Below are positions 1 to 64,000 of a stretch of DNA of 64,000 bases, one piece after another. This DNA comes from an uncultured Chloroflexia bacterium (GTDB lineage: Bacteria > Chloroflexota > Anaerolineae > Anaerolineales > Anaerolineaceae). How positions within the stretch are numbered: the first letter of the stretch is position 1; each line of letters begins with the position of its first letter. The DNA lies in the NCBI GenBank assembly GCA_963747315.1, contig CAVVEQ010000011.1, positions 53,723 to 117,722 of the forward strand, read 5' to 3'. The position numbers and the translations under genes were made by a program. The notes beneath the pieces were generated by a model. The model worked only from the letters and a program-made list of their open reading frames with translations. It had not been told where the DNA came from and made no database searches.

Positions 1-788
1 CCCCTAAGCGCGGCTAAGGGCGCGGATTTGAATGCGGCGAGAAGGGAGTATTCGTAGTTGGTGTTCTGGTATTCAAAGAAAAGCATGCGCCAGAGCACCA
101 CCAGCACGAACAGGATCCAGTAGGGAGCTGTGGCCAGGGCGGTGTGTTTTACCAGTTCCCTGCGGCCGGGATACCGGTCCTGCAGCGCCAGGGCATGCAG
201 CCCCGCCCGCAGCAGCTCGAGCACAAAGAAGTATTCCATCGCCAGCAGGTTCACCAGGCTGAGCAGCAGTGCGGGGATGGTCAGGAGCCAGTACCGGCTG
301 CTCTCCTGCTGGGCGCGCACCGATAGCACCCAGGAGAAAAGCAGGCAGGAGAAGACCAGGAAGAAGTGCCCGAAGTTGATGGCGGTGAACTGCATGTAAA
401 AGCCGGGAAAGACCAGGAAAAAGAGCGCTGCCCAGGCGGCAAAGCGCCTGTTCCGCGGGAAGAGGGAGGTGAGCAGCATCCAGAGGGCGACCGTGCTCAA
501 CCAGCGCCAGAAGATTCCGAAGAGCTGCCACTGCCAGGCGGCGGTACCCAGGAGGGAAGTGGTGAAGGTCACGATCTGCCCGTAAAAGGGACGGTTGGTG
601 GCAAAATAGCGCGCCAGCCCCTCCGGCCCCGCGGATTTGGCGATCCAAAGGAACCACCAATCGTCCCAATAAAAACCCATCCTTCTGATATTGAGCCCGT
701 AGGCAAGGAAGGCGACGAGAAGCAGCAGGCTCGGGATGGCCAGCCACCCCGCGATGGTTTTAAACCGGTTCCCGTTCCGAACGGACAC
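1..788 (-). CDS. Polytopic integral membrane protein, N-terminal ~262 codons; the gene runs off the left edge. A GT-C-like glycosyltransferase fold is only a guess.
   Basis: Absent from the ORF track because it has no stop inside the window. My own minus-strand translation from GTG 788 (or ATG 680) down to position 1 is stop-free: ...KTIAGWLAIPSLLLLVAFLAYGLNIRRMGFYWDDWWFLWIAKSAGPEGLARYFATNRPFYGQIVTFTTSLLGTAAWQWQLFGIFWRWLSTVALWMLLTSLFP... It has many hydrophobic helices. The listed 73..747 minus ORF is an Arg/Ala/Gly-rich shadow frame. Confidence 0.55.
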   Translation of the reverse strand, partial: MSVRNGNRFKTIAGWLAIPSLLLLVAFLAYGLNIRRMGFYWDDWWFLWIAKSAGPEGLARYFATNRPFYGQIVTFTTSLLGTAAWQWQLFGIFWRWLSTVALWMLLTSLFPRNRRFAAWAALFFLVFPGFYMQFTAINFGHFFLVFSCLLFSWVLSVRAQQESSRYWLLTIPALLLSLVNLLAMEYFFVLELLRAGLHALALQDRYPGRRELVKHTALATAPYWILFVLVVLWRMLFFEYQNTNYEYSLLAAFKSAPLAALR

Positions 789-790
789 CC

Positions 791-1477
791 CTACGCCTTT
801 GCCCCCACCAGGGATTTGGCCAGCTCCACCGCGGCCAGAGCGTCGCCGCTGTAGCCATCCGCGCCGATCTTTTCCGCCCACTCGCGGGTGACCGGGGCGC
901 CGCCGACCATCACCTTCACCCGCGGGCGCAGTCCCTGGTCATCCAGGGCTTCGATCACGCTCTGCTGGCCGGTCATGGTGGTGGTGAGCAGTGCGCTGAC
1001 TCCCACGATATCGGCGTTGACCTCACGCGCCTTTTCGGCGAACTTCGCGAAGGGCACATCCACGCCCAGGTCATAGACCTCGAAGCCGTTGGCGGAAAGC
1101 AGGGTGCCCACCAGGCTCTTGCCGATCTCGTGGATATCGCCCTTGACAGTACCCAGCACCACCCGCCCGGCAACCGTTCGCTCCGATCCGCGGCGTGCCA
1201 TCTCGGGCTCCAGGATGGCAGTTGCTTTCTTCATGGCCTCGGCAGCGATGACCACATCAGGCAGGAAGAGGTTCTTCGCGCCGAAATCGACGCCCACCTG
1301 CTGCATGCCGGGCAGGAAGCCCAGGTTGACCGCTTCGAGGGGGTCAATACCCTCCTCGAGCGCGCGGCGGGCAAGCTCCTCGGCAGCATCCACATCGCCA
1401 TCGATGATGGACTGTTTCATTTGGGAAAAAATTGGGTTTGGCAAGGCAGCCTCCGCAAAGATATCGTAGAAACCCAA
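791..1477 (-). CDS. Cobalamin (corrinoid)-binding protein, methyltransferase-cognate type (B12-binding domain)
   Basis: DxHxxG cobalamin ligand motif (GDIHEIGK), SALLTTT and MVGGAP Rossmann-like B12-binding signatures, and an N-terminal helical cap (IIDGDVDAAEELARRALEEGIDPLEA). The listed start is TTG; ATG at 1420 (MKQSII) is an alternative. Confidence 0.9.
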   Translation of the reverse strand: MGFYDIFAEAALPNPIFSQMKQSIIDGDVDAAEELARRALEEGIDPLEAVNLGFLPGMQQVGVDFGAKNLFLPDVVIAAEAMKKATAILEPEMARRGSERTVAGRVVLGTVKGDIHEIGKSLVGTLLSANGFEVYDLGVDVPFAKFAEKAREVNADIVGVSALLTTTMTGQQSVIEALDDQGLRPRVKVMVGGAPVTREWAEKIGADGYSGDALAAVELAKSLVGAKA

Positions 1478-1515
1478 TTATACAGGGGAAGAGGAAGGGG
1501 GGAAGAAGGGGAGAG

Positions 1516-2052
1516 CTAGGGAGTGCAGGTCCAGCCGCCGCTGAAGGGCACGGTGGGAAAGGGCTCGAAATCGTAGGTGATGACGTGCGTATCCGGGATC
1601 TCGACGTTGTTGAAGATGCCCGAGCCGGCGCCGTCCAGGAAGATGGGGGCATCGGTGACCGCGCCCATGAAGGTCCATTTATCGGTTGCACCCATGATGA
1701 TGGCGAGGTAGAGATAATCGGGCTCACTGGTCGATTGCTGCACGCCGGTGATCTGCACCTCGATGCGACCGGGGTCGAGCTTGTTGGGGGTGTTCTCGGC
1801 AACCAGGTTGAGCGGCTCGCCGGGTTTGAAGCCCTTGCAGGCGGTGATATTGAGATTGACGCCGTTCCCTCCCGGGGGGACGAGGGTGAAGGTGCCGCCG
1901 GGGAGCGAAGAGAGCTCGCCATAGGGAGTGAGCGGCTCCAGGGTGGGCGGCGGCCCAAGGGTGGGCTCGAGGATACCGGTCGAGGGGGTGCAGGCGGAGA
2001 GGGTGAAAAGCGCAAGCAAGCAAACGAGCAAGGTATTGGACATAACGGGCAT
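1516..2052 (-). CDS. Lipoprotein of unknown function
   Basis: Signal peptide plus lipobox (LLALFTLSAC), then a Pro-rich linker and a beta-rich domain. No recognisable catalytic motif. Confidence 0.7.
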   Translation of the reverse strand: MPVMSNTLLVCLLALFTLSACTPSTGILEPTLGPPPTLEPLTPYGELSSLPGGTFTLVPPGGNGVNLNITACKGFKPGEPLNLVAENTPNKLDPGRIEVQITGVQQSTSEPDYLYLAIIMGATDKWTFMGAVTDAPIFLDGAGSGIFNNVEIPDTHVITYDFEPFPTVPFSGGWTCTP

Positions 2053-2212
2053 ATTATACAGCCTGCTAGAGGCTCATTGTTTTTTCGAGGAGCAGGCGTA
2101 GGTCGGGAACCTGTTTCGTCCCCGTCATCCCTTTCCAGATCTCATATAAAATGATTGTATGCCACGGGCTAAGGGATATCGGTTGAAAGGAAGCGGACGA
2201 GGGTAGCTTGAT

Positions 2213-2245
2213 GGCGGTCACACACCCGGTGACCGCCCTACGACT
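2213..2245. repeat. REP-like palindrome ending in CCGCCCTACG, at the left edge of AT-rich island 1
   Basis: GGCGGTCAC-acacccg-GTGACCGCC followed by CTACGACT. Confidence 0.6.
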
Positions 2246-2335
2246 ATGCGGATTTCAATCAAATATGGAAAAATCAGGCTAATTCATTTATTGGAAATGG
2301 GGACAGGGTCACACCCTATGATTGGGAGCCATAAG

Positions 2336-3280
2336 ATGAGAATACGATTTGTATTGACTCTATTACTATTACCAGTTTTTTTCATAGTTGGGTGCAATAT
2401 CAATGGAGGTGAAATCCCAAGGTACGATTCCGACATTGTTTATCAAACAATGTCGGAAAAAAAAGAAATTGTGGGATTTTATACAATATCTACAAAATCC
2501 TCAGTTTTCTTCTATCCAAACGAACCACTAATCTATCCATATTATTTTTCCGACGAACTCCTCGCAGCGATTGAAAAAATTGGATACCCAAATATGGTAC
2601 CTGAAATGGGAGGCGTTTTAACAATAATGAGAAACACAAACACTGGTCGTTATTGTGGAAACGCAAATTCAAAAATTAGTGAGTTCCATCCGTTTGGAAC
2701 AGATTTTTCCGTAGAAACCGACTACATCATAAAAGTAATCAATCCGAGAAATTGTGAAATTACACAGTCTCTTTTTGATGTTTCCAGCACAAAGTTATTT
2801 AAAAAGGATAATACCTCTATTTGGTCCTATGCTGTAAATAATAATTCACCCTATTTGATTTTAACAATAGCAACCTTTCCGGATCTATACTTTATTCGAA
2901 TAAATTTACTTACAAATGAAATTCTTGATTATGATAGATTCGGGGTGAACCCTTCTATTTCTCCTGACGGAAAGATGGTCGCATATTTTTCTCAAGACGG
3001 AATTCGAACCATGGATATTGATGGAAATGAAAAAATAAAAGTTACTGATGACCGCAATTGGATTCCTGGAGCAGAATTTGTAAAAGATTATGTGTGGCCA
3101 AAACCAGAATGGTCGCCTGAAGGGAGTCAATTAATCTATCACAAATGTGAATATTCAAAAATCGAGAGTTGTTTAGAATATTCCGATTACACTGTCTATA
3201 TTTATGATATTGCATCTGGAAAAGAAGAAAAAATCCTTGATTCAGCCTTGAATCCTTCCTGGGTTCTAAAAGACCAATAA
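2336..3280 (+). CDS. Lipoprotein with TolB/PD40-like beta-propeller repeats, in an AT-rich island
   Basis: Probable start is ATG 2336 (MRIRFVLTLLLLPVFFIVGC lipobox), preceded by GGGAG. It carries SPDGKMVAYFSQDG and WSPEGSQLIY PD40-like repeats. Codon usage is clearly AT-richer than in the neighbours. The track ORF is 2246..3280. Confidence 0.7.
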   Translation: MRIRFVLTLLLLPVFFIVGCNINGGEIPRYDSDIVYQTMSEKKEIVGFYTISTKSSVFFYPNEPLIYPYYFSDELLAAIEKIGYPNMVPEMGGVLTIMRNTNTGRYCGNANSKISEFHPFGTDFSVETDYIIKVINPRNCEITQSLFDVSSTKLFKKDNTSIWSYAVNNNSPYLILTIATFPDLYFIRINLLTNEILDYDRFGVNPSISPDGKMVAYFSQDGIRTMDIDGNEKIKVTDDRNWIPGAEFVKDYVWPKPEWSPEGSQLIYHKCEYSKIESCLEYSDYTVYIYDIASGKEEKILDSALNPSWVLKDQ

Positions 3281-3550
3281 TGAGTTCGATTTACTATCAA
3301 GGATGAAGTACTGACCGTCCTTAGATAATTATTAAAAAGCGTCCTAACTGCAGGGCGTTCAGGTAGCGATTCAGTGTTAGTTGTAAGCCGATCGCCGGGT
3401 TTATTCCCGCCATCAATCACCATAATCTGCCAATTAATTATCATTGGTGAGGGGTAAAAAGAGGCGCCAGCCCGACGGCTGACTAGTTGTTAATGAAGCC
3501 GTCTGCGAGCCAAAAAGGCGCGCTGCCAGGGCGTGCTATAATCCTTCCTG

Positions 3551-4993
3551 ATGGCGGAAAAAAAGCGAAAATCCACCCAAAAAACGGTACGTACCGATGC
3601 CCGCCGGCGGGACTGGGCCATCTTCGGCTTGGTCTCTTCGGTTGGGGCTTTCCTCCTCTGGGGTGGGATCTACGCGGTAATCCTCAACAAGCTCAACCTG
3701 CGGCCATTCACCACATTTTCCGCCTCCTCCCTGCAGTCCTGGCTGCTCCTGCTCCCCTTCCTTCTGCCGCTTTTCTGGCCTTTCCTCTATTTCCGGCGCG
3801 GCTGGTTCGCCACCTTCTACAACCTTTACCCGCGAGAGAAGCGCGAATCCAGCTTCGGCGATATCTGCCTGATGTGCGACGGCATCGACCGCGATGGGCG
3901 CGTCTACCAGGCGACGGCGACTTTGAACGGGGTCAAAAAGACGCGCGCGCACTTCGTCTGCGATCGCTGCGTGGAACTTGCCGCCCACGATAAAAAACGT
4001 CTGATCGCCATCGGCATCTTCGTTGTAGCCGTCCCTTCCACAATCTGGATGCTCAACACTCCGCCCGGCTCCCAGTACCAGACCATTGCCATCATCACCA
4101 CCCTCTTCGCGCTCATCGCCAGCTGGTGGATGTTCACCTCCGAGATCACGGAAAAAGACAAGGTGACCATCGGCTCACGGCTGGTGGTCAAATTCCTGCT
4201 GGAACCCCCGCCACCGCCAGTGGTCTATGAGAGGGTGAAAAAAGCTTCCGAACCCGCTGCCCCGCCTGTGGCTGCCGCCGCGGCCATCCCTGGCTGGGCG
4301 GATACTCCGCTGCCCCCGCCCGCGGTTCCTGCGCAGGCAGTTGCCCCCGCCGCAGGACTGGCGCCTGTGGTCGTGCGCCCGCTCTCCACCGACGACCGCC
4401 ACCTGGTGGAGCTGCCCGAGCTGGCCAGCATCGGTCACCCCTTCAAGATCCACGTCTTCACCGTTCCCAGCGTGGAGACCGCCGAGCAATTGCAGGCCTC
4501 CCTGCGGGTGGGTAAGAACAACGAGCGCCTGGAGGGCTACATCTGCAGCCGGCTGCTCTTCCTGCTGAACGCCGCCCAGCCCATCCAGAACGTGGATGGC
4601 AACCCAAGCCGCATCAACCTGAACAACCTCTGGCTGCTGCAGGACGTGTGGATCATGGTCATTGTGCAGACCGAGATCCACGCCCTGGAGCGATCCTCCG
4701 TCTGGCGTTCCTGCCAGCTGGATGGCAACATCCTCGACGTCTTCAAGGATGGCGACCGCGTGCTGCGGGTGATCGATAAATACGCCAAGGAGCAGGAAAA
4801 AGCGCCGCCCTTCAAATCCCCCATAGAGAACATTGCCCCCGCCGTTGCCCAGCCTGCATCTCCACAGCCCGCGGCTCCCGTGCAAGCACCCCCCGCGGAC
4901 CAGATGGATAACACCGCGCAGATCAAAAAGCCCGCGCCGGAGCCGACCGAGGATGGCGATAACACCGCGCGCTTCAAGAAGTGGGTCAGCTGA
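3551..4993 (+). CDS. Hypothetical membrane protein with Pro/Ala-rich linkers
   Basis: 480-aa ORF. It has N-terminal TM helices, a CxxC...CxxC segment (CLMCDG...CDRC), two further TM helices, Pro/Ala-rich low-complexity linkers and a globular C-terminal region. TATAAT at about 3536..3541 lies very close to the ATG. Confidence 0.6.
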   Translation: MAEKKRKSTQKTVRTDARRRDWAIFGLVSSVGAFLLWGGIYAVILNKLNLRPFTTFSASSLQSWLLLLPFLLPLFWPFLYFRRGWFATFYNLYPREKRESSFGDICLMCDGIDRDGRVYQATATLNGVKKTRAHFVCDRCVELAAHDKKRLIAIGIFVVAVPSTIWMLNTPPGSQYQTIAIITTLFALIASWWMFTSEITEKDKVTIGSRLVVKFLLEPPPPPVVYERVKKASEPAAPPVAAAAAIPGWADTPLPPPAVPAQAVAPAAGLAPVVVRPLSTDDRHLVELPELASIGHPFKIHVFTVPSVETAEQLQASLRVGKNNERLEGYICSRLLFLLNAAQPIQNVDGNPSRINLNNLWLLQDVWIMVIVQTEIHALERSSVWRSCQLDGNILDVFKDGDRVLRVIDKYAKEQEKAPPFKSPIENIAPAVAQPASPQPAAPVQAPPADQMDNTAQIKKPAPEPTEDGDNTARFKKWVS

Positions 4994-5028
4994 CCCGCAT
5001 ACCCCATTATAAAAATTTAGGAGTCACC

Positions 5029-6387
5029 ATGCCATTTCCAAAAGATTTCACCTGGGGTGCCGCCACCGCTTCGTACCAGATCGAAGGAGCTGCGGCGCAG
5101 GGCGGGCGCGGACCAGAGCGTCTGGGATATGTTCTGCCGCATGCCCGGCAGGGTCTACCACGGCGATAGCGGCGAGATTGCCTGCGATCACTACAATCGT
5201 TATAAGGAAGACGTGGCTTTGATGAAGAAGCTGGGGCTTAAAGCGTACCGGCTTTCCATCTCCTGGAGCCGCATCCTTCCCGAGGGTACCGGGCGGATCA
5301 ACGAGGAAGGGCTGGCTTTTTACGACGCGCTGATCGATGAACTCCTGGCTGCCGGCATCACCCCCTGGGTGACGCTCTACCACTGGGACCTGCCCTACGC
5401 GCTCTTCCTGCGCGGCGGCTGGCTGAATCCCTCCTCGCCGCTGTGGTTTGAGGATTACGCGAAGGTCGTGATCGACCGGCTCTCCGACCGGGTGAGCCAC
5501 TGGTTCACCATCAACGAGCCGCAGGTCTTTTTGCAGATGGGCATGGTGGATGGCACCCACGCGCCGGGTTTGCAGCTGGATTGGCCGGAGGCGCTGCGCG
5601 CCGCGCATAACGTCCTGCTGGCGCACGGGCGGGCGGTGCGGGTCATCCGCGAGCGCGCCAAGACCACCGGCGCTGGTTGGCTATGCCCCGGTGGGTGGAT
5701 CCTTTATCCCGGAAACTGAAACCCCCGCCAATATCGAGGCTGCCCGGATGGTGACGCTGGCCTGCTTTGAAAAGACGCTCTGGAGCAACACCTGGTTTTC
5801 GGACCCGATGTTCTTTGGTGCCTACCCCGAGGACGGGCTGAAAGTCTTTGGCAACTGCCATGCCCACGGTGCCCTCGGCCGATATGGATATCATCCATCA
5901 GAAGCTGGATTTCTACGGCTTCAACACCTATTTCGCCACCCGCATCCGCATGGGCGCGGAGCTCCCCGAGGAAGCGCCCTTCCCGCCAGGCAGCCCGCAC
6001 ACCATGTTCCACTGGCAGGTGACCCCCGAAGCGCTCTACTGGACCGCGAAGTTCCTCCACGAGCGCTACAAGGTGCCGATGTACATCACCGAGAACGGCA
6101 CAGCCTGCATGGACTGGGTGCACGAGGATGGAAAAGTGCACGATCCACAGCGTATCGATTACACCAGCCGTTACCTCAAGCAGGTGCGCCGGGCGATTGA
6201 AGAGGGTGTGGACCTGCGCGGCTACTTCCACTGGACGCTGATGGATAACTTCGAGTGGGCTGAGGGCTACCGCCAGCGCTTCGGGTTGATCTATGTGGAT
6301 ATCCCCAGCGGAAAGCGTACTCCCAAGGATTCCTTCGACTGGTACGCTGGGGTGATCGCTTCGAACGGCGAATCGCTGGGGAAGTAA
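5029..6387 (+). pseudogene. GH1 beta-glucosidase, interrupted by three +1 frameshifts
   Basis: GH1 signatures are spread over four frames: MPFPKDFTWGAATASYQIEGA (frame of 4981 ORF), SVWDMF...ACDHYNRYKEDVALMKKLG...TINEP (5057 ORF), VGYAPVGGSFIPE...FFGAYPEDGLKVFG (5550 ORF) and MPTVPSADMDII...YITENG...DNFEWAEGY (5848 ORF). Shifts lie near 5113, about 5665 and about 5857. RBS AGGAG is at 5019..5023. Confidence 0.85.
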
Positions 6388-6498
6388 AATACCCCTCCCG
6401 GTCTTCGACCATCCTCCCCAAATGCAGGGGATTTGGGGAGGGTGGGGAGGAAGATTTTTGGTTCGCAATCAACACAAGTTCCGAATTTTTAAAAAACC

Positions 6499-7305
6499 AT
6501 GGATAAATACCGCCAGGCAAACCGCAACATGTGGGACGAATTCGCCGCGATCAATTCCAAATCGACGTTCTACGGCGTGGACGAATTCAAGAAAGGCCGC
6601 TCCAGCCTGGAACCGTTGATCCTTTCCGAAATGGGTGAGGTTTCGGGTAAATCCCTGCTGCACCTGCAGTGCCACTTCGGGCTGGATACGCTCTCCTGGG
6701 CGCGGCTGGGGGCGCAGGCGACCGGCATGGATTTCTCACCCGAGGGCATCCGCATTGCCCAAGGGCTGGCAGAGGAGTTGGGTATCCCCGCCCGCTTCAT
6801 CTGCTGTGATCTCTATGACCTACCCGAGCATCTGGATAAAAAATTCGACCGCGTCTTCACTTCCTACGGGGTGCTGTGCTGGCTCCCGGATATTCCCCGC
6901 TGGGCGCAGATCGTCGGGCATTTTCTAAAACCCGGAGGTGTTTTTTATATCGCCGAATTCCACCCCTTCAGCAACGTGTTCAAAAACGAGGGAGATGAGA
7001 CCTCCCTGGAGGTGGCGTATCCCTATTTTACGGATACACCCCTGGAGTTCCCGGTGGACGGCTCTTATGCGGATCCGGACGCGAAGATCGTTCAGCCGGT
7101 GGAATACGAGTGGTCCCCGCAGGTGGGCGAGATCATCACCGGCCTGATCGCTGCCGGGCTACGCATAGAATTCGTGCGCGAATACCCCTTCACCTGTTAT
7201 CAACACTTCAATTTTCTTGTGGAAAAGGAGCCGGGGAAGTGGTACCTCCCCCCGGGGATGCCCTCGATCCCGCTAACCTTCACCCTGCGCGCGAACAAGG
7301 AGTGA
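6499..7305 (+). CDS. Class I SAM-dependent methyltransferase
   Basis: Motif I-like LHLQCHFGLDT and post-I GMDFS. The overall 268-aa architecture is typical of Methyltransf_11/23-type enzymes. Confidence 0.85.
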   Translation: MDKYRQANRNMWDEFAAINSKSTFYGVDEFKKGRSSLEPLILSEMGEVSGKSLLHLQCHFGLDTLSWARLGAQATGMDFSPEGIRIAQGLAEELGIPARFICCDLYDLPEHLDKKFDRVFTSYGVLCWLPDIPRWAQIVGHFLKPGGVFYIAEFHPFSNVFKNEGDETSLEVAYPYFTDTPLEFPVDGSYADPDAKIVQPVEYEWSPQVGEIITGLIAAGLRIEFVREYPFTCYQHFNFLVEKEPGKWYLPPGMPSIPLTFTLRANKE

Positions 7306-7407
7306 TCTTCTCCCTCGGCCTTTGGTAAGTTTTATGCTTTTGCAATTGCTTCCTCGCATTGAGATACAATTCTCCCAAGAAGCTCAAAAATTGAACCCGG
7401 TGATATT

Positions 7408-7683
7408 GTGAAAAGAACCATTCTACTCGCGGCAGTGCTGGCTCTTGCCCTGCTGGGCGGCTGCCGCAAGGCGGATCCGCACCTCGAGGCGCTGGGAACC
7501 CCGCAGCCTGCCGCTGTGGCAACGCGCGAGCGGGTGGGAGCAGTCCCCACCGCCACCACTCAAGGGGGTGCAAACACCGCGACCCTGCTGCCATCCTCCA
7601 TGCCCTTCCCGACCGCCACACGCATGCCTTCACTTACACCCCTCCCACCGGGTACGGGTGCTTGCCCCGCGAAGAATCCCTGA
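7408..7683 (+). CDS. Small Pro/Thr-rich lipoprotein
   Basis: GTG start and a signal peptide with lipobox (AVLALALLGGC). The remainder is low complexity, so coding status is moderately uncertain. Confidence 0.45.
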   Translation: MKRTILLAAVLALALLGGCRKADPHLEALGTPQPAAVATRERVGAVPTATTQGGANTATLLPSSMPFPTATRMPSLTPLPPGTGACPAKNP

Positions 7684-7768
7684 CCGACCGTTATTAAGGT
7701 ACACCCCCAACCTTGGCCAGGGTAGAATACATGCCACCCGGCACAAAAATTGTAACCATCAAATTTCA

Positions 7769-8641
7769 ATGAAAAAGGTCACCCCTCTTTTACTGGTAAT
7801 TTTCATCCTCCTCGCGGGCTGCAATGCTGCCAAAGAGTTGCTTCTACCGGTTTCCACTGCCACACCAACCCTGATCCCGCTTGAGCCATCGCCTACCCTG
7901 GGCCCGACAGCTACGCTGCTGCCCTCCGCCACCCCTGGTCCGACGGAAACGCCCATGCCCTCCATCACCCCCTTTCCGACCGCCACGGGCACCCCGCCGC
8001 CGGTCCCCACGCCTGCCAAGACTGTCTCGCGCGGGGATCTGCACATGCACACCACCTGTTCCGATGGGGTGGATACCCTGGACGACATGGTGAAGATCGC
8101 GCTGGCTTATGGCTACACCTTCATTTCTGTCACCGATCACTCCCAATGCCGGGATGTCAAGCTGGCCTGCCTGAACGAAGATCGGATTTTGTGCATCCCC
8201 GGGGAGGAGGTTCCAGCGGCCAACAACCTGGAAGTTGTAGCAGTGGGTGTGAAGAAAAACATCCGCCCCCTGCAATCCCTCCGGGATACCGTCATCCTTA
8301 TTCACCAGGAAGGCGGGCTGGCCATCGCTGCCCACCCCTGGGCATACAAACAGACCTATTCCAAAGAGGAACTGCTGAACTCCGGGCTGGACGCGATGGA
8401 GTGCCCTGCTGACGGCTCCAGGCCTTTTAGTTTTGATACCCGTTCGCTGCCTTGCATTTATAGCAGCGACGCGCACGAAAAGTGGGCCATCGATCCCTCG
8501 CGTTCTCTGGTCTGCAATGGTGAGATCAAATCCTTCCAGGATCTAAAAGCCGCCATCCTCGGGCACCGCTGCTTTCGCGGTCTTCCCGAGGATGACGGTA
8601 AAACGGGCACGCCTTCCCCTAAGGGCACGCCCACCCCGTAA
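7769..8641 (+). CDS. PHP-domain metal-dependent phosphoesterase, lipoprotein
   Basis: Real start is probably ATG 7769 (MKKVTPLLLVIFILLAGC lipobox). It has a Pro/Thr linker, then the PHP motifs GDLHMHTTCSDG and SVTDH. The upstream part of track ORF 7445..8641 is Arg/Pro-rich junk. Confidence 0.8.
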   Translation: MKKVTPLLLVIFILLAGCNAAKELLLPVSTATPTLIPLEPSPTLGPTATLLPSATPGPTETPMPSITPFPTATGTPPPVPTPAKTVSRGDLHMHTTCSDGVDTLDDMVKIALAYGYTFISVTDHSQCRDVKLACLNEDRILCIPGEEVPAANNLEVVAVGVKKNIRPLQSLRDTVILIHQEGGLAIAAHPWAYKQTYSKEELLNSGLDAMECPADGSRPFSFDTRSLPCIYSSDAHEKWAIDPSRSLVCNGEIKSFQDLKAAILGHRCFRGLPEDDGKTGTPSPKGTPTP

Positions 8642-8642
8642 T

Positions 8643-9905
8643 TTATTTGCGGTCATACCGGTCTGGAGACACCCTTAAGCAGTTGCTCATCATCCGTGAG
8701 GTTTCGCGGTGATACTTGCGGTTGGCCATACTCATCTCACTCTTCAACTCTAGGAGCATCCTTTCATAGCGGTCGATCTCCTTCTCTTCGAGCAGGTCGC
8801 GATATTTTGTCAACGCCTCCTCTAGCAGTTTTGCAGCCTTTTCATCTTCCCCGCGGTCTTTCAGCGCTACGGCATCGCGGGAGATATCTGCCATATAGAC
8901 CAGGGCGAAATTGCGCAGCACGTCCATTTCCGGGCGGGCGGAAGCCAGCTCGGTTGCATCCACGGGGGTGAAGGCCGACTCGGTGGTATCCTCAAGCAGG
9001 TTTCCATCGATTGAGCGCCCGCGGGCAATGGCGGTGATGCGCGGATGATCGGATTTGGCGGCCGGGGAGACCTCCAGCTTCACGAACACGCGCCGCTCGA
9101 TCCCGGAGATCATATCCCCCAGGGTGATCTTGAGCTGGCGGGCTTTCTGCTCCACCGGCCATGTGCCCAACACCGCAGCTTTGAAGCCCGCGGGCAGCTT
9201 GAGGATGATCTCCACTGCGCGGGCGGTCACCTCGCGCAGTCCATCCAGCTCCTGGTGGAAAAGCTCCTTGCTCTGCTCGGGGGTCTCTATGAAGTAGTAA
9301 TTCCCACTGCCGGCGTTGGCCATGGCTTCCATCAGCCCCTCGTTGTAATGGAGCCCCACCCCGAAGGTGGTGGTGGTGATGCCGCGGCGCGAGAGCTCGC
9401 GGGTGTGCATCGCCAGCCGCTCGGGATCGCTCTCGCCCACGTTGGCCTGCCCGTCGCTCAGCAGCAGGCAGCGGTTAATTCCTTCCTTGAGCTGATATTT
9501 TGCGATCTCGTCGCAGCCCTGCGCCCAGCCACCGGCCAGGTTGGTGCTGCCGCCAGTCTGCAGGCCATCGATTGCCGCCTTCAGATCCCTGCGGAACGAT
9601 GGGGTCATCTCACCGCCCTCCTTCACAGTCTGCACTTCATCGTCGAAGACCACCAGACTGGCGCGGTCCTTTTCCTCCAGCAGATCCACCACGTTGGCCA
9701 CGGCCGCCTTTACATAGGGCAGTTTTTCCCCTGACATCGACCCCGATCGGTCGATCACGAACGAAAGGTTGAACGCCGGGCGTTCGGCGCGCTTTTCGGC
9801 GGTTGGTGCCGAAACCACTAGTTCCATGATGCGCTCCGAGGGTGCATCTGCCGAGATGAGCGCCAGGTCAGCCTTGATCTTGAGGATTAGATTCTTGTTT
9901 TCCAT
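8643..9905 (-). CDS. von Willebrand factor type A (vWA) domain protein, cytoplasmic
   Basis: MIDAS motif DRSGSMSG and SDGQANVG, plus a C-terminal helical region. No signal peptide. Confidence 0.9.
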   Translation of the reverse strand: MENKNLILKIKADLALISADAPSERIMELVVSAPTAEKRAERPAFNLSFVIDRSGSMSGEKLPYVKAAVANVVDLLEEKDRASLVVFDDEVQTVKEGGEMTPSFRRDLKAAIDGLQTGGSTNLAGGWAQGCDEIAKYQLKEGINRCLLLSDGQANVGESDPERLAMHTRELSRRGITTTTFGVGLHYNEGLMEAMANAGSGNYYFIETPEQSKELFHQELDGLREVTARAVEIILKLPAGFKAAVLGTWPVEQKARQLKITLGDMISGIERRVFVKLEVSPAAKSDHPRITAIARGRSIDGNLLEDTTESAFTPVDATELASARPEMDVLRNFALVYMADISRDAVALKDRGEDEKAAKLLEEALTKYRDLLEEKEIDRYERMLLELKSEMSMANRKYHRETSRMMSNCLRVSPDRYDRK

Positions 9906-10028
9906 TTATTTCCATCCTTTTCTGATATGCATATCCATTCCGTCACGGGGCATGCTTCGCCCACCGCAGGGGGTTCTTCCCGCTGCGTTTCATCACGATA
10001 TTTAATTCACCAGTCAAACGGGATCAGG

Positions 10029-10673
10029 TCAGAGTCGCCTGTTCCCCCTCCCGAGGCGGGCCAGGAACATTTCAATCTCCTGCCTCCGCTTCCGGTAAAC
10101 ATCCTCGCGCACGAGGATCTCCATGCCATCATCCACTTCGATCCGCCGCCAGGTATCCGGTGGTTTTGGCGGGGTGTTGCTCATATCCCTGCTTTCAAGG
10201 CTCATCGGTTCCGGGCTCATCCGCCGGAGAAGCGCCGGGCTGGGAGAACTGGGCGGTGCCATCTGATTGTCCTGGTTGTATTCGCGCGGGGCGGGCTCCT
10301 TCAGGTTGCGCAGGTATTCCCGCGCGGAGTAATTCTCATTAGCCTGAATCTGGGACTCTGACATCATCGGCAGGTTGAACTCGGGCGGTTCCTTTTCGTA
10401 CTTTTCCACGGTAGCCCTGATCTCCTCAGGTGTCATACTATCCAGCAGCTCGCGGATACGGCTGAGCGGCAGGTAGGATTCCTTGTAGAACTTGATCAGC
10501 CGGATGCGGTAGAGCGCATCTTCATCGTAGGCGGAATAGCGGCCTTTCGTCTGCGGCGGGGCCAGCAAGCCCTCGTTCACGTAGTAGCGGATCGTCCGCA
10601 CGGTGACGCCGGCTTTTTCTGCCAGCTGGTTGATCAGATAGGATTCCTTGTCCATTGCATTCCTTGACGCCAA
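10029..10673 (-). CDS. MerR-family transcriptional regulator with an extended C-terminal domain
   Basis: N-terminal HTH: INQLAEKAGVTVRTIRYYVNEGLLAPP...YRIRLIKFYKESYLPLSRIREL. Confidence 0.9.
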   Translation of the reverse strand: MASRNAMDKESYLINQLAEKAGVTVRTIRYYVNEGLLAPPQTKGRYSAYDEDALYRIRLIKFYKESYLPLSRIRELLDSMTPEEIRATVEKYEKEPPEFNLPMMSESQIQANENYSAREYLRNLKEPAPREYNQDNQMAPPSSPSPALLRRMSPEPMSLESRDMSNTPPKPPDTWRRIEVDDGMEILVREDVYRKRRQEIEMFLARLGRGNRRL

Positions 10674-10696
10674 TATGACACTTACGCTGTTATAAT
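10664..10696 (+). promoter_or_regulatory. Candidate promoter for the divergent ECF S-component gene with an over-long spacer (MerR-type architecture)
   Basis: TTGACG (10664..10669) and TATAAT (10691..10696) are separated by about 21 nt and overlap the merR-like start codon. Long-spacer promoters are typical MerR targets. I found no clean dyad. Confidence 0.25.
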
Positions 10697-10822
10697 AACA
10701 CTATTACGTCATAATGTCAAGAGGCAATTACACTGTCAAGATGACTGTCGTGTTATCTGCATGCCGCTTGCCGGACGTGCTACAATAGGCGCAAATCTGT
10801 GGGTTGGTGAACGGAGGGAAGG

Positions 10823-11380
10823 ATGTCTCAAGACCGAACGCGCAAGATCGTGGTGACCGGGGTGCTGGGAGCCATTTCCATCTTCCTGGGGGTGACTCAC
10901 TGGGGCTTTCTGCCCTGGTTCAGCGGGGCGTCCATCACCATCATGACTGTGCCTGTGATCATCGGCGCCGTGCTCGAAGGTCCCTGGGTGGGGATGGGCG
11001 TGGGGCTGATCTTCGGTCTCTTCAGCCTGATCCAGGCCTCCGTGGCACCCACCGGTCCGGTCGATGTCTGGTTCACCAATCCCCTGCTCTCCGTCCTGCC
11101 GCGTCTCTTCATTGGCCCCGTTGCCTGGCTGACCTGGAACGCGCTCAAGCGCTGGCCGGTGGCTGGATTGATGGCTGCCGGGGTGGCGGGCTCGCTGACC
11201 AACACCGTGCTGGTGCTCTTCATGATCGGAGTACTGGGTTACCTTCCATGGGCGGCACTGCCGGCCATCGCCGCCATCAATGGGCTTCCTGAGGCGGTGG
11301 TGTGCGCCATCATCACCACGCTGGTGGTTTCGCTCTACTGGCGGATCCAATTGGGGAAGAAAAAGGGAGCCGATCTTTAG
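10823..11380 (+). CDS. ECF transporter substrate-specific (S) component
   Basis: 185-aa protein with 5-6 TM helices and an N-terminus typical of ECF S components (KIVVTGVLGAISIFLGVTHWGF...). It is adjacent to the ECF T and A genes. The substrate cannot be assigned. Confidence 0.8.
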   Translation: MSQDRTRKIVVTGVLGAISIFLGVTHWGFLPWFSGASITIMTVPVIIGAVLEGPWVGMGVGLIFGLFSLIQASVAPTGPVDVWFTNPLLSVLPRLFIGPVAWLTWNALKRWPVAGLMAAGVAGSLTNTVLVLFMIGVLGYLPWAALPAIAAINGLPEAVVCAIITTLVVSLYWRIQLGKKKGADL

Positions 11381-11382
11381 CG

Positions 11383-12216
11383 TTAGCCGATGAAGACCGC
11401 GCCGGAGAGCAGCAATGCCAGCAGCAATGCCAGCAGCACAGCCGCGGCATCTTTCCACATGAATTTCAATTCACGCATCGAGCCGCGCGGGCTGTGGCTG
11501 CCGTAGGCGCGGGCATCCATGGCCAGCGCCATGCGCTCGGCTTTTCCCAGGCTTGAAATAAACAGCGGCACGATCATGGGGGCGATCCGTTTCACCTGCT
11601 TGACCAGGTTGCCCTTCGCCGGGCTCCAATCCGCGCCGCGCGAGGCCTGTGCCTTGGCGGTGCGCTCGGCGGTGACGGCCAGCAGCGGCAAAAAACGCAG
11701 CGCCACCTGCACCACCATGACCGCGTCCTCGGCTGGGATGCCGATGCGCGTCAACGGCCGCAGCAGGGCGCCCATCCCCGCGAGAAGGTCGGAAGAGGAG
11801 GTGATGCTGGTGGCCAGGCCGATGGTGAGGATCAGGTCAGTGAAGCGCACCAGCACCGTGACGGCAGCCATGACCCCCGCGCCAGTGATCTGCAGGAAGC
11901 GCCACTGCCAGAGCACGTCACCCGGGTTGGCCGGAGGGGTGAGGAAGAGCTGCAGCACAGCCAGGAAGAGCAGGAAGGGCAGGGGAGCAGAAAGTCCGCG
12001 CAGGGCGAAGCGCAGGGGGATGCGCGCCAGGAGCAAACCGGCAAGGCAGAACCCAAACGCGATTCCCAACCACCATAAGCTGCGGGTGAAGGTGAGCGCC
12101 AGGATGAAGAGGGTGAAGATGACGATCTTGGCGCGCGGGTCCAGGCGGTGAAGCGGCGAATTGCCGGGCAGGTACTGCCCGATGTTGATATTGCGCAGGA
12201 ACTCAAAATCGTTCAT
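11383..12216 (-). CDS. ecfT: ECF transporter transmembrane (T) component
   Basis: CbiQ/EcfT-like sequence (LHRLDPRAKIVIFTLFILALTF...). ATG 12216 overlaps the TGA of the upstream ATPase gene (ATGA coupling). The track ORF extends to 12234. Confidence 0.85.
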   Translation of the reverse strand: MNDFEFLRNINIGQYLPGNSPLHRLDPRAKIVIFTLFILALTFTRSLWWLGIAFGFCLAGLLLARIPLRFALRGLSAPLPFLLFLAVLQLFLTPPANPGDVLWQWRFLQITGAGVMAAVTVLVRFTDLILTIGLATSITSSSDLLAGMGALLRPLTRIGIPAEDAVMVVQVALRFLPLLAVTAERTAKAQASRGADWSPAKGNLVKQVKRIAPMIVPLFISSLGKAERMALAMDARAYGSHSPRGSMRELKFMWKDAAAVLLALLLALLLSGAVFIG

Positions 12217-13961
12217 GCGCCCCTCCCCAGGCAAACCCGCAGCGCTGCGATAAGCTCATCCTGCCCGGTGATGCCATCCGGCAACGGCCAACCATTGCCC
12301 CGCAGGATGACGGCTGCCTGTGCGCTGAGGGGCGGCTCCAACCCGGCCTGAAGAAGCGTTTCCCCCTGGCTGAACACCGCGCCGGTTGCGCCTGCAAGGA
12401 TGGACTTACCGTTCTGCATCACGGTCGTATGAACCGTGACCCGGGCGATATCCCCCATGCGGTGCGAGGAAAGCACCAGGGTCTTACCCTGCCGGTGCAG
12501 GTCCTGCAGGTGGCGGATGATCGCCCGGCGGGTGAGGGGATCCAGTCCGGCGGTGGGTTCATCGAGGAGCAGGATATGCGGGTCAAGCGAGAGGATGGAG
12601 GCAAGCGCAACGCGGCGCTTTTCACCCCCGCTGAGGGTCCAGGTGAACCTGTCTTTATAGGAATCGAAATCCAGCCCCACCGCGCCCATCGCCTCGCGCA
12701 CCCGCTCGCGCAGGGATCCCTCCAGCTTCAATTGTTTTGCACCGTAAGCGATCTCGTCACCCACGTACTGCTCGAAGAACTGCACCTCGGGATTCTGGAA
12801 GATCAGCCCGGCAAGCCGGCAGAGCTCGCGCACACTCACCGCAGGGTCATTGAGGTCGAAGGTACCCACCCGCACCGTGCCCTGCTGCGGTTTGATCAAC
12901 CCGTTCAGGTGCTGCAGCAGGGTGGATTTTCCGCTTCCGGTTGCGCCGATCAACCCGTGAGCTTCACCTGCCCCCACCTGCAGGGAGACAGCTTCCAGCG
13001 CGCGGTGCGCCATGGGAGTATCCGCCAGGTAGGTGTACCCCAGTTCCTCCACGCGGATGATCGGTTCCGTCGCGCCTGGGGGTTCTCCGCGGCGTGCTGG
13101 GGCGGCTTTCAACCCGCGCGGGGTTCTGATAAGCCGCAGCTCCGCCAGCATCCGATCAAGGGTGTAGATGTGCGGCTGTAATTGTGGCAGGAGCGGACGC
13201 AGCGCCGAACAGAATACCTCGGCAGGGGGCAGCTCCAGCCCGAAGGTATCCAGGGCGGGTGCGGAGAATACCTCGCGGGGGGTGCCATCCAGCTCCACCC
13301 TGCCGCCGCGCAGGACGATCACCCGGTCCGCCTGCGAGGCCTCGTCCATGTGGTGGGTGATGAGCACCACGGTCACCCCGCGGGATTTGAGCGCGTGGAT
13401 CTGCTCCATCAGCATCCGCCTCCCGGCGGGGTCGATCATGGTGGTGGGCTCGTCAAAGAGCACCAGGCTCGGCTGCATGGCAAGCACCCCGGCCAGCGCC
13501 AGGCGCTGCATCTGCCCGGCGGAGAGCAGGTGTGGAGCCCGCCCGCGTTCGGCTTCCAGCCCGGAGAGGCGCAGGGCATCCTCCACCCGGGCGCGGATCT
13601 CCGCGGCGGGCAGGCCCAGGTTCTCGGGACCGAAGGCGATATCCTCCTCCACGCTGGTGGCGATGATCTGCTCCTCGGGGGATTGGAAGACCATCCCGAC
13701 CGTGGAGCGGATGGCTTTCAGGTTTTTGGCATTGCGGGTATCCAGCCCGTTCACCCGCACGCTGCCTTCATCCGGCAGCAGCAGGGCGTTCATTAGGCGC
13801 AGGAGCGTGGATTTGCCCGAGCCATTGGCGCCCAGAACCGCCGTGAATTCACCCTCCCGGAAGGTAAGGCTTATCCCGTGCAGGGCTGGCACGGGGGTAC
13901 CGCCCGGCACCGGGTGGCTGAAGGAGGCGTTCTCGATCTGCAGGATGGGGACGGGGCTCAA
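12213..13961 (-). CDS. ecfA: ECF transporter ATPase, fused tandem ABC domains (EcfA-EcfA')
   Basis: Two Walker A motifs (GANGSGKST, GATGSGKST), two ABC signatures (LSAGQMQR, LSGGEKRR) and two Walker B motifs (LVLFDEP, ILLLDEP). Confidence 0.9.
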   Translation of the reverse strand: MSPVPILQIENASFSHPVPGGTPVPALHGISLTFREGEFTAVLGANGSGKSTLLRLMNALLLPDEGSVRVNGLDTRNAKNLKAIRSTVGMVFQSPEEQIIATSVEEDIAFGPENLGLPAAEIRARVEDALRLSGLEAERGRAPHLLSAGQMQRLALAGVLAMQPSLVLFDEPTTMIDPAGRRMLMEQIHALKSRGVTVVLITHHMDEASQADRVIVLRGGRVELDGTPREVFSAPALDTFGLELPPAEVFCSALRPLLPQLQPHIYTLDRMLAELRLIRTPRGLKAAPARRGEPPGATEPIIRVEELGYTYLADTPMAHRALEAVSLQVGAGEAHGLIGATGSGKSTLLQHLNGLIKPQQGTVRVGTFDLNDPAVSVRELCRLAGLIFQNPEVQFFEQYVGDEIAYGAKQLKLEGSLRERVREAMGAVGLDFDSYKDRFTWTLSGGEKRRVALASILSLDPHILLLDEPTAGLDPLTRRAIIRHLQDLHRQGKTLVLSSHRMGDIARVTVHTTVMQNGKSILAGATGAVFSQGETLLQAGLEPPLSAQAAVILRGNGWPLPDGITGQDELIAALRVCLGRGA

Positions 13962-13981
13962 GAAGGGTTCCGGTGAGGGGG

Positions 13982-14629
13982 TCAGGCTTTTTCTTCAGCG
14001 CCGGGCTGGGTGGGGGTGCTAAGGCGCACAGGGTACATGGCCACCACGCAGTCGTACCAGTCACCGCCGGAGGGCGGGCTGGACTCCTGGGCGAAGAAAT
14101 CCTCGCTCAGGGCCTCCAGGCGGGAGAAAAAGACGGCGGCTTGCTCGGGTGCCAGGCGCATGGAGCCGCGCAGGGCGGTGTAGCGGTGACGGGGGTCTGC
14201 GGTGGGGTCGTTTCCCACCCAACCCTCCTGCAGCCCCTTCTTCAGCTTGGCGCGGGCTTTATCGAAGACATAGGCCAGCAGCGTCTCGCTGCTTTCGGAG
14301 ACGGCTGCTTCGGAGGTGAGTAGGTCGGTGGCGATGCGGATGGATCGTGCGCGGGTCTGGTAGACCTTTTCTATGAGGTGCGAGACCATGCGCTCCTCGG
14401 TGATGCGCAGCAGCCCGTGCTCCTCGAGCAGCTTGAAGTGATAGTAGAGCTTGACCTGGTTGACGCTCAGCTCTTTGGAAACCATCTTGACCGTTTTCGG
14501 GGTTTCCTTGAGGATCTCGAGGATCTGCAGGCGCAGGGGTTCCGAGACGATGTGGATCGTTTCGAGATCGGAGATGACGAACTCTTCATCCGGCTGGAGG
14601 TATTTGCCGACGGCCATCACTTTGGTCAT
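13982..14629 (-). CDS. ArsR-like winged-helix transcriptional regulator
   Basis: HTH region LRLQILEILKETPKTVKMVSKELSVNQVKLYYHFKLLEEHGLLRI, with a C-terminal extension. It is the first gene of the ECF A/T transcription unit. Confidence 0.75.
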   Translation of the reverse strand: MTKVMAVGKYLQPDEEFVISDLETIHIVSEPLRLQILEILKETPKTVKMVSKELSVNQVKLYYHFKLLEEHGLLRITEERMVSHLIEKVYQTRARSIRIATDLLTSEAAVSESSETLLAYVFDKARAKLKKGLQEGWVGNDPTADPRHRYTALRGSMRLAPEQAAVFFSRLEALSEDFFAQESSPPSGGDWYDCVVAMYPVRLSTPTQPGAEEKA

Positions 14630-14845
14630 GGGGGCATCCTGTCATTTAAAAAATATTAAATAATTGTAGGCGGAAACGGGGGGGTGTCAAGGTGGGGAAA
14701 AAGAGATGGAACCTTCTTCAGTTAGAGGTTTGGCGCTTTAGTTATTGAGTATAAAATGAGGTTAAGTGTTGGTCACAAGAACGGTGCCTGACCTACGACT
14801 GCTTGCCAAGTGTTGATGAGGATATCATTTCAGATGGATCTCAGC

Positions 14846-16153
14846 TCAACGAACAGTGAAAACATTAATATCTCCCCCAAGAATCCCGGTGTATAAATAA
14901 CTCCCATCGTCTGAGAATTCAATGCCGTGGCAATTTGTATCATGGGAAAAAAGCAAAGAGCCATCTGCGGCATCTATAAGATTCAGTCGCTGGTATTCAT
15001 TATCACAGAAGGCAAATAAATCTCCTGCCGATGAAAAAATCCCAAAAAAAGGCGCTACGTCAGGAATTTCATAAATCACCTGATTCTTGAATAAATCCCA
15101 CATGTAAAAATGGTTCCCATTAGCCACAATTCCCATGAGCGATTGATCGGGTGAAATGTAAAATTTGGAGATATCCCCATAATCCCAATCAAATTTTTGA
15201 AACTGGCTGCATTCAGGTAGCTGTTTTAATTTTATTGAAGGGGATTCGCTACTATCATACACAACCAGGAAATCTTCCTTCGGTGAAAATTCAACAGTGA
15301 TAAGCCCCTCGTGATCTTGGGAGCCCCAACAAGTTGAACTGTCAGTGATCAGGTCAATAATTTTTATGGTGTCAGCGTGTCCTTCTGGTAGAAATGAGGC
15401 GGCATAACGAAAATGAGGTGACGCGACCACGTACCAATATGGGTCGGGTAATTTGATAACCCTTGGAAGATTGTTAAGATTGCTCGTATCGTGGATCGTG
15501 AAATGCTGCCTGAAATCTTCTTGTTGGAGAACAACCAGACTTTTATTGTCATCCATGAATCCAAAATTGAACGTATCTATGGATGTCGACTGATATGTGC
15601 CATCATAATCCAGAACCTTCCCAATAAAAGTTCCTGTTTTTTGGTTGATCCTCCAAACTTCCATTTTCCCGGAACCATGTCGATATTTATCGTAATGATA
15701 CCAAGCCAGGATCTGACCATCAGGCGATGCAGAGCCGTCAAGATTGTGGTATGTCAAATCAACAGTTGATTCAAAGCTGAAACCATCTTTGAAATCAGGA
15801 AGTATTTTTGAGAAGATGCGGTTACCTTGGTAAAAAACCACCATATTATCAACAATCGAGGGAACGAGGAGTTCGCCCTCAATAGTCGTATGATTGATTA
15901 ATTGCATACGGTTTGCATTGTTTATATCGATGATTTCCGGCTTAATGATAGGGGTAGAAACAGGGGGGACAGTTCCGGTTGGGATTATCGTTTGAAAAAT
16001 ATCGGACTCCAGGGCAGTTGAACTGTTGGCGGTTGGAGATGGAATAAGCGCACTTGTTGGTGAACAACCTTGCAACATGAGACCGATTATAAAAACAACC
16101 AAATAGAATTTTAAAATTATCGCAACAGGGTTCTTCGCCATATCAATTCTCAA
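14846..16153 (-). CDS. Lipoprotein with WD40/beta-propeller-like repeats, in an AT-rich island
   Basis: N-terminal TM helix plus lipobox (IIGLMLQGC), with repeated SPDG/SDDG-type blades. AT-rich codon usage. Start is possibly ATG 16141. Confidence 0.65.
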   Translation of the reverse strand: MRIDMAKNPVAIILKFYLVVFIIGLMLQGCSPTSALIPSPTANSSTALESDIFQTIIPTGTVPPVSTPIIKPEIIDINNANRMQLINHTTIEGELLVPSIVDNMVVFYQGNRIFSKILPDFKDGFSFESTVDLTYHNLDGSASPDGQILAWYHYDKYRHGSGKMEVWRINQKTGTFIGKVLDYDGTYQSTSIDTFNFGFMDDNKSLVVLQQEDFRQHFTIHDTSNLNNLPRVIKLPDPYWYVVASPHFRYAASFLPEGHADTIKIIDLITDSSTCWGSQDHEGLITVEFSPKEDFLVVYDSSESPSIKLKQLPECSQFQKFDWDYGDISKFYISPDQSLMGIVANGNHFYMWDLFKNQVIYEIPDVAPFFGIFSSAGDLFAFCDNEYQRLNLIDAADGSLLFSHDTNCHGIEFSDDGSYLYTGILGGDINVFTVR

Positions 16154-16445
16154 TTCTATGTCAGGAGGATATTTGGATCAGCCTATATTTATTGATATTT
16201 CCTTGTTATGACAATTCTAAACTCAAGCGCTTTCATTTTTTACCACTTGTAATCGAATCTCATTTTAGTGTATATTCTAAATTATTCAATTGGCAGTATT
16301 TCATTCGCCGTTTGGAACACTGAATTCTAATTTCATAACCCCCTACGCTGTTGCGAAATATTAATAAAGAATGAAATACTCACAGCAATATTTGGTTTTA
16401 ATTATACCTACCGGACGATAATTATTAGAAACATGGAGGAAGGAA

Positions 16446-17090
16446 ATGAAACTTTATGTGGTGATCTCGTTTGTATTAGTGTTTATTATTGTTCTTACAG
16501 GTTGCCAATCCAGCGGCGAAAAATCTTTACAGGCAACGAATGATGCGCTTGTGAGTGAACTTACCGCCCAGGCCGTTACCAACATCGAGGCTACTAGCGA
16601 GGCAATGATGGTCGAATTGACCAGGCTGGCAGAAATTGCAATACCAACATCAGTGCCGACCATCGATTATCTCACAACCACTGAAGACACAAGTTCTTCC
16701 TTTGCCTTGGAAAGTTGGCGGATTCTCTGGTTTCCATCGGCGACTTTTTTGGCGGATGATGTTGTCACATCAGAGGACTGGGACGATTTTGTTGCCGGAA
16801 TGGCCAGAAATCTAGCTATCCCCGAGCCGTATTACTGGGAATACCTGCAATTGCCGGATGATACGCGATATAAAGACATCGAAGAATACTACATTGAAAA
16901 GGCTACGGAGGAGTTTGACTATAAACTTGCCCAAACACAACAATATGTTACAAAGGGTGGAGATGATACCTACATTCTTTCTTTTACCAAGGGTAAAGGT
17001 GATGCTGCATCTAGGATCGTGATTCAGTTTTGGTCAAAGACCAAGGATTTTCCAGCATCCATGTTGGTGTTTTATGTAAATCCATACTAA
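16446..17090 (+). CDS. Lipoprotein of unknown function, in an AT-rich island
   Basis: Signal peptide plus lipobox (VFIIVLTGC). 214 aa. RBS GGAGGAAGG lies upstream. Confidence 0.6.
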   Translation: MKLYVVISFVLVFIIVLTGCQSSGEKSLQATNDALVSELTAQAVTNIEATSEAMMVELTRLAEIAIPTSVPTIDYLTTTEDTSSSFALESWRILWFPSATFLADDVVTSEDWDDFVAGMARNLAIPEPYYWEYLQLPDDTRYKDIEEYYIEKATEEFDYKLAQTQQYVTKGGDDTYILSFTKGKGDAASRIVIQFWSKTKDFPASMLVFYVNPY

Positions 17091-17157
17091 AGAACCATTT
17101 ACCACGCGCAAAAACATGCCTGATTTCACCGGTGTATAGCGTGTTTTTTTGGATTTC

Positions 17158-17190
17158 AATGCCGGATAACCTAAACCGGCATTTTCTGCC
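17158..17190 (+). terminator. Candidate intrinsic terminator after 16446..17090
   Basis: Stem AATGCCGG (17158..17165) / CCGGCATT (17176..17183) followed by TT. A T8 run also lies at about 17136..17143. Confidence 0.3.
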
Positions 17191-17400
17191 TGAAAATTTA
17201 TAATAAATATTCCTATTACAAAAAGTAGCCATAAACGGAGGCGTTAGGATTACTTTTTTCATTGGCGGATGCCGCTGACCCACCGTACAATCACATTTCA
17301 CCCTATACTATTTTATGTGTTGAGAAGAAATAATCTCCAGGCCTGGAGGGCAGCCAAAAACAGCAATTCGGTCATATGTTGTAAGTAGAAATAGAATTTT

Positions 17401-17427
17401 GGCGGGAACACGTTCCCGCCCTACGGC
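17401..17427. repeat. REP-like palindrome GGCGGGAAC-ac-GTTCCCGCC-CTACGG
   Basis: Seen directly. It shares the CCGCCCTACG end with 17510..17542 and 2229..2243. Confidence 0.7.
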
Positions 17428-17509
17428 CGACAATGATTTTCCTGTGGGAGCAAACTCTCGCTTATATATACCGTCAATGAATTTTTGCCGAGAGTAAAGG
17501 ATATTATTT

Positions 17510-17542
17510 CCGTAGGGCGGGTGCACTGCACCCGCCCTACGG
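17510..17542. repeat. REP-like perfect palindrome CCGTAGGGCGGGTGCA-C-TGCACCCGCCCTACGG
   Basis: A 16-bp perfect stem. It lies at the right edge of AT-rich island 2. Confidence 0.8.
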
Positions 17543-17601
17543 GTTTATTTGGCGGAATTGATCTCGTTAATCCTCCAGGTTACTAAATAGAAATAGTACA
17601 C

Positions 17602-17643
17602 TTGACTAATACTACAAATCTAGTATACTGTGTATAATACAGT
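17602..17643 (+). promoter_or_regulatory. Sigma-70-like promoter plus candidate PadR operator upstream of the padR-like gene
   Basis: TTGACT (17602..17607), 16 nt, TATACT (17624..17629). An overlapping inverted repeat ACTGT-N7-ACAGT (17627..17643) resembles the ATGT-N8-ACAT type of PadR operator. RBS GGAGG lies before ATG 17675. Confidence 0.4.
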
Positions 17644-17674
17644 AAATAAGAAAATGAGAACGAGGAGGTGAAGT

Positions 17675-18007
17675 ATGGAGGAAGATGAGATCCTGGAAAA
17701 CCTGGTGCTGGAACTGCGCCGCGGGGTCATCGTCCTGGCGGTGCTCAGCCAGCTGCAGGAGGAGCAATACGGGTATTCCATCCTCAAACAGCTCTCTGAA
17801 AAGGGGCTGGGGGTGGATCAGGGCACGCTCTACCCGCTGTTGCGCCGCATGGAAAGCCAGGGGCTGCTCGAATCCCGCTGGCGGGTGGAAGCGGATCGGC
17901 CCAGGCGCTACTACGTGGCCAGCCTGCTGGGCAGGCAGATCCTGCCCAAAGTGAAATCGGAATGGATCAAAATTTCCGGGACTTTGGATAAGTTCCTGGA
18001 GCAATAA
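17675..18007 (+). CDS. PadR-family transcriptional regulator
   Basis: LAVLSQLQEEQYGYSILKQLSEKGLGVDQGTLYPLLRRMESQGLLESRW... is a canonical PadR winged helix. Confidence 0.9.
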   Translation: MEEDEILENLVLELRRGVIVLAVLSQLQEEQYGYSILKQLSEKGLGVDQGTLYPLLRRMESQGLLESRWRVEADRPRRYYVASLLGRQILPKVKSEWIKISGTLDKFLEQ

Positions 18008-18022
18008 AGAACGGAGGAAAGA

Positions 18023-19039
18023 ATGAGTAACAAATTGATCGAAGCTTATGTTGCCAGTGTGGGGGAAAACCTGCCGGAGAAGTCGCGCGCCGATATCGAG
18101 GCCGAGATCTCCTCGCTGCTGCAGGATATGGTGGATGCCCGCGCCGAAGCCGAGGGCCGCGCGCCGGACGAAGAAATGGTCTGTGCGGTGCTCCGGGAAT
18201 ACGGCGAGCCCGAAAAGGTGGCTGCCTCCTACCGCGAGCCGCGCTACCTGATCGGTCCGCGCCTCTTCCCGGCCTTTCTGACCGTGCTGAAGATCGTCCT
18301 GGCGGTGCTGGGTGCGGTGGCGCTGGCCGGGCTGGTCTACACTCTCACCCGGTTCGGGACCGTGCCGCTGGAAAGCATCCTGACCGAGGGGATAGAATCC
18401 CTGGCGAAATACCTCTCCTCGGCGGTGACCGTCTTCGGGAACGTCGTGTTGATCTTCGCCATCCTGGAGTTCGTCCTGCCGCGCGTGGGACGAAAAGCAA
18501 AGGCCTGGGATCCGCGCTCGCTGCTGGGCTATACCCCCGCGGATGCCATCGAGCCTGCCGGGCTGGCGGCGGATATCGCCTTCTGCGCCTTCGCCATCGT
18601 GCTCTTCAATTTCTACCCGGATTGGGTGGGCGTCAGCTATATGGAGGGAAGCGGCTGGGTGCCAAGCGGCACGATCCTCACGGATGCCTTCTTTAGCCTA
18701 CTGCCCTGGCTGACCATCGCCTGGGTGGGGAAGATCGCGGTGGATGTAGCCCTGCTGGCAAAGGGAAGCTGGACGCGCGCGCTGCGCTGGGGGTTCGCCG
18801 CGGTGCAGGTCTTCATGATCGGTGTGCTGGCAGCCATGCTGCTCGGCGCTCCCATCATCGACCTTTCGAGCATCAGCACGACCTGGGGAATGTCGGATCT
18901 GCAGGATCTGCCCTTCGGCGGCGGCATCTACTTCACGGTGCGCTTCATCCTGCTTATCATCATCGGTGCAACCGCCTGGGATACGATCAAGGTGCTGAGG
19001 CCGGAGTTCACGAAGAAACCGATGCCTGTGGTCGAGTAA
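18023..19039 (+). CDS. Membrane protein with an N-terminal HAAS/DUF1700-like helical domain (PadR partner)
   Basis: MSNKLIEAYVASVGENLPEKSRADIEAEISSLLQDMVD is typical of DUF1700. It is followed by about 6 TM helices and lies 15 nt after padR. Confidence 0.75.
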   Translation: MSNKLIEAYVASVGENLPEKSRADIEAEISSLLQDMVDARAEAEGRAPDEEMVCAVLREYGEPEKVAASYREPRYLIGPRLFPAFLTVLKIVLAVLGAVALAGLVYTLTRFGTVPLESILTEGIESLAKYLSSAVTVFGNVVLIFAILEFVLPRVGRKAKAWDPRSLLGYTPADAIEPAGLAADIAFCAFAIVLFNFYPDWVGVSYMEGSGWVPSGTILTDAFFSLLPWLTIAWVGKIAVDVALLAKGSWTRALRWGFAAVQVFMIGVLAAMLLGAPIIDLSSISTTWGMSDLQDLPFGGGIYFTVRFILLIIIGATAWDTIKVLRPEFTKKPMPVVE

Positions 19040-19045
19040 AAACAC

Positions 19046-19073
19046 AAACGCCCCGAAAGGGGCGTTTTTGTTC
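19046..19073. terminator. Bidirectional intrinsic terminator between convergent genes
   Basis: AAACGCCCC-GAAA-GGGGCGTTT is a perfect 9-bp stem flanked by an A-run and a T-run. It sits between 18023..19039 (+) and 19159..20163 (-). Confidence 0.75.
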
Positions 19074-19158
19074 TGTCTTTGCGAGTCTCCGAAGGGGTCG
19101 ACACTTGCACCTGCAGCAAGTGCAGGCGAGCAATCTCAAACGAGACCACTATTGTTTC

Positions 19159-20163
19159 TTAGTAAAGTCTACATTTACTGATTTGAAATTTCAATCGCAC
19201 GCCATACTCGTACCTGACGGGTATTTTTACTGGCGGGAGCTTGTTACCGCCTCGACGATTACCCGGCTCACCAAAGCGTTTCGCGAAGCGCGCGTTGATC
19301 ACCAGCGCCAGCACCACGATGGCGCCGCCAATGGCCAGGTTGAGCAGATTCACGCTTTCCCCAAAGACCACCACCGAGACCAGCACCGCCACCGGCACCT
19401 TCAGGTCGTTGAAGATCGCCAGCGTGCCGGCATCCACCTGGCAGGCGCCTTTGTTCCAGAGGAAGAAGCTCAACCCGGAGGCGATGATGCCCAGGTAAGC
19501 CAGCGTCCAGTACTGGGTGAACCCGAGCTGCACCGTGGACCAGTTGGTGAGCGCCGCGCAGCAGAGCCCGGTGACCAGGAAGGCGCCCAGGTAGAGCAGA
19601 CCGAACACGTCCTGGTCGCGGAATCCGTCCAGCGGGCGCATCACCCGCCGGTAATAGACCTGCCCGAAGGCGAAGGCGATGTTGGAGATCTGCACCAGCA
19701 GGAATCCCGTCAGCATTCCCGTTGAGGAGAGTCCGTTGTAGCTGATCACCGCCGTGCCGGCCACGGCCATAGCAGCGGTCAGCAGGAACTGGTAATGGAA
19801 TTTACGCTGGAATGCGTCGTCGATGAGGATGACGTAGATGGGGGTCAGGATGGTGAAGAGCGCTACCTCGTAAGCCTCCAGGGTTTGAAAGGCGAAGAAG
19901 TAGGCGATGTACATGATCCCGAACTGCACCGCACCGGTGAGCATCAACCTCCAGAAGGCGGGGCGGGGCAGGCTTCTGATCCGCAGGAAGGGCAGGAACA
20001 CCAGCAGCGAGAGCGCCATGCGGATGAAGGCTACGAAATAGGGATCGATCCCGGTCAGGTTGCCTTTGATCAGCCCGAACGAGAAGCCCCAGATGAGGGT
20101 GACAATAATGAGAAGGACCATGGAAGACCTGTTGAAAGTGGGATGGGAACAGGATGATGCCAC
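19159..20163 (-). CDS. EamA/DMT-superfamily transporter
   Basis: Ten predicted TM helices and two EamA-like halves (LIWGFSFGLIK...). Start is possibly ATG 20121. Confidence 0.85.
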   Translation of the reverse strand: MASSCSHPTFNRSSMVLLIIVTLIWGFSFGLIKGNLTGIDPYFVAFIRMALSLLVFLPFLRIRSLPRPAFWRLMLTGAVQFGIMYIAYFFAFQTLEAYEVALFTILTPIYVILIDDAFQRKFHYQFLLTAAMAVAGTAVISYNGLSSTGMLTGFLLVQISNIAFAFGQVYYRRVMRPLDGFRDQDVFGLLYLGAFLVTGLCCAALTNWSTVQLGFTQYWTLAYLGIIASGLSFFLWNKGACQVDAGTLAIFNDLKVPVAVLVSVVVFGESVNLLNLAIGGAIVVLALVINARFAKRFGEPGNRRGGNKLPPVKIPVRYEYGVRLKFQISKCRLY

Positions 20164-20184
20164 GCCGCGGAGGGCGGCGTTTGC

Positions 20185-20781
20185 TTAAGCTCCAGCCAGC
20201 TTTGCGCCTAAAGCGCGCGCCTGCGCCAGGAGCTCGGTTTGGCTTTCCATCTCACCCTGCGCGGAGGCGGTGCCGTAAAGGATGCCTGCCACAGGAGAGC
20301 CGGTGTAGCGGCACATATCCTGGAAGCTGCGGATGGCGTTGACCGCACCGGAGGTGTAGGGGTCGTCATCACCATAGGTCAGCACGAGCACCATGTCCTT
20401 GCCCTTCAGGCCGTGGCCGCCGGGGGATTCCAAAGCGTAAAAGCGGTCGATTGCCAGCTTGAGCTGCGCGCTGAAGGTGAACCAGTACACCGGGGTGGCC
20501 AGGACGATCGCGGAGGCTAGCTTAAGGAACGGGTAGATTAGCTGCATGTCGTCGTCGATCACGCAGCCGCTGCCCTGTGGGTGCTGGCAGGAATCGCAGC
20601 CATCGCAGGCGCGCAGGTCCATGCCGTGCAGCCCGAATTCTTTCACCGAACCACCAGCCTGGCGCGCGCCAGCGGCGAGCTCTTCCGCCAGGCGGCTGCT
20701 GTTGCTGCCCGCCCGCGGGCTGGCCTTTAAGATGACGATCATGTTCGTGCTTGTGCCGTCTTGAATTTCGGTTTTTTCCAT
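20185..20781 (-). CDS. Flavodoxin-like NADPH-dependent FMN reductase / iron-sulfur flavoprotein
   Basis: MIVILKASPRAGSNS, Cys cluster CDGCDSC and ATPVYWFTFSAQLKLAIDR. Start chosen at ATG 20781 (MEKTEI). The track ORF extends to 20841. Confidence 0.85.
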   Translation of the reverse strand: MEKTEIQDGTSTNMIVILKASPRAGSNSSRLAEELAAGARQAGGSVKEFGLHGMDLRACDGCDSCQHPQGSGCVIDDDMQLIYPFLKLASAIVLATPVYWFTFSAQLKLAIDRFYALESPGGHGLKGKDMVLVLTYGDDDPYTSGAVNAIRSFQDMCRYTGSPVAGILYGTASAQGEMESQTELLAQARALGAKLAGA

Positions 20782-20843
20782 ATTAAGATGATAACATATT
20801 CCCCGCGGCCGCCTGACGCTGCCGTCAACTTCAGGAGTCATCG

Positions 20844-21596
20844 ATGAAACGCTGGAGCCTTATACTTTTTGCGGCCGGGATCCTCTCCGGGCTGATCCTC
20901 ATTTTGCTTACCACCTGGGCGGACCAGGAGGCATCGCTTTTCGAGCTCACCAGCGCCTATGACAAGAATCTTTCCAGCCTGCGCTGCCCGCTGATGATTG
21001 CCAGGGACGAGGAATCGTCCATTTCCGTCACAGTCAAAAATCCCTCCACCTACACAGTTAATCCGCTCACCACGGCACATATCACTTCCGGTTACATTCT
21101 CCTGATCAACGAGTTCATAGAGAATCCATCCCTTCCTCCCGAGGGAGAAGTCTTCTTCTCCTGGCCGATAGAATCTGCGGATGCGGCCTACAACACGCTC
21201 GTCCTCGCTCGCGTTTTCGTGGAGCGGTCGTACCCGCTGCCCTCGCGGACGAATTCCTGCGGGGTGCTGGTGCTGCCCTTCGGGGGGATTCCGGGCAAGG
21301 CAGTTTCCGCGTTCCTGATGCTGCTCAGCCTAGCCGGCATGATTCTGGGTTTGGTTTTCTGGCGGGGGAGGCGCGTGCTCTCTGCGCGGGAATCCGGATT
21401 TTTCTCCGGGTTGCTGGCCCTGGCGATATTAACCCTCGCTGGCTTCGGCTCTATTCTACTCCCTGGAGAAGTTTCAATAGAGAGTTCTACTCAAAGGAGC
21501 GCACCATGCCCACATCGCCTACCCACCGAAGCTTACTCTTCTTGCTCACCGCGCTGTGTGCGCTCATCTTGTTATTATCGGCGCTGCTCTCGGTAG
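20844..21596 (+). CDS. Hypothetical membrane protein
   Basis: N-terminal TM helix, an extracytoplasmic domain, then 2-3 C-terminal TM helices. The last ~35 codons are Cys/Arg/Ser-rich and overlap the next gene, so the true stop may be earlier or shifted. Confidence 0.5.
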   Translation: MKRWSLILFAAGILSGLILILLTTWADQEASLFELTSAYDKNLSSLRCPLMIARDEESSISVTVKNPSTYTVNPLTTAHITSGYILLINEFIENPSLPPEGEVFFSWPIESADAAYNTLVLARVFVERSYPLPSRTNSCGVLVLPFGGIPGKAVSAFLMLLSLAGMILGLVFWRGRRVLSARESGFFSGLLALAILTLAGFGSILLPGEVSIESSTQRSAPCPHRLPTEAYSSCSPRCVRSSCYYRRCSR

Positions 21597-24295
21597 GCGC
21601 GCCTTGCCCTGGCGGGGACCGAGAACGACCCTCAACCTGCCACGCTCCGGGCAAATCACCTGCTACACCGTCACCGGGGAAGCCGCCCCATGCCCTGCAA
21701 CCGGTCAAGACGGCGACTACCGGGCTGGTTTAGCATGGCCCGAGCCACGTTCCTCGATAACGAAGACCAAACCTTTACCGACCTGCTGACCGGCTTGACC
21801 TGGACCGCGAACGCCGAAACTCCCGGGAACAATCTCTACTCCTGCTCGGCGCTCAACATCACGGTCAACTGGCAGACCGCCCTGGACCACGTGGATTGCC
21901 TGAACAGCCGCAACTTCCTCGGTTATAACGACTGGCGCTTGCCCAATATCAACGAGATCGAATCTCTGATCCATTCCAAATACGCCGACAGCACCGGTTG
22001 GCTGCTGAACCAGGGCTTTATTAACGTGTGGGGGTCGTACTGGTCTTCCACCACGGATCTCAACCCTGACTTTCCCAACGGCGAGATGGCTTACTCCATC
22101 AACCTGCTCACCGGCGAGACGGGCATTGAGCTCAAAACCGCTACCAGCTACCTGCCCGCCGTCTGGCCTGTGCGCGGAACGACCTCCGGTGTTGCGCCGC
22201 TGTGGAAGACCGGTCAGGCCAGCTCCTACGCTGACTACGATGACGGGTGGTATCAAGCGGGCATCGCCTGGCCTAGCCGCGCTTCGAAGTGCAGGACGAG
22301 TGCGTTACCGACCGGCTGACCGGTCTGGTCTGGTCACAGAACGCTGACCGGTTGAACGACCTGGTGGGCTGGCAGTCCGCCCTGGATCACGCCGGCGGGC
22401 TCAGCCTGTGCGGCTACGACGACTGGCGCCTGCCCAACCGCAAGGAATTGTGGTCGCTGGTGAACCACCAGGTTGCCGACCCGGCGGCGTGGCTGGAGAG
22501 CCAGGGCTTCAGCAACGTGCATTACCAGCCTGAGGATCCACTGGGTTCTTCCCGTACTGGACCTCCACCAGCTATGTCTATAATCCGGCGGCGGCTTTCG
22601 GCGTGCGCCTGGATGGCGGGTACATCTTTTCCTTCATGAAAAACCCGGGGTACGGCGGCTACGGCTACGTTTTGCCGGTGCGCAGCGGTTCGGTAGGACC
22701 GGTGATCCTGCCCACCGATACGCCCGTGCCCACTCCCACTCTGCAACCCACGCCCACGCCGGCGCCCAAGCCTTCCATCTCTGGGGTGCCGCCCGCGCAG
22801 GCAAGCCAAGGCATCGCCGTGCACCTGCAGAGCCACGGGCAGCTTCCGCGCGGCGCAGTCGTCCGCCTGGGCGCCACCACGCCGCTCAGCACCACCTTCA
22901 CCGACTCTAACCTGCTCCTGGCGCACCTGCCGGCGCGGCTGTCGGTATTACGTGATCTCCGTGCTCAATCCGGACGGCTATTTCGCGGCACTCGCCGGAC
23001 GGCTATCGGGTGCTTGGTCCGGTGACCGAGACCTGTACGGTTTCCATTACGAGCTGACCTCGGCACGCTTCTCGAGGCGGCAGGCGCGGGTACGCAGCTA
23101 CTCTTCGTCGTCCACCGGCTGGGCGGCAGCGCAGCCCGGAACGTCGACGTCGACTTCTATCTGGGCGTCCCGACCGGGCGGCCCGTATATCGGGCGGGGC
23201 ACCGTCGCCAGCCTGGCGCCTAACGGGTTCGTTATCACTCATGTTTCCTGGGTACCAGGCCAGCCCGGCAGCATCCAGATCTGCGCCGAAATCGACCCGG
23301 AAAGCCAGGTGATTGAAACCAACGAGAACAACAACCTGTATGCAACTGGGTGGAGGTGATCGCCACGCCGCAAGCGGATACCACGCCGCCCAGCGTGGAG
23401 GCAGTCTACGCCGGTTTGAGCTATTACAGCCCTTACATCAATTTGGGCGTGAGCGCCAGCGACCCCGCGCCCAGCGGCGGGATGGGCTGGAGCTACTTCC
23501 TGTTTTGGGAGTTCGTCCCCGGCATCAACGACTGGCTGGTGATGGAAGAGAGCGGCTGGCACCCGTACAGCTACTATAATACACTGAGCATCTTCGACTG
23601 GCCCGGACCGCGCTTTGTGGAAGTATACGCGGCAGACCTGGCGCAAAACGTCAGCGATCCCTCCGGTTGGGGCGTGTTCAACTACATCCCCCGCGGATGA
23701 TTTTCTCTTTCCGGGCAATCACGCTGGTATCTCTACCCCTTGCTCGCCGGCGATACGCTGCAGGCCAGCCTGACCGTGCATTGGCCTGACCCTGACCTGT
23801 ACCTGTGGAGCGAGGGCGGGGCGGGGCTGACGGTCTCGGCGCTCGACGGCACGGCTTCCGAGAGCCTGTCCTACACCGCCACCCAGGACGAATGGGTATG
23901 GCTGGGAGGTGTACGCCTACGCCGATTATCCGGATTTTTTGACCTCAGTGGGGGTGAGCCAGGCAGTGGCGGCACAGCACAACACCCCGGCACACCAATC
24001 AGATGCGCTGGCGCACCCGCCGCGCGAGCAACCGCCCATTGACCTGGCGAACGTCCCACTGGAGCCCAGCCGCTCGTTCAACCTTCCGCCCATTGAAGCG
24101 AAGATTTACCTGCCGCTGGCAATAAAGAAAATGACACCTGTTCCCGCTGGTTCTCAAGCGGAATCGGGCAATGCGATTAATTGTCCCTCTGGGGAATTCC
24201 ATGATGGGGTGGCTACGTGGTGTTTTTCGGGCTTCGCCCGAAAAACACCCTCACCACACGCGCGCCCGCCACGGCACTTCCAACGATCCGAGTGA
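21506..24295 (+). pseudogene. Large secreted multidomain protein broken into at least 7 frame segments: signal peptide, 2x DUF1566/Lcl-like domains, Pro/Thr linker, CARDB-like domain, pre-peptidase-C-terminal-like domain
   Basis: A colinear protein can be read only by hopping frames:
- signal MPTSPTHRSLLFLLTALCALILLLSA (21506)
- SGQITCYTVTGEAAPCPATGQDGDYRAGLAWPEPR (21556 ORF)
- FLDNEDQTFTDLLTGLTWT...YNDWRLPNINEIESLI (21690 ORF)
- RFEVQDECVTDRLTGLVWS...YDDWRLPNRKELWSLV (22289 ORF)
- YWTSTSY...VLPVRSG plus PT linker (22603 ORF)
- CARDB-like ...SLAPNGFVITHVSWVPGQPGSIQICAEIDPESQVIETNENNN (22952 ORF)
- 23350 ORF, an in-frame TGA at 23698, PPC-like LLAGDTLQASLTV...DPDLYLWS (23740 ORF), then the 23909 ORF. 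Confidence 0.7.
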
Positions 24296-24325
24296 TCGTC
24301 TGCCAGCAATCAAGCTCCCGGCGCG

Positions 24326-24709
24326 CTACAGCAGGGCGCTCAGGATTACACAAAAAACAAGCACCGCGATGCCCAGGTTGGTGAGAAACCCGGAGAGCAG
24401 GGGCGCAACCAGGTTGGAGATCGCCCCGCCGCCCAGAATTTGGAGAGGCAGGGTGGCGTTCTCAGCGACCCGCCCGGCGCTGCTCATCAGGCTGATTCCG
24501 CCGATCAGCCCCAGGAGGGTAATGAGCCCCGCCAGGACATACAGGACGGTTTTGAGGATCGTCAGGCTGCGGGAGGGTGCGGGGGTGGGGGAGAGGGAGC
24601 TCGAGGCATAGTCTTGGAACACCAGGTCGGAGCAAGGGAACCCTTCCCCAGCTGGGCGCGTCTCTTTTGCTCCGCCCCTACAAAAAACTGCCTGGCAGGC
24701 CGGGATCAA
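24326..24709 (-). CDS. Small two-TM membrane protein (start uncertain, possibly GTG 24622)
   Basis: The C-terminal ~80 aa are convincingly hydrophobic (LTILKTVLYVLAGLITLLGLIGGISL...LSGFLTNLGIAVLVFCVILSALL). The N-terminal part of the listed ORF looks non-coding. Confidence 0.35.
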   Translation of the reverse strand: MIPACQAVFCRGGAKETRPAGEGFPCSDLVFQDYASSSLSPTPAPSRSLTILKTVLYVLAGLITLLGLIGGISLMSSAGRVAENATLPLQILGGGAISNLVAPLLSGFLTNLGIAVLVFCVILSALL

Positions 24710-24712
24710 TAT

Positions 24713-24750
24713 AAAGGGTCTACCCTAAACCGATGGGTAGACCCTTTTAC
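24713..24750. terminator. Strong hairpin with flanking A/T runs (intrinsic-terminator-like)
   Basis: AAA-GGGTCTACCC-TAAACCGAT-GGGTAGACCC-TTTT is a perfect 10-bp stem. It is unclear which transcript it ends. Confidence 0.4.
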
Positions 24751-24936
24751 TGTTGGCACGTATCTCCTCTGCAGGGCAGGGGGTTAGCTGCGAAGCGTTG
24801 CTGAAATTGCTCCGGATTGCAAACCAGCCCAATTTTGACTCGTCTGGCTAATCTTGATATAATTACTCTACATTGCCAGGATAGGGTAGAGCACTGTACT
24901 GCGGGTTTCACCCGCCGAACACCCCCAACTCCCTCC

Positions 24937-24949
24937 GAACTGCGTAAGT
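24937..24949 (+). promoter_or_regulatory. Half-site GAACTGCGTAAGT upstream of the serine-protease gene
   Basis: Identical 13-mer to the proximal arm of the 58-kb copy, 21 nt upstream of ATG 24970. The partner arm is degenerate. Confidence 0.35.
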
Positions 24950-24969
24950 TATAGGATTAGGAGCCTCAA

Positions 24970-25774
24970 ATGAAAAGAAAACTGTTTGTATTTTCAATCG
25001 TGCTGATCGCCGCAATGCTGGTAGTCACACCCGTGCTGGCGATCACTTTTGGCGAGCTGGATGGCGAGCAGCACCCCAACGTGGGCGCCTTGCTGGTTGC
25101 CTGGCCCTACCCGGCTGGAGCCGTGGATATCGTCTGCACGGGCACCTTGATCGCCCCAGATGTCTTCCTGACCACGGCACACTGCATCAACTGGATGCCG
25201 GGAGCCGGCATCCCCCAGGATGGGGTCTATGTGACTTTCGACTCGGTCTACGAGATCGGCGTCTCCACCATCTACCCTGGCACATACTACACTCAACCCA
25301 AACTACGGGCATGATAACGGCGACCTGCACGACGTGGCAGTGATCGTTCTGGATGAGCCCATCGCCGGCATTGAGCCCGCCAGCCTGCCCCCGGCCGGTT
25401 TGCTGGACGAGATGAAGGATGCCCAAGAATTAAAAGACCGTCCGTTCGTGGCAGTGGGCTACGGCACGGTGCGGGATGACAAAACCGGCGGCCCGCACGC
25501 CCTGTACTGGGAAGGGGCGCGGCGTTTCGTCTCCGGCTCCTACGCCGCCCTGACCCAAAGCTGGCTGAAGATCTCGATGAATCCTTCCACGGGCGACGGC
25601 GGCACCTGCTACGGCGATTCGGGCGGGCCCCACTTCCTGGACTATAACGGGACCGACCTGCTTGTCTCCCTGACCGTCACCGGGGATATCCCCTGCCGGG
25701 CGACGGATGTGACCTACCGCATGGACACAGAATCGGCGCGTTCGTACCTGGCGCAGTTCGTGGAATTGCCATAA
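24970..25774 (+). pseudogene. Secreted trypsin-like (S1) serine protease, single frameshift
   Basis: Signal peptide, His motif LTTAHC (24970 ORF), then Asp DLHDVAVIVLDEP and Ser GDSGGP (25334 ORF). The frames join as ...GTYYTQPNYGHDNGDLHDVAV... if one A is removed from the AAA run at 25300..25302. Confidence 0.8.
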
Positions 25775-25883
25775 AGCCCCACCGCCAGGTGCAACCAGGT
25801 GCAAGGCACTTTGAAAGTGCCTTGCACCTGGCAGCCCTTCTTTACGCTGACCCATGCTTTGCTTGGCTCTCTTTTTTACTTAG

Positions 25884-26012
25884 CGGTTAAAAAAGAGAAC
25901 TTATCTGCGCTCTTCGTGTCTGTTCTGAAAATAGTAACTTCGTGTTCCTTGGCGCCTTGGAGCCTTCGTGGTGTTATTTTCATCCTTCGGGGTGAATGCT
26001 AATCATGACAAC
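25884..26012 (+). repeat. Hairpin-repeat family, variant B copy (CTTCGTG/CCTTGG word repeats)
   Basis: 25921..26012 matches 34428..34519 with about 10 mismatches in 92 nt (tgttctgaaaatag.aacttcgtg...ccttcgtggtg.tattttcatccttc.gggtgaat.ct.atcatgacaac). Confidence 0.8.
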
Positions 26013-26033
26013 TGGGAGGGGTACAATTCTAGA

Positions 26034-26074
26034 AATCTACATACAAACCTTCTAAGAATTATCTTATGAAGATT
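26034..26074 (+). repeat. 41-nt leader sequence, copy A (paralogue of the DUF234-ATPase 5' leader)
   Basis: aatctacatacaaacCttctaagaattatcttatgAagatt differs from 32837..32877 at 2 of 41 nt. It is preceded by TACAAT at the same spacing as the TATAAT of copy B. Confidence 0.85.
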
Positions 26075-26269
26075 TCCTTCCCCGAATAATCTGCCGCGAA
26101 TTGTACGAATACTGCTAATATTCCTTTGGGGCGGGCATCCATTCACGCATTCGTGCACCCTTCGTAGACGGTTCTCCTGTAGTCTGGATCGGCGATCCGG
26201 CCTGCAATGCCGCTCAATTCCTGTGAACTGCGAAAACCATCTGCCCGATTTTTCCGTATACTAAATAAC

Positions 26270-26311
26270 AGTTACGCAGTTCAGGGGAAAACTGCCCCCA
26301 ACTGCGTAACT
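26270..26311 (+). promoter_or_regulatory. Inverted-repeat leader motif AGTTACGCAGTT-N18-AACTGCGTAACT upstream of the GT2 operon
   Basis: Perfect 12-nt arms (26270..26281 and 26300..26311) with inner GGGG/CCCC pairing. It lies 45 nt upstream of the start at 26356, with TATACT at 26256..26261 just upstream. Confidence 0.5.
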
Positions 26312-26355
26312 CCGGTTAAGATAAATACATCAGGATACAATTAGGTATAAAACGG

Positions 26356-27903
26356 ATGCTCATTCACGCCGTTTTTCTGCTGATTTCCATTGCCCTTACG
26401 CTGCTCTTCTTCCTGTACGGGTTCAATCACTATTACCTGCTCGTTGCGGCGCGCCGGTATAGGGTTCCCGAATTGCCCAAGGATTCGAAAGCTCACAGAC
26501 CACGTGTGGCTGTTCACCTGCCGGTATACAACGAGAAGTACGTGATTCACAGGCTGGTATCGGCATGCACAAGTATGGCAGAGGTTTACGGTATCGACCG
26601 GGTGAGGATTGTGATACTGGATGACTCGGATGATGACACGGTCGCTGCCATCGATCAGGAGGCCTCCGATCAGCGCAGGATGGGCTTTCGAGTGGAAGTT
26701 TTGCGCCGCGACAACCGGCTGGGTTTCAAAGCCGGAGCTTTACAGGCGGCGCTCGATCAGACGGAAGAAGAGTTTATCGCCGTCTTTGACGCCGATTTTA
26801 TCCCAGCACCGGAATTCCTGGTTAGCAGCATACCCTATTTTCTTCAGGACGATCAGCTGGGTATCATCCAGAGCCGCTGGACGCACACCAACCGCAGATA
26901 CAATATCTTAACAGAGGCAATCGCCACGGGCATCGATGTGCACTTCCTGATCGAGCAATCCGGGCGCTACGCCGCGGGCTGCTTGCAGAACTTCAATGGC
27001 AGCGGTGGGACCCTGCGCAGGACAGCCTTGCAGCTGGCGGGCGGCTGGCAGGCGGACACCCTGGCTGAGGATCTGGATGCCAGTTACCGCATTCAGATGC
27101 AGGGCTACCGCGTGCTGTATTTAAGAGAACTGCACAGCCCCGGAGAAGTACCGCCGACCGTCCCCAGCTTCAAGAAACAGCAGGGACGTTGGGCTTGCGG
27201 CTCCTTGCAGACAGCCCGGAAACTGCTGCCTGATATGCTCTCCAACCCAAATTTTGGTTTTAAGCTGCGCCTGGAGGCATTCATCCACCTGACCAATTAC
27301 CTGGTACACCCTTTAATGTTTTCTGCTTTCCTGCTCGCCTGCCTATCTGCATTGCTGAGGGTGGATATCTTCCGCATTGGCGCGATCATTGCTGACCTGC
27401 GGAGCACCATCGTTGCCGGGACGGTGAGCTCGGCTGTTTCTTTCTCTCCTGGCTACCTGGGGTGGAGCCTGGCGGGTACGCTCATCGTGCTTTGCACCGT
27501 TGCCGCCTGGATCCCTCCAATGGTGGCTTTGAAAACCCAGCCGCTGCCCTGGTGGCGGAAGACCCTCAGCTTTGTCGTCCTTTTCTTCCTGGGCTGCGGG
27601 GTCAGCTTGAGCAACACCATCGAAGCCGGAAAGGCTTTGTTCACCAAGCGAAGCTGGGTTTTCAAGCGAACGCCCAAATATGCGGTCCAATATGGCGAAG
27701 ACAACTGGCGCGATAAACGCTACCAGGTAGCCTTAGATTTTGTCTGGCTGGTCGAGCTGGCGTTTGTCTGCCTGGGAATAGCATCAATCGGCTCCTCGGT
27801 TTTAAGCTCCAATTACGGGGTATTGGTAATCCTGGTCCCGTTTACCACTGCTTATACATTTGTTTTATTGCTGACGATCTTGCAAAGCCGGCAAGAGGCT
27901 TGA
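26356..27903 (+). CDS. Family 2 glycosyltransferase, processive CslA/cellulose-synthase-like membrane enzyme
   Basis: N-terminal TM helix; GT2 motifs VHLPVYNE, ILDDSDDDT, FDADF, EDLDASYR and QxxRW (QQGRWACG); 4-5 C-terminal TM helices. Confidence 0.9.
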   Translation: MLIHAVFLLISIALTLLFFLYGFNHYYLLVAARRYRVPELPKDSKAHRPRVAVHLPVYNEKYVIHRLVSACTSMAEVYGIDRVRIVILDDSDDDTVAAIDQEASDQRRMGFRVEVLRRDNRLGFKAGALQAALDQTEEEFIAVFDADFIPAPEFLVSSIPYFLQDDQLGIIQSRWTHTNRRYNILTEAIATGIDVHFLIEQSGRYAAGCLQNFNGSGGTLRRTALQLAGGWQADTLAEDLDASYRIQMQGYRVLYLRELHSPGEVPPTVPSFKKQQGRWACGSLQTARKLLPDMLSNPNFGFKLRLEAFIHLTNYLVHPLMFSAFLLACLSALLRVDIFRIGAIIADLRSTIVAGTVSSAVSFSPGYLGWSLAGTLIVLCTVAAWIPPMVALKTQPLPWWRKTLSFVVLFFLGCGVSLSNTIEAGKALFTKRSWVFKRTPKYAVQYGEDNWRDKRYQVALDFVWLVELAFVCLGIASIGSSVLSSNYGVLVILVPFTTAYTFVLLLTILQSRQEA

Positions 27904-27904
27904 G

Positions 27905-29170
27905 TTGCGCAGCTCACTACCACCGCTGCGTTTCACACCCATCTGGCGCATTACCCAGGATCAGGTTATCTTGCTGGTGAGCATCTTGTTGCAACTCACC
28001 CTTGGGCTTTTGTTCGGGCACGCTTACGACATGCGCATCGCCATGGCAACCGGGTACCTGGTGAGCAGTAGAGAAAACCCCTATATTGCTCAGGATCTGA
28101 GCGGTGTTTTCCAAAACGAGGCATTCCAGGGGATGACCAGCGTCGGCTACCCGCCTCCCTGGCCGCTGCTGTTGGGGCTGATCTACCGGAGCGCTGCTGC
28201 TCTGGCCTCGAATCTGATGGTCTACAACCTGGCTATCAAGCTTCCGATCATCGCGGCCAATATCTACCTGGCGTACCTGGTGGCGGATATACTTAAAAAT
28301 TTGGGGGCAGAGAGGCGGGTCATGCGGCGAGCCTGGGTCTTTATGCTCTTATGCCCATTCGTCCTATATTTCGGTCCCGCCTGGGGGCAGTTCGATGCGA
28401 TCGTCGTTTTGCTCACGCTGCTGTCGCTGGTACACCTGGATCAAGGCAGGTTGTCCAGCTCGGCAGTCTTGCTGGCATTGGGGATAGCCTTCAAGCCGAT
28501 CGCTCTGCCGCTCTTTCCGGTAGCAGTGCTGTTTTTACGTGGAAAATCAACCCGCCAGGCGATTACCTACTCGCTGTGGTTCTCAGCCAGTCTGATGGGG
28601 TTTTGCGCACTGCCGTTTCTGCTGCTGGCGTGGGATCCTGCACCGATCCTGCGCGGATGGAACGCACACTTCACGGTCGGCGGGGCGATGTCGTTCATGA
28701 CCTTTTTTGAGCTTCTAAAGGATACCTACCAGCTCCCAGGAAAGTGGTGGCTTTTGGGACTGGCCTGGGTGCCAGCAATGGGGTTTGCTGTGTATACTAT
28801 CCGGCACGGGATCTTCGGGTTCCGGGATCTGCTGCGGAAAAGCCTGGGGATGATTCTGGTTTTCTATCTGACCAGAACCTGGCTGTCTGAGCCGAATATT
28901 CTGCTGATCCTGCCCCTGGCACTGATTTTGACCTCGCTGGGCGAGCTACCCCCGCTGGTGTTCCATGCACTATGGATGCTCCCCTTGATCTTTACCGTTT
29001 TCAATGCCTCGCCGCCGCAACTGATGTGGTTAAATTTTCCGCAGGTGATGCAGGTGTGGCTAGACTGGCTGGAGGGATTGCGGAGATTCCGGCTGCTGGC
29101 GCGTATCGCCGTGGCGATCCCCTGGCAAATCGTTGGCTGGTGGACCGTCGCGGCGTGCTTCAAAAGTTGA
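27905..29170 (+). CDS. Polytopic membrane protein, GT-C-like (DUF2029/PMT_2-like) candidate glycosyltransferase
   Basis: About 11 TM helices. It has an early acidic loop (GHAYDMRIA), GQFDAIVVLLTLLSL and AFKPIALPLFP, all typical of GT-C lipid-linked-sugar transferases. It starts 1 nt after the GT2 stop. Confidence 0.7.
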   Translation: MRSSLPPLRFTPIWRITQDQVILLVSILLQLTLGLLFGHAYDMRIAMATGYLVSSRENPYIAQDLSGVFQNEAFQGMTSVGYPPPWPLLLGLIYRSAAALASNLMVYNLAIKLPIIAANIYLAYLVADILKNLGAERRVMRRAWVFMLLCPFVLYFGPAWGQFDAIVVLLTLLSLVHLDQGRLSSSAVLLALGIAFKPIALPLFPVAVLFLRGKSTRQAITYSLWFSASLMGFCALPFLLLAWDPAPILRGWNAHFTVGGAMSFMTFFELLKDTYQLPGKWWLLGLAWVPAMGFAVYTIRHGIFGFRDLLRKSLGMILVFYLTRTWLSEPNILLILPLALILTSLGELPPLVFHALWMLPLIFTVFNASPPQLMWLNFPQVMQVWLDWLEGLRRFRLLARIAVAIPWQIVGWWTVAACFKS

Positions 29171-29183
29171 ATTGAGCTCAAAC

Positions 29184-30014
29184 ATGGAGATCACCTTTCC
29201 ACTTTCTTCAGACGTCTGTCTGAAGCTTATGCCGGCTGAACAGAACCGGTCAGGCTATCCAACTTCTCGATTGCAGAAGGGACTGGTTTTAATTGTTAAC
29301 GGCGAGGATCTGGCGGAGGAAGGCGTGGGTTTTGGCACGCCGCTGCTCAAGCTTGGGCTAAAAACGATTTATCCAGGGGCTGTCTTGCTGTCTGATTGGA
29401 GAGAAGGGCTGGAAATTACGGCTGTCTACCGCATCAACCTGGAAGAGAAGCTGACGCGCCATAACCTGAGCAAGGTGCAGAGCCAGTTGCTCTACCGGGT
29501 TAAGGACAACCTGGCTGGCGCCTACCGGCGGTTTCCCCGTCTGCGGCGCGGGTTGACCGCCCTTTCCAATGGGCTGCGAGGCGGCTTCGGCTGGCAGACC
29601 GCCTATGAATACTCTGACCATGATTATGCGGTGAAAGTGCACTATGCAGTGGATCAGCATACGGGGCTCATCTCAATGGATATCGATGCCTCCGCATTGC
29701 CGCAAAGAGGTGTGACAGAAGTTGTGATCATGAATGAGCAGGGCGCCCATCACTTTGACGCCTACATGGATACCAACGGGGCGCGCCTGCACGGGGAGGC
29801 GATCGGCAGCTGGGAGGAAGTTACCGCTGAGCGCGCTTGTTTCAACAGCTCGCGCCACCGGCTGGCGTTCTGCCTGCCGCAAGTCGAGGCGGCGCGCCTG
29901 TTCCGGGGCAGGGAGCTGGTTGGGTCCCGTCTGGCCTGGGCTGGTTTTGGGTATTCATTTGCGCCGATCAGCCAACGCATCGCCTACTCCCTTCAGATTG
30001 AAAGGCTGCCATGA
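29184..30014 (+). CDS. Hypothetical soluble protein (no recognisable domain), third gene of the GT2 operon
   Basis: ATG 29184 (MEITFPLSS). 276 aa, with normal composition. Its stop overlaps the start of the downstream rSAM gene (ATGA at 30011..30014). Confidence 0.6.
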   Translation: MEITFPLSSDVCLKLMPAEQNRSGYPTSRLQKGLVLIVNGEDLAEEGVGFGTPLLKLGLKTIYPGAVLLSDWREGLEITAVYRINLEEKLTRHNLSKVQSQLLYRVKDNLAGAYRRFPRLRRGLTALSNGLRGGFGWQTAYEYSDHDYAVKVHYAVDQHTGLISMDIDASALPQRGVTEVVIMNEQGAHHFDAYMDTNGARLHGEAIGSWEEVTAERACFNSSRHRLAFCLPQVEAARLFRGRELVGSRLAWAGFGYSFAPISQRIAYSLQIERLP

Positions 30015-31387
30015 GCACCATCCTGCTGGTCTATCCCTTTTTCTTGCCCCGGCGCGACCGCTCCGTGTTTCGTTTCCCTCCCCTGGGTCTGGGGTATCTG
30101 GCTGCCAGCCTGCAGAGCGCCGGGCACCAGGTGCACCTGCTGGACTGTACTTTCAGGGACCGAGAGGCCGCCTTGGAGGAAGCCGTGGAGACGAGAGCAG
30201 ACATTGTGGGCATCTACTGCATGGTGACGATGGTCGAGGACTGCCGCTGGTTCGCTCGCAACCTGCGCCCGCATTGCCGGCTGCTGGTCGCCGGCGGCCC
30301 GTTACCCACCTGCGACCCGCTCCCCTTTCTGCAGGATTTTGACCTGGTGGTGCGAGGAGAGGCAGAGGAGACACTGGTCGAGCTGTCAGCCGCCTGGGAG
30401 GCGGCTGACTCGCAGACCTCCGCGGAATGGAGCAAAGTGCCGGGTTTGGTTTACCGGAGCCAGGCGGCAGGCGAAGGCGAGATTATCGAGTCCGCGGTGA
30501 GGCCATTAATCAGTGATCTGAATCTCCTTGACTTTCCTGCCCGGCAGATGTTCCCCAACGAAAATTACATCCGTTTTGGGAAAAAGAAATACGGCTACTC
30601 GATCACCACGGTGATGAGCACACGTGGGTGCCCGTTCCACTGCGAGTTCTGCAGCAATGTCGTCTTTGGGGGCTCGTTCCGCCAGCGCCTGGCTGGGAAT
30701 GTGGTGGATGAGATCGAACAGGCGCTGGCTCTAGGGTATGACCGGATTGCTTTTGCCGATGACGTCTTCACCCTTAATCGCCGCCGGGTTTGGGAAATTT
30801 GTGCGGAGATCAAGGGCAGGGGGCTGCGCTTCCACTGGGAATGCCTGGGACGGGTAGACAGCCTGGATTACCCGACTGCGGTGGAAATGAAGTCGGCGGG
30901 TTGTACCCGCATCTACTTTGGCATCGAATCCGGCAATGACCACATCCTGAAATTGATGAAGAAGCAGGTCACTACTGCCCAGGCGCGCCAGGCTGTTGAA
31001 GCCGCTCACCGGGCTGGTCTGGAAGTTGGTGCTTTCTTCATCCTGTTCTACCCGGGGGAAAGCGACGCGACGGTGCTGGATACGCTGCGCTTTGCGACTT
31101 CTCTTCCGCTGGATTACCTGGGACTGACCATGCCTTACCCGCTTCCGGGGACGGCGCTGTATCTGCGCACGAAATCCCGGATTTTTCGCAGCTGGCGCCC
31201 CGATGACAGCCTGTTGTGGAGCCATGTGTTGATTTACGATTCCGAGTTCTCGGAGACCAAGATGTGGTTTGGCATTATGAAAGGGCATACCCAGTTTGAG
31301 ATTAAAAAGCGCTTTGGTAAGGCTGCACCGTTCATGCTGAAGCTGTTCGAAAAGCCCACCGATGTGGTTTTGAGGCTCTTGAAATAA
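30011..31387 (+). CDS. B12-binding-domain radical SAM protein
   Basis: N-terminal B12-binding-like Rossmann region (ILLVYPFF...PPLGLGYLAASLQSAGHQVHLLD) and radical-SAM cluster motif TRGCPFHCEFCSN. Confidence 0.9.
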   Translation: MSTILLVYPFFLPRRDRSVFRFPPLGLGYLAASLQSAGHQVHLLDCTFRDREAALEEAVETRADIVGIYCMVTMVEDCRWFARNLRPHCRLLVAGGPLPTCDPLPFLQDFDLVVRGEAEETLVELSAAWEAADSQTSAEWSKVPGLVYRSQAAGEGEIIESAVRPLISDLNLLDFPARQMFPNENYIRFGKKKYGYSITTVMSTRGCPFHCEFCSNVVFGGSFRQRLAGNVVDEIEQALALGYDRIAFADDVFTLNRRRVWEICAEIKGRGLRFHWECLGRVDSLDYPTAVEMKSAGCTRIYFGIESGNDHILKLMKKQVTTAQARQAVEAAHRAGLEVGAFFILFYPGESDATVLDTLRFATSLPLDYLGLTMPYPLPGTALYLRTKSRIFRSWRPDDSLLWSHVLIYDSEFSETKMWFGIMKGHTQFEIKKRFGKAAPFMLKLFEKPTDVVLRLLK

Positions 31388-31416
31388 GCAAAGGAACCCT
31401 GATGCCGGAGAGACCG

Positions 31417-32739
31417 CTAGCGCTTCTTTTCACTGAAGGCTTGCATGGTTTGACCAATCCGGCGCATCAGCCAGTCTGGATCAAACTCGGAGGAATAGAG
31501 GAAGGTCACTTCATTTTCTTTGTCCCAATCGCCCTCAACCAGACCGCTGATGCGCTTGAACAGACTGGAACCAGGCAGCGGGTAAGGGACATTAAAAGAG
31601 ATGTCATCTAAGGGCAGGGTTAAAGCCAGCTTGAAAGTCTTATCGATGGATTGGATGGTCTCACCCGGGTAGCCAACGATAAAGAAAGCCGCGACCTCAA
31701 TTCCGGCCTGGTGAAACTGGTGCACGGCTTGGATGCCTTCCTCCACCGAGGCCTTTTTGTTCATTATGTCCAGTGTGGTCTGGTCGCCTGTCTCCAGCCC
31801 GAGGTAAACCCGGCGGCAGCCTGCAGACTTCATTGTTTGTGCAATTTCGGCGTTGATCCCGGTGACGCGCGAGAGGCAGCTCCAGCTAATCTGCTGACCA
31901 GCAATATGCTGACCAGCAATACGCTGACCAGCAATACGCTGGCAGAAGTCTCTTAAGTAAGAAAGGTTCAAGGTGAAGTTGTCGTCGGCGATCCATAGAC
32001 AATCATAGCCCAGGCGGCGGATTTGATCGATTTCTGCGAACACCAGGTCCAGGCTGCGGCGGCGGAAGAGATTGCCGAACACGGGGCGGGAGCAGAAATC
32101 GCAATTGAACGGGCAGCCAAGGGTAGTGATGATCGAGGTGGTTTTTGTTCCGGTCTTCTCCAGCCATTCCTTCTGGTAAGCGGCGTGGTTATAGTCGCTT
32201 CGATCCGGTAGGGGAAAGGTGTTGATCTCCTCTTCGCCGTAGTGAATGGTCGGATTTTTAATATGAAGCCCATCCTTGCTAATGAAGAGGCCGGCATAGC
32301 TGTCTAATGGAAGGTCTGCCAGCCTGTGTCGATCCATTTTTTGTTCAAAAAGATCCCGGCAAAAATGAGGAAAGCTCTGGTCGGCTTCACCGCAGAAGAC
32401 GGCATCGAAAACAGAGCTGTAGCGTTCGGGGTAAAGGGTGGGGAAGGGACCGCCAGCAACGAGCAAGCTACCGGGCAAGCTTCCCCGAACCATTTCGGCG
32501 ATGCGGAAGGTGTTCCGGCTGTGGCTGACCATCGAGTAGATGCCCACCACGGTGGGTTGGTAGGCGAGCAGGTCTTTTTGAAGCTGGTGAAAGGTTGAGA
32601 AGGTGCAGTCAAAGATGCGGGCTTCGATGCCAATCTGGTGTAGCTGGCTGGCGAGGAAGGCCGGCCCGAGGGGAGGAAAGAGCATTTCCGTGTAGGCACG
32701 GGTGCGAAAATAAGGGAAGACGATCGCCACTCTGGACAT
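31417..32739 (-). CDS. B12-binding-domain radical SAM protein (paralogue, convergent)
   Basis: VAIVFPYF...PPLGPAFLASQLHQIGIEARIFD plus TLGCPFNCDFCSR. It contains an in-frame 15-nt tandem repeat encoding RIAGQRIAGQHIAGQ. Confidence 0.9.
   Translation of the reverse strand: MSRVAIVFPYFRTRAYTEMLFPPLGPAFLASQLHQIGIEARIFDCTFSTFHQLQKDLLAYQPTVVGIYSMVSHSRNTFRIAEMVRGSLPGSLLVAGGPFPTLYPERYSSVFDAVFCGEADQSFPHFCRDLFEQKMDRHRLADLPLDSYAGLFISKDGLHIKNPTIHYGEEEINTFPLPDRSDYNHAAYQKEWLEKTGTKTTSIITTLGCPFNCDFCSRPVFGNLFRRRSLDLVFAEIDQIRRLGYDCLWIADDNFTLNLSYLRDFCQRIAGQRIAGQHIAGQQISWSCLSRVTGINAEIAQTMKSAGCRRVYLGLETGDQTTLDIMNKKASVEEGIQAVHQFHQAGIEVAAFFIVGYPGETIQSIDKTFKLALTLPLDDISFNVPYPLPGSSLFKRISGLVEGDWDKENEVTFLYSSEFDPDWLMRRIGQTMQAFSEKKR
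31894..31938. repeat. 15-bp tandem repeat, 3 copies, inside the rSAM gene
   Basis: ctgaccagcaatatg / ctgaccagcaatacg / ctgaccagcaatacg on the plus strand. It is in frame on the minus strand. Confidence 0.9.
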
Positions 32740-32802
32740 ATCAGTCCTGCTTTGTCGGAATTATACCTGTTTAATGTGCGCTGGGTCTCTCAATTTTAAG
32801 CC

Positions 32803-32830
32803 TTGACACCCCCGCCGTCAGGGTTATAAT
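32803..32830 (+). promoter_or_regulatory. Consensus sigma-70 promoter of the DUF234 ATPase gene
   Basis: TTGACA (32803..32808), 16 nt, TATAAT (32825..32830). The conserved 41-nt leader begins at 32837. Confidence 0.6.
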
Positions 32831-32836
32831 CCAGGC

Positions 32837-32877
32837 AATCTACATACAAACTTTCTAAGAATTATCTTATGGAGATT
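32837..32877 (+). repeat. 41-nt leader sequence, copy B (5' UTR of the DUF234 ATPase gene)
   Basis: See copy A. It begins 7 nt after the -10 element and ends 5 nt before ATG 32883. Confidence 0.85.
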
Positions 32878-32882
32878 CCCTT

Positions 32883-34343
32883 ATGGACGCCTTCGTCGAC
32901 CGCCGTGCCGAGCTGGACGAGCTGAACCGCCTGCAGCGCCAGGAGCAAGCCCACTTCTTAGCCGTGTACGGGCGGCGGAGGGTTGGCAAAACCCGCCTGC
33001 TGCTCCACTGGGCGGAGCACAGCGGCTGTCCCTACCTGTACTGGGTGGCGCGCCGCGAGACTCCGGATGCCTGCCGGCAAAGCCTGGCGCGCGCCCTATA
33101 CGCCTGGCTCTACCCAGGGCTGGAATCTCCCCAGCCGCCGCGCTTCGACAGCTGGGAGACCCTCCTGCGGGAGGTCGCCACCCGCCTGGGCGAGCGCATC
33201 GCCGGGCAGCCGGTGATCCTGATCTTCGACGAGTTCCCTTACGCTGTGGAATCTGACCCCAGCCTGCCCTCCCACCTGCAGGCTGCCTGGGACCACTTCT
33301 TCAAGAGCCAGCGCATCATCCTGGCGCTCTCCGGCTCGCATATCGGCATGATGGTTGACCTGATGGAGTACGACGCCCCCCTGCACGGGCGCTTCACCGC
33401 CCAGTTCCCGGTCGACCCGCTGCCCTTCTCCGCCCTGCGGGCCTTCTTCCCCGGCTACACCGCCGCCGAGCGGGTGTCCACCTACGCCACCCTGGGCGGC
33501 ATCCCGGCTTACCTGGAGCGCTTCGACCCCGGGCAAAGCCTGGACGAGAACATTCGCGGCCACCTGCTGCGCCGCACGGGCATGTTCCGCAGCGAGCCGG
33601 CGGTGCTGATCAGCGACCTGGTGCGCGAGACGCGCATCTACGAGGCCATCCTGCGCACGGTTGCCGGCGGGGCGCACACCCCGGCGGAGATCGCCGGCCA
33701 GACCGGCCTGCTGCCCAACAACCTGCCGCCCTATCTCAAGCGCCTGCAAGAGCTGCGCCTGATCGAGCGCCGCGTGCCCGCCACCATCCCCCTCGACCAG
33801 GTGCACAGCACCACCCGCAGCCGCTACCACCTGCGGGATGCCTACCTGCGCTTCTACTTCCGCTTCATCGAGCCGCACCAATCGATCATCGAGCTGGGCA
33901 ACGTGGAGACGCTCTGGCAGCGCATCGCCGGGCAGTTCAATGCCTTCGTCGGCGCGACCGCCTTCGAAGACCTGTGCCGGGAATGGCTCCTGCGCCGCTC
34001 GCAGGCGGGCGAGCTGCCCTTCATCCCCGAGGTCATCGGCAGCCACTGGTCCGCCGGCGAGCAGGTGGACGTGCTGGCAATCAACTGGCGCCAGCGCGAG
34101 ATCTTGCTCGGCGAGTGCAAATGGAGCCGGGAGCCGCTGCAGCCCGCCGTGCTGTCCGGACTGGCGGCGAAAACCCTCGCCGTCGCCCCCGGACAGGGCT
34201 GGAAGGTGTACTACGCCCTGTTTGCCCGCTCCGGCTTCACCCGCGCCGCCCGCCAGGCGGCAGAGGACTACGGCGCCCTGCTGGTGGACCTGGAGAGACT
34301 GGACGAGGATTTGGCGGGAGAGATTAGAGATTCAAAGATTTAA
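32883..34343 (+). CDS. AAA+ ATPase of the archaeal-ATPase/DUF234 family
   Basis: FVDRRAELDEL, Walker A GRRRVGKT and Walker B LIFDEFPY. There is a winged-helix-like middle region and a C-terminal DUF234-like region (...GSHWSAGEQVDVLAINW...LGECKW). Confidence 0.85.
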   Translation: MDAFVDRRAELDELNRLQRQEQAHFLAVYGRRRVGKTRLLLHWAEHSGCPYLYWVARRETPDACRQSLARALYAWLYPGLESPQPPRFDSWETLLREVATRLGERIAGQPVILIFDEFPYAVESDPSLPSHLQAAWDHFFKSQRIILALSGSHIGMMVDLMEYDAPLHGRFTAQFPVDPLPFSALRAFFPGYTAAERVSTYATLGGIPAYLERFDPGQSLDENIRGHLLRRTGMFRSEPAVLISDLVRETRIYEAILRTVAGGAHTPAEIAGQTGLLPNNLPPYLKRLQELRLIERRVPATIPLDQVHSTTRSRYHLRDAYLRFYFRFIEPHQSIIELGNVETLWQRIAGQFNAFVGATAFEDLCREWLLRRSQAGELPFIPEVIGSHWSAGEQVDVLAINWRQREILLGECKWSREPLQPAVLSGLAAKTLAVAPGQGWKVYYALFARSGFTRAARQAAEDYGALLVDLERLDEDLAGEIRDSKI

Positions 34344-34535
34344 CCACGAAGGACACGAAGAAGTGCGAAGGAACACAAAGAAAGCCTTATTAAAAACCTT
34401 CGTGTTCTTCGGGGTTTCTTGGTGATCTGTTCTGAAAATAGCAACTTCGTGAACCTTCGTGTCTTGGAGCCTTCGTGGTGATATTTTCATCCTTCTGGGT
34501 GAATACTATTCATGACAACTTCGTGGTTCAAAACA
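34333..34535 (+). repeat. Hairpin-repeat family: one variant A unit (34333..34432) plus one variant B unit (34428..34535)
   Basis: aaagatttaaccacgaaggacacgaagaagtgcgaaggaacacaaagaaa...ttcgtgttcttcggggtttcttggtg, then the variant B sequence. Together they fill the gap between the ATPase stop and the msrQ stop. Confidence 0.8.
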
Positions 34536-35217
34536 TCCTTGCCCACTTCGCAACCCGCCGGCGCACGGCAGGAATTCGCAGGACCAGCAAGATGAGCACC
34601 AGCAAGCCAAAGCTGAGCGGGCGGAGGATATCGCCGCTGAGATTGGTCAGAGAACCCTTCACCGCCCAGGCGTAGTGCAAGATCACCAGCCCGCTCGCCA
34701 GGTAGGCGGTCTTGTGCAGCCGCTTCCAGTTTTTGCCCAGGCGCTTCATCCAGTATTTGAATGACGTGGCAGCTAACGCCAGCAGGATCAGCCCCGCCAG
34801 CAAGCCTACAAAGATAAACGGTTTTTCTGTGGTCAAACGCAGGATCTCGCCCCAGTCCAACCCGTAATCCAGCACCACAAAGGTTAACAAGTGCAGGGCG
34901 AAGTACAAAAAGGCGTACAGGCCCAGGGTGCGGCGCTGCGGGATAAGCGCCCGCCAGCGGGTCAGGCTGACCACCGGCGTCACCGCCAGGCTCAGCACCA
35001 GCATATTGAGGGCGGCGCGCCCCAGGTGCTGCTCGACATACTGGATGGGGTTGGCGGTCAGGCTGCCGAAGGCCCACAGGTAAGCCAGCCTTGCCAATGC
35101 GAACAGGCCGATTCCGTGGACGCCGATACGCAGCCAATCCGGTTTGTCTCGCAGCGCGCTGAGCGCGCCGCGCGCACCAGGTGCCGGTTGGGGGGATGGG
35201 GCAGGGAAGGTATCCAT
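34528..35217 (-). CDS. msrQ: Protein-methionine-sulfoxide reductase heme-binding membrane subunit
   Basis: Ferric-reductase-like 6-TM protein (WLRIGVHGIGLFALARLAYLW...HLGRAALNMLVLSLAVTP...HKTAYLASGLVILHYAW), immediately downstream of msrP. Confidence 0.85.
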   Translation of the reverse strand: MDTFPAPSPQPAPGARGALSALRDKPDWLRIGVHGIGLFALARLAYLWAFGSLTANPIQYVEQHLGRAALNMLVLSLAVTPVVSLTRWRALIPQRRTLGLYAFLYFALHLLTFVVLDYGLDWGEILRLTTEKPFIFVGLLAGLILLALAATSFKYWMKRLGKNWKRLHKTAYLASGLVILHYAWAVKGSLTNLSGDILRPLSFGLLVLILLVLRIPAVRRRVAKWARMF

Positions 35218-35224
35218 GGTGCGC

Positions 35225-36160
35225 CTAATAGTCGCGGGCTAAATCCATGCCCGCATACAGCCCCGCCACCTGCTCGGCGTAGCCGTTGAACATCAGCGTA
35301 TCGCGCCGGCCCAGCTCGCCAATCCGGCGCTCGCTGCGCTGGCTCCAGCGCGGGTGATCCACCTGCGGGTTGACGTTGGCATAAAACCCGTATTCGTCCG
35401 GCGCGATCTGGCTCCACAGGGTGGCGGGCGGCTCGGCGGTCAGCTCGATCTTGACCACCGCCTTGATGGACTTGAAGCCGAATTTCCAGGGCACCACCAG
35501 GCGGATGCCGCCGCCGTTTTGCGCCGGCAACTCGCCGCCGTACAGGCCGGTCGCCAGCAGCGCCAGGTCATTCATGGCCTCGTCCAGGCGCAAGCCTTCC
35601 TGGTAGGGCCAGGGATAAAAACCCTGCCTTTGACCCGGCATTTCCTCCGGCCTGAGTACCGACTCAAAACGCACATACTTTGCATCGGATGTGGGTTCCA
35701 CTTCACTCAGCAGGCTGGCAAGCGGGAATCCCATCCAGGGAATCACCATGCTCCACGCCTCCACACAGCGCAGGCGGTAGATGCGCTCCTCAGGCGGGAA
35801 CTTCTTGACCAGCTCGTCCAGGCTGTACCTGCCGGGTATGCGCGCCAGCCCGGAGACTTCCACCTCCCAGGGCGAGGTCTGGAAATCCTTTGCCAGCCCG
35901 GCAACCCCTTCTTTATCGGTGGTGAACTCGTAATAGTTGTTATAGCCGGTGATATCTTCAAATGTGTTCGCCGGGTCGCCCAGCTCATCTGCCGGGCGGG
36001 GAGCCCCGCCTGGAGCAGGGGTCTCCACGGGTGAAGCGCCCTCACAGGCGGCAAGCAAAGCGCCTCCGGCAGCCAGCCCGGCAGCCTTCATGAACTGCCT
36101 GCGGGAAAGGTAGACCTGCTTGGGGGTAATTTCTGAGGATGGGATGGGGTTGCTTTTCAT
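35225..36160 (-). CDS. msrP: Protein-methionine-sulfoxide reductase catalytic subunit (molybdopterin, YedY-like)
   Basis: Tat signal (SRRQFMKAAGLAAGGALLAAC) and the oxidoreductase molybdopterin-binding fold (YRLRCVEAWSMVIPWMGFPL...RLVVPWKFGFKSIKAVVKIEL). Confidence 0.9.
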   Translation of the reverse strand: MKSNPIPSSEITPKQVYLSRRQFMKAAGLAAGGALLAACEGASPVETPAPGGAPRPADELGDPANTFEDITGYNNYYEFTTDKEGVAGLAKDFQTSPWEVEVSGLARIPGRYSLDELVKKFPPEERIYRLRCVEAWSMVIPWMGFPLASLLSEVEPTSDAKYVRFESVLRPEEMPGQRQGFYPWPYQEGLRLDEAMNDLALLATGLYGGELPAQNGGGIRLVVPWKFGFKSIKAVVKIELTAEPPATLWSQIAPDEYGFYANVNPQVDHPRWSQRSERRIGELGRRDTLMFNGYAEQVAGLYAGMDLARDY

Positions 36161-36175
36161 GATTGATCTCCTGAT

Positions 36176-36769
36176 TTACGGCACCGGCTCATCGAGCAGC
36201 GCCTGGATAGCCGCTTCGGTCTCCGCATAGCGCCCTTCGCCGATATGCGAGTAGCGCAGCCGTCCCTGCTTATCGATCAGGTACAGGGTGGGCCAGTAGC
36301 GGGTGTTGTAGAGACGCCAGGTCTTGCCATCGTTATCTTGCGCCACCGGGTAAGGTATGTTCAAATCGGCGACGGCTTGCTTGAGATTGTCTAAATCCTC
36401 TTCGTGCCTGAACTCGGGGTAGTGATTTCCGATGACCACCAGCCCGGAATCGGCGTACTGCTCGTGCCAGCCCCTCAACGAGGGGATCACATTGCGGCAG
36501 TTAATTCAACCGAAGGTCCACATATCAATCAGCACCACCTTGCCGCGCAGGTCCGCCAGGCGCAGCGGCTCAGGGGTGTTGATCCAGATTTCGTTGCCCA
36601 GCTCGGGCGCTTCGCCCAGGTCGGGGTAGGCTGCCGGCAGATCTTTCGCCGCCGGTATCTCTTTCGCCGCCGGCAGATCTTCCGCCGCCAGGGTGGAATT
36701 TGCAGCCTGAGAGCGGCAGCCCGCCAGGGCAAGCGCGCCGGTCACCAGCAGCCAGATTGCTAAACGCAT
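36176..36769 (-). CDS. DipZ-C-terminal/TlpA-like thioredoxin-fold redoxin lipoprotein with an in-frame TGA at the first active-site position (candidate selenocysteine, U-I-N-C)
   Basis: Track ORFs 36506..36769 and 36176..36490 are in one frame (594 nt). Lipobox LALAGC. The junction reads GKVVLIDMWTFG-TGA-INCRNVIPSL, compared with the family consensus GKVVLIDFW.YSCINC. The downstream sequence YWPTLYLIDKQGRLRYSHIGEGRY continues the same fold. Confidence 0.7.
36464..36490 (-). other. Candidate bacterial SECIS hairpin 3' of the in-frame UGA
   Basis: mRNA GUG-AU-CCCCUC-GUU-GAGGGG-CUG-GCAC: a 6-bp GC stem plus an outer GUG/CAC stem. The apical loop starts with GU about 27 nt after the UGA. Confidence 0.4.
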
Positions 36770-36847
36770 CGCTACACCTCCTGCTTGAGTTGTACCGATT
36801 ATAGAGGGTAGAGATTACAAAAGTCTTACACAGGGGAAAAGGAAGGA

Positions 36848-38080
36848 TTAACTCTTGGGCAGGGTAAAGGTGAACACGCTGCCCTGCCCGGGCGCGCTCT
36901 CGGCCCGGATGCTGCCCCGGTGGGCCTCGATGATGCCCCTGGCAATTGCCAACCCCAGCCCGGCGCCCCCGGCGGCGCGGTTGCGGGATTTATCCCCCCG
37001 GTAAAAGCGCTCGAAGACATGCGGTAAATCCTCCGGCAGGATGCCCTCGCCCGTATCCCTGACCGAGACGAAGACGCCCCCCGCCGCCAACCCGGCGCTC
37101 AGGGTGACATGACCTCCCGGCGGGGTGTGGTACAGGGCGTTGCTCACCAGGTTGTTGAGCGCCCGCCCCAGGCGCTGGACATCCATCACCAGCGGGTCGA
37201 TGCCCGGCGCGGCCGAGCCGCTCAGGATTACCTGCTTTTGAGCTGCCAGGCCGGAGAAGCTTTCCAGGGTGTCGGAGATCAGGTCGGAGAGGGAAGCCGG
37301 CTCCAGGTACAGGCTCAACCCACCCGCATCCAGCTGAGAGACTTGAAACAGGTCGTCCACCAGCAGGGAGAGGTTATCCACCTGCTTTTTGGCCTGCGCC
37401 AGGTATTGCTGCTGGGCTTGCGGGTCGGTGACCATGCCGTCTGCCAGGGCCTCCACCAGGACGCGGATCGAGGCCAGCGGGGTGCGCAGGTCGTGCCCGG
37501 CCCAGGCCACCAGGTCGCGGCGCAGGGCATCCAGCTCTTTCTGTTTCTGGTCAGCAGTCTGCAGGCGCTGCGCCATCTGGTTGAATGACTGCCCCAGGGC
37601 GGCGATCTCATCCCTGCCGGCGATGCTTGCCCGGGCAGACAGGTCCCCGCTTTCGATGGCGCGGGCGGCGTCTTCCAGCCGGGCGATGCGCTCGGTGAGC
37701 GCGCTGGCAAAGAAAGTGCCCAGCGCCACGGCGATGCCGCCCGCAAAAACCAGCAGGACCGTCGCCAGCATCAAGTCGTGCTGGCTGGCGAACATCAGCC
37801 GGGCTGTCAGCCAGACATTCAGGAAGGTTAGCAGGCTTGCCAGCACGTAAGTCCCGCCCAGCGTCCAACGCAGGGAAGGCGCCCACTCCAGCCAGCCCCA
37901 GCGGTAAGCCGCATACCCGGCCAGGATCGAGATGACCGCCGTCAATGCCAGGAACTGCGCCATCAGCCCCAGGTCGCCCATCGACGGGCGCATCAGCCAG
38001 TAGAAGATGCCCAGCGAGACGAGCAACACCAGGATGATACCGCTGGCAAGCAGCACGGTGCGGGAAGTGGATCTCTGCAT
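36848..38080 (-). CDS. Sensor histidine kinase (TM, HAMP, HisKA, HATPase_c)
   Basis: H-box AWAGHDLRTPLASI; N/G boxes NLVSNALYHTP and GGAGLGLAIARGIIEAHRGSI; HAMP-like segment RIARLEDAARAIESGDLS. Confidence 0.9.
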   Translation of the reverse strand: MQRSTSRTVLLASGIILVLLVSLGIFYWLMRPSMGDLGLMAQFLALTAVISILAGYAAYRWGWLEWAPSLRWTLGGTYVLASLLTFLNVWLTARLMFASQHDLMLATVLLVFAGGIAVALGTFFASALTERIARLEDAARAIESGDLSARASIAGRDEIAALGQSFNQMAQRLQTADQKQKELDALRRDLVAWAGHDLRTPLASIRVLVEALADGMVTDPQAQQQYLAQAKKQVDNLSLLVDDLFQVSQLDAGGLSLYLEPASLSDLISDTLESFSGLAAQKQVILSGSAAPGIDPLVMDVQRLGRALNNLVSNALYHTPPGGHVTLSAGLAAGGVFVSVRDTGEGILPEDLPHVFERFYRGDKSRNRAAGGAGLGLAIARGIIEAHRGSIRAESAPGQGSVFTFTLPKS

Positions 38081-38084
38081 GGCG

Positions 38085-38768
38085 CTACGGCTCGAACTTA
38101 TAGCCCACTCCCCACACGGTCACCAGGTGGCGGGGGGCAGCCGGGTCCGGCTCGATCTTCTCGCGCAGGCGGCGGATGTGCACGGTGACCGTGCCGGGGT
38201 CGATATAGTCCGACAGCCCCCAGATGCTCTCCAGGAGCTGGTCGCGGGTGAAAACCTGGCGCGGGTGCTGCGCCAGGTGGTAGATCAGGTCGAACTCCTT
38301 GGCGGTCAGAACGATCTCCTCGGCGCCCCGCGTGACCAGGCGCATCTGCGGGTTAATCCTCAGGTCGCCAAAATCCAGAGCGCGCTCTTCAATAGCCTGG
38401 GGAACGGGCCGCGTCCGGCGCAAAACAGCCCGCACCCGGCTGACCACCTCCTGCGGGCTGAAGGGCTTGACCACGTAATCGTCTGCGCCCAGCTCCAGCC
38501 CGGCGATGCGGTCGGCCTCCTCGCGGCGGGAGGTGAGCAGGATGATCGGCACATCGAAGCGGTCGCGCAGGTTGCGGGTGAGGGTGAAGCCGTCTATGCC
38601 GGGCAGCATCACGTCCAGGATGACCAGGTCCGGCAGCTGGCGCATCAGCGCCTCCTGGGCTGCCAGGCCATCGGCGTAGCAGGTCACCTGGTAACCGGCC
38701 CGCTTCAGGTACAGGCTGACCACCTCGCGAATATCCGGCTCATCCTCGACGATCACGATCTCGGTCAT
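38085..38768 (-). CDS. OmpR/PhoB-family response regulator
   Basis: Receiver domain (IVIVEDEPDI...DLVILDVMLPGIDG) plus a winged-helix output domain (LTAKEFDLIYHLAQHPRQVFTRDQLL...VWGVGYKF). Confidence 0.9.
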   Translation of the reverse strand: MTEIVIVEDEPDIREVVSLYLKRAGYQVTCYADGLAAQEALMRQLPDLVILDVMLPGIDGFTLTRNLRDRFDVPIILLTSRREEADRIAGLELGADDYVVKPFSPQEVVSRVRAVLRRTRPVPQAIEERALDFGDLRINPQMRLVTRGAEEIVLTAKEFDLIYHLAQHPRQVFTRDQLLESIWGLSDYIDPGTVTVHIRRLREKIEPDPAAPRHLVTVWGVGYKFEP

Positions 38769-39007
38769 GGGGTCTCCACATTGGGCTGGCGCACCGTGCC
38801 AGGCGAGCTGGGTGAATGACGGAGCGCTTTGAGCTTTGTCCAGGTTTTAGAACACAGCTTTCAACTACAACCAGGAGCCTGGACAAAGCAAGTATATACC
38901 GGAATTATTACACAAATCTTAAGCCTTGTTCATAGTCCCGTAAGGTTGCCTTCGGTTTCTCGTAAGAACTACTCGCTAAGATGATGAAAACCAGAAATAC
39001 GGAGGCT

Positions 39008-39662
39008 ATGATGATTAAGAAAACCCTGCTTGTCGTGTTCGTTTTCGCCCTGCTCGTCAGCGCCTGCTCGCCCGCAGCGGAGGCGATGGAGGAGAAACCG
39101 GCTGAGGCGATGATGGAGGAGAAGAACTCCTGACGCAATGATGGAAGAAACGCCCGAGACTATGATGGATGAGAAAACCCCCGAGGCGATGGTGGATGAA
39201 ATGATGGAAGCCCCCGCCTGGTTCGGCGCGGCGCTGACCAACGTGAGCAGCGGGGAGGACTTCACCATCAGCGACTTCAAGGGTAAAGTCGTCCTGGTGG
39301 AAACCCTGGCGATGTGGTGCCCGAGCTGCAAACGCCAGCAAATCCAGGTGAAAGCCCTGCACGAAGCGCTGGGTATGGACGAGGACTTGGTTTCGATCGG
39401 GCTGGATATCGACCCCAACGAGAACGCCGCCGACCTGAAAGCTTATACGGAAGCCAACAGCTTCGACTGGATTTACGCGGTGGCCCCGGCAGAGGTATCC
39501 CGCGAGATCGGCGCTCTGTACGGCGACCAGTTCCTGAACCCGACCTCCACGCCGATCCTGGTCATCGACCGCCACGGCGAGGTCCACCCCATGCCGTTCG
39601 GGGTCAAAAGCGCCGCAGACCTGCAAGCGTTCATCGAGCCTTTCCTCAAGGAAGGAATGTAG
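39008..39662 (+). CDS. TlpA/ResA-like thiol-disulfide oxidoreductase lipoprotein (CPSC); the signal-peptide exon is separated by one frameshift
   Basis: ATG 39008 follows GGAGG and encodes MMIKKTLLVVFVFALLVSAC...EAMMEEK, then a stop at 39131. The frame of track ORF 39138..39662 continues ...TPDAMMEETPE... if one A near 39125 is removed. Active site is LAMWCPSCKRQ. Confidence 0.75.
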
Positions 39663-39690
39663 GCCCAACCGGAGGGAAAGCGAGCCGACT

Positions 39691-40359
39691 ATGGAAACCG
39701 TCCTGACTTCGATCAGCCTGGGCCTGCTGGCCAGCGCCAGCCCGTGCATCCTGCCGCTGTATCCAGGCTACCTGGCCTACCTGAGCGGGGCGAGCCAGAC
39801 ATCCCGCGGCAGCAAGCGCTATTTCCTGGGCTTCTTTGTGCTGGCAGGCGTGCTGAGCATGATGCTGGCGCTGGGCCTGCTGATCGCACTGGTATCGGTT
39901 TCGGTGGGGCGGGCGCTCTCGGTGGTCATCCCTCTGGCAGACCTGCTAATCATCTCCCTGGGGGTCCTGCTCCTGCTGGACAAGAACCCGTTCAAGGCCT
40001 TGCCGCAGATCGAAGCGCCCGCCTTGAGCAGCCCGTACGTCAACGCCTATCTGTACGGCTTGCTGTACGGACCGATCGCCCTGCCCTGCTCTGGCCCGCT
40101 GGTGGTGAGCATCTTTGCCATCTCGCTAACCGCTGCAGAAGCCCTGAGCAAGCTGAATATCTTCCTGTGGTTCGGGGTGGGGTTCGGGCTGCCGCTGCTG
40201 GCGCTCTCGCTAATCTCCGGCGCCATGCAGCGCGATATCACCCGCTGGCTGGCGATCAACGCCCGCCTGGTCAACATCCTGGGCGGGCTGCTGCTGGTGG
40301 GGATTGGGCTCTACGATTTCTGGGCCAACTGGGAGCTGATCGGCCTGCTGCTGGGGTAA
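39691..40359 (+). CDS. ccdA: Cytochrome c biogenesis / thiol-disulfide electron transfer membrane protein CcdA (DsbD-like TM domain)
   Basis: Conserved Cys in TM1 (ASASPCILPLYPGYLAYL) and TM4 (GPIALPCSGPL). Six TM helices. Confidence 0.85.
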   Translation: METVLTSISLGLLASASPCILPLYPGYLAYLSGASQTSRGSKRYFLGFFVLAGVLSMMLALGLLIALVSVSVGRALSVVIPLADLLIISLGVLLLLDKNPFKALPQIEAPALSSPYVNAYLYGLLYGPIALPCSGPLVVSIFAISLTAAEALSKLNIFLWFGVGFGLPLLALSLISGAMQRDITRWLAINARLVNILGGLLLVGIGLYDFWANWELIGLLLG

Positions 40360-40490
40360 AGGATTGAACCGCAAAGAGGTAAAGATTTAACCACCAAGAA
40401 CACCAAGAAGTGCGAAGGAACACAAAGAAGGCTTTATTAAATCTCTTCGTGATCTTCGGGTTTTCTTGGTGGTCTTTGTGGTTCAATATA
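40358..40490 (+). repeat. Hairpin-repeat family, variant A copy
   Basis: aaagatttaaccaccaagaacaccaagaagtgcgaaggaacacaaagaag...cttcgtgatcttcgggttttcttggtggtctttgtggttcaata. Confidence 0.85.
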
Positions 40491-40504
40491 TCCTAGCAAG
40501 AGGC

Positions 40505-40617
40505 AGAGATTGAACCACCAAGAACACGAAGAAGTTCAAAAGAACACAAAGAAAACCTTATAAACTCCTTCGTGTTCTTCAGGTTTTCTTCGTGTTCTTC
40601 GTGGTTCAAGGTTTTAT
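40505..40617 (+). repeat. Hairpin-repeat family, variant A copy
   Basis: agattgaaccaccaagaacacgaagaagttcaaaagaacacaaagaaaa...cttcgtgttcttcaggttttcttcgtgttcttcgtggttcaagg. Confidence 0.85.
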
Positions 40618-40623
40618 TTACCG

Positions 40624-40995
40624 TTATTCCTGGATGATTTCCGCCTGGAAGCGGCGCCGGTGCAGGTCTTCGCGCACCGGGGCGAAGAAATCGGTCAGCT
40701 CGGCGGGCACATCCCCATCGTTGCGCTCGGAATGGGGCGCGCCGGGCGGGATGTAAAAGAACTCGCCGGCGCTCACCGGGTACTCTTCGCCGTTGATGGT
40801 GAAGATGATCGTCCCTGCCAGGACGATCCCGCTCTGCTCATTGGGGTGGACGTGCACCGGTGCGTTGGCGCCCGGCTCCCAGCGCGTCCACATCACGGTC
40901 ATGTTCTGCCCTTCGATCAGCATGCGCGAGAACACGCCCTTGTGCTTTTCGATCGGCCATTCTTCTACATTGGCTGGGTTAATCACGTGGTTCAT
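40624..40995 (-). CDS. Cupin-domain protein
   Basis: Cupin motifs GANAPVHVHPNEQSG and GEFFYIPPGAPHS. Confidence 0.85.
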   Translation of the reverse strand: MNHVINPANVEEWPIEKHKGVFSRMLIEGQNMTVMWTRWEPGANAPVHVHPNEQSGIVLAGTIIFTINGEEYPVSAGEFFYIPPGAPHSERNDGDVPAELTDFFAPVREDLHRRRFQAEIIQE

Positions 40996-41049
40996 GGTTT
41001 AATCTCCGTGAGGGGGTTGGGTGAGGTCTGGACTCATTTTAGCATAGGA

Positions 41050-41158
41050 TTAAAGATTGAACCGCCAAGGGCGCGAAGAAGCGAAGAAGCACAAAGAAAA
41101 CCAAAAATATATCTTGGTGTTCTTTGGGTTCTCTTGGTGGTCTTCGTAGTTCAATGTT
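41050..41158 (+). repeat. Hairpin-repeat family, variant A copy (near-twin of 45012..45124)
   Basis: ttaaagattgaaccgccaagggcgcgaagaagcgaagaagcacaaagaaaa...ttctttgggttctcttggtggtcttcgtagttcaatgtttt. The termini are inverted (GATTGAAC...GTTCAAT). Confidence 0.9.
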
Positions 41159-41180
41159 TTACATTTTTACGGGGTGGGAG

Positions 41181-41225
41181 TAAAGATTGAACCGCCAAGG
41201 GCGCGAAGGGGCGCGAATAATCACG
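41181..41225 (+). repeat. Hairpin-repeat family, truncated left arm only
   Basis: taaagattgaaccgccaagggcgcgaaggggcgcgaataatcacgc. Confidence 0.7.
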
Positions 41226-41239
41226 CAGAATATCGCTGC

Positions 41240-42847
41240 TTATGGGACAATGTGAAATATTACCGCAAAACCATCGCGATAAACTTCTTCCAAGCGCAAA
41301 TCGGCTTCAGCCTTGCGGATAAAAGCAGTATGGTTCAGGTCAGAGAGGATATAGCGGGCAGCAAATTTACCCTCGATCTGCTGGGATAGTTGATCCACCT
41401 GGCCACGGGTTATCGCTCGCCAATCCTCGTATAGCCCCGCGTTATACAATTGCATATAGGTAGGATCTAACCCGATTAGATATGTGTTGTGTGTATTGTA
41501 GAAAAATAAACGCGGGAAGTCATCCCAATCTGTCTGGAAAATGCGCTCGCCTTGGGCAGTGTTCCGAATTAACCAGGCAGAAGCATCGGCGTACGTCTCA
41601 TAGGGTTTGGATCCTTGAATGCTTTTGATAGTTGCAGGCAAGGTGTGGAATACGCCCAGGCTCACCAGGATCAACACCGTACCGGCGATCCCCAAATATT
41701 GCCAGCGGGACGCAAGGACTTGCTTCAGTTTATCCGGCGCAGCAACCAGGGTTTCCTCTAACCAACCGCCAGGCTGCAACAGGGATTGAAATGCCAGGCT
41801 GCCAAATATCAAGGCAAAAGGAGCAAGATATTCAATAAAATGGCGTGATCTCATGGTCATCCAACTGAAAAGGAACACCATTAACAATGCCACCGCCGTA
41901 GCTGATTTCATACGCCGCCCTGTAATCCCCAGGGTAAGAAAGCCTAAACCCAGCAGCGCTAGTACCGGCCAGGAATTCTCCAATAACTGAGCAGTGGTAT
42001 AGGGATACCATTCGCCACCCACCCCCACCGAAGTGGCTTCTCCTACTTTTGGCAGGATATGCCGGATCGTAAAAATAATGTTATGCGGGAAATATGGATG
42101 AATGACCAAACCGGCTATGATCCCGATCATTGAGTAGACCGCTGGTTGAAATGCCAGGCGCCTGTCAACCAGCCATACTGCCAATGCATAAACCACTGCC
42201 ATAATTGGTAAAAGGGGAAAAGCATTATACATCCAGACATAAATAAAACCGACCAGGACAAATAGTTTTGTTCTTCCTTGTAGCATCCAATGCAAACTCA
42301 ACGCCAGGATGGCCAGAGATAACGACGGGGACCGTGTAAGGCTCATCCTGGACAAAAATGCCTCCGAGATAACCAGCAATCCCAAAGCCCACAAGGCAGG
42401 ATAGCGCACCTTCTGCCCACGGAGTAGCCACCAAATACATAAAAAGGCAGCGCTGGCAAAGATAATGCTCGCCCATTTTGCCCCTAATCGTAAATCGCCA
42501 AAGGTAAACGGGATCAGTGCAACATGAAAAAGGAAATGATGATTACTATACTCGCTCTCATTTAAGATGGTTAACGGCAACCAGGGATAGTCTGGGCGCA
42601 AACCCTCCTGACGCATGATCTGAGCCATTTTTATATGGTAATACCCATCGTTGCCGGCCAAATCGGGGGTCGAAAATTGGATCACCGACATACCCAAGCT
42701 AAAAACAAAAAACAGTAAGATTGCTTGCAAAACCAGCTTGATGGCAGGTTGAGAAACCAGGACGTTGCGAATATTCTTAATAACCGAAAAAAGGCGACTC
42801 TGGACTGCTGCGTTGAACGATTTCTCGTAGGGAAGTTCGGGATTCAT
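41240..42847 (-). CDS. Large polytopic membrane protein, GT-C-like (AT-richer cassette)
   Basis: 535 aa with about 13 TM helices. First loop is [18 protein letters not shown]. The C-terminal soluble domain ends ...[13 protein letters not shown]. It lies downstream of the sigma/anti-sigma pair on the same strand. Confidence 0.7.
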
Positions 42848-42941
42848 ATCTCAATTATTCCACAAGATGGCTGCAGGCAGTATCCGAGCTCCCTGCAGCC
42901 ATCACTGCAACCGAGATGGTCTACATTAGCTAATATTTTGA

Positions 42942-44333
42942 CTAGTCGTCATCATCATCATCGTCGTCACCATCATCATTGTCGTTGTCGTTGGTGTTCC
43001 AGTTGTCGTTCAGGTTGTCGTTCCAGTTGTCATTGGTGTTCCAGTTGTCATTCAGATTGTCATTCAGATTGTCATTCAGATTGTCATTCAGATTGTCATT
43101 CAGATTGTCATTCAGATTGTCATTCAGATTGTCATTCAGATTGTCATTCAGGTTATCATTCAGGTTATCGTTCAGGTTATCATTCAGGTTATCGTTCAGG
43201 TTGTCATTCAGGTTGTCATTCAGGTTGTCATTCAGGTTATCGTTCAGGTTATCGTTCAGGTTATCGTTCAGGTTATCGTTCAGGTTATCGTTCAGGTTAT
43301 CATTCAGGTTATCGTTCAGGTTATCGTTCAGGTTATCGTTCAGGTTATCGTTCAGGTTATCGTTCAGGTTATCGTTCAGGTTATCGTTTATGTCATCAGT
43401 AGAGGCGAGTTCAACTTCACGCATAACCAGGTTTCCATTGGCATCTTGCAAGGCATGTACCTTGACCAGGCTACCCACCGTGATCTGTCCTTTGATCTCC
43501 GAGGTGGGGACCAGAACAAAAGTGCGCCCGCCAACCACCCAAGAGTCTGCATTGATCGCTTCAACGGTGCCAACGTACTCGATCTCACCGTCGTCAAAGC
43601 TACCGGCAGTATTTGAAACCAGGATCGCACGCTTTATTTCGTCCTGAGCAGTTTCAGGTAAGGCACTCATCATTCCGCTCAAGGTCTCCGTGTAGCGCTT
43701 AAGAAGTACTGCCACCCGAGAAGCCAGTTCCTGGGCGCCGGTCGGGTCGCCAGCAGCCACGGTTTCTAGCTCTGCGATCGCTCTCTGAACATATTGTTCG
43801 TATTCCTGAACCGCCTGGGCAATATCTACGTAGCGCCCGCTGGCAATCAACCGGGCAATCTCGTCCAGGCGCCGTTCAGCAAAAGCCAGATTGAGTTGGG
43901 CTTTTTGGGCTGCATCACGTGCCAGGGTAACACGAGTTTGTTCCATACCCGTCTTTACACTATAGAGTACATCGCCGGGTAAAGCCGATTGGGATGCATA
44001 AGCTGTCATTCCTGCCCCGCCAAACAAAAAGGTAACTAATATTACCAAAACTGCTGCTAAAGTAAGTACAGTCCGAAACCCAGGGGTAGCCATGTTCCAT
44101 TTCTCCTTCCATTGCTGGTAAAAAGGTACCTTGCCCGCTGTACGGGTATTGTATGAGAAACCTTGCTCCTTGACTATCTCGTCAACCTCAGCAACAAAAT
44201 TGGCCAAGCCTCTGGCTGCGGCATCAGGATCACGGGGGGGTACCGAGCGTAGCTGTTGATACCTGCGCTCCAGTTCTGGGTCTATGGGTTGTTCTGAAAG
44301 AGGGTTATCAGCCACGGGTATTACTCCTCGCAC
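42942..44333 (-). CDS. Anti-sigma-factor-like single-pass membrane protein (DUF5667/DUF5666-like ectodomain) with a C-terminal (NDNL)n repeat and poly-Asp tail
   Basis: It overlaps the sigma gene by 13 nt. TM helix [21 protein letters not shown]; [21 protein letters not shown] (DUF5667-like); beta-barrel-like [21 protein letters not shown]...; then about 28 x NDNL and [11 protein letters not shown]. Confidence 0.75.
42978..43392. repeat. 12-bp tandem repeat array (~28-30 units) encoding (NDNL)n on the minus strand
   Basis: Plus-strand units ttgtcattcaga / ttatcattcagg / ttatcgttcagg / ttgtcattcagg occur in homogeneous sub-blocks. Confidence 0.95.
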
Positions 44334-44857
44334 ACTGTCATAGACTGGCGCAATGTTACCAGAGCACGGTATTGCAATGCGCGTGTAGCATCCACGGTCT
44401 TTCCCAGTAATTCAGCAACCTGATCATGTGACCAGTCTTCCATGAAACGAAGATCAATCACAATCTGTTGCTCGTATGGCAGTTGGAGCAAAGCATTTCT
44501 GAGTTGCTCAGTCTCCTGCCTGTTAAGAACTCCATTTTCAACATCGCTGTCTGGGTCAGGCTGTGAGTCTGCTTCCAGGGTTATATTGGAGGTCTGCTTG
44601 CGGTAAAAATCAACCGCCCAATTGTGTGCCATCCGGTAAAGGTATGCCCGCAAATTGCCTTCGGGGGTCCGTCTGCTCCGGATCAATTGTAAAAACCTTG
44701 AAAACGTTTCTGCCACACATTCCTCCGCCAGATACTGGTCGCCTAGCAGCCGGTAGGCATACCGGTACATACCTGGGCTGTTGTCCTTGTAGACCCTGAT
44801 CAGAGCTTGTTTATCCAATTGCTGCGCCTCGGTCGACAGCACTGCTTCCTTGCACAC
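44321..44857 (-). CDS. ECF-type RNA polymerase sigma-70 family factor
   Basis: Region 2 (YRYAYRLLGDQYLAEECVAETFSRFL...YLYRMAHNWAVDFYRK) and region 4 (LPYEQQIVIDLRFMEDWSHDQVAELLGKTVDATRALQYRALVTLR). Confidence 0.9.
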   Translation of the reverse strand: MCKEAVLSTEAQQLDKQALIRVYKDNSPGMYRYAYRLLGDQYLAEECVAETFSRFLQLIRSRRTPEGNLRAYLYRMAHNWAVDFYRKQTSNITLEADSQPDPDSDVENGVLNRQETEQLRNALLQLPYEQQIVIDLRFMEDWSHDQVAELLGKTVDATRALQYRALVTLRQSMTVCEE

Positions 44858-44969
44858 GGTTTCTCACCCTTTATAACGACGAGAGAAGAAAAACATGACG
44901 ATTAATGTTGGGATTACTCATTATAAACGCATCTAAGCTGCTCAAGCTGCTGACGAAGCTGGGTTCAAA

Positions 44970-45006
44970 TCAGGTGCAACGCACTTCTCAAGTGCATTGC
45001 ACCTGA
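44970..45006. other. 17-bp-stem hairpin abutting repeat copy 45012..45124, upstream of the sigma gene
   Basis: TCAGGTGCAACGCACTT-CTC-AAGTGCATTGCACCTGA, with one mismatch. Confidence 0.6.
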
Positions 45007-45011
45007 ACAAA

Positions 45012-45124
45012 TTAAAGATTGAACCGCCAAGGACACGAAGAAGCGAAGAAGCACAAAGAAAATACTCTTAATTACTTCGTGCTCTTTGGGTTTCCTTGGT
45101 GGTCTTCGCGGTTCAATGTTTAAA
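45012..45124 (+). repeat. Hairpin-repeat family, variant A copy (near-twin of 41050..41158, same orientation)
   Basis: The first 51 nt differ from 41050.. at only 2 positions (ggGcGcg vs ggAcAcg). The right arm is ...ctctttgggtttccttggtggtcttcgcggttcaatgttta. Confidence 0.9.
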
Positions 45125-45192
45125 TCCCTATCCAGAACAAATATTCTACCCCACATCGCTATCCAGGTAATCTTAAAGTTTCCAAATCCCGA

Positions 45193-45221
45193 TTGACATC
45201 TGCTATAATCGCGTGTAAACT
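45193..45221 (+). promoter_or_regulatory. Candidate sigma-70 promoter for the ExeA-like ATPase gene
   Basis: TTGACA (45193..45198), 17 nt, TAAACT (45216..45221). A TATAAT also lies at 45204..45209. Confidence 0.4.
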
Positions 45222-45279
45222 TTAACGAGCTTGCCGAAAGACCTTGTAACCATATCTAAACCTGCAAAAGAGACCTTCT

Positions 45280-46137
45280 ATGGCTACATTGCGCGACCCA
45301 CAACGACGGATCATCTTGCGCGAGCTGGGCTTCTCTGAAGAGCCCTTCTCTCGCTCGGCGGACCCGCGCTTCCTGTACCTCTCTGCCCAGCACGGCGACG
45401 TGCTCGACCGCATCCAGGAGGTCGTCGAGGAGCGCCGCGGCCTGGCAGTGGTGGAGGGCGGCTTCGGGGTGGGCAAGAGCACCATCGCCCGCCGCCTGGA
45501 ATCGATCTACCGCACCTACCCGGCGGATTTCCAGGTGGTCTTCGTCCACACCGCGGCCTACGAATCGGAGTATGCCGCCCTGCTGGACGTGAGCTACGCC
45601 CTCAACCTGGACCGCCGCAAAGGAATGACAATGCAGTGGCGCGAGTTCGAGAGCTTCCTGGTGGACCAGAAAGAGCAGGGCCGCAATGTGGTCGTCATCC
45701 TGGACGATGCCCAGCTCATGGTTCCGGATGCCCTGTCTCTGGTGCACCATATCTACAACTTCGACATCTCGCAAAAGCTGGCCCAGGTGATCCTCTTCGG
45801 GCAGCCCGAGCTGCAGCGCATCTTCAACCAGCGCACCGAGGTGCTCAGCCGGGTGGATGCCTGGTTCCGCCTCAACCCACTCTCCCTGGAAGACACCCTG
45901 GAGCTGATCCGCTTCCGCTGCGCGGTTGCCGGGCGCAAAGACGCCCTGCTGACCCAGAGCGCCTTCCTGGAGGTATGGAAAGCCACCCGGGGCATCCCGC
46001 GCGAGATCGTGGCAGTCTGCTCCAAGGTGATCAACGAGATGGGCTACCAGAAGAAAGCCATGGCAGATAACGCCGTGGTGCACGCCGCCCTGCTCGATTC
46101 GCAGCCGCCGCGCGCCGAGGCCTTCGAGCTGGCTTGA
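45280..46137 (+). CDS. ExeA/TniB-like AAA ATPase
   Basis: LGFSEEPFSRSADPRFLYLSAQHGDVL (ExeA-type N-terminus), Walker A GGFGVGKST, Walker B VVVILDDAQ, and sensor region ILFGQPEL. Confidence 0.8.
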   Translation: MATLRDPQRRIILRELGFSEEPFSRSADPRFLYLSAQHGDVLDRIQEVVEERRGLAVVEGGFGVGKSTIARRLESIYRTYPADFQVVFVHTAAYESEYAALLDVSYALNLDRRKGMTMQWREFESFLVDQKEQGRNVVVILDDAQLMVPDALSLVHHIYNFDISQKLAQVILFGQPELQRIFNQRTEVLSRVDAWFRLNPLSLEDTLELIRFRCAVAGRKDALLTQSAFLEVWKATRGIPREIVAVCSKVINEMGYQKKAMADNAVVHAALLDSQPPRAEAFELA

Positions 46138-46229
46138 GAGTCTGTCATGTGTCGGTTTCCGCCCATGCCCGCTCTCGCCCCGCAGACAACAAAACGGTTT
46201 GCAGTTTTTGACTTCAACCTCAAAAAAAG

Positions 46230-46238
46230 TTATCCACA
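46230..46238 (+). promoter_or_regulatory. Perfect consensus DnaA box TTATCCACA
   Basis: An exact 9-mer at 46230..46238. It is followed immediately by a 12-bp perfect hairpin and an AT-rich stretch. Confidence 0.35.
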
Positions 46239-46239
46239 G

Positions 46240-46270
46240 GCTTTAACCCCCATATCTGGGGGGTTAAAGC
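46240..46270. other. Perfect 12-bp-stem hairpin
   Basis: GCTTTAACCCCC-atatctg-GGGGGTTAAAGC. Confidence 0.8.
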
Positions 46271-46331
46271 ACCCGGACACCCGTTTTTTGGGATAAGACT
46301 ATTTTTATGGACATAAAAATAATGGAATTAT

Positions 46332-46703
46332 ATGGCTAAGAAAATACGAGATCCCGGCGACACCGATAAGACCGACCTGTACCCCTGGCTGCGTTTGCTG
46401 GAGCTGGAGGTGCAGCCTCCCAAGCACGCCACGCCGCGGCGGGGCAAAGGCCGCCCGCCAAACCCCTTCCCGCGCCGCCCGGTGCACGTCACCCTGACCG
46501 AAGACGAGCTGGACGCCCTCGACGAGTTGGCGCGCAGCCTTTCGGCGCATTTCAACAGCCGCATGCACCGCGGCCACGTGATCGCTTTCCTGACCTTCTA
46601 CTTCCACAGCCGCCTGCAAAAAGGCGATGTGATCGACCTGCCGGAAGAAATCATCTCGCTGAGCGATCTGGCACACTATCTTGACCTGGAAAAAGGAGTA
46701 TAA
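46332..46703 (+). CDS. Small protein with a ribbon-helix-helix-like segment
   Basis: Basic N-terminus (RRGKGRPPNPFPRR), then VHVTLTEDELDALDELARSL, which resembles the RHH/CopG beta-strand plus helix. 123 aa. Confidence 0.5.
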   Translation: MAKKIRDPGDTDKTDLYPWLRLLELEVQPPKHATPRRGKGRPPNPFPRRPVHVTLTEDELDALDELARSLSAHFNSRMHRGHVIAFLTFYFHSRLQKGDVIDLPEEIISLSDLAHYLDLEKGV

Positions 46704-47036
46704 TAGATTAGAACTTTTGTTCTAACAAAGGACCCATTAAATGACAGACTTTATCAAAAGATCACCCCCAGATTAAAAACCAGCCAGCCCGGCATGGGCA
46801 AATGCGGGCTGGGGCAGAGACGCTTGCGAAGCGAAGTTTTTTCGAAAACTGCTGACCCCTGCATTGTATCATGTTTCTGAGAGCCAGGCAAGCTGAGTGA
46901 AAGCCTGCCGCACCGGGTTGGGCAGCCCGGAACGGCCACCGCTTATCAGCGGCCTCAATGAGCCGCCGCTCAACGGAGCACCGCTTGAAAAGCGGTCTGG
47001 AAGCCTGATACCCCTCCGCACCTGCCGCACACCGGT

Positions 47037-48215
47037 TTGGCAGCTATCGCGGATTCTATGGATTTCACAACCACGCCAAAAGTCAGAGCCGTCTTAGAGA
47101 CGGTGCGCAGCCTGGATGCAGATGAAACGCGCCAGTTCCACTCTGCACTGCTCAACCCAAAGCGCGCCGGGCTGGAGACCTCCCCCGAGGAGCACCCCGA
47201 CCCCTGGCAGGTGTTCACCCTGCTGGACGCCTACCTGGAGCGCCCGCCGGTCGAGTACGTTGCCCAGGGGCTATTCGCCCTGCCCTCGCTGAACATCGTC
47301 TACGGCGCGCCGGGCACGCTGAAGAGCTTCATCCTGGCCGACCTGGCGGTATGCGCCGCGGCCGGCATGGACTGGCTGCCCCCGGCAGCCTGGATCAACG
47401 GCAACCAGAGCCGCGGCTACCCCACCCGCCAGTGCCCAACTATGTGGCTGGACTTCGACAACGGGCGCCGGCGCACCCACGACCGCTTCGGCGCGCTGGG
47501 CCGCTCCCGCAACCTGCCCGCAGACACCCCCCTGTACTATTACTCCATGCCCTCCCCCTGGCTCAACGCCGGCGATAAAAACTCCATTGGCAACCTGCTG
47601 CTGCGCATCCAGGATAAAGGCATCCAGCTGGTGATGGTGGATAACCTGGGCGTGGTCAGCGGCGACGCCGACGAGAACAGCGGCGATATGGTGGCGGTGA
47701 TGTCCGAGTTCCGCCAGCTTGCCGAGGAAACCGGCGCGGCAGTGGTGCTGGTGCACCACCAGCGCAAAGGCACCGGCTACACCGGGCGGGCCGGCGACAG
47801 CCTGCGCGGTCATTCCAGCATCGAGGCCTCCCTGGACCTGGCGCTGCTCGTCGAGCGCGAGGAGCTGTCCGATACGGTGACGATCAAAGCCACCAAGGTG
47901 CGCGGCGAGGACGTGCGCCCCTTCTCTGCCGTCTTCACCTACGATCCGGGCCCCAACGGGGAGCTGGAGACCGCCCAGTTCTACGGCATCGCTGCCGAGG
48001 ACAACCGCAGCGGGCAGGCGATCGAGCGCGAGATCATGGTCGCCCTGCTGGGCTCCAGCCTGAACAAGACCGACCTGACCAAGGCGGTCAAGGAGGTGCT
48101 GAAAGACGTGGGCATCAACCGCATCCGCGACTGGATCGACCGCCTGTCTGCCACCGGCAAGCTGGTCGTCTCTAACGGGAAGAACAACACCGAGAAGATC
48201 TACAGCCGCCTGTAA
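47037..48215 (+). CDS. RecA-fold ATPase of the AAA_25/RepA-like family (mobile-element replicative helicase-like)
   Basis: Walker A YGAPGTLKS, Walker B LVMVDNLGVV, then AVVLVHHQRKG and RGHSSIEASLD (KaiC/RepA-like sensor motifs). The listed start is TTG; ATG 47058 is an alternative. Confidence 0.8.
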   Translation: MAAIADSMDFTTTPKVRAVLETVRSLDADETRQFHSALLNPKRAGLETSPEEHPDPWQVFTLLDAYLERPPVEYVAQGLFALPSLNIVYGAPGTLKSFILADLAVCAAAGMDWLPPAAWINGNQSRGYPTRQCPTMWLDFDNGRRRTHDRFGALGRSRNLPADTPLYYYSMPSPWLNAGDKNSIGNLLLRIQDKGIQLVMVDNLGVVSGDADENSGDMVAVMSEFRQLAEETGAAVVLVHHQRKGTGYTGRAGDSLRGHSSIEASLDLALLVEREELSDTVTIKATKVRGEDVRPFSAVFTYDPGPNGELETAQFYGIAAEDNRSGQAIEREIMVALLGSSLNKTDLTKAVKEVLKDVGINRIRDWIDRLSATGKLVVSNGKNNTEKIYSRL

Positions 48216-48221
48216 GGGCAT

Positions 48222-48400
48222 ATTCACCACAGAGACACGGAGATCACAGAGAAAGTCTTTTATAAAACGCCGTAGGGCGGGATTTATCCCGCCTGCCTCG
48301 CCCAGAGCGGAACGGCAGTCGAAGGACGATTCACCGCAGAGAGCGCAGAGAAGGGCATTTGAACCGCAAAGGAATAAAGATAGCAAAGGGCTTTTGTCTA
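48222..48400 (+). repeat. Related word-repeat element (CACAGAGA / GCAGAGA / GCAAAGG words) containing a GTAGGGCGGG hairpin
   Basis: attcaccacagagacacggagatcacagagaaa ... gattcaccgcagagagcgcagagaagg ... tttgaaccgcaaaggaataaagatagcaaaggg. Confidence 0.55.
48271..48293. repeat. REP-like hairpin CGTAGGGCGGGAT-tt-ATCCCGCC
   Basis: It has the same CGTAGGGCGGG arm as 17510..17542. Confidence 0.65.
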
Positions 48401-48409
48401 CCACCCGCA

Positions 48410-48915
48410 CATCGCACTTACCTGACACCTGACACCGGATCACCCCCTCACCCATGACCCCCTCACTCACACCCACTTACACCCCGGGCATAATCGGCGG
48501 ATACCGCCTGCGGGCGCTCGCCGGGGGTATGCCGCGTTTGCAGAATGCGATCCAGACTCAGATACTGTCATTGCTCGGCAATGGGCCGGCATCCCATACC
48601 GCTGGATGTGCATCCAGCCCCACTTACACCACCTACACCGGCTTACACTGCCGCCAGCGCCGTGCCAATCGGACTCCAAGAATCGCCAAACGCCACTTAT
48701 TCCACTCACGGGCCTCCGGGCGCTCTTATCCCCCGGCAATGCTCTCTTTATTTCCCACCCAGATGCGAAAACAAACCGGATTCAGCATGTTTTTCCCCAC
48801 TCCTCACAATTCGTACCGGTCATTTACTCATTTACAGCCATTTACGGGCACTTACAACCTGCCGCCCCCAGCCACTCACGCACTTACCCCCCTTTAAGGG
48901 GGTAAGTGCGCGTGG
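48410..48915. repeat. Non-coding iteron-like array: at least 12 copies of C(A/T)(C/T)T(T/C)AC, mostly CACTTAC, ending in a perfect hairpin
   Basis: Copies lie near 48415, 48473, 48620, 48640, 48693, 48703, 48821, 48830, 48839, 48849, 48873 and 48881, with an inverted copy at 48902. Terminal palindrome is CGCACTTACCCCC-CTTTAA-GGGGGTAAGTGCG (about 48879..48910). Confidence 0.6.
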
Positions 48916-49007
48916 GGTTATCACCGGTCAATGCCAGGCATTGTTTGCTAAAGCGGTCTGCCTCAATCTTTGGGCAGCACCCATCTTACGCCCCAGGGAG
49001 CAGTCTT

Positions 49008-49865
49008 ATGCCGCCTGACCGCTCTGCCCGGCAGGCACTCAGTGCTGAGACCAAAGCCCTGTTCAAGGCATTGTTCGCCGAACAGCGCCTGCGCCCCGGA
49101 ACCTTGATGACTGTGCTGCTCAGCGTTGCCGCCCTGCTGCTGTTCCAGCCGCAGACCGTCGTTCTGGCGCTGGCTCTGTTTGCGGCAGTGCTGGCGGGTT
49201 GGGTGGCGCTGGTGATCGCCTTCAGCAAGCGCAAAGGCGACCTCGATTCCGGCGCCGAATACCCGGCCTACCCCGAGCTGAGAAAGCGCCTGCCCTGGAT
49301 TGTCCTGGCGGGTGGGGGGCTGGTCGCCGCGCTGGTTGCGGTAACCTGGGCTGCGCCGCGGCTATTCCCGCCCTGCCCGCCGCAGGATACCCAGGCGTTC
49401 GCCTCGCAGACCCGCGAAGGCTGGCTGATCCGCTACGAGGGCGACCTGCGCCTGGGCGAAGCGCTGGAATATGCCCCGCTGCGCTGTCGCGGCGTTGAGG
49501 TGGACAGCCTGGCTTTTGATTTCCAGCTCGGCAGCGAGTACGGCAGCGCCCAGATCGGGCTGGACGGCAGCGGTACGGCGTTGATCGCCGGGATGGGCGC
49601 CTGGATTTACTCTGCCAAAGACAATCCTCCCACTCTGGCGGTGCAGTGCTTTGTGCTGGAAGGCGCCGCCCAAAACTGGGCCTGGCACGAGACCGCCCCG
49701 CAGACCCTGGAACCCGGCCGCTGGCAGGAGGTCGATTGCCCGGCGAGCCAGCTCAGCCCGCCGGGGTGGGCCAACCCGCCGCAGTTTATCGGCTTGCTGT
49801 TTGCGGATAGCGCCGGGGGGCAGGGCCTCAGCCGGGTGAATGTGGCTGCTGCAAATATTCGTTGA
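49008..49865 (+). CDS. Membrane-anchored hypothetical protein
   Basis: ATG 49008 follows GGGAG. It has three TM helices and then a beta-rich ectodomain. The part of track ORF 48906..49865 upstream of 49008 lies in the iteron region. Confidence 0.55.
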   Translation: MPPDRSARQALSAETKALFKALFAEQRLRPGTLMTVLLSVAALLLFQPQTVVLALALFAAVLAGWVALVIAFSKRKGDLDSGAEYPAYPELRKRLPWIVLAGGGLVAALVAVTWAAPRLFPPCPPQDTQAFASQTREGWLIRYEGDLRLGEALEYAPLRCRGVEVDSLAFDFQLGSEYGSAQIGLDGSGTALIAGMGAWIYSAKDNPPTLAVQCFVLEGAAQNWAWHETAPQTLEPGRWQEVDCPASQLSPPGWANPPQFIGLLFADSAGGQGLSRVNVAAANIR

Positions 49866-49891
49866 TGATTTATTGCTGACAGGAGTTTTGT

Positions 49892-52587
49892 ATGCGAGGA
49901 ATGTTGTGGGGTAAAACGGTTTTATGGGTGGGGATCTTCTTGCTGGCAGGTTGCCGGGGAGGGCAGGTTTCTCCTACCCCGCCAAACCCATCGCCGCCGG
50001 TGGGGTTGGCGACGGTCCAGCCGCCCACGCCAACCAAAACTGCCACCCCGCTGCCGCCCACCATCACCCCGACCCCCGACCCTTACGGCTGGAACCCGGT
50101 GAGCTTGCAGGCGATGGTTGGGGTGGCTGCGCCGGGCGCCAGCCCACAATGCGCTGCCGGTTTTCCTGCCGCTGCGGAAGGCGAGCTGCTCCTGGGCGCT
50201 GACCCGCAGACCTGTGCGCCGCTCGTTGAGCGCAGCCAGGCACGCTTGCAGGTGGGTGGGCTGGGCTCCGGGGCCCCCGGCGAGTGGCTGGCGCTGGAAA
50301 TCGCCTGCGGGGGAGATAGCCCCTGCCTGTACGGGCCGCCTTCAGATCAGGCGCGCTTCGAGGTTGCCTTGCCGGACGGCAGCCTGCTGTGGGCTGGCGA
50401 TTGCAGTCAGCCGGGCTTGTGCGCCGGGTCGAGCATCGATGCCGTGGCCAGTGAAGCCCCGCGGCCGGTGCAGGTCACCCTGCGCCATTTCCAGCCGGGG
50501 CCTGTGGAGCTGGTGCTCTCCGCGCAGGGCGGTGCGGTGTGGCGGGTGGCTGGCATCCAGGCCCTGGCTTTGCCGCCCTTGCCGCAGGGTTTGATCCAGG
50601 GCTACGCTTACAGCCCCTACCGCGATTGCCAGGTACCGGGGATCGGTCCGGTTCCCAGCCAGGCTGAGCTGGAGCAAGACTTGCAGCGCCTGGCGAATAG
50701 CGCCAATGCCGTCCGCACCTACTCAACCCAGGGCGTCAGTGCGGATATTGCCCGTCTGGCGGTTGAGCAAGATTTGCGGGTGGCGGTGGGAGTGGCGCTC
50801 AGCGCTGAGGATGAGAAGAACCAGGCCGAGATCGAAGCCGCCCGTCAGTTAGCCCAGGAGATTGCGATCGAATTTTTCATCGTCGGTAACGAGGTCATCC
50901 TGCGCGGCGAGCTGACCCCGCAGCAGGTGGCAGACTATATGCTCCAGGTGCGGGAGCAGACCGGCAGGCCGGTGGCGTATGCCGAGATCGGCTCGTTCTT
51001 TGTCCAGCCGGATGGGGCCGGGGGGTCGAGCCGCGCCCGGACATGCTGCCTATCCTCCAGGCGGCGGATGTGCTCCTGGTGCACCTCTACCCGTATTGGG
51101 ACGGCATCCCGGTAGAGCAGGGCGCAGCCTATGTGCTGGACGCTTACCAGGCGCTGCAGGGCGCTTTTCCGGATCAGCACATTGTCATCGGCGAGACGGG
51201 CTGGCCCTCACGCGGCGATGTCCGCGGTCCGGCAGTGCCCTCGCCGGAGAACCAGCGCCGCTTCTTCTACGAGTTCACCAGCCTGGCAGCCGAGAAGGGC
51301 GTCGAGTATTACTATTTTTCGCCCTTCGAGGAGCCCTGGAAAGCCAACGAAGGCGGGGTGGGGCCGAGCTGGGGGGTGGCGACGGTGGGGCGGGTGAATA
51401 AGTTCGAGAGCGAGGCGCTGTATTTCCCGCGCCCAACGCCGCCCGCCGTCGCACTGGCAGATTGGCCGCCGGCAGGCGCCTCGCCCACCCAGGTAGCTCC
51501 GGACCAGGGGCCGCTTGCCACCCCTGACCCGAACGCCGCCCAGGCCGGCGCCCCGCCCCTCGAGCTGTACCGCCAGTTCCCCTTCCCGGCAGGCCTCAGC
51601 CCGAGCGCCTGGCAGGGGGATGTGGAAGATATCCTCATGGACGCCTGCTGGCGAGATGCGCCGTACAGCCCGCCGGAATTGCTGGAGCTGGGCTACGCCA
51701 GCCAGGCGGATATGGCCCAGGGGGCTGAGGGCTGGGCCGGCTTTGTCTGGGAGGGGCGGCCGCCGCAAGGCAGCGACCTGAGCGCCTACAACCAGGTGCG
51801 CTTCTACGCCCGCGGTGCGCAGGGCGGCGAGAAGGTGACCTTTTTCTTCGGCGGCGAGCGCAGCAACCTGGCGGCCTGCCAGAGCGGCGCCATCCCCTGC
51901 GATGCGCAGACCCTGCCGCCCATGCTGCCCGTCACCCTGACCCAGGACTGGCAGCCTTATTCGCTTTATCTTGGAGATCAGCCCCTCACCAATGTGGTGG
52001 ACGGGTTGGGTTGGGTGGCTTCGGATTGCCAGAATCCCCAGGGGGCCACCTTCTACCTGGATGACATTGAGCTGGTGAGCGCTGCTGCCCCGCCGGCGGG
52101 CGAGCCGGCCCCGCTCACAATTTTGGAGGACGGCTGCCTGGCTCCCGGCTTCGACCTGGGCATCGACACCTCCGAACAGCAGCGCGATCGGGCCAGCCCG
52201 GCGGAGGGCGCGATCCGCCTGGAATACCCCGTTGCGCAGAAGTGGGGGGCGGCGTTTATCTTCGTCGATCTGGAAGAATGGGAGAACCGGCCGTACATCG
52301 ATCTCTCCGCCTATTCCATCCTGGAGGTGGAGCTGCGCAGCGAGAGTGATCACTTGACCGTGGAAGTGGGCATGAAAGACAACGACGATCCGGATAACGG
52401 CCGCGAGCCAAAGGACCGCGAGCCGTTGCGGAGTGACTGGCATACGCACCAGCTCCCGATGGCAGAGTTCCAGCGCTACCGCTACGCTGATCCAGCCCGG
52501 ATCTACATCCCCATGGAGCTGGTCTTCGACACATCCTGGGCGGTGCCGCAGGTGGTCTATCTGCGCTCGGTGCGCTTATTGCCGTGA
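49892..52587 (+). pseudogene. Lipoprotein GH17-like beta-1,3-glucanase with two C-terminal carbohydrate-binding-like domains; single frameshift
   Basis: Lipobox FLLAGC. GH17/COG5309-like motifs YSPYRDCQ, FIVGNEVILRG (49892 ORF) and HLYPYWDG, VIGETGWPSRGD (51043 ORF). The frames join as ...FVQPDGAGGVEPRPDMLPILQ... if the G6 run at 51019..51024 is G7. Confidence 0.75.
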
Positions 52588-52594
52588 GGTGGGC

Positions 52595-53752
52595 ATGATT
52601 GATGTGAAGGCATTGAAAGCGCAGGTGAACTTGCTGGCCCTGGCAGAGCAGAGCACCACGCTGCGCCGGGTGGCAAGCTCCAACGGCGGCGAGTGGGCCG
52701 GTCCGTGCCCGTTTTGCGGCGGGAAAGACCGCTTCCATGTCCAGCCGTACCGTCCGGGCGGGGGGGCGTGGCTGTGCCGCGGCTGCAGCGAGGGAAAGTG
52801 GAAGGACGCCATCGAGTACGGCGAGCGCCTGTGGCCCGGGCTGGAGTTCAAGGAGGTGTGCGAGCGGCTGGCAGGGGGGATCGAAATCAATGCGTATAGT
52901 CAAATAGACCATAACCGCAGACCGGGGAACCTGGCGACTGCCTCGCCGGTCTCGCCTGCTTATGCCTCGCCCGCCGAAGACTGGCAGGTTGCCGCCCGCA
53001 GCGCGATTGCCGTGGGTAAGCGCGCTCTGTGGAGCAAGGAGGGGGAGCGCGCTCTGGATTACCTCTACCGGCGCGGCCTGCGCGAAACCGCCATCGACAA
53101 CTGGCAGCTGGGCTATTCGGAGGGGATGGAAGCCCACCCCCCAGCCCCTCCCCCTGAAGGGGGAGGGGAGCCGAGGGGTGGGGGTGGTCTTTACATCCCG
53201 CGTGGGGTGATCATCCCCTGCATGGAGGCGGAGCAGGTCTGGTATCTCAAGATCGCTTTGCTGCCCGGCGACCCGGTCAAATGCCAGGGCTGCGGAGAGA
53301 GCGCGCCGGCGCGCCGTCCTTGCCCGCGCTGCGAGACGGTCAACAAGTACCGCGGCGTCAAGGGCAACCGCACCGCGGCGATCTTCGGGGTGGACGAGTT
53401 GCACGGCGCGGATATGGCGCTATTTGTGGAAGGCGAGTTCGATGCGCTGATCGCCTGGCAGGAGGTTAGGGACGTGATCGCCGTGTGCACCCTGGGCAGC
53501 GCCGGCACCCACCTCGACCTTGCCACCTGGGGCCCTTACCTGCTGCCCGTGGAGCACATCCTGGCGGCCTATGATGCCGACCCTGCCGGGCAGGCCGGGC
53601 TGAAGACCCTGCAGGAGCTGAGTGAGAAGGTGAAGGCGCTGCACCTGCCGCCGGGCGCCAAGGATATCAACGAGTTCTACCTGGCGGGCGGCGACCTGTG
53701 GTCGTGGCTGAAGGGCGAAGCGCAGCGCCTGGGGTTGGTACCCAAGCAGTAA
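52595..53752 (+). CDS. DnaG-like DNA primase of mobile-element type (CHC2-like zinc finger plus Toprim)
   Basis: ATG 52595. Zn finger CPFCGGKDRFHV...WLCRGC, a second CxxC...CxxC (CQGCGES...CPRC), and Toprim motifs FVEGEFDALIAWQ and AYDADPAGQAG. Confidence 0.8.
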   Translation: MIDVKALKAQVNLLALAEQSTTLRRVASSNGGEWAGPCPFCGGKDRFHVQPYRPGGGAWLCRGCSEGKWKDAIEYGERLWPGLEFKEVCERLAGGIEINAYSQIDHNRRPGNLATASPVSPAYASPAEDWQVAARSAIAVGKRALWSKEGERALDYLYRRGLRETAIDNWQLGYSEGMEAHPPAPPPEGGGEPRGGGGLYIPRGVIIPCMEAEQVWYLKIALLPGDPVKCQGCGESAPARRPCPRCETVNKYRGVKGNRTAAIFGVDELHGADMALFVEGEFDALIAWQEVRDVIAVCTLGSAGTHLDLATWGPYLLPVEHILAAYDADPAGQAGLKTLQELSEKVKALHLPPGAKDINEFYLAGGDLWSWLKGEAQRLGLVPKQ

Positions 53753-53793
53753 TCCATCCGGAATTCACCCTGCTGTCTGCCTCACTGCGTTGT

Positions 53794-54681
53794 TCAGGCA
53801 GCCGGCGGCGCAGCCGGCAATTCTACTGGCGCTCCTGCCTCGCCGCGTTTGCCCAGCCAGCGCGCAATTGAAATTAAGATCAACGGGAGCAGGATAGCCG
53901 CCACCAGCACATACGGAACTGCCATCGTGCCGGCAAAGTTTGTCAGCGTAATGAGAATAGCCGCCGACACGTTGCGCTGCGCCGTGCCGAGCCCCATCAC
54001 AGTGCGGACACCTGGATCGCGGCCGCCAACCGCAAAACCGATCAACAGACTGCCGAAGATGAACAGCAGCAGCGCCAGGAAACCGCGGGTTCCGATCAGG
54101 CTGATCACGTTGGCTAAATTCAATCCCAACCCGACCACCAGCAGGATCAGGATACCCAGGCTGCCGACCTTGTTCATGGTCGGCGCCCAGTTTTTGGCCG
54201 TATCGGGCGAGTGCGACTTGACCAGCAAGCCCAGGATCAGCGGGATCAGCATCAGCACGATCAGCGATTGAGCAATCGCCCCCGCATCCACTTCAACCCC
54301 GGACAGGAGCAGCGGCAGGACCACCGGCAGGTAGAAGATGGTCACCACCATCAGCAGGGTCATTACCCCTACGGCAACGCCCAGGTTGGCTTTAGCGCCG
54401 CGCGCCTCCAGGATCAGGAAGGGCGCTCCTGCACAGCAGGCCAGGACCATCAATCCGATCTTGAGCGAATCTTCGAGCGGGATGACCAGCGTGATGGCGT
54501 AGGCAAGCAGGGGCACCAGCACAAAGTTCGCCAGCAGCGCCAGGATCACCAGGCGCGCGTTTTTCAGTGGTTGGATGATCTGAGCTACAGTCAAGCCCAA
54601 GCCCATTGCCAGCATGCTGCACACGATGCCGAGCAAGCCGGATATCTGGGCGATAATTGTAAAGAGTTCATTGGCAGTCAT
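53794..54681 (-). CDS. Bile acid:sodium symporter (BASS) family transporter
   Basis: Start chosen at ATG 54681 (MTANELF), 8 nt after GGAG. It has LAMGLGLTVAQI, LANFVLVPLLAYAI and ACCAGAPF, typical of SBF/BASS. The upstream part of the track ORF to 54852 is non-coding-like. Confidence 0.8.
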   Translation of the reverse strand: MTANELFTIIAQISGLLGIVCSMLAMGLGLTVAQIIQPLKNARLVILALLANFVLVPLLAYAITLVIPLEDSLKIGLMVLACCAGAPFLILEARGAKANLGVAVGVMTLLMVVTIFYLPVVLPLLLSGVEVDAGAIAQSLIVLMLIPLILGLLVKSHSPDTAKNWAPTMNKVGSLGILILLVVGLGLNLANVISLIGTRGFLALLLFIFGSLLIGFAVGGRDPGVRTVMGLGTAQRNVSAAILITLTNFAGTMAVPYVLVAAILLPLILISIARWLGKRGEAGAPVELPAAPPAA

Positions 54682-54767
54682 AAGCATATCTCCTACGAGC
54701 ATAAAGATCGTACCGGATCCGAGCCTTGCAAGCCCCAGCCGTGCTCTTAATGACATAAGGCCCGTCG

Positions 54768-54846
54768 TTGCGAGGAGCGCTCTGTGCGACGAAGCAACCC
54801 CTTCCCGTCTTACGCTGAGATTGCTTCGGCACAGATCGCCTCGCAA
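54768..54846. other. ~79-nt extended hairpin in the 5' region of the BASS gene
   Basis: Nested pairings TTGCGAGG/CCTCGCAA, CTGTGC/GCACAG and CGAAGCAA/TTGCTTCG surround a 23-nt loop. Confidence 0.6.
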
Positions 54847-54933
54847 AGACATAGCACAATGTCGTTTGTGATTGAAATGTGCGCAGCGCTGTGGTGTTAC
54901 TCACAAGGCTGAATATCGAAAATCAAATCGCGA

Positions 54934-55524
54934 TCAGACATCCAGGGTGCTGCGCAGTTTTTCCAGCTCTTCACCCGTGGGGATCCAGACCTTGGCCGGG
55001 TCGAGATCATAGGACCAGGGCGCGGAGTTCTTCCAGCCGTTCTTCATGCGCTTGCCGTGATAGACGCTTTCGGGATCGTTCACCGTATCGCCTTCAAAGC
55101 CGTCGATGATGTTGTAAAGGTTGGTAAAACCTGCCTTAACAAGCATGTTAATGGCGAAGGCGCTGCGCCCGCCGGAGCGGCACATGGCTACGATGGTATC
55201 GTTCGGCTCGAACAGCTCTTTGACATGGTCGATGAAATCGGGGTTCATCTCAAAGCCGTACTTGCGCTTGTCTGCGTGCCATTGGTATTTAGGAAAAGCC
55301 ACCGGAATATTGACCGCCCCTTCCGCGTGACCGAGGAAGACGTACTCCTCGACCATGCGCACGTCGAGCACCTTGACATTCTCGGGGTCGGCTTTCCACA
55401 TCTCGTAGGCTTCTTTGGCGGTCACATACAGCCCCAGGGCAGTTTGCTTGGCGGGAGGCACTTGCATCCCCGCATGAATGACGGTTCCTTCACTTTCAGT
55501 CATTGGCTCATCTCCTTCTATCAT
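54934..55524 (-). CDS. Rhodanese-domain sulfurtransferase
   Basis: VKVLDVRMVEEYVFLGHAEGAVNIP and active-site loop VAMCRSGGRSAFA. Confidence 0.85.
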   Translation of the reverse strand: MIEGDEPMTESEGTVIHAGMQVPPAKQTALGLYVTAKEAYEMWKADPENVKVLDVRMVEEYVFLGHAEGAVNIPVAFPKYQWHADKRKYGFEMNPDFIDHVKELFEPNDTIVAMCRSGGRSAFAINMLVKAGFTNLYNIIDGFEGDTVNDPESVYHGKRMKNGWKNSAPWSYDLDPAKVWIPTGEELEKLRSTLDV

Positions 55525-55578
55525 TAATTACTGTTGAATGAACACTTATCAGCAGCGGCTTGGCCGCGGTGTTGCCCA

Positions 55579-56438
55579 TCAAAAGTCAGGATCCGGATAC
55601 TCAGTCTCCCGTCCTTCGGTGAAGGCAAGGATTCCCTCGACGCGGTCGCTATGAACGACCGAGCGCCAGTGCTCATTCATCATGATCGCGACTGCCTGTT
55701 CGACAGGCTCGCCCTGTCCATTTGAACAGCACTGCTTGACCGACTGTACCGCCGTAGGCGAGTTGTCCGCGATCTTCTCCGCGATACCCAGCGCCGCACT
55801 CATCAGCTTCGGCCCTGGGGTGGACTTCGTTCACCATTCCAAGCCGGTACGCCTCCTGGGCCGTGATCGGTTCCCCGGTCATCAACATCTGCATCGCCTT
55901 TCCTGGAGGTAGCACACGCGGAAGAAAGACCGGCGAGCCGCCGCCGGCGCTCAAGCCAACGATAGCTTCGGGCTGGCCGAAGACGGCTTCCTCAGAGGCG
56001 ATGATGAAGTCCGTGCTGATGGCGATCTCGCAACCGCCGCCGTAGGCCATCCCATGCACTGCGGCTGAAGATCGGCCGGCGTAACTGGCGCAGCGTGTAG
56101 AGAACGCGATCAAATACCTGGCGCTGGCGCAGCCATTGCTCCTTTGTCATCTGCTTGCGCTGGTACAGGTCGCCGCCCACGGAGAAGGCTCTGTCACCTG
56201 CCCCGGTCAGGATGGCGACGCGCACGGAGGCACGCGCGGCGATGGTCTCGAGTATCTCGATCAGCTGTGCCGCCAGTTCCGTCGTGATGGCGTTGTCGGC
56301 ATGCGGCCGGTTGAGGGTGATGATCGCCACGCGCCCGCCGGAGACGTACTCGACGAGCACGAGCTGGTCAGGCTCGGCGACATCCGCCGGCGGACGGTAA
56401 CCAAGCCGCTGCATGCGTGTATCGTTATCGTTGGTCAT
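55579..56438 (-). pseudogene. Enoyl-CoA hydratase/isomerase (crotonase) family protein, two frameshifts
   Basis: ITLNRPHADNAITTEL...ILTGAGDRAFSVGGDL (55992 ORF), AAVHGMAYGGGCEIAISTDFIIASEEAVFGQPE (55673 ORF) and LMSAALGIAEKIADNSPTAVQSVK (55579 ORF). Shifts lie near 56066 and about 55820. Confidence 0.8.
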
Positions 56439-56790
56439 GATTTTCTCCCAGGTATCCCTTTCACATAGTCTGTTTGAGGTGTATTGCTCTCAAATCCAGG
56501 TCACGTCGACGGGTTTGCGCACAGGAATCCGTTGATACTTCTCAGCTGGAATTCCGATTACAAACGCTCCATTTAGTGATCAGACCACCCGGGCAGGCTC
56601 GGATGCAGCTCCCGCAGGAGATGCATAAACTCTCATCCACCTGGATCATTACATCTAGTTTGTAGGATTACATCTCTAGATTTTCAGTCGGGTGCCAAAC
56701 GCCAGGGAAATGCCGTTTGGCACCCACGTTCAACCTGATTTCAGCTGCTAATGGTTGGTTGAGATCACCTTTGGGTGATCTTTCACTCGG

Positions 56791-57969
56791 CTACCCGAGC
56801 CGCATGGTCATCGCTTCTTCAAGCGTAGTCCCTTGGGGCAGCTTGGCCATGCTGCGCTTCTTCCACTCTTCCTCGAGCAGCTCCGCGGCCGCCTTCTCCA
56901 GGAATTCCGGCGCAGCCCACTCGAACACGTCGAAGTCGTTCTCGATGTAGCCGTGGCTGAACATGAAGTCCTTGTTGATCTGAAGCGTTTGCAGGTTAAT
57001 GGGCGACAGGACCGGCACAAACTCGACGCGCCGGATGCCTTCAACCGTATCTTCTTCATCCCGGTAATAGGTCTGTTTGTTGAGGATGGCTGCCGCGGCG
57101 CGCCTGTGCTCGTTAGCCCAGCGCCCCACCTTGATCAGGCCCTTCAGGAGGGCGACGATCAGCTCCGGGTGCTCCTCGCACGCCACATCGGTGACCGTGA
57201 GGGTCGCCGGGACATTTGCCGCCCCTTGCAGCGTCCAGTCCGGGTACCGGGAGAGGTCCTCGATGGACTTGAACTTGCCGGTTGTCTCCGAGAGCACGCT
57301 CAGGACCTTGCTTTGACTATACATGGCATCAATGACGCCCTTTTCCAGCGCCGTTTCCAGCGGGCGGAACGCCAGGTCGTGCTTGTGGTCGCGCTTCAGT
57401 TGGTACTCATTGGGGTTCTCCATCGGGGTGAGCATCTCGGGCTTGTCGTACCAGTCGTCCGGGTAGGGGAACTCCACGATCTCCACATCGTCGCGGGTCA
57501 TGTCGTTGAGCATGAGCATCAGCTCGATGCCATGCTCTTCCTGCACACGCCACCAGTCGTTCTTGATCACGTTCAGGCTCTTGGAGAGGCCGATCTTCTT
57601 GCCCTTGAGGTGCGACATTTTGTAGATGGGGTCGCGGGCGCGCACCATCATGACGCCGCCTTCGTAAACCTGCGTCGTCCCAATCAGGCGGGTGCGGCGG
57701 ACGTCGGCCTGGACGTGGATAGCCGGGTGGCAGCCGCCATAGCGCATCAGGTTGTCCAGGTTGTGGACGTAGTGCGGGTACCAGTCATTCTCGGTGGTGG
57801 AACGCAGGTACTTGTACGCGACGCCGATCTTCTTAAACTCCTCCTTCACCCAGCCGAGCTCCTGGTCCACGTTGCTGGGGGATATCAGGGGGCAGTTGGT
57901 GTAGTAGAACTCTTTCCAGTCCACATCGACGGAACGCATTGTCTTGCCTTTAAAAGTCATTGTACCCAT
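56791..57969 (-). CDS. DszB-like protein (2'-hydroxybiphenyl-2-sulfinate desulfinase / NMT1-type periplasmic-binding fold, cytoplasmic)
   Basis: No signal peptide. From memory of Rhodococcus DszB: YYTNCPLISP vs YSNCPVPN (catalytic Cys), RYGGCHPAIH...RRTRLIGTT vs RFGGEIPPLL...GRTRLLGIT, LKGKKIGLSKS vs LAGRRIGVSAS, and C-terminal FEWAAPEFLEKA vs DQWAAPEFLNNS. Confidence 0.6.
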   Translation of the reverse strand: MGTMTFKGKTMRSVDVDWKEFYYTNCPLISPSNVDQELGWVKEEFKKIGVAYKYLRSTTENDWYPHYVHNLDNLMRYGGCHPAIHVQADVRRTRLIGTTQVYEGGVMMVRARDPIYKMSHLKGKKIGLSKSLNVIKNDWWRVQEEHGIELMLMLNDMTRDDVEIVEFPYPDDWYDKPEMLTPMENPNEYQLKRDHKHDLAFRPLETALEKGVIDAMYSQSKVLSVLSETTGKFKSIEDLSRYPDWTLQGAANVPATLTVTDVACEEHPELIVALLKGLIKVGRWANEHRRAAAAILNKQTYYRDEEDTVEGIRRVEFVPVLSPINLQTLQINKDFMFSHGYIENDFDVFEWAAPEFLEKAAAELLEEEWKKRSMAKLPQGTTLEEAMTMRLG

Positions 57970-58002
57970 GGCTTATTACTCCTTTTTTTCTTATGAGTTA
58001 GG

Positions 58003-58044
58003 ACTTACGCAGTTCGGGCTAATTTCCCATTCAAGTGCGTAACT
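58003..58044 (-). promoter_or_regulatory. The same inverted-repeat motif upstream of the DszB-like gene
   Basis: Minus-strand reading is AGTTACGCACTT-gaatgggaaattagccc-GAACTGCGTAAGT, about 35 nt upstream of ATG 57969. Confidence 0.5.
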
Positions 58045-58252
58045 TCTATGAGTTTCCCGGGGAAGCAGGCGGCCGGTTGGCCGTACTTGCTTTTCTCCGG
58101 GGTAATCTTGTATTTCTCCATCCATTCAGCTGGTCTCACCGGACCGGCGGTGATGGCAGACCCTTCACAATCAGGCCCGGTCGCCTGGATAGTTCTGGGG
58201 TTTGCTTGGGTTTATTTTTTCCGTGGAGCACTCTCCTTACCAAACAAGCGGC

Positions 58253-61080
58253 TTAATCTCCCGAGAGAGCTGCCGGTGCAGGCTTGCTCACATCGACCGC
58301 CGGCTGCTCACGCTGGCGACTCCGGCGCATGAAGAACTTGATCACTTCGTCGACCAGCAGCAAGGCGAAGGCGAAAGCGATACAGATCAGCCATTGGTTG
58401 GTGCTGATCTGGGTCAAGCCCAACCAGCCAAAGCGAACCGGTATGATGGTCATCAGCAGCGAAATTCCATAGAGCATCAGCTGTTGTCGATTTTTGATGA
58501 CATCGCGGTTGAATGCGCTGGCGGTCTCACTGCGGGCGCTGAGGGCGAGCACGATGATCATAAAGGAGAAGACAACCATTCCCATCGTTGCCGCAACTGA
58601 AGCGCTAGTGGATTGATAGGCTGCCTCCAGATAGATGGTGGCGATCGACATCAGCAGACCAATGAAGGCAATCCGCACCCACTGTACATTTGTAAGGATG
58701 GGCTGCTTGAGCGGTCGAGGTTTGTGCTCCATCAGATCTGACGCAGGGTCGTCAAACCCCAGTGCCAACGCAACCGGGATCTGCACCAGGAAGTTAATCC
58801 ACAGGACAACGAAAGCGGTGAACGGTGTTCCTCCGAGCACGACGAAGAAAGCTGCCAGCAGGTAGGAAATGATGAACGCCACCAGCGATTCCATCTGGAA
58901 GCGGACAAAGTTGAACAGGTTATTGTAGATGGCTCGTCCGAACTCCACCGCCTTGACAATGGTAGCGAAGTTATCATCGGTCAGGATCATCACCGCAGCC
59001 CCCTTAGAGACTTCGGTGCCAGTGATGCCCATCGCTACGCCGATATCAGCCTTCTTCAAGGCGGGTGCGTCATTGACGCCGTCCCCGGTCATGGCTACGA
59101 TGTTATCCAGCTGCTGGAGCATCGTCACCAGGCGAATCTTGTCTTCTGGCGCCACACGCGCTCCACACCAATCTCGGGCAGCTTACTCTTTAGCTCGTCG
59201 TCGCTCATAGCGGCAAACTGTGCGCCGGTCAGGGCGGTGCCGGTGATGCCCAGCTCCTTGCCGATGGCAGCTGCTGTCACGGCGTGGTCGCCAGTGATCA
59301 TGCGCACCTGGATGCCGGCGCTGTGGCACTTGGCAATCGCATCCTTAGCCTCATTGCGGGGTGGGTCCACGATCCCGACCATGGCAAGCAGGGTCAGGTC
59401 TTTCATCAGGTCGATCAGCTTGGCTTTCGGATCAAAGGTCTGCGGGTCGAAGTCACGCCGCGCTACCACCATGACACGCTCACCCGCTTTGGCGATGCGC
59501 TCGTTTTCTTCGAGTGCCAGCTTGCGGTTCTCGTCGGTGACGGGCCGGTCGTCTTCGCCCGGCATCCAGTAGTAACCGCTGCGAGCGATCAGCACGTCGG
59601 GCGCACCCTTGACGAAGGCGCGCACCACCGGCTTGCCTTGCTCATTCTGCATGTTATGGAAGGTAGCCATGAACTTGTAGTCCGAGTCGAAGGGCACTTC
59701 AGCCACCCGGGGGTACATCTCCCGGGCGCCGTCCACGCTGATACCGCCCTTCTCTGCCAGGACGATCAGCGCGCCTTCGGTGGGGTCGCCGATCAGAGCG
59801 CCAGTGTCGTCGAGGCGGGCGTCGGCGCACAGCGCCATTGGCAGCAAGATCTGCTCGAGATCGACCTTGGCGCCGCCTGCACTCAGCAGCTTGCCTTCGG
59901 TGCTGTAAGTCAGGGTGTTTTTCTGCCAGGGCTGCAAACCGGCAACACCGCCTGCCAGTGTCATCGTCCCCTGCGTTCCGTAGCCTTCGCCGGTCACGGT
60001 GAAACGGTTCTGACCGGGGATGGAGAACTCACGCGCCGTCATCTTGTTGAGGGTCAGCGTGCCTGTTTTATCGGAGCAGATGGCGGAGACCGAGCCGAGC
60101 GTCTCCACAGACGGCAAGCGCTTGACGATAGCGCCCTGGGCGGCTAGCGCACGCGTACCCATTGAATACATGGTGGTGACCACCGCCGGCAAACCGGTGG
60201 GAATGGCAGAGATCGCCAGAGCCACGCCGGCGATGAAGATGGTCTCCAGGGGTTGCGCGTTACGTAAACCCATGATCACCATGAGGACAAATGCCAGTCC
60301 AGCCAATGACGCAATGATCACGGTCAGCCGGTCAAGCTGCTTCTGCAGCGGGGTCTTGTCCGCCTCGGTCTTGTTGAGCAGGTCGGCGATGTTGCCCATC
60401 TCGGTGCCCATACCGGTGGTGGTGACGACCATCTCAGCGCGACCACGGGTGACCGAAGTGTTCATATAGGCCATGCAGTGGCGGTCGCCCAGGGGAGCAT
60501 CGGCTTTGGCGATGACTGCGGTGTCCTTGGGCGAAGCTACGCTCTCTCCGGTCAGGGCAGCTTCCTCAATCTCGACATTCGCAGTCACAAAGAGGCGACC
60601 GTCCGCAGGCACGCGATTGCCCGCCTCCATCAGGACAATGTCGCCCGGCACCAGCTCCTCAGCATCCACCTCGACTGCCTGGCCGTCGCGGCGCACACGG
60701 GCGATGCTCTTCATGGAGCTTGCCAGGGCTGCCAGGCTGGCTTCGGCTTTGGCCTCGCCGCGCATGCCCAGGACGGCGTTGAAGACCGTCAGCCCGACCA
60801 GCACCAGTGTGGTGCCCCATTCGCCGGTGAAGATCTGATTGATGATCGCCGCGCCGAGCAGGACGAATTGCATCAGGTCCTGGTATTGTTCCAGAAATGA
60901 CTGCCAACCCGATTTCTTCTTTTTCTCTTCCAAACGATTGGGACCATATTTTTGCAGCCGTTGTTTTGCCTCAGCCGCACTCAAGCCCTTAGCTGGATCG
61001 ACCTGCAGCTGTTTCCCAACTTCTTCCGGCGTCAGCGTGTACCATTTCGGTTGACTATCAGTTGTATCTGCCATTCTCAT
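58253..61080 (-). pseudogene. P-type cation-transporting ATPase (type II, Ca2+/Mg2+-like), single frameshift
   Basis: TGES, CSDKTGTLT and MITGDH (59125..61080 ORF); then ARVAPEDKIRLV, TGDGVNDAPALKKADIGVAMG and C-terminal TM helices (58253..59155 ORF). A one-base shift lies near 59155..59165. Confidence 0.9.
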
Positions 61081-61091
61081 TCTCCTTTATT

Positions 61092-61974
61092 TCAATACTT
61101 TTCCGGGATATAGCGATAGGGATAGTCCGGCTCCACATACTTGCCCTCAGCCTGGCGCTTGGGGAACTTGATCGGCTCGCGGGGCACTTCTACATACGGA
61201 ACCTGGCTGAGAAAATGGGAGATTAGATTCAGCCGCGCCTGGCGTTTGTTGTTGGCTTTTACCACGTACCACGGGCTTTCGGGGGTATCGGTGGCAGCGA
61301 ACATAGCATCCCGCGCCCGGGAGTAATCGTACCAGCGGCTGTAACTCCGCAGGTCCATGGGAGTGAGCTTCCAGATCTTGCGCTGGTCTTCGTCGCGCGC
61401 CCGCAGCCGCTCATCCTGAATGTCCATGTCCACTTCCAGCCAGTATTTGATCAGGATGACACCGGAATGGATGATCGATCTCTCGAACTCCCGGGGCATA
61501 CTTCAAGAAGTATTCCACTTGTTCCTCGGTGGCGTAGCCCATCACGCGTTCCACCCCGGCCCGGTTGTACCAGCTGCGGTCAAAGAGGATTACTTCGCCA
61601 GCAGCCGGTAAGTAAGGCATGTAGCGCTGGAAGTACATCTGCGATTTCTCTCGCTCCGTCGGAGCCGGTAATGCCACGTGACGGAAAACGCGTGGGCTGG
61701 TGCGTTCAGTGATGCGCTTGATCACGCCGCCCTTGCCGGCTGTATCGCGTCCTTCGAACACCACGCACACCTTGGCGCCCGTCGCGATGACCCACTGCTG
61801 CATTTTGACCAGCTCGACCTGTAGCGGCTCGAGGGCTTTCTCAAACTCTTTGTTGTTCATCGGCGGCTTGGGTTCGCCAGGCGCCTCACTGGCTTGGATC
61901 TGCGTCTGCTCAGAGGCGAGCTCCTGTTCCTGCTTTCTCTTCTTGTTTTTCTTCTTGCCTTTATCCTTAGCCAT
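61092..61974 (-). pseudogene. ppk2: Polyphosphate kinase 2, single frameshift
   Basis: VVFEGRDTAGKGG and LFDRSWYNRAGVERVMG (61411..61974 ORF); then PREFERSIIHSGVILIKYWLEV...KIWKLTPMD (61092..61499 ORF). The frames join at the C3G4 run 61490..61496. Confidence 0.85.
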
Positions 61975-62165
61975 CGTTGTCTCCTTGATAATGAATAGTG
62001 CGGACAGTCTAAACTTGCGACCGAGGAATCTAGATCCATCACTTCGCTCGGGATGACAGGCTTTTTGCGTGGCTCACAAAGTGCGAGCAGCTTATCTGGA
62101 AAGAATCGTTTTATGAGACCGAGAAACCCGGTTTCCGGTAGAATCCGGGTTTATTCGAACGACTA

Positions 62166-62483
62166 TCACACGGACGGGTTCTTATCCTCTTCCGCTTCGA
62201 GCATGGCGACTTCCTGATCGGTAGGCTCTTGACCTTCGATGCCGAGATCGCTCATGGCGGCATCCAGTTGTTCTTCTGAAAGATCCTCGACCTTCTTTCC
62301 GGTTTGCTGCTCGACCTGCTGCACCTCGCTCTGCGACATCTTAACCGCGCTCGCCCCTACTGCAACGATCACACCAGTGGCAACGACCATACGTCTGCGC
62401 ATCCGCCTGCGCATCCGGCGGTGCCTGCGCATGACACTCCTTCTTGCTGGACCCCTTCCGGGACCTACGCCTCGTCTTCGCAT
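62166..62483 (-). CDS. Small protein: Arg-rich N-terminus, one TM helix, acidic C-terminus
   Basis: RRHRRMRRRMRRRMVVATGVIVAVGASAV, then QQVEQQTGKKVEDLSEEQLDAAMSDLGIEG. Start codon uncertain. Confidence 0.4.
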   Translation of the reverse strand: MRRRGVGPGRGPARRSVMRRHRRMRRRMRRRMVVATGVIVAVGASAVKMSQSEVQQVEQQTGKKVEDLSEEQLDAAMSDLGIEGQEPTDQEVAMLEAEEDKNPSV

Positions 62484-62558
62484 GTTTTATCTCCCATCCA
62501 TTAGATCTTGATCTTCATCGGTTATTGCCAACACTGACACCCAAAATGCGATGCCAGT

Positions 62559-63101
62559 TCACTCTGCCGGCAGCTCGACCTCTTCCGGCACGACCTCGAC
62601 CGTCTTGCTGTCTTCAGCCAGCTCCTCGACCTTGTCCAGGTGCTCCTCCACGATCTCGGAGACCACCACCTCACCCTGGAAGTTGTGCGCAGCCATGCGC
62701 TCTTTGACGACATCCCAATCGGCTTCTTCAACCAGCACAGCCAGCGCCAATTCATCCGTGGTCATCTTCTCACCGAGTTCCTTGAGCAGCTTGTTCTTGA
62801 TACCGCGATCGAACATGGCAAATGCAGTGCCCAACAGCGCGCCGACGGCGATCCAGGCCGCGCCGCCGAACAGCACGGCGAAGATGATGCCGATGACGCC
62901 GCCTTTGAGAAAGCCTTTGCTGGCCGGGTCGTCCTTGGTCTGGTGCAGCTTGATCTTACCCTTTTCGGTTTTGGTGATCGCCACAGCATCCTTGAGCTTG
63001 ACAATCTTCTCCTTGGCTAATTCCTTGACCGCCTCCAGGGCGGCTTCACCGGTCTCTTTTAGAGGGTACTTGACGACGATGAAGCTATATTTTTCTGACA
63101 T
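62559..63101 (-). CDS. DUF1269-like membrane protein
   Basis: N-terminal ferredoxin-like domain (SFIVVKYPLKETGEAALEAVKELAKEKIVKLKDAVAITK), a Gly-zipper TM pair (GGVIGIIFAVLFGGAAWIAVGALLG) and an acidic tail. Confidence 0.75.
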   Translation of the reverse strand: MSEKYSFIVVKYPLKETGEAALEAVKELAKEKIVKLKDAVAITKTEKGKIKLHQTKDDPASKGFLKGGVIGIIFAVLFGGAAWIAVGALLGTAFAMFDRGIKNKLLKELGEKMTTDELALAVLVEEADWDVVKERMAAHNFQGEVVVSEIVEEHLDKVEELAEDSKTVEVVPEEVELPAE

Positions 63102-63113
63102 GATTTATTCCTT

Positions 63114-64000
63114 TTAATCTGTTGATAGAATTGTTCGGGATAGCATGCCTCCGGAGAGGTTGCGGGCCATAAACCCGTTTTGCAGCAGGATGCGCGTGGC
63201 GTAGTAGGCACGCTGGCCCGAGCGGCAGATGACGTGGATCTCCCGGTCGCGAGGCAGCTCGGCGAGACGGGCGCGGAGCTGATCCAGCGGGATGTTGACT
63301 GCACCCGGCACGCCCTCTACGGCGAGCTCCGCCGGGTGGCGCACATCCAGGAGAAACTCATCCCGGCCGGCATTCTGGCCGGCGGCCTGGAGGGTATTCC
63401 AGTGGCTCAGGGGCAAGTCGCCACGCAGGACATCCGCCGCAACCATCCCGGCAAAGTTGACCGGCGACTTGGCGCTGCCGAACTGCGGCGCGTAGCACAG
63501 CTCGGATTCTTCCAGGTCGTAGACGGTCGCCTCCAGCTGGATGGCCATCGCAATCGCATCGATGCGCTTATCCACCCCGTCCTGACCGACCGCCTGCGCT
63601 CCCAGGAGGCGGCCGTCGGATTTGCGAAAGATGATCTTCATCGCCAGGTACTTCGCGCCGGGATAGTACCCCGCATGGGAGTTCGGATAGAGGTAAGCCT
63701 TCTCGTAATCTGTCTCGCCAATCCGCTTGAGCATCTTTTCGCTGAGACCGGTCCAGGCAGCGGCAGCCCCAAACAGACCGATGATGGCGGTGCCCTGCGT
63801 GCCGCGGTAGCTGGCGTCGCGCCCGGCGATCACATCGGCGGCGATGCGTCCTTGCCGGTTCGCCGGCCCGGCGAGTGCAACCAGCGACCATTGACCGGAA
63901 AGGTAGTCTTTTACCTCCACCGCATCCCCAACGGCGAAGATATCCGGGACGCTCGTGCGCATCTGCTCGTCAACCCGGATGCCGCCCAGCTCGCCGATCT
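63114..64000 (-). CDS. CoA-disulfide reductase/NADH-oxidase-like FAD flavoprotein with a C-terminal rhodanese domain (N-terminus beyond the right edge)
   Basis: DIFAVGDA, the pyridine-nucleotide-disulfide oxidoreductase dimerisation region, and a rhodanese domain with active site VICRSGQRA. The frame stays open from 63962 to the window end (...IGELGGIRVDEQMRTS). Confidence 0.8.
   Translation of the reverse strand, partial: IGELGGIRVDEQMRTSVPDIFAVGDAVEVKDYLSGQWSLVALAGPANRQGRIAADVIAGRDASYRGTQGTAIIGLFGAAAAWTGLSEKMLKRIGETDYEKAYLYPNSHAGYYPGAKYLAMKIIFRKSDGRLLGAQAVGQDGVDKRIDAIAMAIQLEATVYDLEESELCYAPQFGSAKSPVNFAGMVAADVLRGDLPLSHWNTLQAAGQNAGRDEFLLDVRHPAELAVEGVPGAVNIPLDQLRARLAELPRDREIHVICRSGQRAYYATRILLQNGFMARNLSGGMLSRTILSTD

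Follow-up and report, generated by a model that had tools for sequence, protein, structure and literature searches.

A conserved locus of glycosyltransferase and B12-binding radical SAM genes in Anaerolineales, a candidate module for tailoring lipid-linked sugars

In the ArnC/ArnD/ArnEF/ArnT pathway and in the Gtr systems, a polyprenyl-phosphate GT2 glycosyltransferase is combined with a small four-helix flippase and a GT-C glycosyltransferase, and ArnD tailors the sugar before it is flipped. MoeK5 acts in moenomycin on a sugar carbon of the phosphoglycolipid. Like Hgm and HpnP/HpnR, it is a B12 radical SAM methylase with a lipid-anchored substrate, and the archaeal radical SAM enzyme calditol synthase (Cds) converts a lipid-bound hexose to calditol. 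The general logic by which lipid-linked sugars are modified and transferred has been reviewed (PMC11127046). Here we describe five genes from a 64-kb stretch of Anaerolineales DNA (the window) that bring glycosyltransferases and B12 radical SAM enzymes together. A literature search found no paper describing the five-gene set, and none of the five genes reached the cut-off of a curated family in an NCBIfam profile search.

Gene layout and protein families

All five open reading frames are present with their translations, and the junctions were read directly. Gene 1 (26356..27903, forward strand, 515 aa) ends with a TGA at 27901-27903 and is followed, after one base, by the TTG start of gene 2 at 27905 (27905..29170, forward, 421 aa). 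Gene 3 (29184..30014, forward, 276 aa) ends in an ATGA at 30011-30014, so that the start of gene 4 (RS1; 30011..31387, forward, 458 aa) overlaps its stop. Gene 5 (RS2; 31417..32739, reverse, 440 aa) converges on gene 4, with 29 nt between the two stops. The mechanical reading frame of gene 3 runs from a TTG at 29133; we took the ATG at 29184, as in 25 homologues.

Judged by its sequence, the product of gene 1 is a family-2 glycosyltransferase that is embedded in the membrane and belongs to the BcsA/CslA (cellulose-synthase-like) type. It matches PF13641 (76.9 bits), PF13632 (70.3), PF00535 (61.5) and PF13506 (26.5). Its best solved relatives are the BcsA structures 4hg6/5ej1 (E 6e-25), and it also matches 6yv7, a minimal cellulose-synthase-like mannosyltransferase (E 9e-15). 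The signature consists of D, DxD, ED and QQxRW together with an RTPK loop; D89, D90, D93, D145xD147, F213-N-G, E238, D239, Q275-Q-x-R-W279 and R438-T-P-K441 are invariant among 18 orthologues and outgroups. One hydrophobic helix lies at the N-terminus and about five at the C-terminus.

The sequence of gene 2 itself matched no significant family in Pfam, NCBIfam and further sequence searches; some of its 810 homologues are tagged PF09594 (GT87), PF03155 (Alg6_Alg8) or PF26314. The AlphaFold model (pLDDT 86.7, pTM 0.87) predicts a polytopic GT-C-fold glycosyltransferase resembling ALG6, PIG-M and PimE. Foldseek matched it to ALG6 (6snh, TM 0.66, E 7e-5) and GPI mannosyltransferase I (9wno, TM 0.64), and further to PIGU, PimE, ALG3/9/12, STT3 and EmbB. 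An H39-x-Y41-D42 motif just past the first helix is invariant in the homologue alignment.

No Pfam or NCBIfam family covers gene 3. Its relatives number 569 in one search and 537 cluster representatives in another, come from about 162 species and are nearly all 270-300 aa long. The AlphaFold model (pLDDT 87.5, pTM 0.86) predicts a galactose-mutarotase-like beta-sandwich with a two-helix insert, and we regard the protein as a soluble member of a uniform, undescribed family with a predicted sugar-binding-type fold. Foldseek found GH129 (5opq, E 5e-5, TM 0.50) and the aldose-1-epimerase-like 3q1n/3k25, as well as GH38 domains, all matches being moderate (TM 0.4-0.5, 5-10% identity). The YidC P1 domain, which is non-enzymatic, was also matched. 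Across 118 diverse members E46, N184, E185, E244, W210, W252, F50 and F191 are near-invariant, and Glu, Asn and Trp are residue types typical of sugar sites. A canonical mutarotase was rejected, because no histidine is invariant in these members.

RS1 and RS2 both exceed the Pfam thresholds for PF02310 (67.8 and 48.1 bits) and PF04055 (88.9 and 94.6 bits), and carry the CxxxCxxC motif as GCPFHCEFC and GCPFNCDFC. Full-length identity between the two is 33% (E 7e-80). RS1 is predicted to belong to the class-B radical SAM enzymes, its B12-binding domain lying at the N-terminus, ahead of a radical SAM core that bears the CxxxCxxC motif; RS2 is its class-B paralogue. The best solved relatives of RS1 are AprD4 (6fd2, 2e-21) and 9ccb (2.6e-19). 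The best NCBIfam scores of the two proteins, for ApyD and BchE, lie near 150 bits, where 750 and 481 bits respectively are required. RS2 contains a lineage-specific, in-frame insertion of 10 aa that stems from tandem copies of a 15-nt repeat (31893-31941).

A sequence-only reading of the window had already described tight packing with a convergent fifth gene, a processive CslA-like GT2, a GT-C-like membrane protein and two B12-binding radical SAM paralogues, and all of these calls are borne out. It had further called gene 3 an orphan with no recognisable domain. The lack of a Pfam or NCBIfam family stands, but with its many relatives and its modelled fold the protein is no orphan.

Conservation and composition of the cassette

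The RS1 homologue lies directly downstream of the gene 3 homologue in each of the 82 loci that reach far enough, with 54-84% identity to RS1 (56-58% in archaea). The order gene 2, gene 3, RS1, with junctions of 0-4 nt, is kept in 78 of the 84 loci centred on gene 3, and the flanks are unrelated. In most bacterial loci an RS2 homologue (53-80% identity) occupies the same convergent position. Gene order and strand pattern are repeated, in unrelated surroundings, at more than 100 independent loci of several phyla, so that the arrangement is far beyond chance. The carriers, about 160 species, are anaerobic bacteria of soil, peat and sediment together with a few methane archaea.

The universal core, found in bacteria and archaea, is gene 3 translationally coupled to RS1, usually with a small four-helix membrane protein that has conserved histidines and resembles DUF420, although its DUF420 matches fall below the Pfam threshold. 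The GT-C gene and RS2 are bacterial additions. Archaeal and spirochaete loci lack a gene 2 homologue and have other GT-C-like genes (PMT_2-like, DUF2298, GT87-like) within a few kb. There are two RS-type paralogues per cassette, or three in Actinomycetota, and only half of the cassettes contain a GT2. The GT2 of the window represents an addition specific to Anaerolineae, yet dedicated to the cassette: in a reverse neighbourhood test, all gene 1 relatives with at least 49% identity adjoin a gene 2 homologue where the downstream DNA suffices, whereas those at 35-39% identity have neither the cassette nor an adjoining gene 2 homologue. The neighbourhood is not confined to one genome. The idea that the five genes form a unit needs qualification; they are packed and their neighbourhood is conserved, but the core consists of gene 3, gene 4 and the four-helix protein, and the GT2 is clade-specific. 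In the window, no DUF420-like four-helix gene and no obvious donor synthase or flippase gene was found.

Two fusions were seen, each as a single metagenomic gene call. At locus L085, the GT-C gene and RS1 flank a GT2-A domain that is fused to the gene 3 domain; the MDSDLQHPP motif of the GT2-A domain is typical of DPM1/GtrB/ArnC-type polyprenyl-phosphate glycosyltransferases. P0127 joins the GT-C protein to the gene 3 domain, but read-through or a sequencing error might account for this call.

Proposed tailoring of a lipid-linked sugar and its alternatives

With a probability of roughly one half, we propose that in Anaerolineales the five genes make up one form of a conserved, membrane-associated glycoconjugate module, in which radical tailoring of a lipid-linked sugar is followed by GT-C transfer. 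The conserved gene order and the presence of the cassette at all close GT2 relatives argue for a functional unit, and the invariant GT2 motifs, the GT-C fold of gene 2 and the sugar-binding-type fold of gene 3 for its glyco character. From the GT2-A domain of L085 and the P0127 fusion we infer a lipid-linked donor. Tailoring would be cytoplasmic, since neither a signal peptide nor a membrane helix is predicted from the sequences of gene 3, RS1 and RS2.

In the order of steps that we envisage, the gene 3 protein may hold a lipid-linked hexose, most likely a polyprenyl-phosphate-linked one, at the cytoplasmic face of the membrane. Radical chemistry would then alter the sugar, most likely by methylating unactivated carbons of the sugar, each paralogue taking one regiospecific step. 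We prefer methylation because two or three paralogous B12 radical SAM enzymes are present and because there is precedent on lipid-anchored molecules, although methylating and non-methylating enzymes of this class are inseparable by sequence and the non-methylases BchE and HpnJ are among the best profile matches of RS1. The tailored sugar would be flipped across the membrane, and the GT-C enzyme would transfer it to an extracytoplasmic acceptor, in Anaerolineae probably a beta-glycan or a lipid-linked glycan from the adjacent GT2. Several points run counter to this scheme: the GT2 of the window is of the processive-synthase type (QxxRW, RTPK) and not a DPM1/GtrB-type polyprenyl-phosphate sugar synthase, which leaves the window with no obvious donor synthase; the fold match of gene 3 is moderate and extends to a non-enzymatic domain; and the four-helix partner resembles DUF420 and not GtrA-type flippases.

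A rather unlikely alternative is head-group rearrangement of the HpnI/HpnJ or calditol-synthase type. Here, the GT2 would place a hexose on a lipid and a radical SAM enzyme would contract the pyranose ring to give a carbocyclic, acid-stable cyclitol-type ether head group, with the gene 3 protein holding or opening the sugar and the GT-C enzyme extending the head group. HpnJ and Cds are described precedents for such chemistry, RS1 scores comparatively well with the HpnJ profile, and gene 1 passes the Pfam threshold for GT21 (ceramide glucosyltransferase; 26.5 versus 21.7 bits). The nearest GT-C structures, PimE, PIG-M and ALG6, all use lipid-anchored acceptors; moreover, acidic peat, bog and fen samples are the source of many carriers, and calditol is linked to acid tolerance. 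However, HpnJ membership fails widely (134 bits for RS1 and 94.5 bits, where 577.6 are required), the GT2 matches do not include HpnI, and a YdjC-type deacetylase (HpnK) is missing. Two to three paralogues would be unexpected for a single contraction, and a GT2 is absent from half of the cassettes. The parallel to HpnI/HpnJ drawn in the sequence-only reading thus holds as an analogy but fails as membership, while its label of an unassigned glycoconjugate or lipid-modification pathway is still right: the neighbourhood is conserved, and no orthology of the radical SAM genes to an unrelated characterised family was seen among the NCBIfam profiles.

It is improbable that the radical SAM enzymes act instead on the hydrocarbon of a membrane lipid or polyprenol by methylation, cyclisation or cross-linking, like Tes, Grs, Hgm/Gmm and HpnP/R, with the glycosyltransferases building only the head group. 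B12-domain radical SAM proteins are common among the known lipid-tailoring enzymes, the lipid-associated TIGR04072 is among the sub-threshold profile matches, and the core includes an integral membrane partner. Yet the cassette spans bacteria and archaea at 56-58% RS1 identity despite their different membrane lipids, its obligatory partner has a sugar-binding-type fold, and all profile scores stay well short of the family cut-offs.

BchE is the one profile that RS1 matches over nearly its full length (residues 4-435, 150 bits), which would suit a core trio modifying a tetrapyrrole or another membrane cofactor, with a BchE-like RS1, the four-helix protein as haem- or porphyrin-binding partner and the glycosyltransferases in a secondary role. 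DUF420 has been linked to haem-copper oxidase assembly and discussed as a relative of haem A synthase, it is needed for aa3 oxidase function (CtaM), and the four-helix proteins have conserved histidines. We consider this very improbable: the BchE score lies far below the cut-off of 481, the DUF420 matches are themselves sub-threshold, and no tetrapyrrole genes were seen in the inspected neighbourhoods. The tight GT-C linkage (78/84 loci), the dedicated GT2 subfamily and the carbohydrate-type fold of gene 3 also speak against it. That the genes are fortuitous neighbours or decaying, as the four-helix gene missing from the window and the recent repeat insertion in RS2 might suggest, is hardly credible given five intact, abutting or overlapping reading frames and a synteny kept across phyla.

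Comparison with described systems

Features that gene 1 has in common with the processive beta-glycan synthases BcsA, plant CslA, NodC and hyaluronan synthase are the D, DxD, ED and QxxRW motifs, an FNG motif, an RTPK loop similar to the gating loop, and the C-terminal membrane helices. It differs in reaching only 121 bits with the CelA profile (cut-off 699); it has no BcsB/C-type partners, and its subfamily occurs only beside a GT-C gene.

In the hopanoid system of HpnI (GT2), HpnK (deacetylase) and HpnJ, the gene of a GT2 likewise stands with that of a B12-domain radical SAM enzyme, and radical chemistry alters the sugar of a membrane-anchored molecule. The hpn cluster, however, has no counterpart of the GT-C enzyme, the gene 3 family, the second paralogue or the four-helix protein, and no hopanoid genes were seen in the inspected cassette neighbourhoods. 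Cds, compared by description only, shares radical SAM chemistry on a lipid's sugar head group and the acidic habitats, but is described as acting alone, without GT-C or gene 3-like partners. MoeK5, Hgm/Gmm and HpnP/HpnR agree with RS1 and RS2 in enzyme class, domain order and substrates at the membrane surface; they are not orthologous to them, and have no dedicated beta-sandwich protein coupled to them.

The nearest structures of gene 2 all use dolichyl- or polyprenyl-phosphate sugars, which makes the Arn/Gtr analogy of modifying first and transferring outside at least as apt as the hopanoid one. The Arn/Gtr systems differ in having GtrB/ArnC-type instead of BcsA/CslA-type GT2 enzymes, and GtrA or ArnE/F in place of a DUF420-like protein. 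To our knowledge, no system of this kind contains B12 radical SAM enzymes or a gene 3-like protein. As in these systems, a GT2 gene accompanies the GT-C gene, joined in most relatives by one for a small four-helix membrane protein; one variant (L085) has a DPM1/GtrB/ArnC-like GT2 domain within the cassette, and the cytoplasmic enzymes could tailor a lipid-linked sugar before flipping, as ArnD does. Overall, the cassette, for which neither a matching curated family nor a paper was found, may represent a variant of a known logic for modifying and transferring lipid-linked sugars.

Layout and conservation of the cassette

The five open reading frames and their tight packing, proposed in the sequence-only reading, were borne out exactly by the ORF list and the translations. 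They comprise gene 1 for a GT2 protein (26356..27903, plus strand), gene 2 for a GT-C-like protein (27905..29170, plus), gene 3 (29184..30014, plus) and two genes for paralogous radical SAM proteins with a B12-binding domain, RS1 (gene 4, 30011..31387, plus) and RS2 (gene 5, 31417..32739, minus). Read from the sequence, the TGA stop of gene 1 occupies 27901-27903, and the TTG start of gene 2 lies at 27905. Gene 3 starts at ATG 29184, which is used by 25 aligned homologues, and not at the upstream TTG 29133. The start of gene 4 lies inside the gene-3 stop codon (ATGA, 30011-30014), while 29 nt lie between the convergent stops of genes 4 and 5. Pfam confirmed GT2 for gene 1 as well as the B12-binding and Radical_SAM domains for genes 4 and 5.

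Scanning one genome per species, we found gene-3 relatives in 162 genomes. Most carriers are MAGs of Anaerolineae or other Chloroflexota from peat, bog, fen, permafrost, soil, groundwater and lake sediment. Many others are Thermoleophilia or other Actinomycetota, with one genome each labelled as Bacteroidota, Chitinivibrionales and Spirochaetota. The archaeal carriers are Candidatus Methanoperedens and Methanothrix. The one cultured carrier, Longilinea arvoryzae KOME-1, has the six-gene cassette intact in NZ_DF967972.1, at about 4.008-4.025 Mb. The closest relative of the window is the chromosome of an Anaerolineales MAG, whose cassette proteins are 65-84% identical; this places the window in an Anaerolineales bacterium of the phylum Chloroflexota.

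The gene neighbourhood, whose conservation the sequence-only reading had proposed to check, is conserved well beyond its own genome (84 gene-3-centred loci, 162 genomes). RS1 directly follows gene 3 in all 82 of the 84 loci that reach that far, with 54-84% identity; the archaeal RS1 proteins are 56-58% identical. A gene-2 homologue precedes gene 3 in 78 of the 84 loci, and RS2 is convergently placed, as in the window, in most loci from bacteria. From locus to locus, the flanks of the cassette are unrelated. Archaeal and spirochaete loci lack the gene-2 homologue; not more than a few kb away they have GT-C-like genes of other kinds (PMT_2-like, DUF2298, GT87-like). In one Anaerolineae lineage (L003, L004 and L008), the position of RS2 holds a 104-aa ORF alone (12214-12528) with the rest of the cassette intact, so that RS2 appears to have been lost or degraded there.

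Clustering of the neighbouring ORFs yielded a sixth component of most relatives, a protein about 155 aa long that contains four hydrophobic helices and has conserved histidines (for example L087 6515-6940, L089 1578-2042 and L037 11557-12024). A homologue of 136-139 aa, with 23-30% identity to the bacterial proteins (best E 5e-8), occurs in all four archaeal loci and in one bacterial locus. Counting both types, the four-helix gene lies within 8 kb in 64 of the 84 gene-3-centred loci, and some of the other loci are truncated. Its place differs between loci: the gene may precede GT2 or GT-C, or lie upstream of RS2 on the other strand, and it immediately precedes gene 3 in three of the four archaeal loci. 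With GtrA or ArnE/F flippases in question, the protein (136-155 aa in most relatives) gave a weak DUF420 match and no GtrA match. We found no trace of the gene in the whole 64-kb window, nor in the closest genome, L005. In relatives with 73-74% GT2 identity it is located directly upstream of GT2; its place in the window is taken by a non-coding, lower-GC stretch of 580 nt (25775-26355).

Since the four-helix protein, gene 3 and RS1 occur together in bacteria and archaea, they form the universal core of the cassette. The additions to this core are GT-C and RS2 in bacteria, a third B12-type radical SAM gene in Actinomycetota and GT2 in Anaerolineae. The third radical SAM protein is 27-31% identical to RS1, and its gene either precedes the four-helix gene or follows RS2 (loci L017, L023, L047, L052, L056, L057, L059, L066, L067, L074 and L076). 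Genes for FMN reductase, Lipoprotein_15, DUF2231, aldo-keto reductase, SDR and pyridine-nucleotide oxidoreductase were rejected as cassette parts, as they recur sporadically or among close genomes alone. At no locus inspected did the cassette contain a deacetylase.

Predicted properties of the cassette proteins

In line with the sequence-only reading, gene 3 matches no Pfam or NCBIfam family, while its description as an orphan did not hold: the protein has 569 relatives in the 90% clustered database, and an exhaustive profile search gave 537 cluster representatives. Nearly all of them are 270-300 aa long and unnamed, and the family likewise has no PDB match in sequence or profile searches. The suggested fold search was more informative. 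The gene 3 model (pLDDT 87.5) is a beta-supersandwich with a two-helix insert, for which Foldseek returned a GH129 domain as best match (E 5e-5, TM 0.50), followed by the aldose-1-epimerase-like entries 3q1n, 3k25, 2htb and 3nre (TM 0.38-0.43, probability at least 0.98). GH38 domains and the YidC P1 domain were also matched. Hence, gene 3 is predicted to have a galactose-mutarotase-like fold, with a match that is moderate. Across 118 diverse members, the side chains E46, N184, E185, E244, W210, W252, F50 and F191 are near-invariant, a pattern typical of sugar-binding or sugar-processing sites, to which these residues may belong. None of the invariant positions is a histidine, so that gene 3 is not a canonical mutarotase; the catalytic His/Glu set of aldose 1-epimerases is not conserved across the 118 members, and gene 3 does not belong to that sequence family. 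It has neither a signal peptide nor a membrane helix.

Two long representatives of the gene-3 family are fusions. In P0127 a GT-C protein is joined to the gene-3 domain by an 18-residue linker, which could be due to read-through or a sequencing error. In P0144, whose gene lies between the GT-C gene and RS1 in locus L085, a 235-residue GT2-A domain is fused to the gene-3 domain. The GT2-A domain contains MDSDLQHPP, which we take to be the motif characteristic of DPM1/GtrB/ArnC-type polyprenyl-phosphate glycosyltransferases, and its sub-threshold NCBIfam matches include ArnC, PgfS, PpgS, AglJ and dolichyl-phosphate hexose transferase. As single metagenomic gene calls, both fusions serve as supporting evidence alone. 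A further GT-C/gene-3 fusion, in L039, was withdrawn because its two parts lie in different frames, an ORF-calling artefact in a high-GC genome.

RS1 and RS2 are 33% identical end to end. Both carry a CxxxCxxC motif (GCPFHCEFC in RS1, GCPFNCDFC in RS2), score 88.9 and 94.6 bits, respectively, against PF04055 (cut-off 29.5) and 67.8 and 48.1 bits against PF02310 at the N-terminus (cut-off 32.1). These features point to class-B (cobalamin-domain) radical SAM proteins, with the use of cobalamin itself being predicted. In AprD4-like proteins the B12 domain is present and the cofactor absent. The closest solved relatives of RS1 and RS2 are AprD4, which is the best, and entry 9ccb. The profile searches that the sequence-only reading had called for revealed no orthology to a characterised family. 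The top NCBIfam scores were 150.9 bits for ApyD (cut-off 750), 150.1 for BchE (481) and 125.8 for PhpK (600), and no curated equivalog cut-off was reached among the BchE, PhpK, ApyD, HpnR and GenK-type families. For TIGR03471 (HpnJ, cut-off 577.6 bits), RS1 scored 134.2 and RS2 94.5. Overall, the best scores are three- to five-fold under the curated cut-offs. In RS2, a 15-nt tandem repeat (31893-31941, minus strand; 3.3 copies, 97% match) gives an in-frame 10-residue insertion in RIAGQ-RIAGQ-HIAGQ and leaves the reading frame intact. The insertion is missing from six orthologues and is thus recent and lineage-specific.

For gene 2, Pfam gave no match (the GT87 and Alg6_Alg8 gathering scores were not reached) and we found no significant sequence family; single-sequence and profile searches against solved structures also returned nothing. 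Its homologues carry weak or precomputed tags for PF09594 (GT87), PF03155 (Alg6_Alg8) and PF26314. Fold comparison alone was successful and agrees with the GT-C-like type assigned earlier: the AlphaFold model (pLDDT 86.7) has a polytopic GT-C fold and matches ALG6 (TM 0.66), GPI mannosyltransferase I (PIG-M, 0.64) and PimE (0.55), with a probability of 1.00, and further PIGU, ALG3/9/12, STT3 and EmbB. Directly after helix 1, H39-x-Y41-D42 is invariant in 29 sequences of the gene-2 family, where known GT-C enzymes presumably have their catalytic acid. By this analogy, H39, Y41 and D42 would lie in the first extracytoplasmic loop, facing outward, and have a catalytic role.

Gene 1 encodes a membrane-embedded GT2 of the cellulose-synthase-like (BcsA/CslA) type. 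Its closest solved structures are BcsA (E 6e-25) and 6yv7, a minimal cellulose-synthase-like archaeal mannosyltransferase. In 18 sequences, orthologues and outgroups, D89/D90/D93, D145xD147, FNG, E238-D239, Q275QxRW279 and R438-T-P-K441 are invariant. The protein carries the motifs of processive GT2 beta-glycan synthases (D, DxD, (T)ED, QxxRW; Q275QGRW279 in the window), and one N-terminal and about five C-terminal hydrophobic helices were predicted, about six in total. With an RTPK loop present, gene 1 is predicted to be of the processive-synthase type. It stays far under all curated NCBIfam cut-offs (CelA 121 bits vs 699). HpnI is not among its 20 NCBIfam matches, where HpnB alone appears (E 1e-4).

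The CslA-like GT2 was found in 43 of the 84 gene-3-centred loci, all 43 labelled Chloroflexota. In a reverse test, we scanned metagenomes with the GT2 of the window. All relatives with at least 49% identity and enough DNA adjoin the cassette, in one case with swapped order, whereas none of the four relatives at 35-39% identity does, so that the GT2 is a dedicated, lineage-specific addition. The gene contexts of these outgroup GT2s were uninformative. A search for a substitute GT2 upstream of cassettes lacking the CslA-like gene met unrelated genes alone.

Surroundings in the window

At 26251-26266, about 105 nt before gene 1, the motif TTTCCGTATACTAAAT, which includes a TATACT -10-like hexamer, is probably the operon promoter in its own lineage. 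The motif form, TTTCCGTA(N)TA, was rejected as a family-wide element, since it is common to the window, L005 and L086 alone; it is a lineage-specific promoter candidate. Downstream of the cassette, an ATPase_2 + DUF234 gene (32883-34343, plus) has a PADLOC match to PDC-S27, a candidate defence family (E 3e-39). A promoter that fits the sigma-70 consensus at 12 of 12 positions lies before it (32803-32830), and the gene is not conserved beside the cassette elsewhere. Upstream, two ORFs in different frames (24970-25314 and 25334-25774, plus) gave weak N- and C-terminal trypsin-fold matches (E about 0.003-0.005) and may be one frameshifted serine-protease gene.

Three low-GC islands (2001-4000, 14001-18000 and 40001-46000; GC 44-53% vs about 60% elsewhere) may have been horizontally acquired. 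Their large ORFs mostly lack a Pfam family (2246-3280, 3551-4993, 16446-17090 and 41240-42847), and the ORF at 42942-44333 contains DUF5667 and DUF5666. In Methanothrix, the four-helix, gene-3 and RS1 genes are closely preceded by a gene for a flavoprotein resembling NADPH-dependent FMN reductase (L082 575-1147, L083 140-712). Some bacterial loci, the window among them, have remote homologues several kb away from the cassette (window copy at 20185-20841, minus; 26% identity, E 7e-7). The flavoprotein could be a reductant for the radical SAM proteins, or its proximity could be coincidental.

A possible route for tailoring a lipid-linked sugar

From context and fold, we infer that the cassette tailors a lipid-linked sugar and couples this to GT-C transfer, or alternatively acts in head-group tailoring. 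On the outer face of the membrane, GT-C enzymes take the sugars that they transfer from polyprenyl-phosphate carriers, and the nearest structures to gene 2 all use polyprenyl-phosphate-type donors. Together with the soluble gene 3, RS1 and RS2 proteins, which have to act in the cytoplasm, this leads to a scheme of four steps. A lipid-linked hexose would be bound by the gene-3 protein and would then be modified by RS1 and RS2. The product would be flipped across the membrane, for which the four-helix protein is, as a guess, a candidate flippase or anchor. Finally, the GT-C protein would transfer the sugar to an acceptor outside the cytoplasm; what the neighbouring GT2 makes is a plausible acceptor in Anaerolineae.

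For the chemistry of RS1 and RS2, C-methylation is favoured. The two or three diverged paralogues per cassette are as expected for regiospecific steps, and there is good precedent for B12 radical SAM methylases with membrane-anchored substrates (MoeK5, Hgm, HpnP/R). Judged from the protein sequences, ring contraction of the HpnJ or Cds type, AprD4-type dehydration or another reaction is possible. Head-group tailoring is the alternative to the transfer scheme, whose weak points are that the window has neither a DPM1-type synthase nor the four-helix gene, and that the fold match of gene 3 is moderate. A tblastn search of the window with the GT2-A domain of L085 found no donor synthase of the DPM1/GtrB/ArnC type, which is present in L085 itself. 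An anti-phage defence reading of the five genes was rejected, as PADLOC gave trivial radical SAM core matches alone (24.8 and 18.9 bits), and regulation by a riboswitch or other RNA was dropped, with no tRNA or Rfam element in the window and one tRNA as the single Rfam match in eight related loci.

With the corrections made here, the interpretation of the sequence-only reading is supported. Gene 3 represents an undescribed protein family. Going beyond the earlier reading, we tentatively propose, with a chance of roughly one in three, that the cassette is a so far unrecognised route to envelope glycoconjugates. In this route, cobalamin-dependent radical SAM enzymes, docked via the four-helix partner and gene 3, as an adaptor or enzyme of a new beta-sandwich family, would functionalise C-H bonds of a polyprenyl-phosphate-linked sugar, which GT-C enzymes would then use as donor. 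The genes would have passed horizontally between Chloroflexota, Actinomycetota and methane-cycling archaea that live in anoxic peat and sediments.

Anoxic soils rich in carbon are home to abundant Anaerolineae, Thermoleophilia and associated peat and sediment organisms, and the envelope chemistry of these groups is almost uncharacterised. A cassette with two or three B12 radical SAM proteins and a GT-C protein in about 160 species predicts an undescribed surface glycan or glycolipid. The product, as a branched-chain or carbocyclic sugar, would be a possible biomarker with an effect on acid or stress tolerance. For enzymology, the interest lies in a B12 radical SAM enzyme that would depend on a partner of new structure and probably acts on a lipid-linked sugar; for this combination, we found no description in the literature searched. 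Since the cultured L. arvoryzae has all six genes intact, the cassette is experimentally tractable.

Our searches of the literature on DUF420 and radical SAM proteins, on cobalamin radical SAM enzymes with GT-C or polyprenyl, on brGDGT and on Longilinea lipids returned no description of the cassette. The lipid-modifying radical SAM enzymes covered by a 2026 review are Tes, Mss, Gms, GrsA/B, Gmm, Cds, HpnH/J/P/R, Jaw5 and the ladderane enzymes, none of which resembles it. The likeness to HpnI/HpnJ, raised in the sequence-only reading, is fair as logic and does not extend to membership: the HpnJ score is 134 bits vs 578, and both an HpnI match and HpnK are lacking. The Arn and the Gtr three-component systems rely on other families of GT2 and flippase and lack radical SAM enzymes, but share with the proposed scheme a common pattern, in which a lipid-linked sugar is tailored and then transferred by a GT-C enzyme.

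Follow-up and report, generated by a model that had tools for sequence, protein, structure and literature searches.

Does the TGA at 36508..36506 on the minus strand of this locus break a gene in two, or is it read as selenocysteine (Sec) within a complete one? The locus lies in the 64-kb stretch of DNA analyzed here (the window), and a first-pass annotation had proposed that the TGA replaces the first Cys of the CxxC motif in a DipZ/TlpA-like redoxin lipoprotein, making this a candidate selenoprotein. The sequence-based tests suggested at that stage all proved favorable. Judged from the sequence, the UGA at 36508..36506 is strongly supported as a genuine Sec codon, and 36769..36176 (minus strand) is very probably a single gene encoding an exported, lipid-anchored selenoprotein.

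One reading frame with a single internal TGA

The minus-strand frame 36769..36176 comprises 198 codons, and its sole internal stop is the TGA at 36508..36506. The ORF list splits the locus into 36506..36769 (87 aa) and 36176..36490 (104 aa, GTG start), with the five sense codons ATT AAC TGC CGC AAT between the TGA and the GTG at 36490, so the original description of one frame broken by this TGA alone was correct. Read through, the junction is ...LRGKVVLIDMWTFG*INCRNVIPSLRGWHEQY..., identical on re-reading to the sequence first given. Based on the single frame with one TGA, the Pfam matches and the match to PDB 2HYX, the complete selenoprotein gene (36176..36769, minus strand) would encode 197 aa plus stop. 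The UGA (36506..36508, minus strand) would specify Sec at residue 88, in place of the N-terminal nucleophilic Cys of CxxC, and the TGC codon at 36497..36499 (minus strand) the resolving Cys91 of UxxC, which aligns with the second Cys of the DipZ CINC motif. TGA joins 59 ORF pairs in the window, and a redox motif occurs in the redoxin pair only.

Elsewhere in the window TGA is a normal stop, as had been stated. It terminates both ORFs cited in support of that statement, 26356..27903 (plus strand) and 12213..13961 (minus strand), and 13 of the 34 long, largely non-overlapping ORFs; it is also the terminator of 15 of the 40 redoxin genes that carry the internal TGA (TGA forms). Because TGA serves as a stop, genome-wide reassignment is excluded.

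Relatives carry either TGA or a Cys codon

All 120 protein-database homologues retrieved have Cys at the TGA position (...W-T-[FY]-x-C-x-N-C), and by this alignment the window TGA corresponds to the first Cys of W-T-F-G-C-I-N-C, which bears out its placement at the nucleophilic Cys of DipZ/TlpA-type proteins. The first-pass annotation had asked which codon close relatives carry here, and both states were found. Genome loci with the motif (n = 78) divide into 39 with TGA and 39 with TGC or TGT at the aligned codon, and metagenome contigs (n = 120) into 64 and 56, respectively; the Sec/Cys pair is conserved at this position. All 39 TGA genome loci are labelled Chloroflexota (Anaerolineales, Caldilineaceae and Litorilinea). 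Complete Caldilineaceae chromosomes (OZ251482.1, OY760647.1, OZ242330.1 and OZ241972.1) are among the carriers of a TGA form. An independent JGI contig (L081), approximately 90% identical to the window, has both the TGA and the hairpin described below, and the two codons directly 5' of its TGA differ synonymously from those of the window. The closest relative among the genome loci (L001) carries TGC.

The frame is intact and constrained on both sides of the TGA. Separate or decayed halves, the pattern that had been named as telling against a selenoprotein, were found in none of the TGA forms: the distance from TGA to stop is 106-112 codons in 40 of 40, and the downstream half, which contains YWPT, the cis-Pro motif of this fold, has a median dN/dS of 0.12 (pN 0.19, pS 0.73). 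This constraint is at least equal to that seen in the Cys forms, and purifying selection acts equally on the upstream half.

A hairpin linked to the TGA

A hairpin at 36490..36464 (minus strand; GUGAUCCCCUCGUUGAGGGGCUGGCAC, with GUG...GGCAC flanks) had been put forward as a SECIS in the first-pass annotation. Conservation and covariation among relatives support a bacterial SECIS core at 36469..36487 (minus strand), formed by a 5' arm AUCCCCUC (36487..36480), a GUU loop (36479..36477) and a 3' arm GAGGGGCU (36476..36469). In this 8-bp register the window stem has six contiguous base pairs (CCCCUC/GAGGGG), followed by one U.C mismatch, absent from most relatives, and then a closing A-U pair. The published bSECIS model allows a loop of 3-9 nt with G in its first two positions (G[G/U]), a stem of 4-16 bp, a UGA-loop spacing of 16-37 nt and a minimum free energy of at most -7.5 kcal/mol. 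Checked against it, the region 3' of the UGA falls within every limit, with a 3-nt GUU loop, 6 contiguous bp, 26 nt between the UGA and the start of the loop, and a fold energy of -12.7 kcal/mol for the 27-mer 36490..36464. The energy limit is passed by 39 of the 40 TGA forms.

Compared with shuffled sequences, the fold of an 81-nt segment gives z = -1.2, which is statistically unremarkable taken alone, and the significance of the window hairpin therefore comes from the comparative data only. A stem of at least six contiguous base pairs in fixed register is present in 38 of 40 TGA forms versus 2 of 39 Cys forms (Fisher p = 1e-17, in a test that ignores phylogeny). As a neighbor-joining tree implies at least 11 switches between Sec and Cys, this association is not a single inherited event. 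Across the TGA forms the helix positions are 98.3% paired, the loop is GUU in 34 and GGU in 6, and two pairs covary by compensatory change, U-A<->C-G (27/8) and C-G<->U-A (32/5). The codons underlying the hairpin are all but fixed in TGA forms (Ser TCG 40/40, Leu TTG 34/34, Arg AGG 34/35), whereas in Cys forms they vary freely. In three metagenome TGA forms (L132, L144 and L182) the hairpin is missing from the window register.

Pairs that would lengthen the hairpin at its base (GUG...CAC or GU...GC) were considered as part of the element and dropped, since these positions are only 68-81% paired and show no double changes. The hairpin first proposed thus holds for its core, which is tied to the TGA and fits the bSECIS model, while its lower flank pairs are weakly supported. 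Rfam gave no matches in the window at the gathering threshold and, around the site at E <= 10, chance matches only (a CRISPR repeat and a snoRNA).

Protein architecture and fold

With C substituted for the stop, the protein matches Pfam AhpC-TSA (53.4 bits, cut-off 26), Redoxin (36.5, cut-off 26.6) and Thioredoxin_8 (35.7, cut-off 27), together with a weak match to GSHPx. The nearest NCBIfam models are the ResA, StoA, DsbE and TlpA reductases, at 25-52 bits and all far below their cut-offs; no selenoprotein model is among the NCBIfam matches and none reaches its cut-off on this protein. The DipZ/TlpA assignment was confirmed by the Mycobacterium tuberculosis DipZ ectodomain (PDB 2HYX), which matches residues 43-196 with E = 1.3e-41 and with CINC aligned. 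W84-T-F-G-U88-I-N-C91 and Y-W159-P160-T align with WAYSCINC and YWPA of DipZ, and in our alignment A3, where C88 stands for Sec, there is no variation at W84, C88, C91, W159 or P160 and almost none at Cys18.

The protein consists of a lipoprotein signal, a linker rich in Ala, Lys, Glu and Pro, and a DipZ/TlpA-like thioredoxin-fold domain with U88-I-N-C91. The predicted signal peptide, MRLAIWLLVTGALALAG-C18 (36716..36769, minus strand), ends in the lipobox L-A-G-C, with the Cys18 codon at 36718..36716. A PROSITE-type lipobox pattern is matched by the window protein and by 38 of the 40 TGA forms overall (a pattern match only), from which we predict that the redoxin is extracytoplasmic. The downstream piece by itself has neither signal peptide nor active-site nucleophile, as had been pointed out, and the split cuts the fold through its active site. 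At 197 aa, the window protein has the redoxin domain only and not the three-domain fusion of the DipZ type (DsbD_TM, redoxin and Thioredoxin_10).

Gene neighborhood

Fifteen nucleotides beyond the redoxin stop codon begins msrP (35225..36160, minus strand). Its product, a molybdopterin methionine-sulfoxide reductase that carries a Tat signal, scores 441.5 bits with the NCBIfam MsrP equivalog model (cut-off 207). The haem-binding membrane subunit is encoded by msrQ (34528..35217, minus strand) and scores 161.7 bits with the MsrQ equivalog model of NCBIfam (cut-off 130). In many loci msrP lies 3' of the redoxin gene, in Sec and Cys forms alike. A sensor histidine kinase (HK; 38080..36848, minus strand; NCBIfam matches below family cut-off) is directly upstream of the redoxin, preceded by an OmpR-family response regulator (RR; 38768..38085, minus strand; NCBIfam two-component matches, none at family cut-off), and the order RR-HK-redoxin is kept in approximately 30 genome loci. 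The sole promoter-like site on the minus strand of the cluster is upstream of the response regulator, and the stretch has no minus-strand terminator-like sites.

Two divergent genes adjoin this cluster, a second TlpA-like redoxin with WCPSC (39138..39662, plus strand; Pfam Redoxin) and a CcdA/DsbD-type membrane electron transporter (39691..40359, plus strand; Pfam DsbD_TM). The same tlpA-ccdA pair adjoins the cluster in 11 genome loci. In one relative (L078) DsbD_TM is fused to the redoxin domain in a DipZ-like, full three-domain fusion. In Caldilineaceae the genes around the Sec forms are unrelated to this cluster, the flanks being occupied by transposases and a 2-hydroxyacid dehydrogenase gene, and a universal functional link between the redoxin and msrPQ was therefore rejected.

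Alternative explanations

The selenoprotein might act at the membrane surface as a thiol or selenol peroxidase that removes peroxides or HOCl-derived oxidants, rather than as a protein-disulfide reductase. AhpC/TSA is the top Pfam match and is accompanied by the weak GSHPx match, and an operon with msrPQ would suit a role in oxidative stress. We nevertheless consider this activity unlikely. The motif W-x-x-x-[U/C]-x-x-C is of the TlpA/ResA/DipZ type, and the peroxidatic motif PxxxTxx[C/U] is absent, V-L-I-D-M-W-T-F-G-U having no Pro at -7 and a CxxC-type second Cys. The nearest NCBIfam models are likewise reductases, and the fusion of relatives to a DsbD-type transporter points to a reductant-fed oxidoreductase.

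A second alternative concerns the residue inserted. The genes selA, selB, selD and tRNA-Sec were found neither in the 64-kb window nor in 80 genome loci or 121 metagenome loci; ARAGORN identified no tRNA of any kind in the window, nor a tRNA-Sec in the 39 TGA loci; and tblastn with approximate E. coli SelA, SelB and SelD sequences as probes gave no credible match in the window or the 201 loci. The UGA could be recoded, with or without direction by the SECIS, to a residue other than Sec, for example Cys delivered by a tRNASec-like tRNA and a SelB paralogue, or be passed by near-cognate read-through. A tRNASec-like system for Cys insertion is known, and Cys would work at position 88, as it does in half of the relatives. 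We regard this as very improbable: reassignment across the genome is excluded by the use of TGA as a stop, the hairpin matches the standard SelB-type model, and cultured Anaerolineae and Caldilineae have the ordinary SelA/SelB/SelD set together with predicted selenoproteins. Anaerolinea thermophila is listed with SelD, SelA, SelB and four selenoproteins, and Caldilinea aerophila with SelD, SelA, SelB and three (PMC5029168, Tables S1/S2); SelB has also been reported from Anaerolineales single-cell genomes (PMC4959059).

That the TGA is meaningless, a nonsense mutation in a pseudogene or an assembly error for a true TGC, would agree with the treatment of the locus as broken in the source annotation, where only the 104-aa downstream ORF appears, with the TGC of the closest genome-locus relative, and with the presence of other disrupted genes in the window according to the first-pass annotation. 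This reading is extremely improbable, however, given that the TGA is shared with 39 other genome loci, 64 metagenome contigs and the approximately 90% identical contig L081, that the downstream ORFs are intact with a dN/dS of 0.12, and that the window has the TGA-specific hairpin.

We give almost no credence to termination at the UGA with two products, a lipopeptide of 87 aa and, by re-initiation at GTG 36490 (a start five codons past the TGA that gene callers choose), a fragment of 104 aa. The split would break the thioredoxin fold at its active site and deprive the second half of both signal peptide and nucleophile, the putative start is not conserved (GTA in several loci, ACG in Caldilineaceae), and the upstream half is under equal purifying selection.

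Proposed mechanism

For the exported selenoprotein that we favor, the standard bacterial mechanism would have the UGA at 36508..36506 decoded as Sec, with the hairpin core at 36487..36469 serving as the SECIS through which a ribosome that has paused at this codon receives SelB-GTP-Sec-tRNASec. Its signal sequence suggests that the product is exported by the general secretory pathway, lipidated at Cys18 and located on the outer face of the cytoplasmic membrane. There, U88-x-x-C91 may undergo disulfide (selenylsulfide) exchange, reducing oxidized envelope proteins, and would probably be re-reduced by the neighboring CcdA/DsbD-type transporter, as homology, context and the fused relative suggest. 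Gene order points to probable co-expression with MsrP-MsrQ under the adjacent two-component system, in what may be a module for the repair of oxidative damage in the envelope. We infer the substrates, CcdA as donor and co-regulation with msrPQ from homology and gene order only.

Relation to known systems and significance

UxxC redoxin/TlpA-like selenoproteins are established, catalogued families, and the window gene therefore adds a member to an established kind. By description, those proteins too have an AhpC-TSA/Redoxin/TlpA-type domain in which Sec takes the place of the first CxxC Cys, numerous Cys homologues and a bSECIS within the coding region. The window gene differs in that it encodes a lipoprotein of Chloroflexota and often belongs to an RR-HK-redoxin-msrPQ cluster.

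The closest solved structure by sequence, the extracytoplasmic ectodomain of M. tuberculosis DipZ (Rv2874; PDB 2HYX/5CYY), has the W-x-x-x-C-I-N-C and YWP(T/A) motifs in common with the window protein. DipZ has Cys rather than Sec and is fused to an N-terminal DsbD_TM and a C-terminal Thioredoxin_10 domain, whereas the window protein is a lone, lipid-anchored redoxin domain and CcdA has a gene of its own (39691..40359). Membrane-tethered TlpA, ResA, CcmG (DsbE) and StoA belong to the same fold family and are reductases fed by CcdA/DsbD. In contrast to these, the window protein scores far below the family cut-offs and has no link to cytochrome c maturation genes.

The N-terminal domain of Neisseria PilB (PDB 2FY6, 2JZR and 2H30) is a homologous redoxin domain (E ~1e-5), and PilB-type domains are likewise coupled genetically to envelope methionine-sulfoxide repair. 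They reduce MsrA/B, however, whereas the partner genes in the window encode MsrP/MsrQ. As MsrP/MsrQ is a molybdoenzyme fed by a haem protein and is not known to need a thioredoxin, the coupling between redoxin and msrPQ may be regulatory rather than catalytic. A two-component system also adjoins msrP-msrQ in E. coli hprSR-msrPQ (yedVW-yedYZ), a locus that presumably has no redoxin gene; the window regulator is a generic OmpR-family protein, scoring 154 bits with the HprR model against a cut-off of 353.

The redoxin selenoprotein gene does not overturn current understanding. It adds to the evidence for selenium use beyond formate dehydrogenase, here in an exported enzyme, in many Anaerolineales and Caldilineaceae, and the msrPQ link suggests a testable role in the resistance of the cell envelope to oxidants. 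Together, the 40 Sec forms from genomes, the Cys forms among which they are interspersed (some still with the hairpin) and the very simple 8-bp triloop SECIS make up a clean natural dataset that could serve for work on Sec/Cys exchange and on SelB-SECIS recognition in Chloroflexota. More tentatively, and as a possibility that we think doubtful, the UINC redoxin lipoprotein could represent a selenoprotein family that extends across Chloroflexota and has so far received no specific description. The protein would be an extracytoplasmic, selenium-dependent reductase in a regulon for envelope repair under two-component control (RR-HK-SecRedoxin-MsrP-MsrQ plus TlpA-CcdA), and Sec would have been gained or lost repeatedly (the switches counted above) with selenium supply or oxidant exposure, leaving a relic SECIS in recent Cys converts.

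Automatic annotation cuts selenoproteins of this type into two fragments. In public records, a 104-aa 'hypothetical protein' and an orphan N-terminal fragment stand in place of this gene and of its close relatives, and dozens of Chloroflexota genomes consequently under-report a selenoprotein. In the source annotation the locus is handled as broken, and the 104-aa downstream ORF is the sole part recorded.

Probable selenocysteine at the redoxin active site

The redoxin gene (36769..36176, minus strand) forms one 198-codon frame whose sole internal stop, the TGA at 36508..36506, lies in the junction ...GKVVLIDMWTFG-TGA-INCRNVIPSLRGWHEQY... In a mechanical ORF list this frame appears as two pieces, 36506..36769 (87 aa) and 36176..36490 (104 aa); the second piece opens with GTG, and five sense codons separate this GTG from the TGA. 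The first-pass annotation had proposed a selenoprotein here, with TGA replacing the first Cys of the CxxC motif, and its coordinates for gene, TGA and hairpin all agreed with the frame, the ORF list and the sequence. Reading the TGA as selenocysteine is supported by a codon position shared between TGA and Cys, a constrained downstream frame and a TGA-linked hairpin, and the gene very probably encodes a selenoprotein and carries a functional SECIS. Residual doubt stems from the Sec machinery, as no tRNA-Sec, selA, selB or selD was found in the window or any fetched locus. Published genomes lend support at the level of the lineage: Anaerolinea thermophila UNI-1 (four selenoproteins) and Caldilinea aerophila DSM 14535 (three) are both recorded as SelD+, SelA+ and SelB+ (Peng et al. 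2016, PMC5029168 Tables S1/S2), and SelB is encoded in Anaerolineales single-cell genomes (PMC4959059).

As had been claimed, TGA is otherwise an ordinary stop in the window (58% G+C), where 13 of 34 long ORFs stop at a TGA, both of those cited in that claim among them. It also terminates 15 of the 40 redoxin genes with an active-site TGA (TGA forms), and thus still acts as a terminator in these organisms. Public gene calls hold only the post-TGA half, a 'hypothetical protein' of 104 aa with a GTG start codon (36176..36490, minus strand, in the window; 376..690 in L081, a JGI contig), and the 87-aa pre-TGA fragment is absent from them; the locus is therefore systematically mis-annotated.

The codon among relatives

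The TGA occupies the position of the nucleophilic Cys, which is present in 120/120 of the best protein-database homologues. Because that database favours uninterrupted ORFs, the codon was surveyed at the DNA level. With one genome per species, 78 of 80 related loci carried the motif, and both states were present among them (TGA 39, TGC 30, TGT 9). Among the matches listed, 120 metagenome contigs with MWTFG[U/C]INC gave TGA 64, TGC 41 and TGT 15. Each of the 39 TGA genome loci bears a Chloroflexota label (Anaerolineales, Anaerolineae, Caldilineaceae or Litorilinea). In every one of the 40 TGA forms, 106-112 codons separate the TGA from the terminal stop. This downstream half shows pN 0.19, pS 0.73 and a median dN/dS of 0.12, a constraint at least as strong as in Cys forms.

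An assembly artefact was ruled out as the source of the TGA by L081, which is ~90% identical to the window and shares the TGA, with synonymous substitutions in the two codons immediately 5' of it.

A hairpin linked to the TGA

The SECIS-like hairpin drawn by the first-pass annotation, GUGAUCCCCUCGUUGAGGGGCUGGCAC (36490..36464, minus strand), was correctly placed and is tied to the TGA. In TGA forms it comprises an 8-bp helix (AUYCCYUC / GARGGRAU) in a single fixed register, with a G-U-U (34) or G-G-U (6) loop starting 26 nt 3' of the UGA. At least six contiguous base pairs in this register occur in 38/40 TGA forms (36 perfect) versus 2/39 Cys forms (Fisher p = 1e-17, kinship ignored). A rough neighbour-joining tree implies at least 11 Sec/Cys switches, so that the association is not a single inherited accident.

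Codon choice follows the same division. The stem Ser codon is TCG in 40/40 TGA forms and mixed in Cys forms. Leu is TTG in 34/34 TGA forms and likewise mixed in Cys forms, and Arg is AGG in 34/35 TGA forms versus one of nine in Cys forms. Across the 40-sequence alignment helix pairing reaches 98.3%, compared with only 40-60% in registers shifted by one to three columns, and two pairs are altered on both sides (U-A<->C-G, 27/8; C-G<->U-A, 32/5). At these covarying positions a synonymous Ile or Pro change is coupled to a Gly/Glu or Arg/Lys replacement, so that RNA structure shapes the peptide.

The window hairpin agrees with all constraints of the published bacterial SECIS model, as far as this is quoted in PMC13188914. 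Its folding energy is -12.7 kcal/mol, and the energy limit of the model is satisfied by 39/40 TGA forms. It is itself a weaker variant (6 bp plus a U.C mismatch), is unexceptional in isolation (z = -1.2) and matches no Rfam family.

In the region aligned with 36469..36487, two Cys (TGC) forms nested among Sec forms, L002 and L025, keep a perfect 8-bp hairpin, and five contiguous base pairs remain in two further TGC forms, L014 (JACKAV010000001.1, Anaerolineales) and L015 (JACKFL010000015.1, 'Candidatus Omnitrophota'). All four look like relic SECIS elements left by recent Sec-to-Cys conversion. L014 and L015 agree exactly in match statistics, in gene layout and over a 90-nt segment that includes the codon; their bins come from one study and are assigned to different phyla, and one is probably a mis-binned contig.

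In three metagenome contigs with TGA at the codon aligned with 36506..36508 (L132, L144 and L182), the IPSLREW peptide is unchanged but is specified by other codons (AUC CCG AGC CUC CGU GAG UGG), and the SECIS register holds no hairpin. L144 and L182 differ from one another elsewhere and have intact downstream frames of 109 and 111 codons. All three may depend on a different SECIS, or their TGA may be a recent nonsense mutation.

Protein family

With Cys substituted for the in-frame stop, the product matches the Pfam families AhpC-TSA (53.4 bits, cut-off 26), Redoxin (36.5, cut-off 26.6) and Thioredoxin_8 (35.7, cut-off 27). The nearest NCBIfam models, ResA, StoA, DsbE and TlpA, fall far under cut-off, and no selenoprotein model is among the NCBIfam matches. 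The proposed DipZ/TlpA assignment holds: among solved structures, the nearest in sequence is the M. tuberculosis DipZ ectodomain (2HYX/5CYY, E = 1.3e-41), and the 2HYX alignment matches both W-x-x-x-C-I-N-C and the cis-Pro motif YWP. The DipZ architecture is present in full (DsbD_TM + redoxin + Thioredoxin_10) in a Cys-form relative, L078 (JBDIVN010000001.1, Vampirovibrionales), whereas the window protein has only the redoxin domain. The L078 protein is a 551-aa fusion that connects a CcdA-type electron conduit with the redoxin domain.

The N terminus carries a lipoprotein signal, MRLAIWLLVTGALALAG-C, and a PROSITE-type lipobox pattern occurs in 38/40 TGA forms. Between lipobox and redoxin domain lies a repeat-like, Ala/Lys/Glu/Pro-rich linker, LPAAKEIPAAKDLPAA (36640..36700, minus strand), in which two in-frame 18-nt indels separate the window from L081.

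Selenoproteins with UxxC on a thioredoxin fold have long been known. The redoxin is best filed as one more of these, and it may belong to one of the families already catalogued. Its additions are modest: lipoprotein export, breadth across Chloroflexota, msrPQ linkage and a clean Sec/Cys switching series.

Gene neighbourhood and proposed role

The redoxin stop lies 15 nt before msrP (NCBIfam MsrP equivalog, 441.5 bits, cut-off 207), which is followed after 7 nt by msrQ (MsrQ equivalog, 161.7 bits, cut-off 130); an OmpR-type response regulator and a histidine kinase (RR-HK) lie 5' on the same strand. Many Anaerolineales loci, Sec or Cys alike, show this gene order (RR-HK-redoxin-msrP-msrQ). Divergent from this cluster, a second TlpA-like redoxin and a CcdA/DsbD_TM transporter occupy 39138..40359 (plus strand). 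As weak evidence, promoter-like sites occur only in the divergent region (~38,900), and no minus-strand terminator-like site was found within the five genes.

Judged from homology and gene order, the redoxin product would be a lipid-anchored disulfide (selenylsulfide) reductase, probably supplied with reductant by CcdA and expressed jointly with MsrPQ in an envelope response to oxidative damage. As in selenoproteins generally, Sec would make the active site more nucleophilic and keep it from being over-oxidised irreversibly. Less likely is a role as a peroxidase, against which stands the absence of the peroxiredoxin motif PxxxTxxC.

The second redoxin has a WCPSC motif and a Met/Glu-rich N-terminal region, and its pairing with the transporter is kept in 11 genome loci. 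Caldilineaceae Sec forms are solitary, in unrelated surroundings and without msrPQ linkage. On the Caldilineaceae chromosome OY760647.1 (L045, 2633..5378), IS66-family and DDE_3 transposase genes lie directly 5' of the Sec-form redoxin gene.

Follow-up and report, generated by a model that had tools for sequence, protein, structure and literature searches.

Word-built hairpins bordering variable gene blocks in an Anaerolineaceae genome are the gene-less form of a GxxExxY inverted-repeat element

Bacterial MITEs, such as the Correia/NEMIS elements of Neisseria, RUP of Streptococcus and Nezha of cyanobacteria, are small, non-coding, multi-copy elements with inverted termini that fold into hairpins, lie between genes and sometimes supply the last codons of a gene. 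REP and REPIN sequences are also palindromic intergenic repeats; a single small gene, RAYT (a Y1 transposase), is found between the same repeats, gene-less copies presumably depend on that gene in trans, and the repeats vanish where the gene is absent. Integron attC sites, including those in arrays without a linked integrase (CALIN), are imperfect palindromes of roughly the length considered here, which stand in one orientation between cassettes that vary among relatives. Some features of these three systems recur in a family of hairpins, and in its gene-bearing relatives, located in a 64,000-nt window (the whole stretch of DNA that was analysed) of contig CAVVEQ010000011.1, here C11, from an Anaerolineaceae metagenome-assembled genome (MAG; GCA_963747315.1, 86.6% complete).

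A first-pass annotation of the window had described a hairpin repeat of ~110 bp, and repeat detection (families D2-D4) together with nhmmer recovered this family at the places given. It comprises four full hairpins (a, b, c and e), a copy consisting of the left arm only (d) and a split copy (f) (Table 1), which fall into two subfamilies, c/d/e on the one hand and a/f with b on the other. The nhmmer profile, built from four copies, scores those copies at E values of 1e-31 to 2.5e-23, and the + strand is the best-scoring one for 6/6 copies, giving a single common orientation. The copies are 107-111 nt long and hold no ORF. The word structure and inverted termini proposed earlier were confirmed: the element begins AAAGATTGAAC and closes GTTCAAT, and its arms are runs of 8-10-nt words of the type C-N-AAG-R-A (unit C-N-AAG, in the present copies most commonly CACGAAG, CACCAAG and CACAAAG) behind the fixed inverted terminus AAAGATTGAACC ... 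GGTTCAATnTTT. Each of the four full copies is predicted to fold into a long imperfect hairpin, with DNA fold energies of -22 to -28 kcal/mol, z-scores of -4.3 to -7.3 and 0/200 shuffles folding as well. The predicted stems, of ~45 bp, are AT-moderate and mismatched, with periodic single mismatches at the N of each word; their pairs hardly vary, so that covariation is uninformative on selection for the fold. No hairpin fold is predicted for copy d, whose first 29 nt are identical to c and which ends 5 nt from the stop codon (41240) of the gene for a 535-aa membrane protein. The near-identity reported for c and e holds, with two differences in 52 left-arm positions, while the right arms are 85% identical. 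Likewise, a DUF234 ATPase gene does take its stop and its two final codons from the repeat at 34334.

Table 1. Coordinates of the hairpins, related elements and intervening genes in the window.
Feature	Position	Strand	Details
Second D5 copy	25919-26013		89% identical to the nested element
Hairpin f	34334-34535	+	subfamily with a; right arm interrupted by the nested 95-nt element
Nested element, family D5	34426-34520	+	95 nt, in the right arm of f; precise insertion relative to PPR_0249
Solo left-terminus fragment AAAGGATTGAACCGCAAAGAGGT	40358-40380	+	23 nt, precedes a; just past the DsbD stop codon; kept in PPR_0249
Hairpin a	40381-40490	+	repeat detection, nhmmer; fold -22.7 kcal/mol, z -5.7
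Hairpin b	40505-40614	+	in tandem with a; repeat detection, nhmmer; fold z -7.3
Cupin_2 gene	40624-40995	-	b and c on its sides
Hairpin c	41052-41158	+	left direct repeat of the sigma block; repeat detection, nhmmer, fold
Copy d	41182-41234	+	left arm only; nhmmer
Three-gene block	41240-44857	-	variable
535-aa membrane protein	41240-42847	-
DUF5667/DUF5666 anti-sigma-like protein	42942-44333	-	(NDNL)n tail
ECF sigma factor	44321-44857	-
Hairpin e	45014-45124	+	right direct repeat of the sigma block; repeat detection, nhmmer, fold
Row of left-arm modules	48223-48391	+	other word families (CACAGAG, CGCAGAG, GAACCGCAAAG), with mini hairpin GGGCGGGATTTATCCCGCC
CACTTAC-word hairpin	48872-48917	+	directly precedes the 3.67-kb segment

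Three segments listed in the first pass as related copies were reclassified in part. The segment 34333..34535 is a true family member, f, but contains the foreign D5 element; comparison with the uninterrupted site in MAG PPR_0249, the nearest relative, from a different Anaerolineae lineage, where the right arm ends CTGGTGATCTTCGTGGTTTAAAAAC, revealed no target duplication around D5. The segment 25884..26012 proved to be a copy of this nested element and not a hairpin, and PPR_0249 holds several D5-like copies. The segment 48222..48400, in which left-arm modules built from other word types stand in a row, is related no more closely than at the superfamily level; these arm types also bracket GxxExxY genes in PPR_0249 and in genome G043.

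The hairpins represent a gene-less version of an inverted-repeat element, full-length copies of which carry a GxxExxY gene (TIGR04256, PD-(D/E)XK-like fold) between the same arms. At one PPR_0249 locus (L278) such a gene lies between arms TTAACCACGAAGTCACAAAGGCACGAAGG and CTTCGTGCCTTTGTGCCTTCGTGGTTAA, which belong to the same word family, and at the site orthologous to hairpin e (L141) a GxxExxY gene (TIGR04256, 121.9 bits) adjoins the conserved right arm. The identical terminus AAGATTGAACCGCCAAG brackets GxxExxY genes at three loci from other phyla (L129, L088 and L034). Arms of tandem 7-10-nt C-N-AAG words behind terminus GATTGAACC, with the same 17-mer, recur in many phyla: matches to the 17-mer in public genomes show at least two further words in 65 of 127 cases, and the termini bracket GxxExxY genes across more than ten phyla. 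GxxExxY is the only gene found between such arms, where no known transposase domain was detected. The parent element is widespread and undescribed. A 2012 survey of PD-(D/E)XK proteins lists GxxExxY (PDDEXK_3) as ‘Unknown', with ‘multiple transfers' (PMC3424549), and a literature search returned no paper connecting the family with repeats.

A genome-wide census (nhmmer profile and word-density scan) placed all copies in this MAG on C11, within 11 kb, and a generic palindrome screen of the MAG found no other word-built hairpin. No hairpin copies were found in four congeners, and neither PF13366 nor TIGR04256 matched in the five genomes of the genus (this MAG, at 86.6% completeness, and the four congeners). 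All copies lie inside a ~32-kb stretch of C11 that lacks genus synteny and in part shows 85% identity to PPR_0249, compared with about 65% for core DNA; both ends of the contig are genus-like. PPR_0249 itself contains at least 13 such hairpins and nine GxxExxY genes. The hairpins probably arrived with horizontally acquired DNA and would now be orphan relics unable to spread. As regards the contig, its two genus-like flanks are on different contigs in the congeners and the right flank is a paralog of contig C9; given this split and paralogy, C11 may be chimeric.

The DNA between c and e (41.2-45.0 kb) is AT-richer than its surroundings, as had been remarked (GC 0.41-0.55, versus about 0.57-0.67 on both sides), and its sigma/anti-sigma/535-aa block occurs neither in the four congeners nor in PPR_0249. 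These data support the view that the block is a lineage-specific insert bounded by c/d and e. PPR_0249 is homologous up to the right end of c and again from the right arm of e (45071) onward, this arm being the only part of e that has a counterpart there. Copies c and e (96% identity in the left arm, 85% in the right) resemble each other more than they do their respective positional orthologs (88% / 67%, and 79%), and the sequence behind c is GTTTTACAT, which also flanks a single hairpin in metagenome contig L312.

Comparison with relatives showed that the copies flank variable content, with two adjacent spacers differing between the same hairpins among close relatives. The site between the cupin gene and the AAA22 ATPase gene (labelled from its Pfam AAA_22 domain) has three states: the sigma block between the duplicated hairpins c and e in this genome, a TPR gene and a GxxExxY gene in PPR_0249, and, in L312, the cupin joined directly to AAA22 through the single hairpin. 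The DsbD|cupin spacer also has three, namely one hairpin in PPR_0249, two in tandem here (a and b) and two around an extra gene of 190 aa in L312. The cupin gene, which the first pass described as flanked in the same way, is not a recently inserted cassette; with its 3' hairpin it is conserved in at least five lineages. Four homology breakpoints coincide with a hairpin or its border: the one at 34.5 kb lies within f, that at 41.15 kb where c ends, that at 45.07 kb at the junction of loop and right arm in e, and that at 48.92 kb behind the CACTTAC hairpin, right past which begins a 3.67-kb segment (48919-52594) absent in PPR_0249. This coincidence is only moderately unlikely by chance because the repeats occupy roughly 40-50% of the intergenic space of the stretch (a rough estimate). 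Repeats lying between genes necessarily flank genes. One rearrangement in L312, joining the ferric reductase side to mid-DsbD, does not coincide with a word hairpin.

The explanation that we consider probable is that the hairpins are orphan shells of the GxxExxY element, imported into this genome, that serve as hot spots of recombination. A single crossover (Campbell-type) or a break at the palindrome may have let the sigma block in, and either route would duplicate the hairpin and about 10 nt of its right flank as c and e. The earlier proposal of repeat-mediated cassette shuffling is in large part upheld, for the sigma block as an insert and for the differing spacer states; that the hairpins cause gene-block exchange, rather than only mark its boundaries, is what we infer and is unproven. 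No mechanism is demonstrated, because neither a target-site duplication nor any direct repeat is present at the flanks of 17 copies from this genome and PPR_0249 and no consistent crossover point is seen; a transposase partner or integron integrase for the hairpins was not found. A more ambitious proposal, which we regard as unlikely, is that word hairpins are substrates of nuclease-driven gene exchange across many bacterial phyla, integron-like but without an integrase. In this scheme extruded hairpins or cruciforms would be cleaved by the GxxExxY nuclease, with the adjoining gene block captured or swapped, and the hairpin duplicated, during repair.

It is unlikely that the hairpins are ordinary MITEs, inserted independently by a conventional transposase acting in trans, with the flanking of gene blocks a by-product of intergenic insertion. 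Although terminal inverted repeats, small size, the lack of coding capacity, several dispersed copies in PPR_0249, the varying number of hairpins at one spacer and the precise nesting of D5 in f would all fit such elements, the first-pass term ‘MITE-like' does not hold strictly, as neither target-site duplications nor a transposase partner were found. The sole gene located between such arms, GxxExxY, is no known transposase. Moreover, the Y1 transposase genes (Y1_Tnp, PF01797; three in this MAG and one in PPR_0249) have no hairpin in the 3-kb loci around them, and the flank sequence beyond the element that is common to c and e points to duplication of a target segment and not to two insertions. 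An integron-like array, in which the hairpins are attC-type sites without a linked integrase and an integron integrase swaps the cassettes, would account for imperfect palindromes of 100-110 nt, for the shared orientation of the six copies and for the retention of the 3' hairpin by the cupin in several contexts. The termini ATTTAAC / ATTGAAC ... GTTCAAT also approximate the R boxes of attC, RYYYAAC / GTTRRRY. This reading is nevertheless very improbable: in this MAG and PPR_0249 TIGR02249 peaks at 37 bits, a level found in control genomes too, with a cut-off of 265; the predicted stems continue from the terminus without the 5-nt unpaired spacer that attC has at its centre; breakpoints occur at three different hairpin positions; the three-gene block carries a promoter region of its own and points away from e; and the same termini bracket GxxExxY genes in more than ten phyla.

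Host-selected bidirectional terminators or mRNA-stabilising hairpins, around which the structural variation would be coincidental, are an improbable alternative. The remainder of the genome lacks the family and uses short GC stems with T-runs, and a simple consensus scan for terminators does not report the hairpins. Divergence between orthologous copies matches or exceeds that of the flanking genes (67-88% versus 85% identity), e separates two divergent gene starts, and c is upstream of the cupin. These data outweigh the location of most copies directly past stop codons, the strong folds, the AAAG at the start of the copies, the T-rich runs behind them and the position of a and b between convergent genes. 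The comparison sequences are MAG and metagenome contigs, in which mis-joins at repeats are possible, and the different states (L312, the contig ends of PPR_0249 and perhaps the C11 island) could be assembler mis-joins or breaks at the repeats. Consistent with such an artefact, contigs C25 and C227 of PPR_0249 have an end or a start at a hairpin or close to one, L312 is a short-read contig of 5 kb, and contig C1 duplicates part of C11 (97%), a sign of strain mixture in the bin. The probability of this explanation is nonetheless low. The single hairpin of L312 holds a unique nested CACGAAT element, and neither this nor the extra gene between a and b can be derived by collapsing the arrangement seen here. 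Locus L285 independently extends C25 by 1.2 kb beyond hairpin c, into a TPR gene; the 535-aa gene is missing across the whole PPR_0249 assembly and not just at that junction; and C11 would require two chimeric joins, both returning to the same genus.

GxxExxY (PDDEXK_3) is a very large protein family without known function, and the locus offers a natural experiment, in which a lineage rich in both hairpins and genes can be set against a genus with neither save the imported hairpins, together with an allelic series at two spacers where gene blocks are exchanged exactly at hairpins. Whether the nuclease acts on the hairpins, and whether such palindromes drive operon-scale gene turnover in uncultured Chloroflexota, become testable questions. 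For annotation, the repeats yield spurious ORFs, change gene ends and break short-read assemblies.

An intrinsic terminator has a short GC-rich stem with a T-run behind it; many of the hairpins have T-rich tails, and their predicted stems are long, AT-moderate and mismatched. In contrast to attC sites and CALIN, the hairpins come without an IntI, are predicted to have no unpaired central spacer and show no single point of crossover; a three-gene operon makes up one ‘cassette', and the family is linked to GxxExxY genes. REP sequences are palindromes of 20-40 nt with a conserved 5' GTAG, whereas the hairpins, at ~110 nt, are three to four times that length, are word-built, begin AAAGATTGAAC without the GTAG motif, and have a partner gene that is not a Y1 transposase. 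As against MITEs, finally, no target-site duplication was seen around them, their arms consist of tandem words and not of unique sequence, their terminus is the same in more than ten phyla, and their gene-bearing relative carries a PD-(D/E)XK-like GxxExxY gene in place of a transposase.

A repeat family of about 110 nt, which the first-pass annotation had read from the sequence alone, was recovered by repeat detection in the window (left arms of six copies and right arms of four, all in register) and by an nhmmer profile built from four copies, which themselves score at E values of 1e-31 to 2.5e-23; in the profile search all six copies, a to f, have the same orientation. In each arm, four to five words of the type C-N-AAG-R-A come after a fixed terminus (AAAGATTGAACC / GGTTCAAT). 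Fold prediction gives long imperfect hairpins as DNA for the four full copies (−22 to −28 kcal/mol, z −4.3 to −7.3) and no fold for copy d, which is a left arm only. When 13 copies are aligned, pairing involves the AAG/CTT and CAC/GTG triplets and leaves the variable N of every word unpaired. As 21 of the 25 stem pairs lack compensatory change, most being invariant, the alignment is consistent both with selection for the fold and with plain sequence conservation. The hairpins have no match in Rfam at gathering thresholds; relaxed thresholds returned only plant and animal miRNA-precursor models, which were dismissed as generic hairpin noise.

Features of the window that bear on the hairpin family
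Feature	Position	Strand	Description
Hairpin a	40381–40490	+	full
Solo left terminus	40358–40380		23 nt, directly before a
Hairpin b	40505–40614	+	full
Hairpin c	41052–41158	+	full
Copy d	41182–41234	+	left arm only
Hairpin e	45014–45124	+	full
Copy f	34334–34535	+	split by nested element
Nested element (D5) in f	34426–34520		95 nt, from repeat detection; second copy at 25919–26013
Left-arm modules	48223–48391		row of modules, other word types
Mini hairpin GGGCGGGATT(C)TATCCCGCC	48275–48293
CACTTAC hairpin	48872–48917
Hairpin pair CAGGTGCAAsGCACTT ... AAGTGCmTTGCACCTG	25795–25831, 44966–45003		two-copy family
63-nt repeat	26017–26079, 32820–32882		86% identical; ends at or near start codon
Cupin gene	40624–40995	−
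Sigma block	41240–44857	−	membrane protein, anti-sigma-like and ECF sigma genes
NDNL-encoding array	42943–43446	−	tandem, 12-nt period
AAA22 to primase module	45280–48215, 52433–53752		four genes
Segment absent from G041	48919–52594		3.67 kb; three ORFs, one with a weak GH17 match

Two subfamilies are apparent. The left arms of c, d and e are 80–96% identical among themselves, the close likeness of c and e that had been noted amounting to 2 differences in 52 positions, while a and f are 92% identical, with b 84% identical to both. The DUF234 ATPase gene does take its final two codons and its stop from copy f. The right-arm end of f is uninterrupted in G041 (MAG Anaerolineae PPR_0249, the nearest relative of the region), showing that the nested D5 element is a precise insertion without target duplication. 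In the two-copy hairpin pair, each member precedes a word hairpin or D5 element by a few tens of bases. Of the 63-nt repeats, the first lies upstream of a GT2 glycosyltransferase gene and the second, which follows a TTGACA-17-TATAAT promoter-like site, upstream of the DUF234 ATPase gene; they look like a shared leader.

The hairpins coincide with boundaries of structural variation. Between the cupin gene and AAA22, an ATPase gene named after Pfam AAA_22, three states were observed. In L312, a metagenome contig 88–92% identical to the window, the site is empty: the cupin gene is followed by one hairpin and then AAA22, the hairpin comprising a left terminus, a nested CACGAAT-word hairpin and a right arm with flank GTTTTACATCCCTATCCAG. 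In G041, mini hairpins and a TPR-like gene come after c (seen in L285, which is identical to contig C25 of G041 across the shared overlap), and the sequence upstream of AAA22 holds the right arm only of e and a GxxExxY gene with CACGAAT hairpins on its flanks. In G000, the MAG under study, the site holds c, d, the 3.85-kb sigma block and e. Homology between G000 and G041 stops at the right terminus of c and restarts at the start of the e right arm. Copies c and e are 96% identical in the left arm and 85% in the right, versus 88% and 67% for c, and 79% for e, with their positional orthologs. In addition, c is followed by GTTTTACAT, the flank of the single hairpin in L312, and the c and e counterparts in G041 are both followed by AAATCCCWWTCCAG. 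This likeness and the shared flanks show that in each lineage the insert is bounded by duplicates of one segment, a hairpin with its flank.

The block between c and e is indeed AT-richer than its surroundings, and the C-terminus of its DUF5667/DUF5666 anti-sigma-like protein carries the expected NDNL repeats, about 37 of them, which the tandem array encodes together with an acidic tail. The description of the 535-aa membrane protein as GT-C-like found no confirmation, as the protein has no Pfam or NCBIfam match. Its gene is present once in G000 and at 387 loci across Anaerolineales; neither G041 nor any of the four congeners has it. The closest homologue, at locus L187, has 72–80% amino-acid identity and an identical three-gene order. 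The sigma-block homologues of L187 and of genome G043 have no flanking hairpins and lie in ordinary gene contexts.

Between the DsbD gene and the cupin gene there is one hairpin in G041, L284 and L285, two tandem hairpins in G000, and two hairpins around a gene for a 190-aa membrane protein in L312; a family hairpin also occurs at the cupin 3' end in two lineages that lack DsbD (L316 and L317). Homology to G041 begins within the right arm of f, and the 3.67-kb segment missing from G041 begins just past the CACTTAC hairpin, which in G041 directly precedes the primase gene start. One rearrangement in L312 does not coincide with a word hairpin. The mini hairpin also occurs at the end of contig C25 of G041, at L312:1560–1590 and in the flanks of L022; with word hairpins as its neighbours in several relatives, it is apparently a small repeat family of its own.

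A genome-wide census of G000 (2.9 Mb, 86.6% complete) placed all copies less than 11 kb apart on the contig C11. The nhmmer profile gave no further match, a word-density scan singled out only the same four places, and generic palindrome screens detected no other word-built hairpin, the remaining hairpins being short GC stems with T-runs. No copy was detected in any of the four congeneric genomes. In public data, the 17-mer AAGATTGAACCRCCAAG occurs at more than 120 loci in many phyla; 65 of 127 matches continue with at least two more words, against about 1% expected by chance, and the profile retrieves entire hairpins in Anaerolineae, Acidobacteriota, Sorangium, Gemmatimonadaceae and others. 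The single IMG/VR match was a chance match within a coding region, without the words, and phage carriage was discarded.

The copies lie on an island. C11 is genus-like (79–95% identity to congeners) in its first 20 kb and at 14.0–21.5 kb and 53.9–61.9 kb of the window, while genus synteny is absent from about 21.5 to 53.8 kb. Within this interval 34519–41151 (85%), 45072–48918 (85%) and 52595–53733 (80%) match G041, to which a core segment of G000 is about 65% identical versus 72–78% to congeners. Tetranucleotide composition is least typical in the island segments, which are short. Exact-protein searches for the cupin and AAA22 have no match on record. The simplest reading is that the hairpins are passengers on DNA acquired horizontally from a PPR_0249-like lineage, and are orphans here. 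It is also possible that C11 is chimeric, given that its genus-like flanks sit on two different contigs in congeners, that its right flank and contig C9 are paralogs and that it is partly duplicated, at 97%, by contig C1. The duplicated part is C11:45279–55783, which lies immediately left of the window and reaches into its start; identity with C1 (14.3 kb) is 97% at first and 86% thereafter, which indicates that strains are mixed in the bin or that a duplication is recent. At the end of the island is a module that consists of AAA22, a small (123-aa) protein, an AAA_25 ATPase and, lastly, a primase-like protein (Zn-ribbon/Toprim). The first three genes of this module are kept, with differing upstream neighbours, in no fewer than five further Anaerolineae genomes, and the module may serve a mobile element as its core for replication or maintenance.

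From these variable sites we infer that the hairpins are hot spots for gene exchange, and we favour recombination between hairpin copies as the mechanism. A block between direct copies would loop out with one of them and then, through a single crossover, integrate at an empty site, generating direct repeats such as c and e. Alternatively, breakage could occur at an extruded palindrome, with repair restoring the palindrome at both ends. The cassette interpretation of the first-pass annotation is supported for the variable block, with its empty site and alternative fillings; the MITE label is doubtful and a causal role of the repeats is putative. That the hairpins are classical MITEs is unlikely, as flank inspection of 17 copies revealed none of the target-site duplications that the annotation had proposed looking for, and no transposase partner was found; RAYT was also considered as a partner and rejected, no link to the hairpins being seen. 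A role as terminators, with which the T-rich tails are compatible, is quite doubtful, since e sits between divergent gene starts and a consensus scan gives no support. It is highly improbable that they are integron-like sites at which an integrase exchanges cassettes: a search for such a partner found no integrase in G000 or G041, the predicted stems appear to lack the attC spacer and the crossover point is not fixed.

Beyond the genus, hairpins of this type are associated with GxxExxY genes (TIGR04256 / PF13366, PDDEXK_3), the window copies being forms that lack the gene. At L129 and L088 the GxxExxY ORF lies exactly between arms of AAGATTGAACCGCCAAG words and their inverse, and at L034 a truncated ORF lies between arms of AAGATTGAACCGCCAAG words. 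G041 has nine GxxExxY genes and at least 13 distinct hairpins of the family on about nine contigs. One of these genes (L278) lies between TTAACCACGAAGTCACAAAGGCACGAAGG and CTTCGTGCCTTTGTGCCTTCGTGGTTAA, of the same word family as the window hairpins, and others in G041 and G043 are bracketed by CACAGAG, CGAAT or GAACCGCAAAG word arms, the types found in the row of left-arm modules and at 40358. Another architecture is seen at L141:190–1065 (contig C227 of G041), where the gene is flanked by three CACGAAT-word hairpins in one orientation and lies outside any single hairpin; L312 has a gene-less CACGAAT hairpin at the matching site. Across 40 relatives, first-look hairpin candidates correlate weakly with GxxExxY gene number (rho 0.20, p 0.21), a relation that was set aside. 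The putative nuclease could possibly make breaks at hairpins, a role that cannot operate in G000, as neither it nor its four congeners has a detectable GxxExxY gene. Within the literature searched, which links neither GxxExxY nor PDDEXK_3 to repeats, this type of element appears undescribed; the 2012 survey of the PD-(D/E)XK superfamily lists the function of GxxExxY as unknown and notes multiple transfers (PMC3424549).
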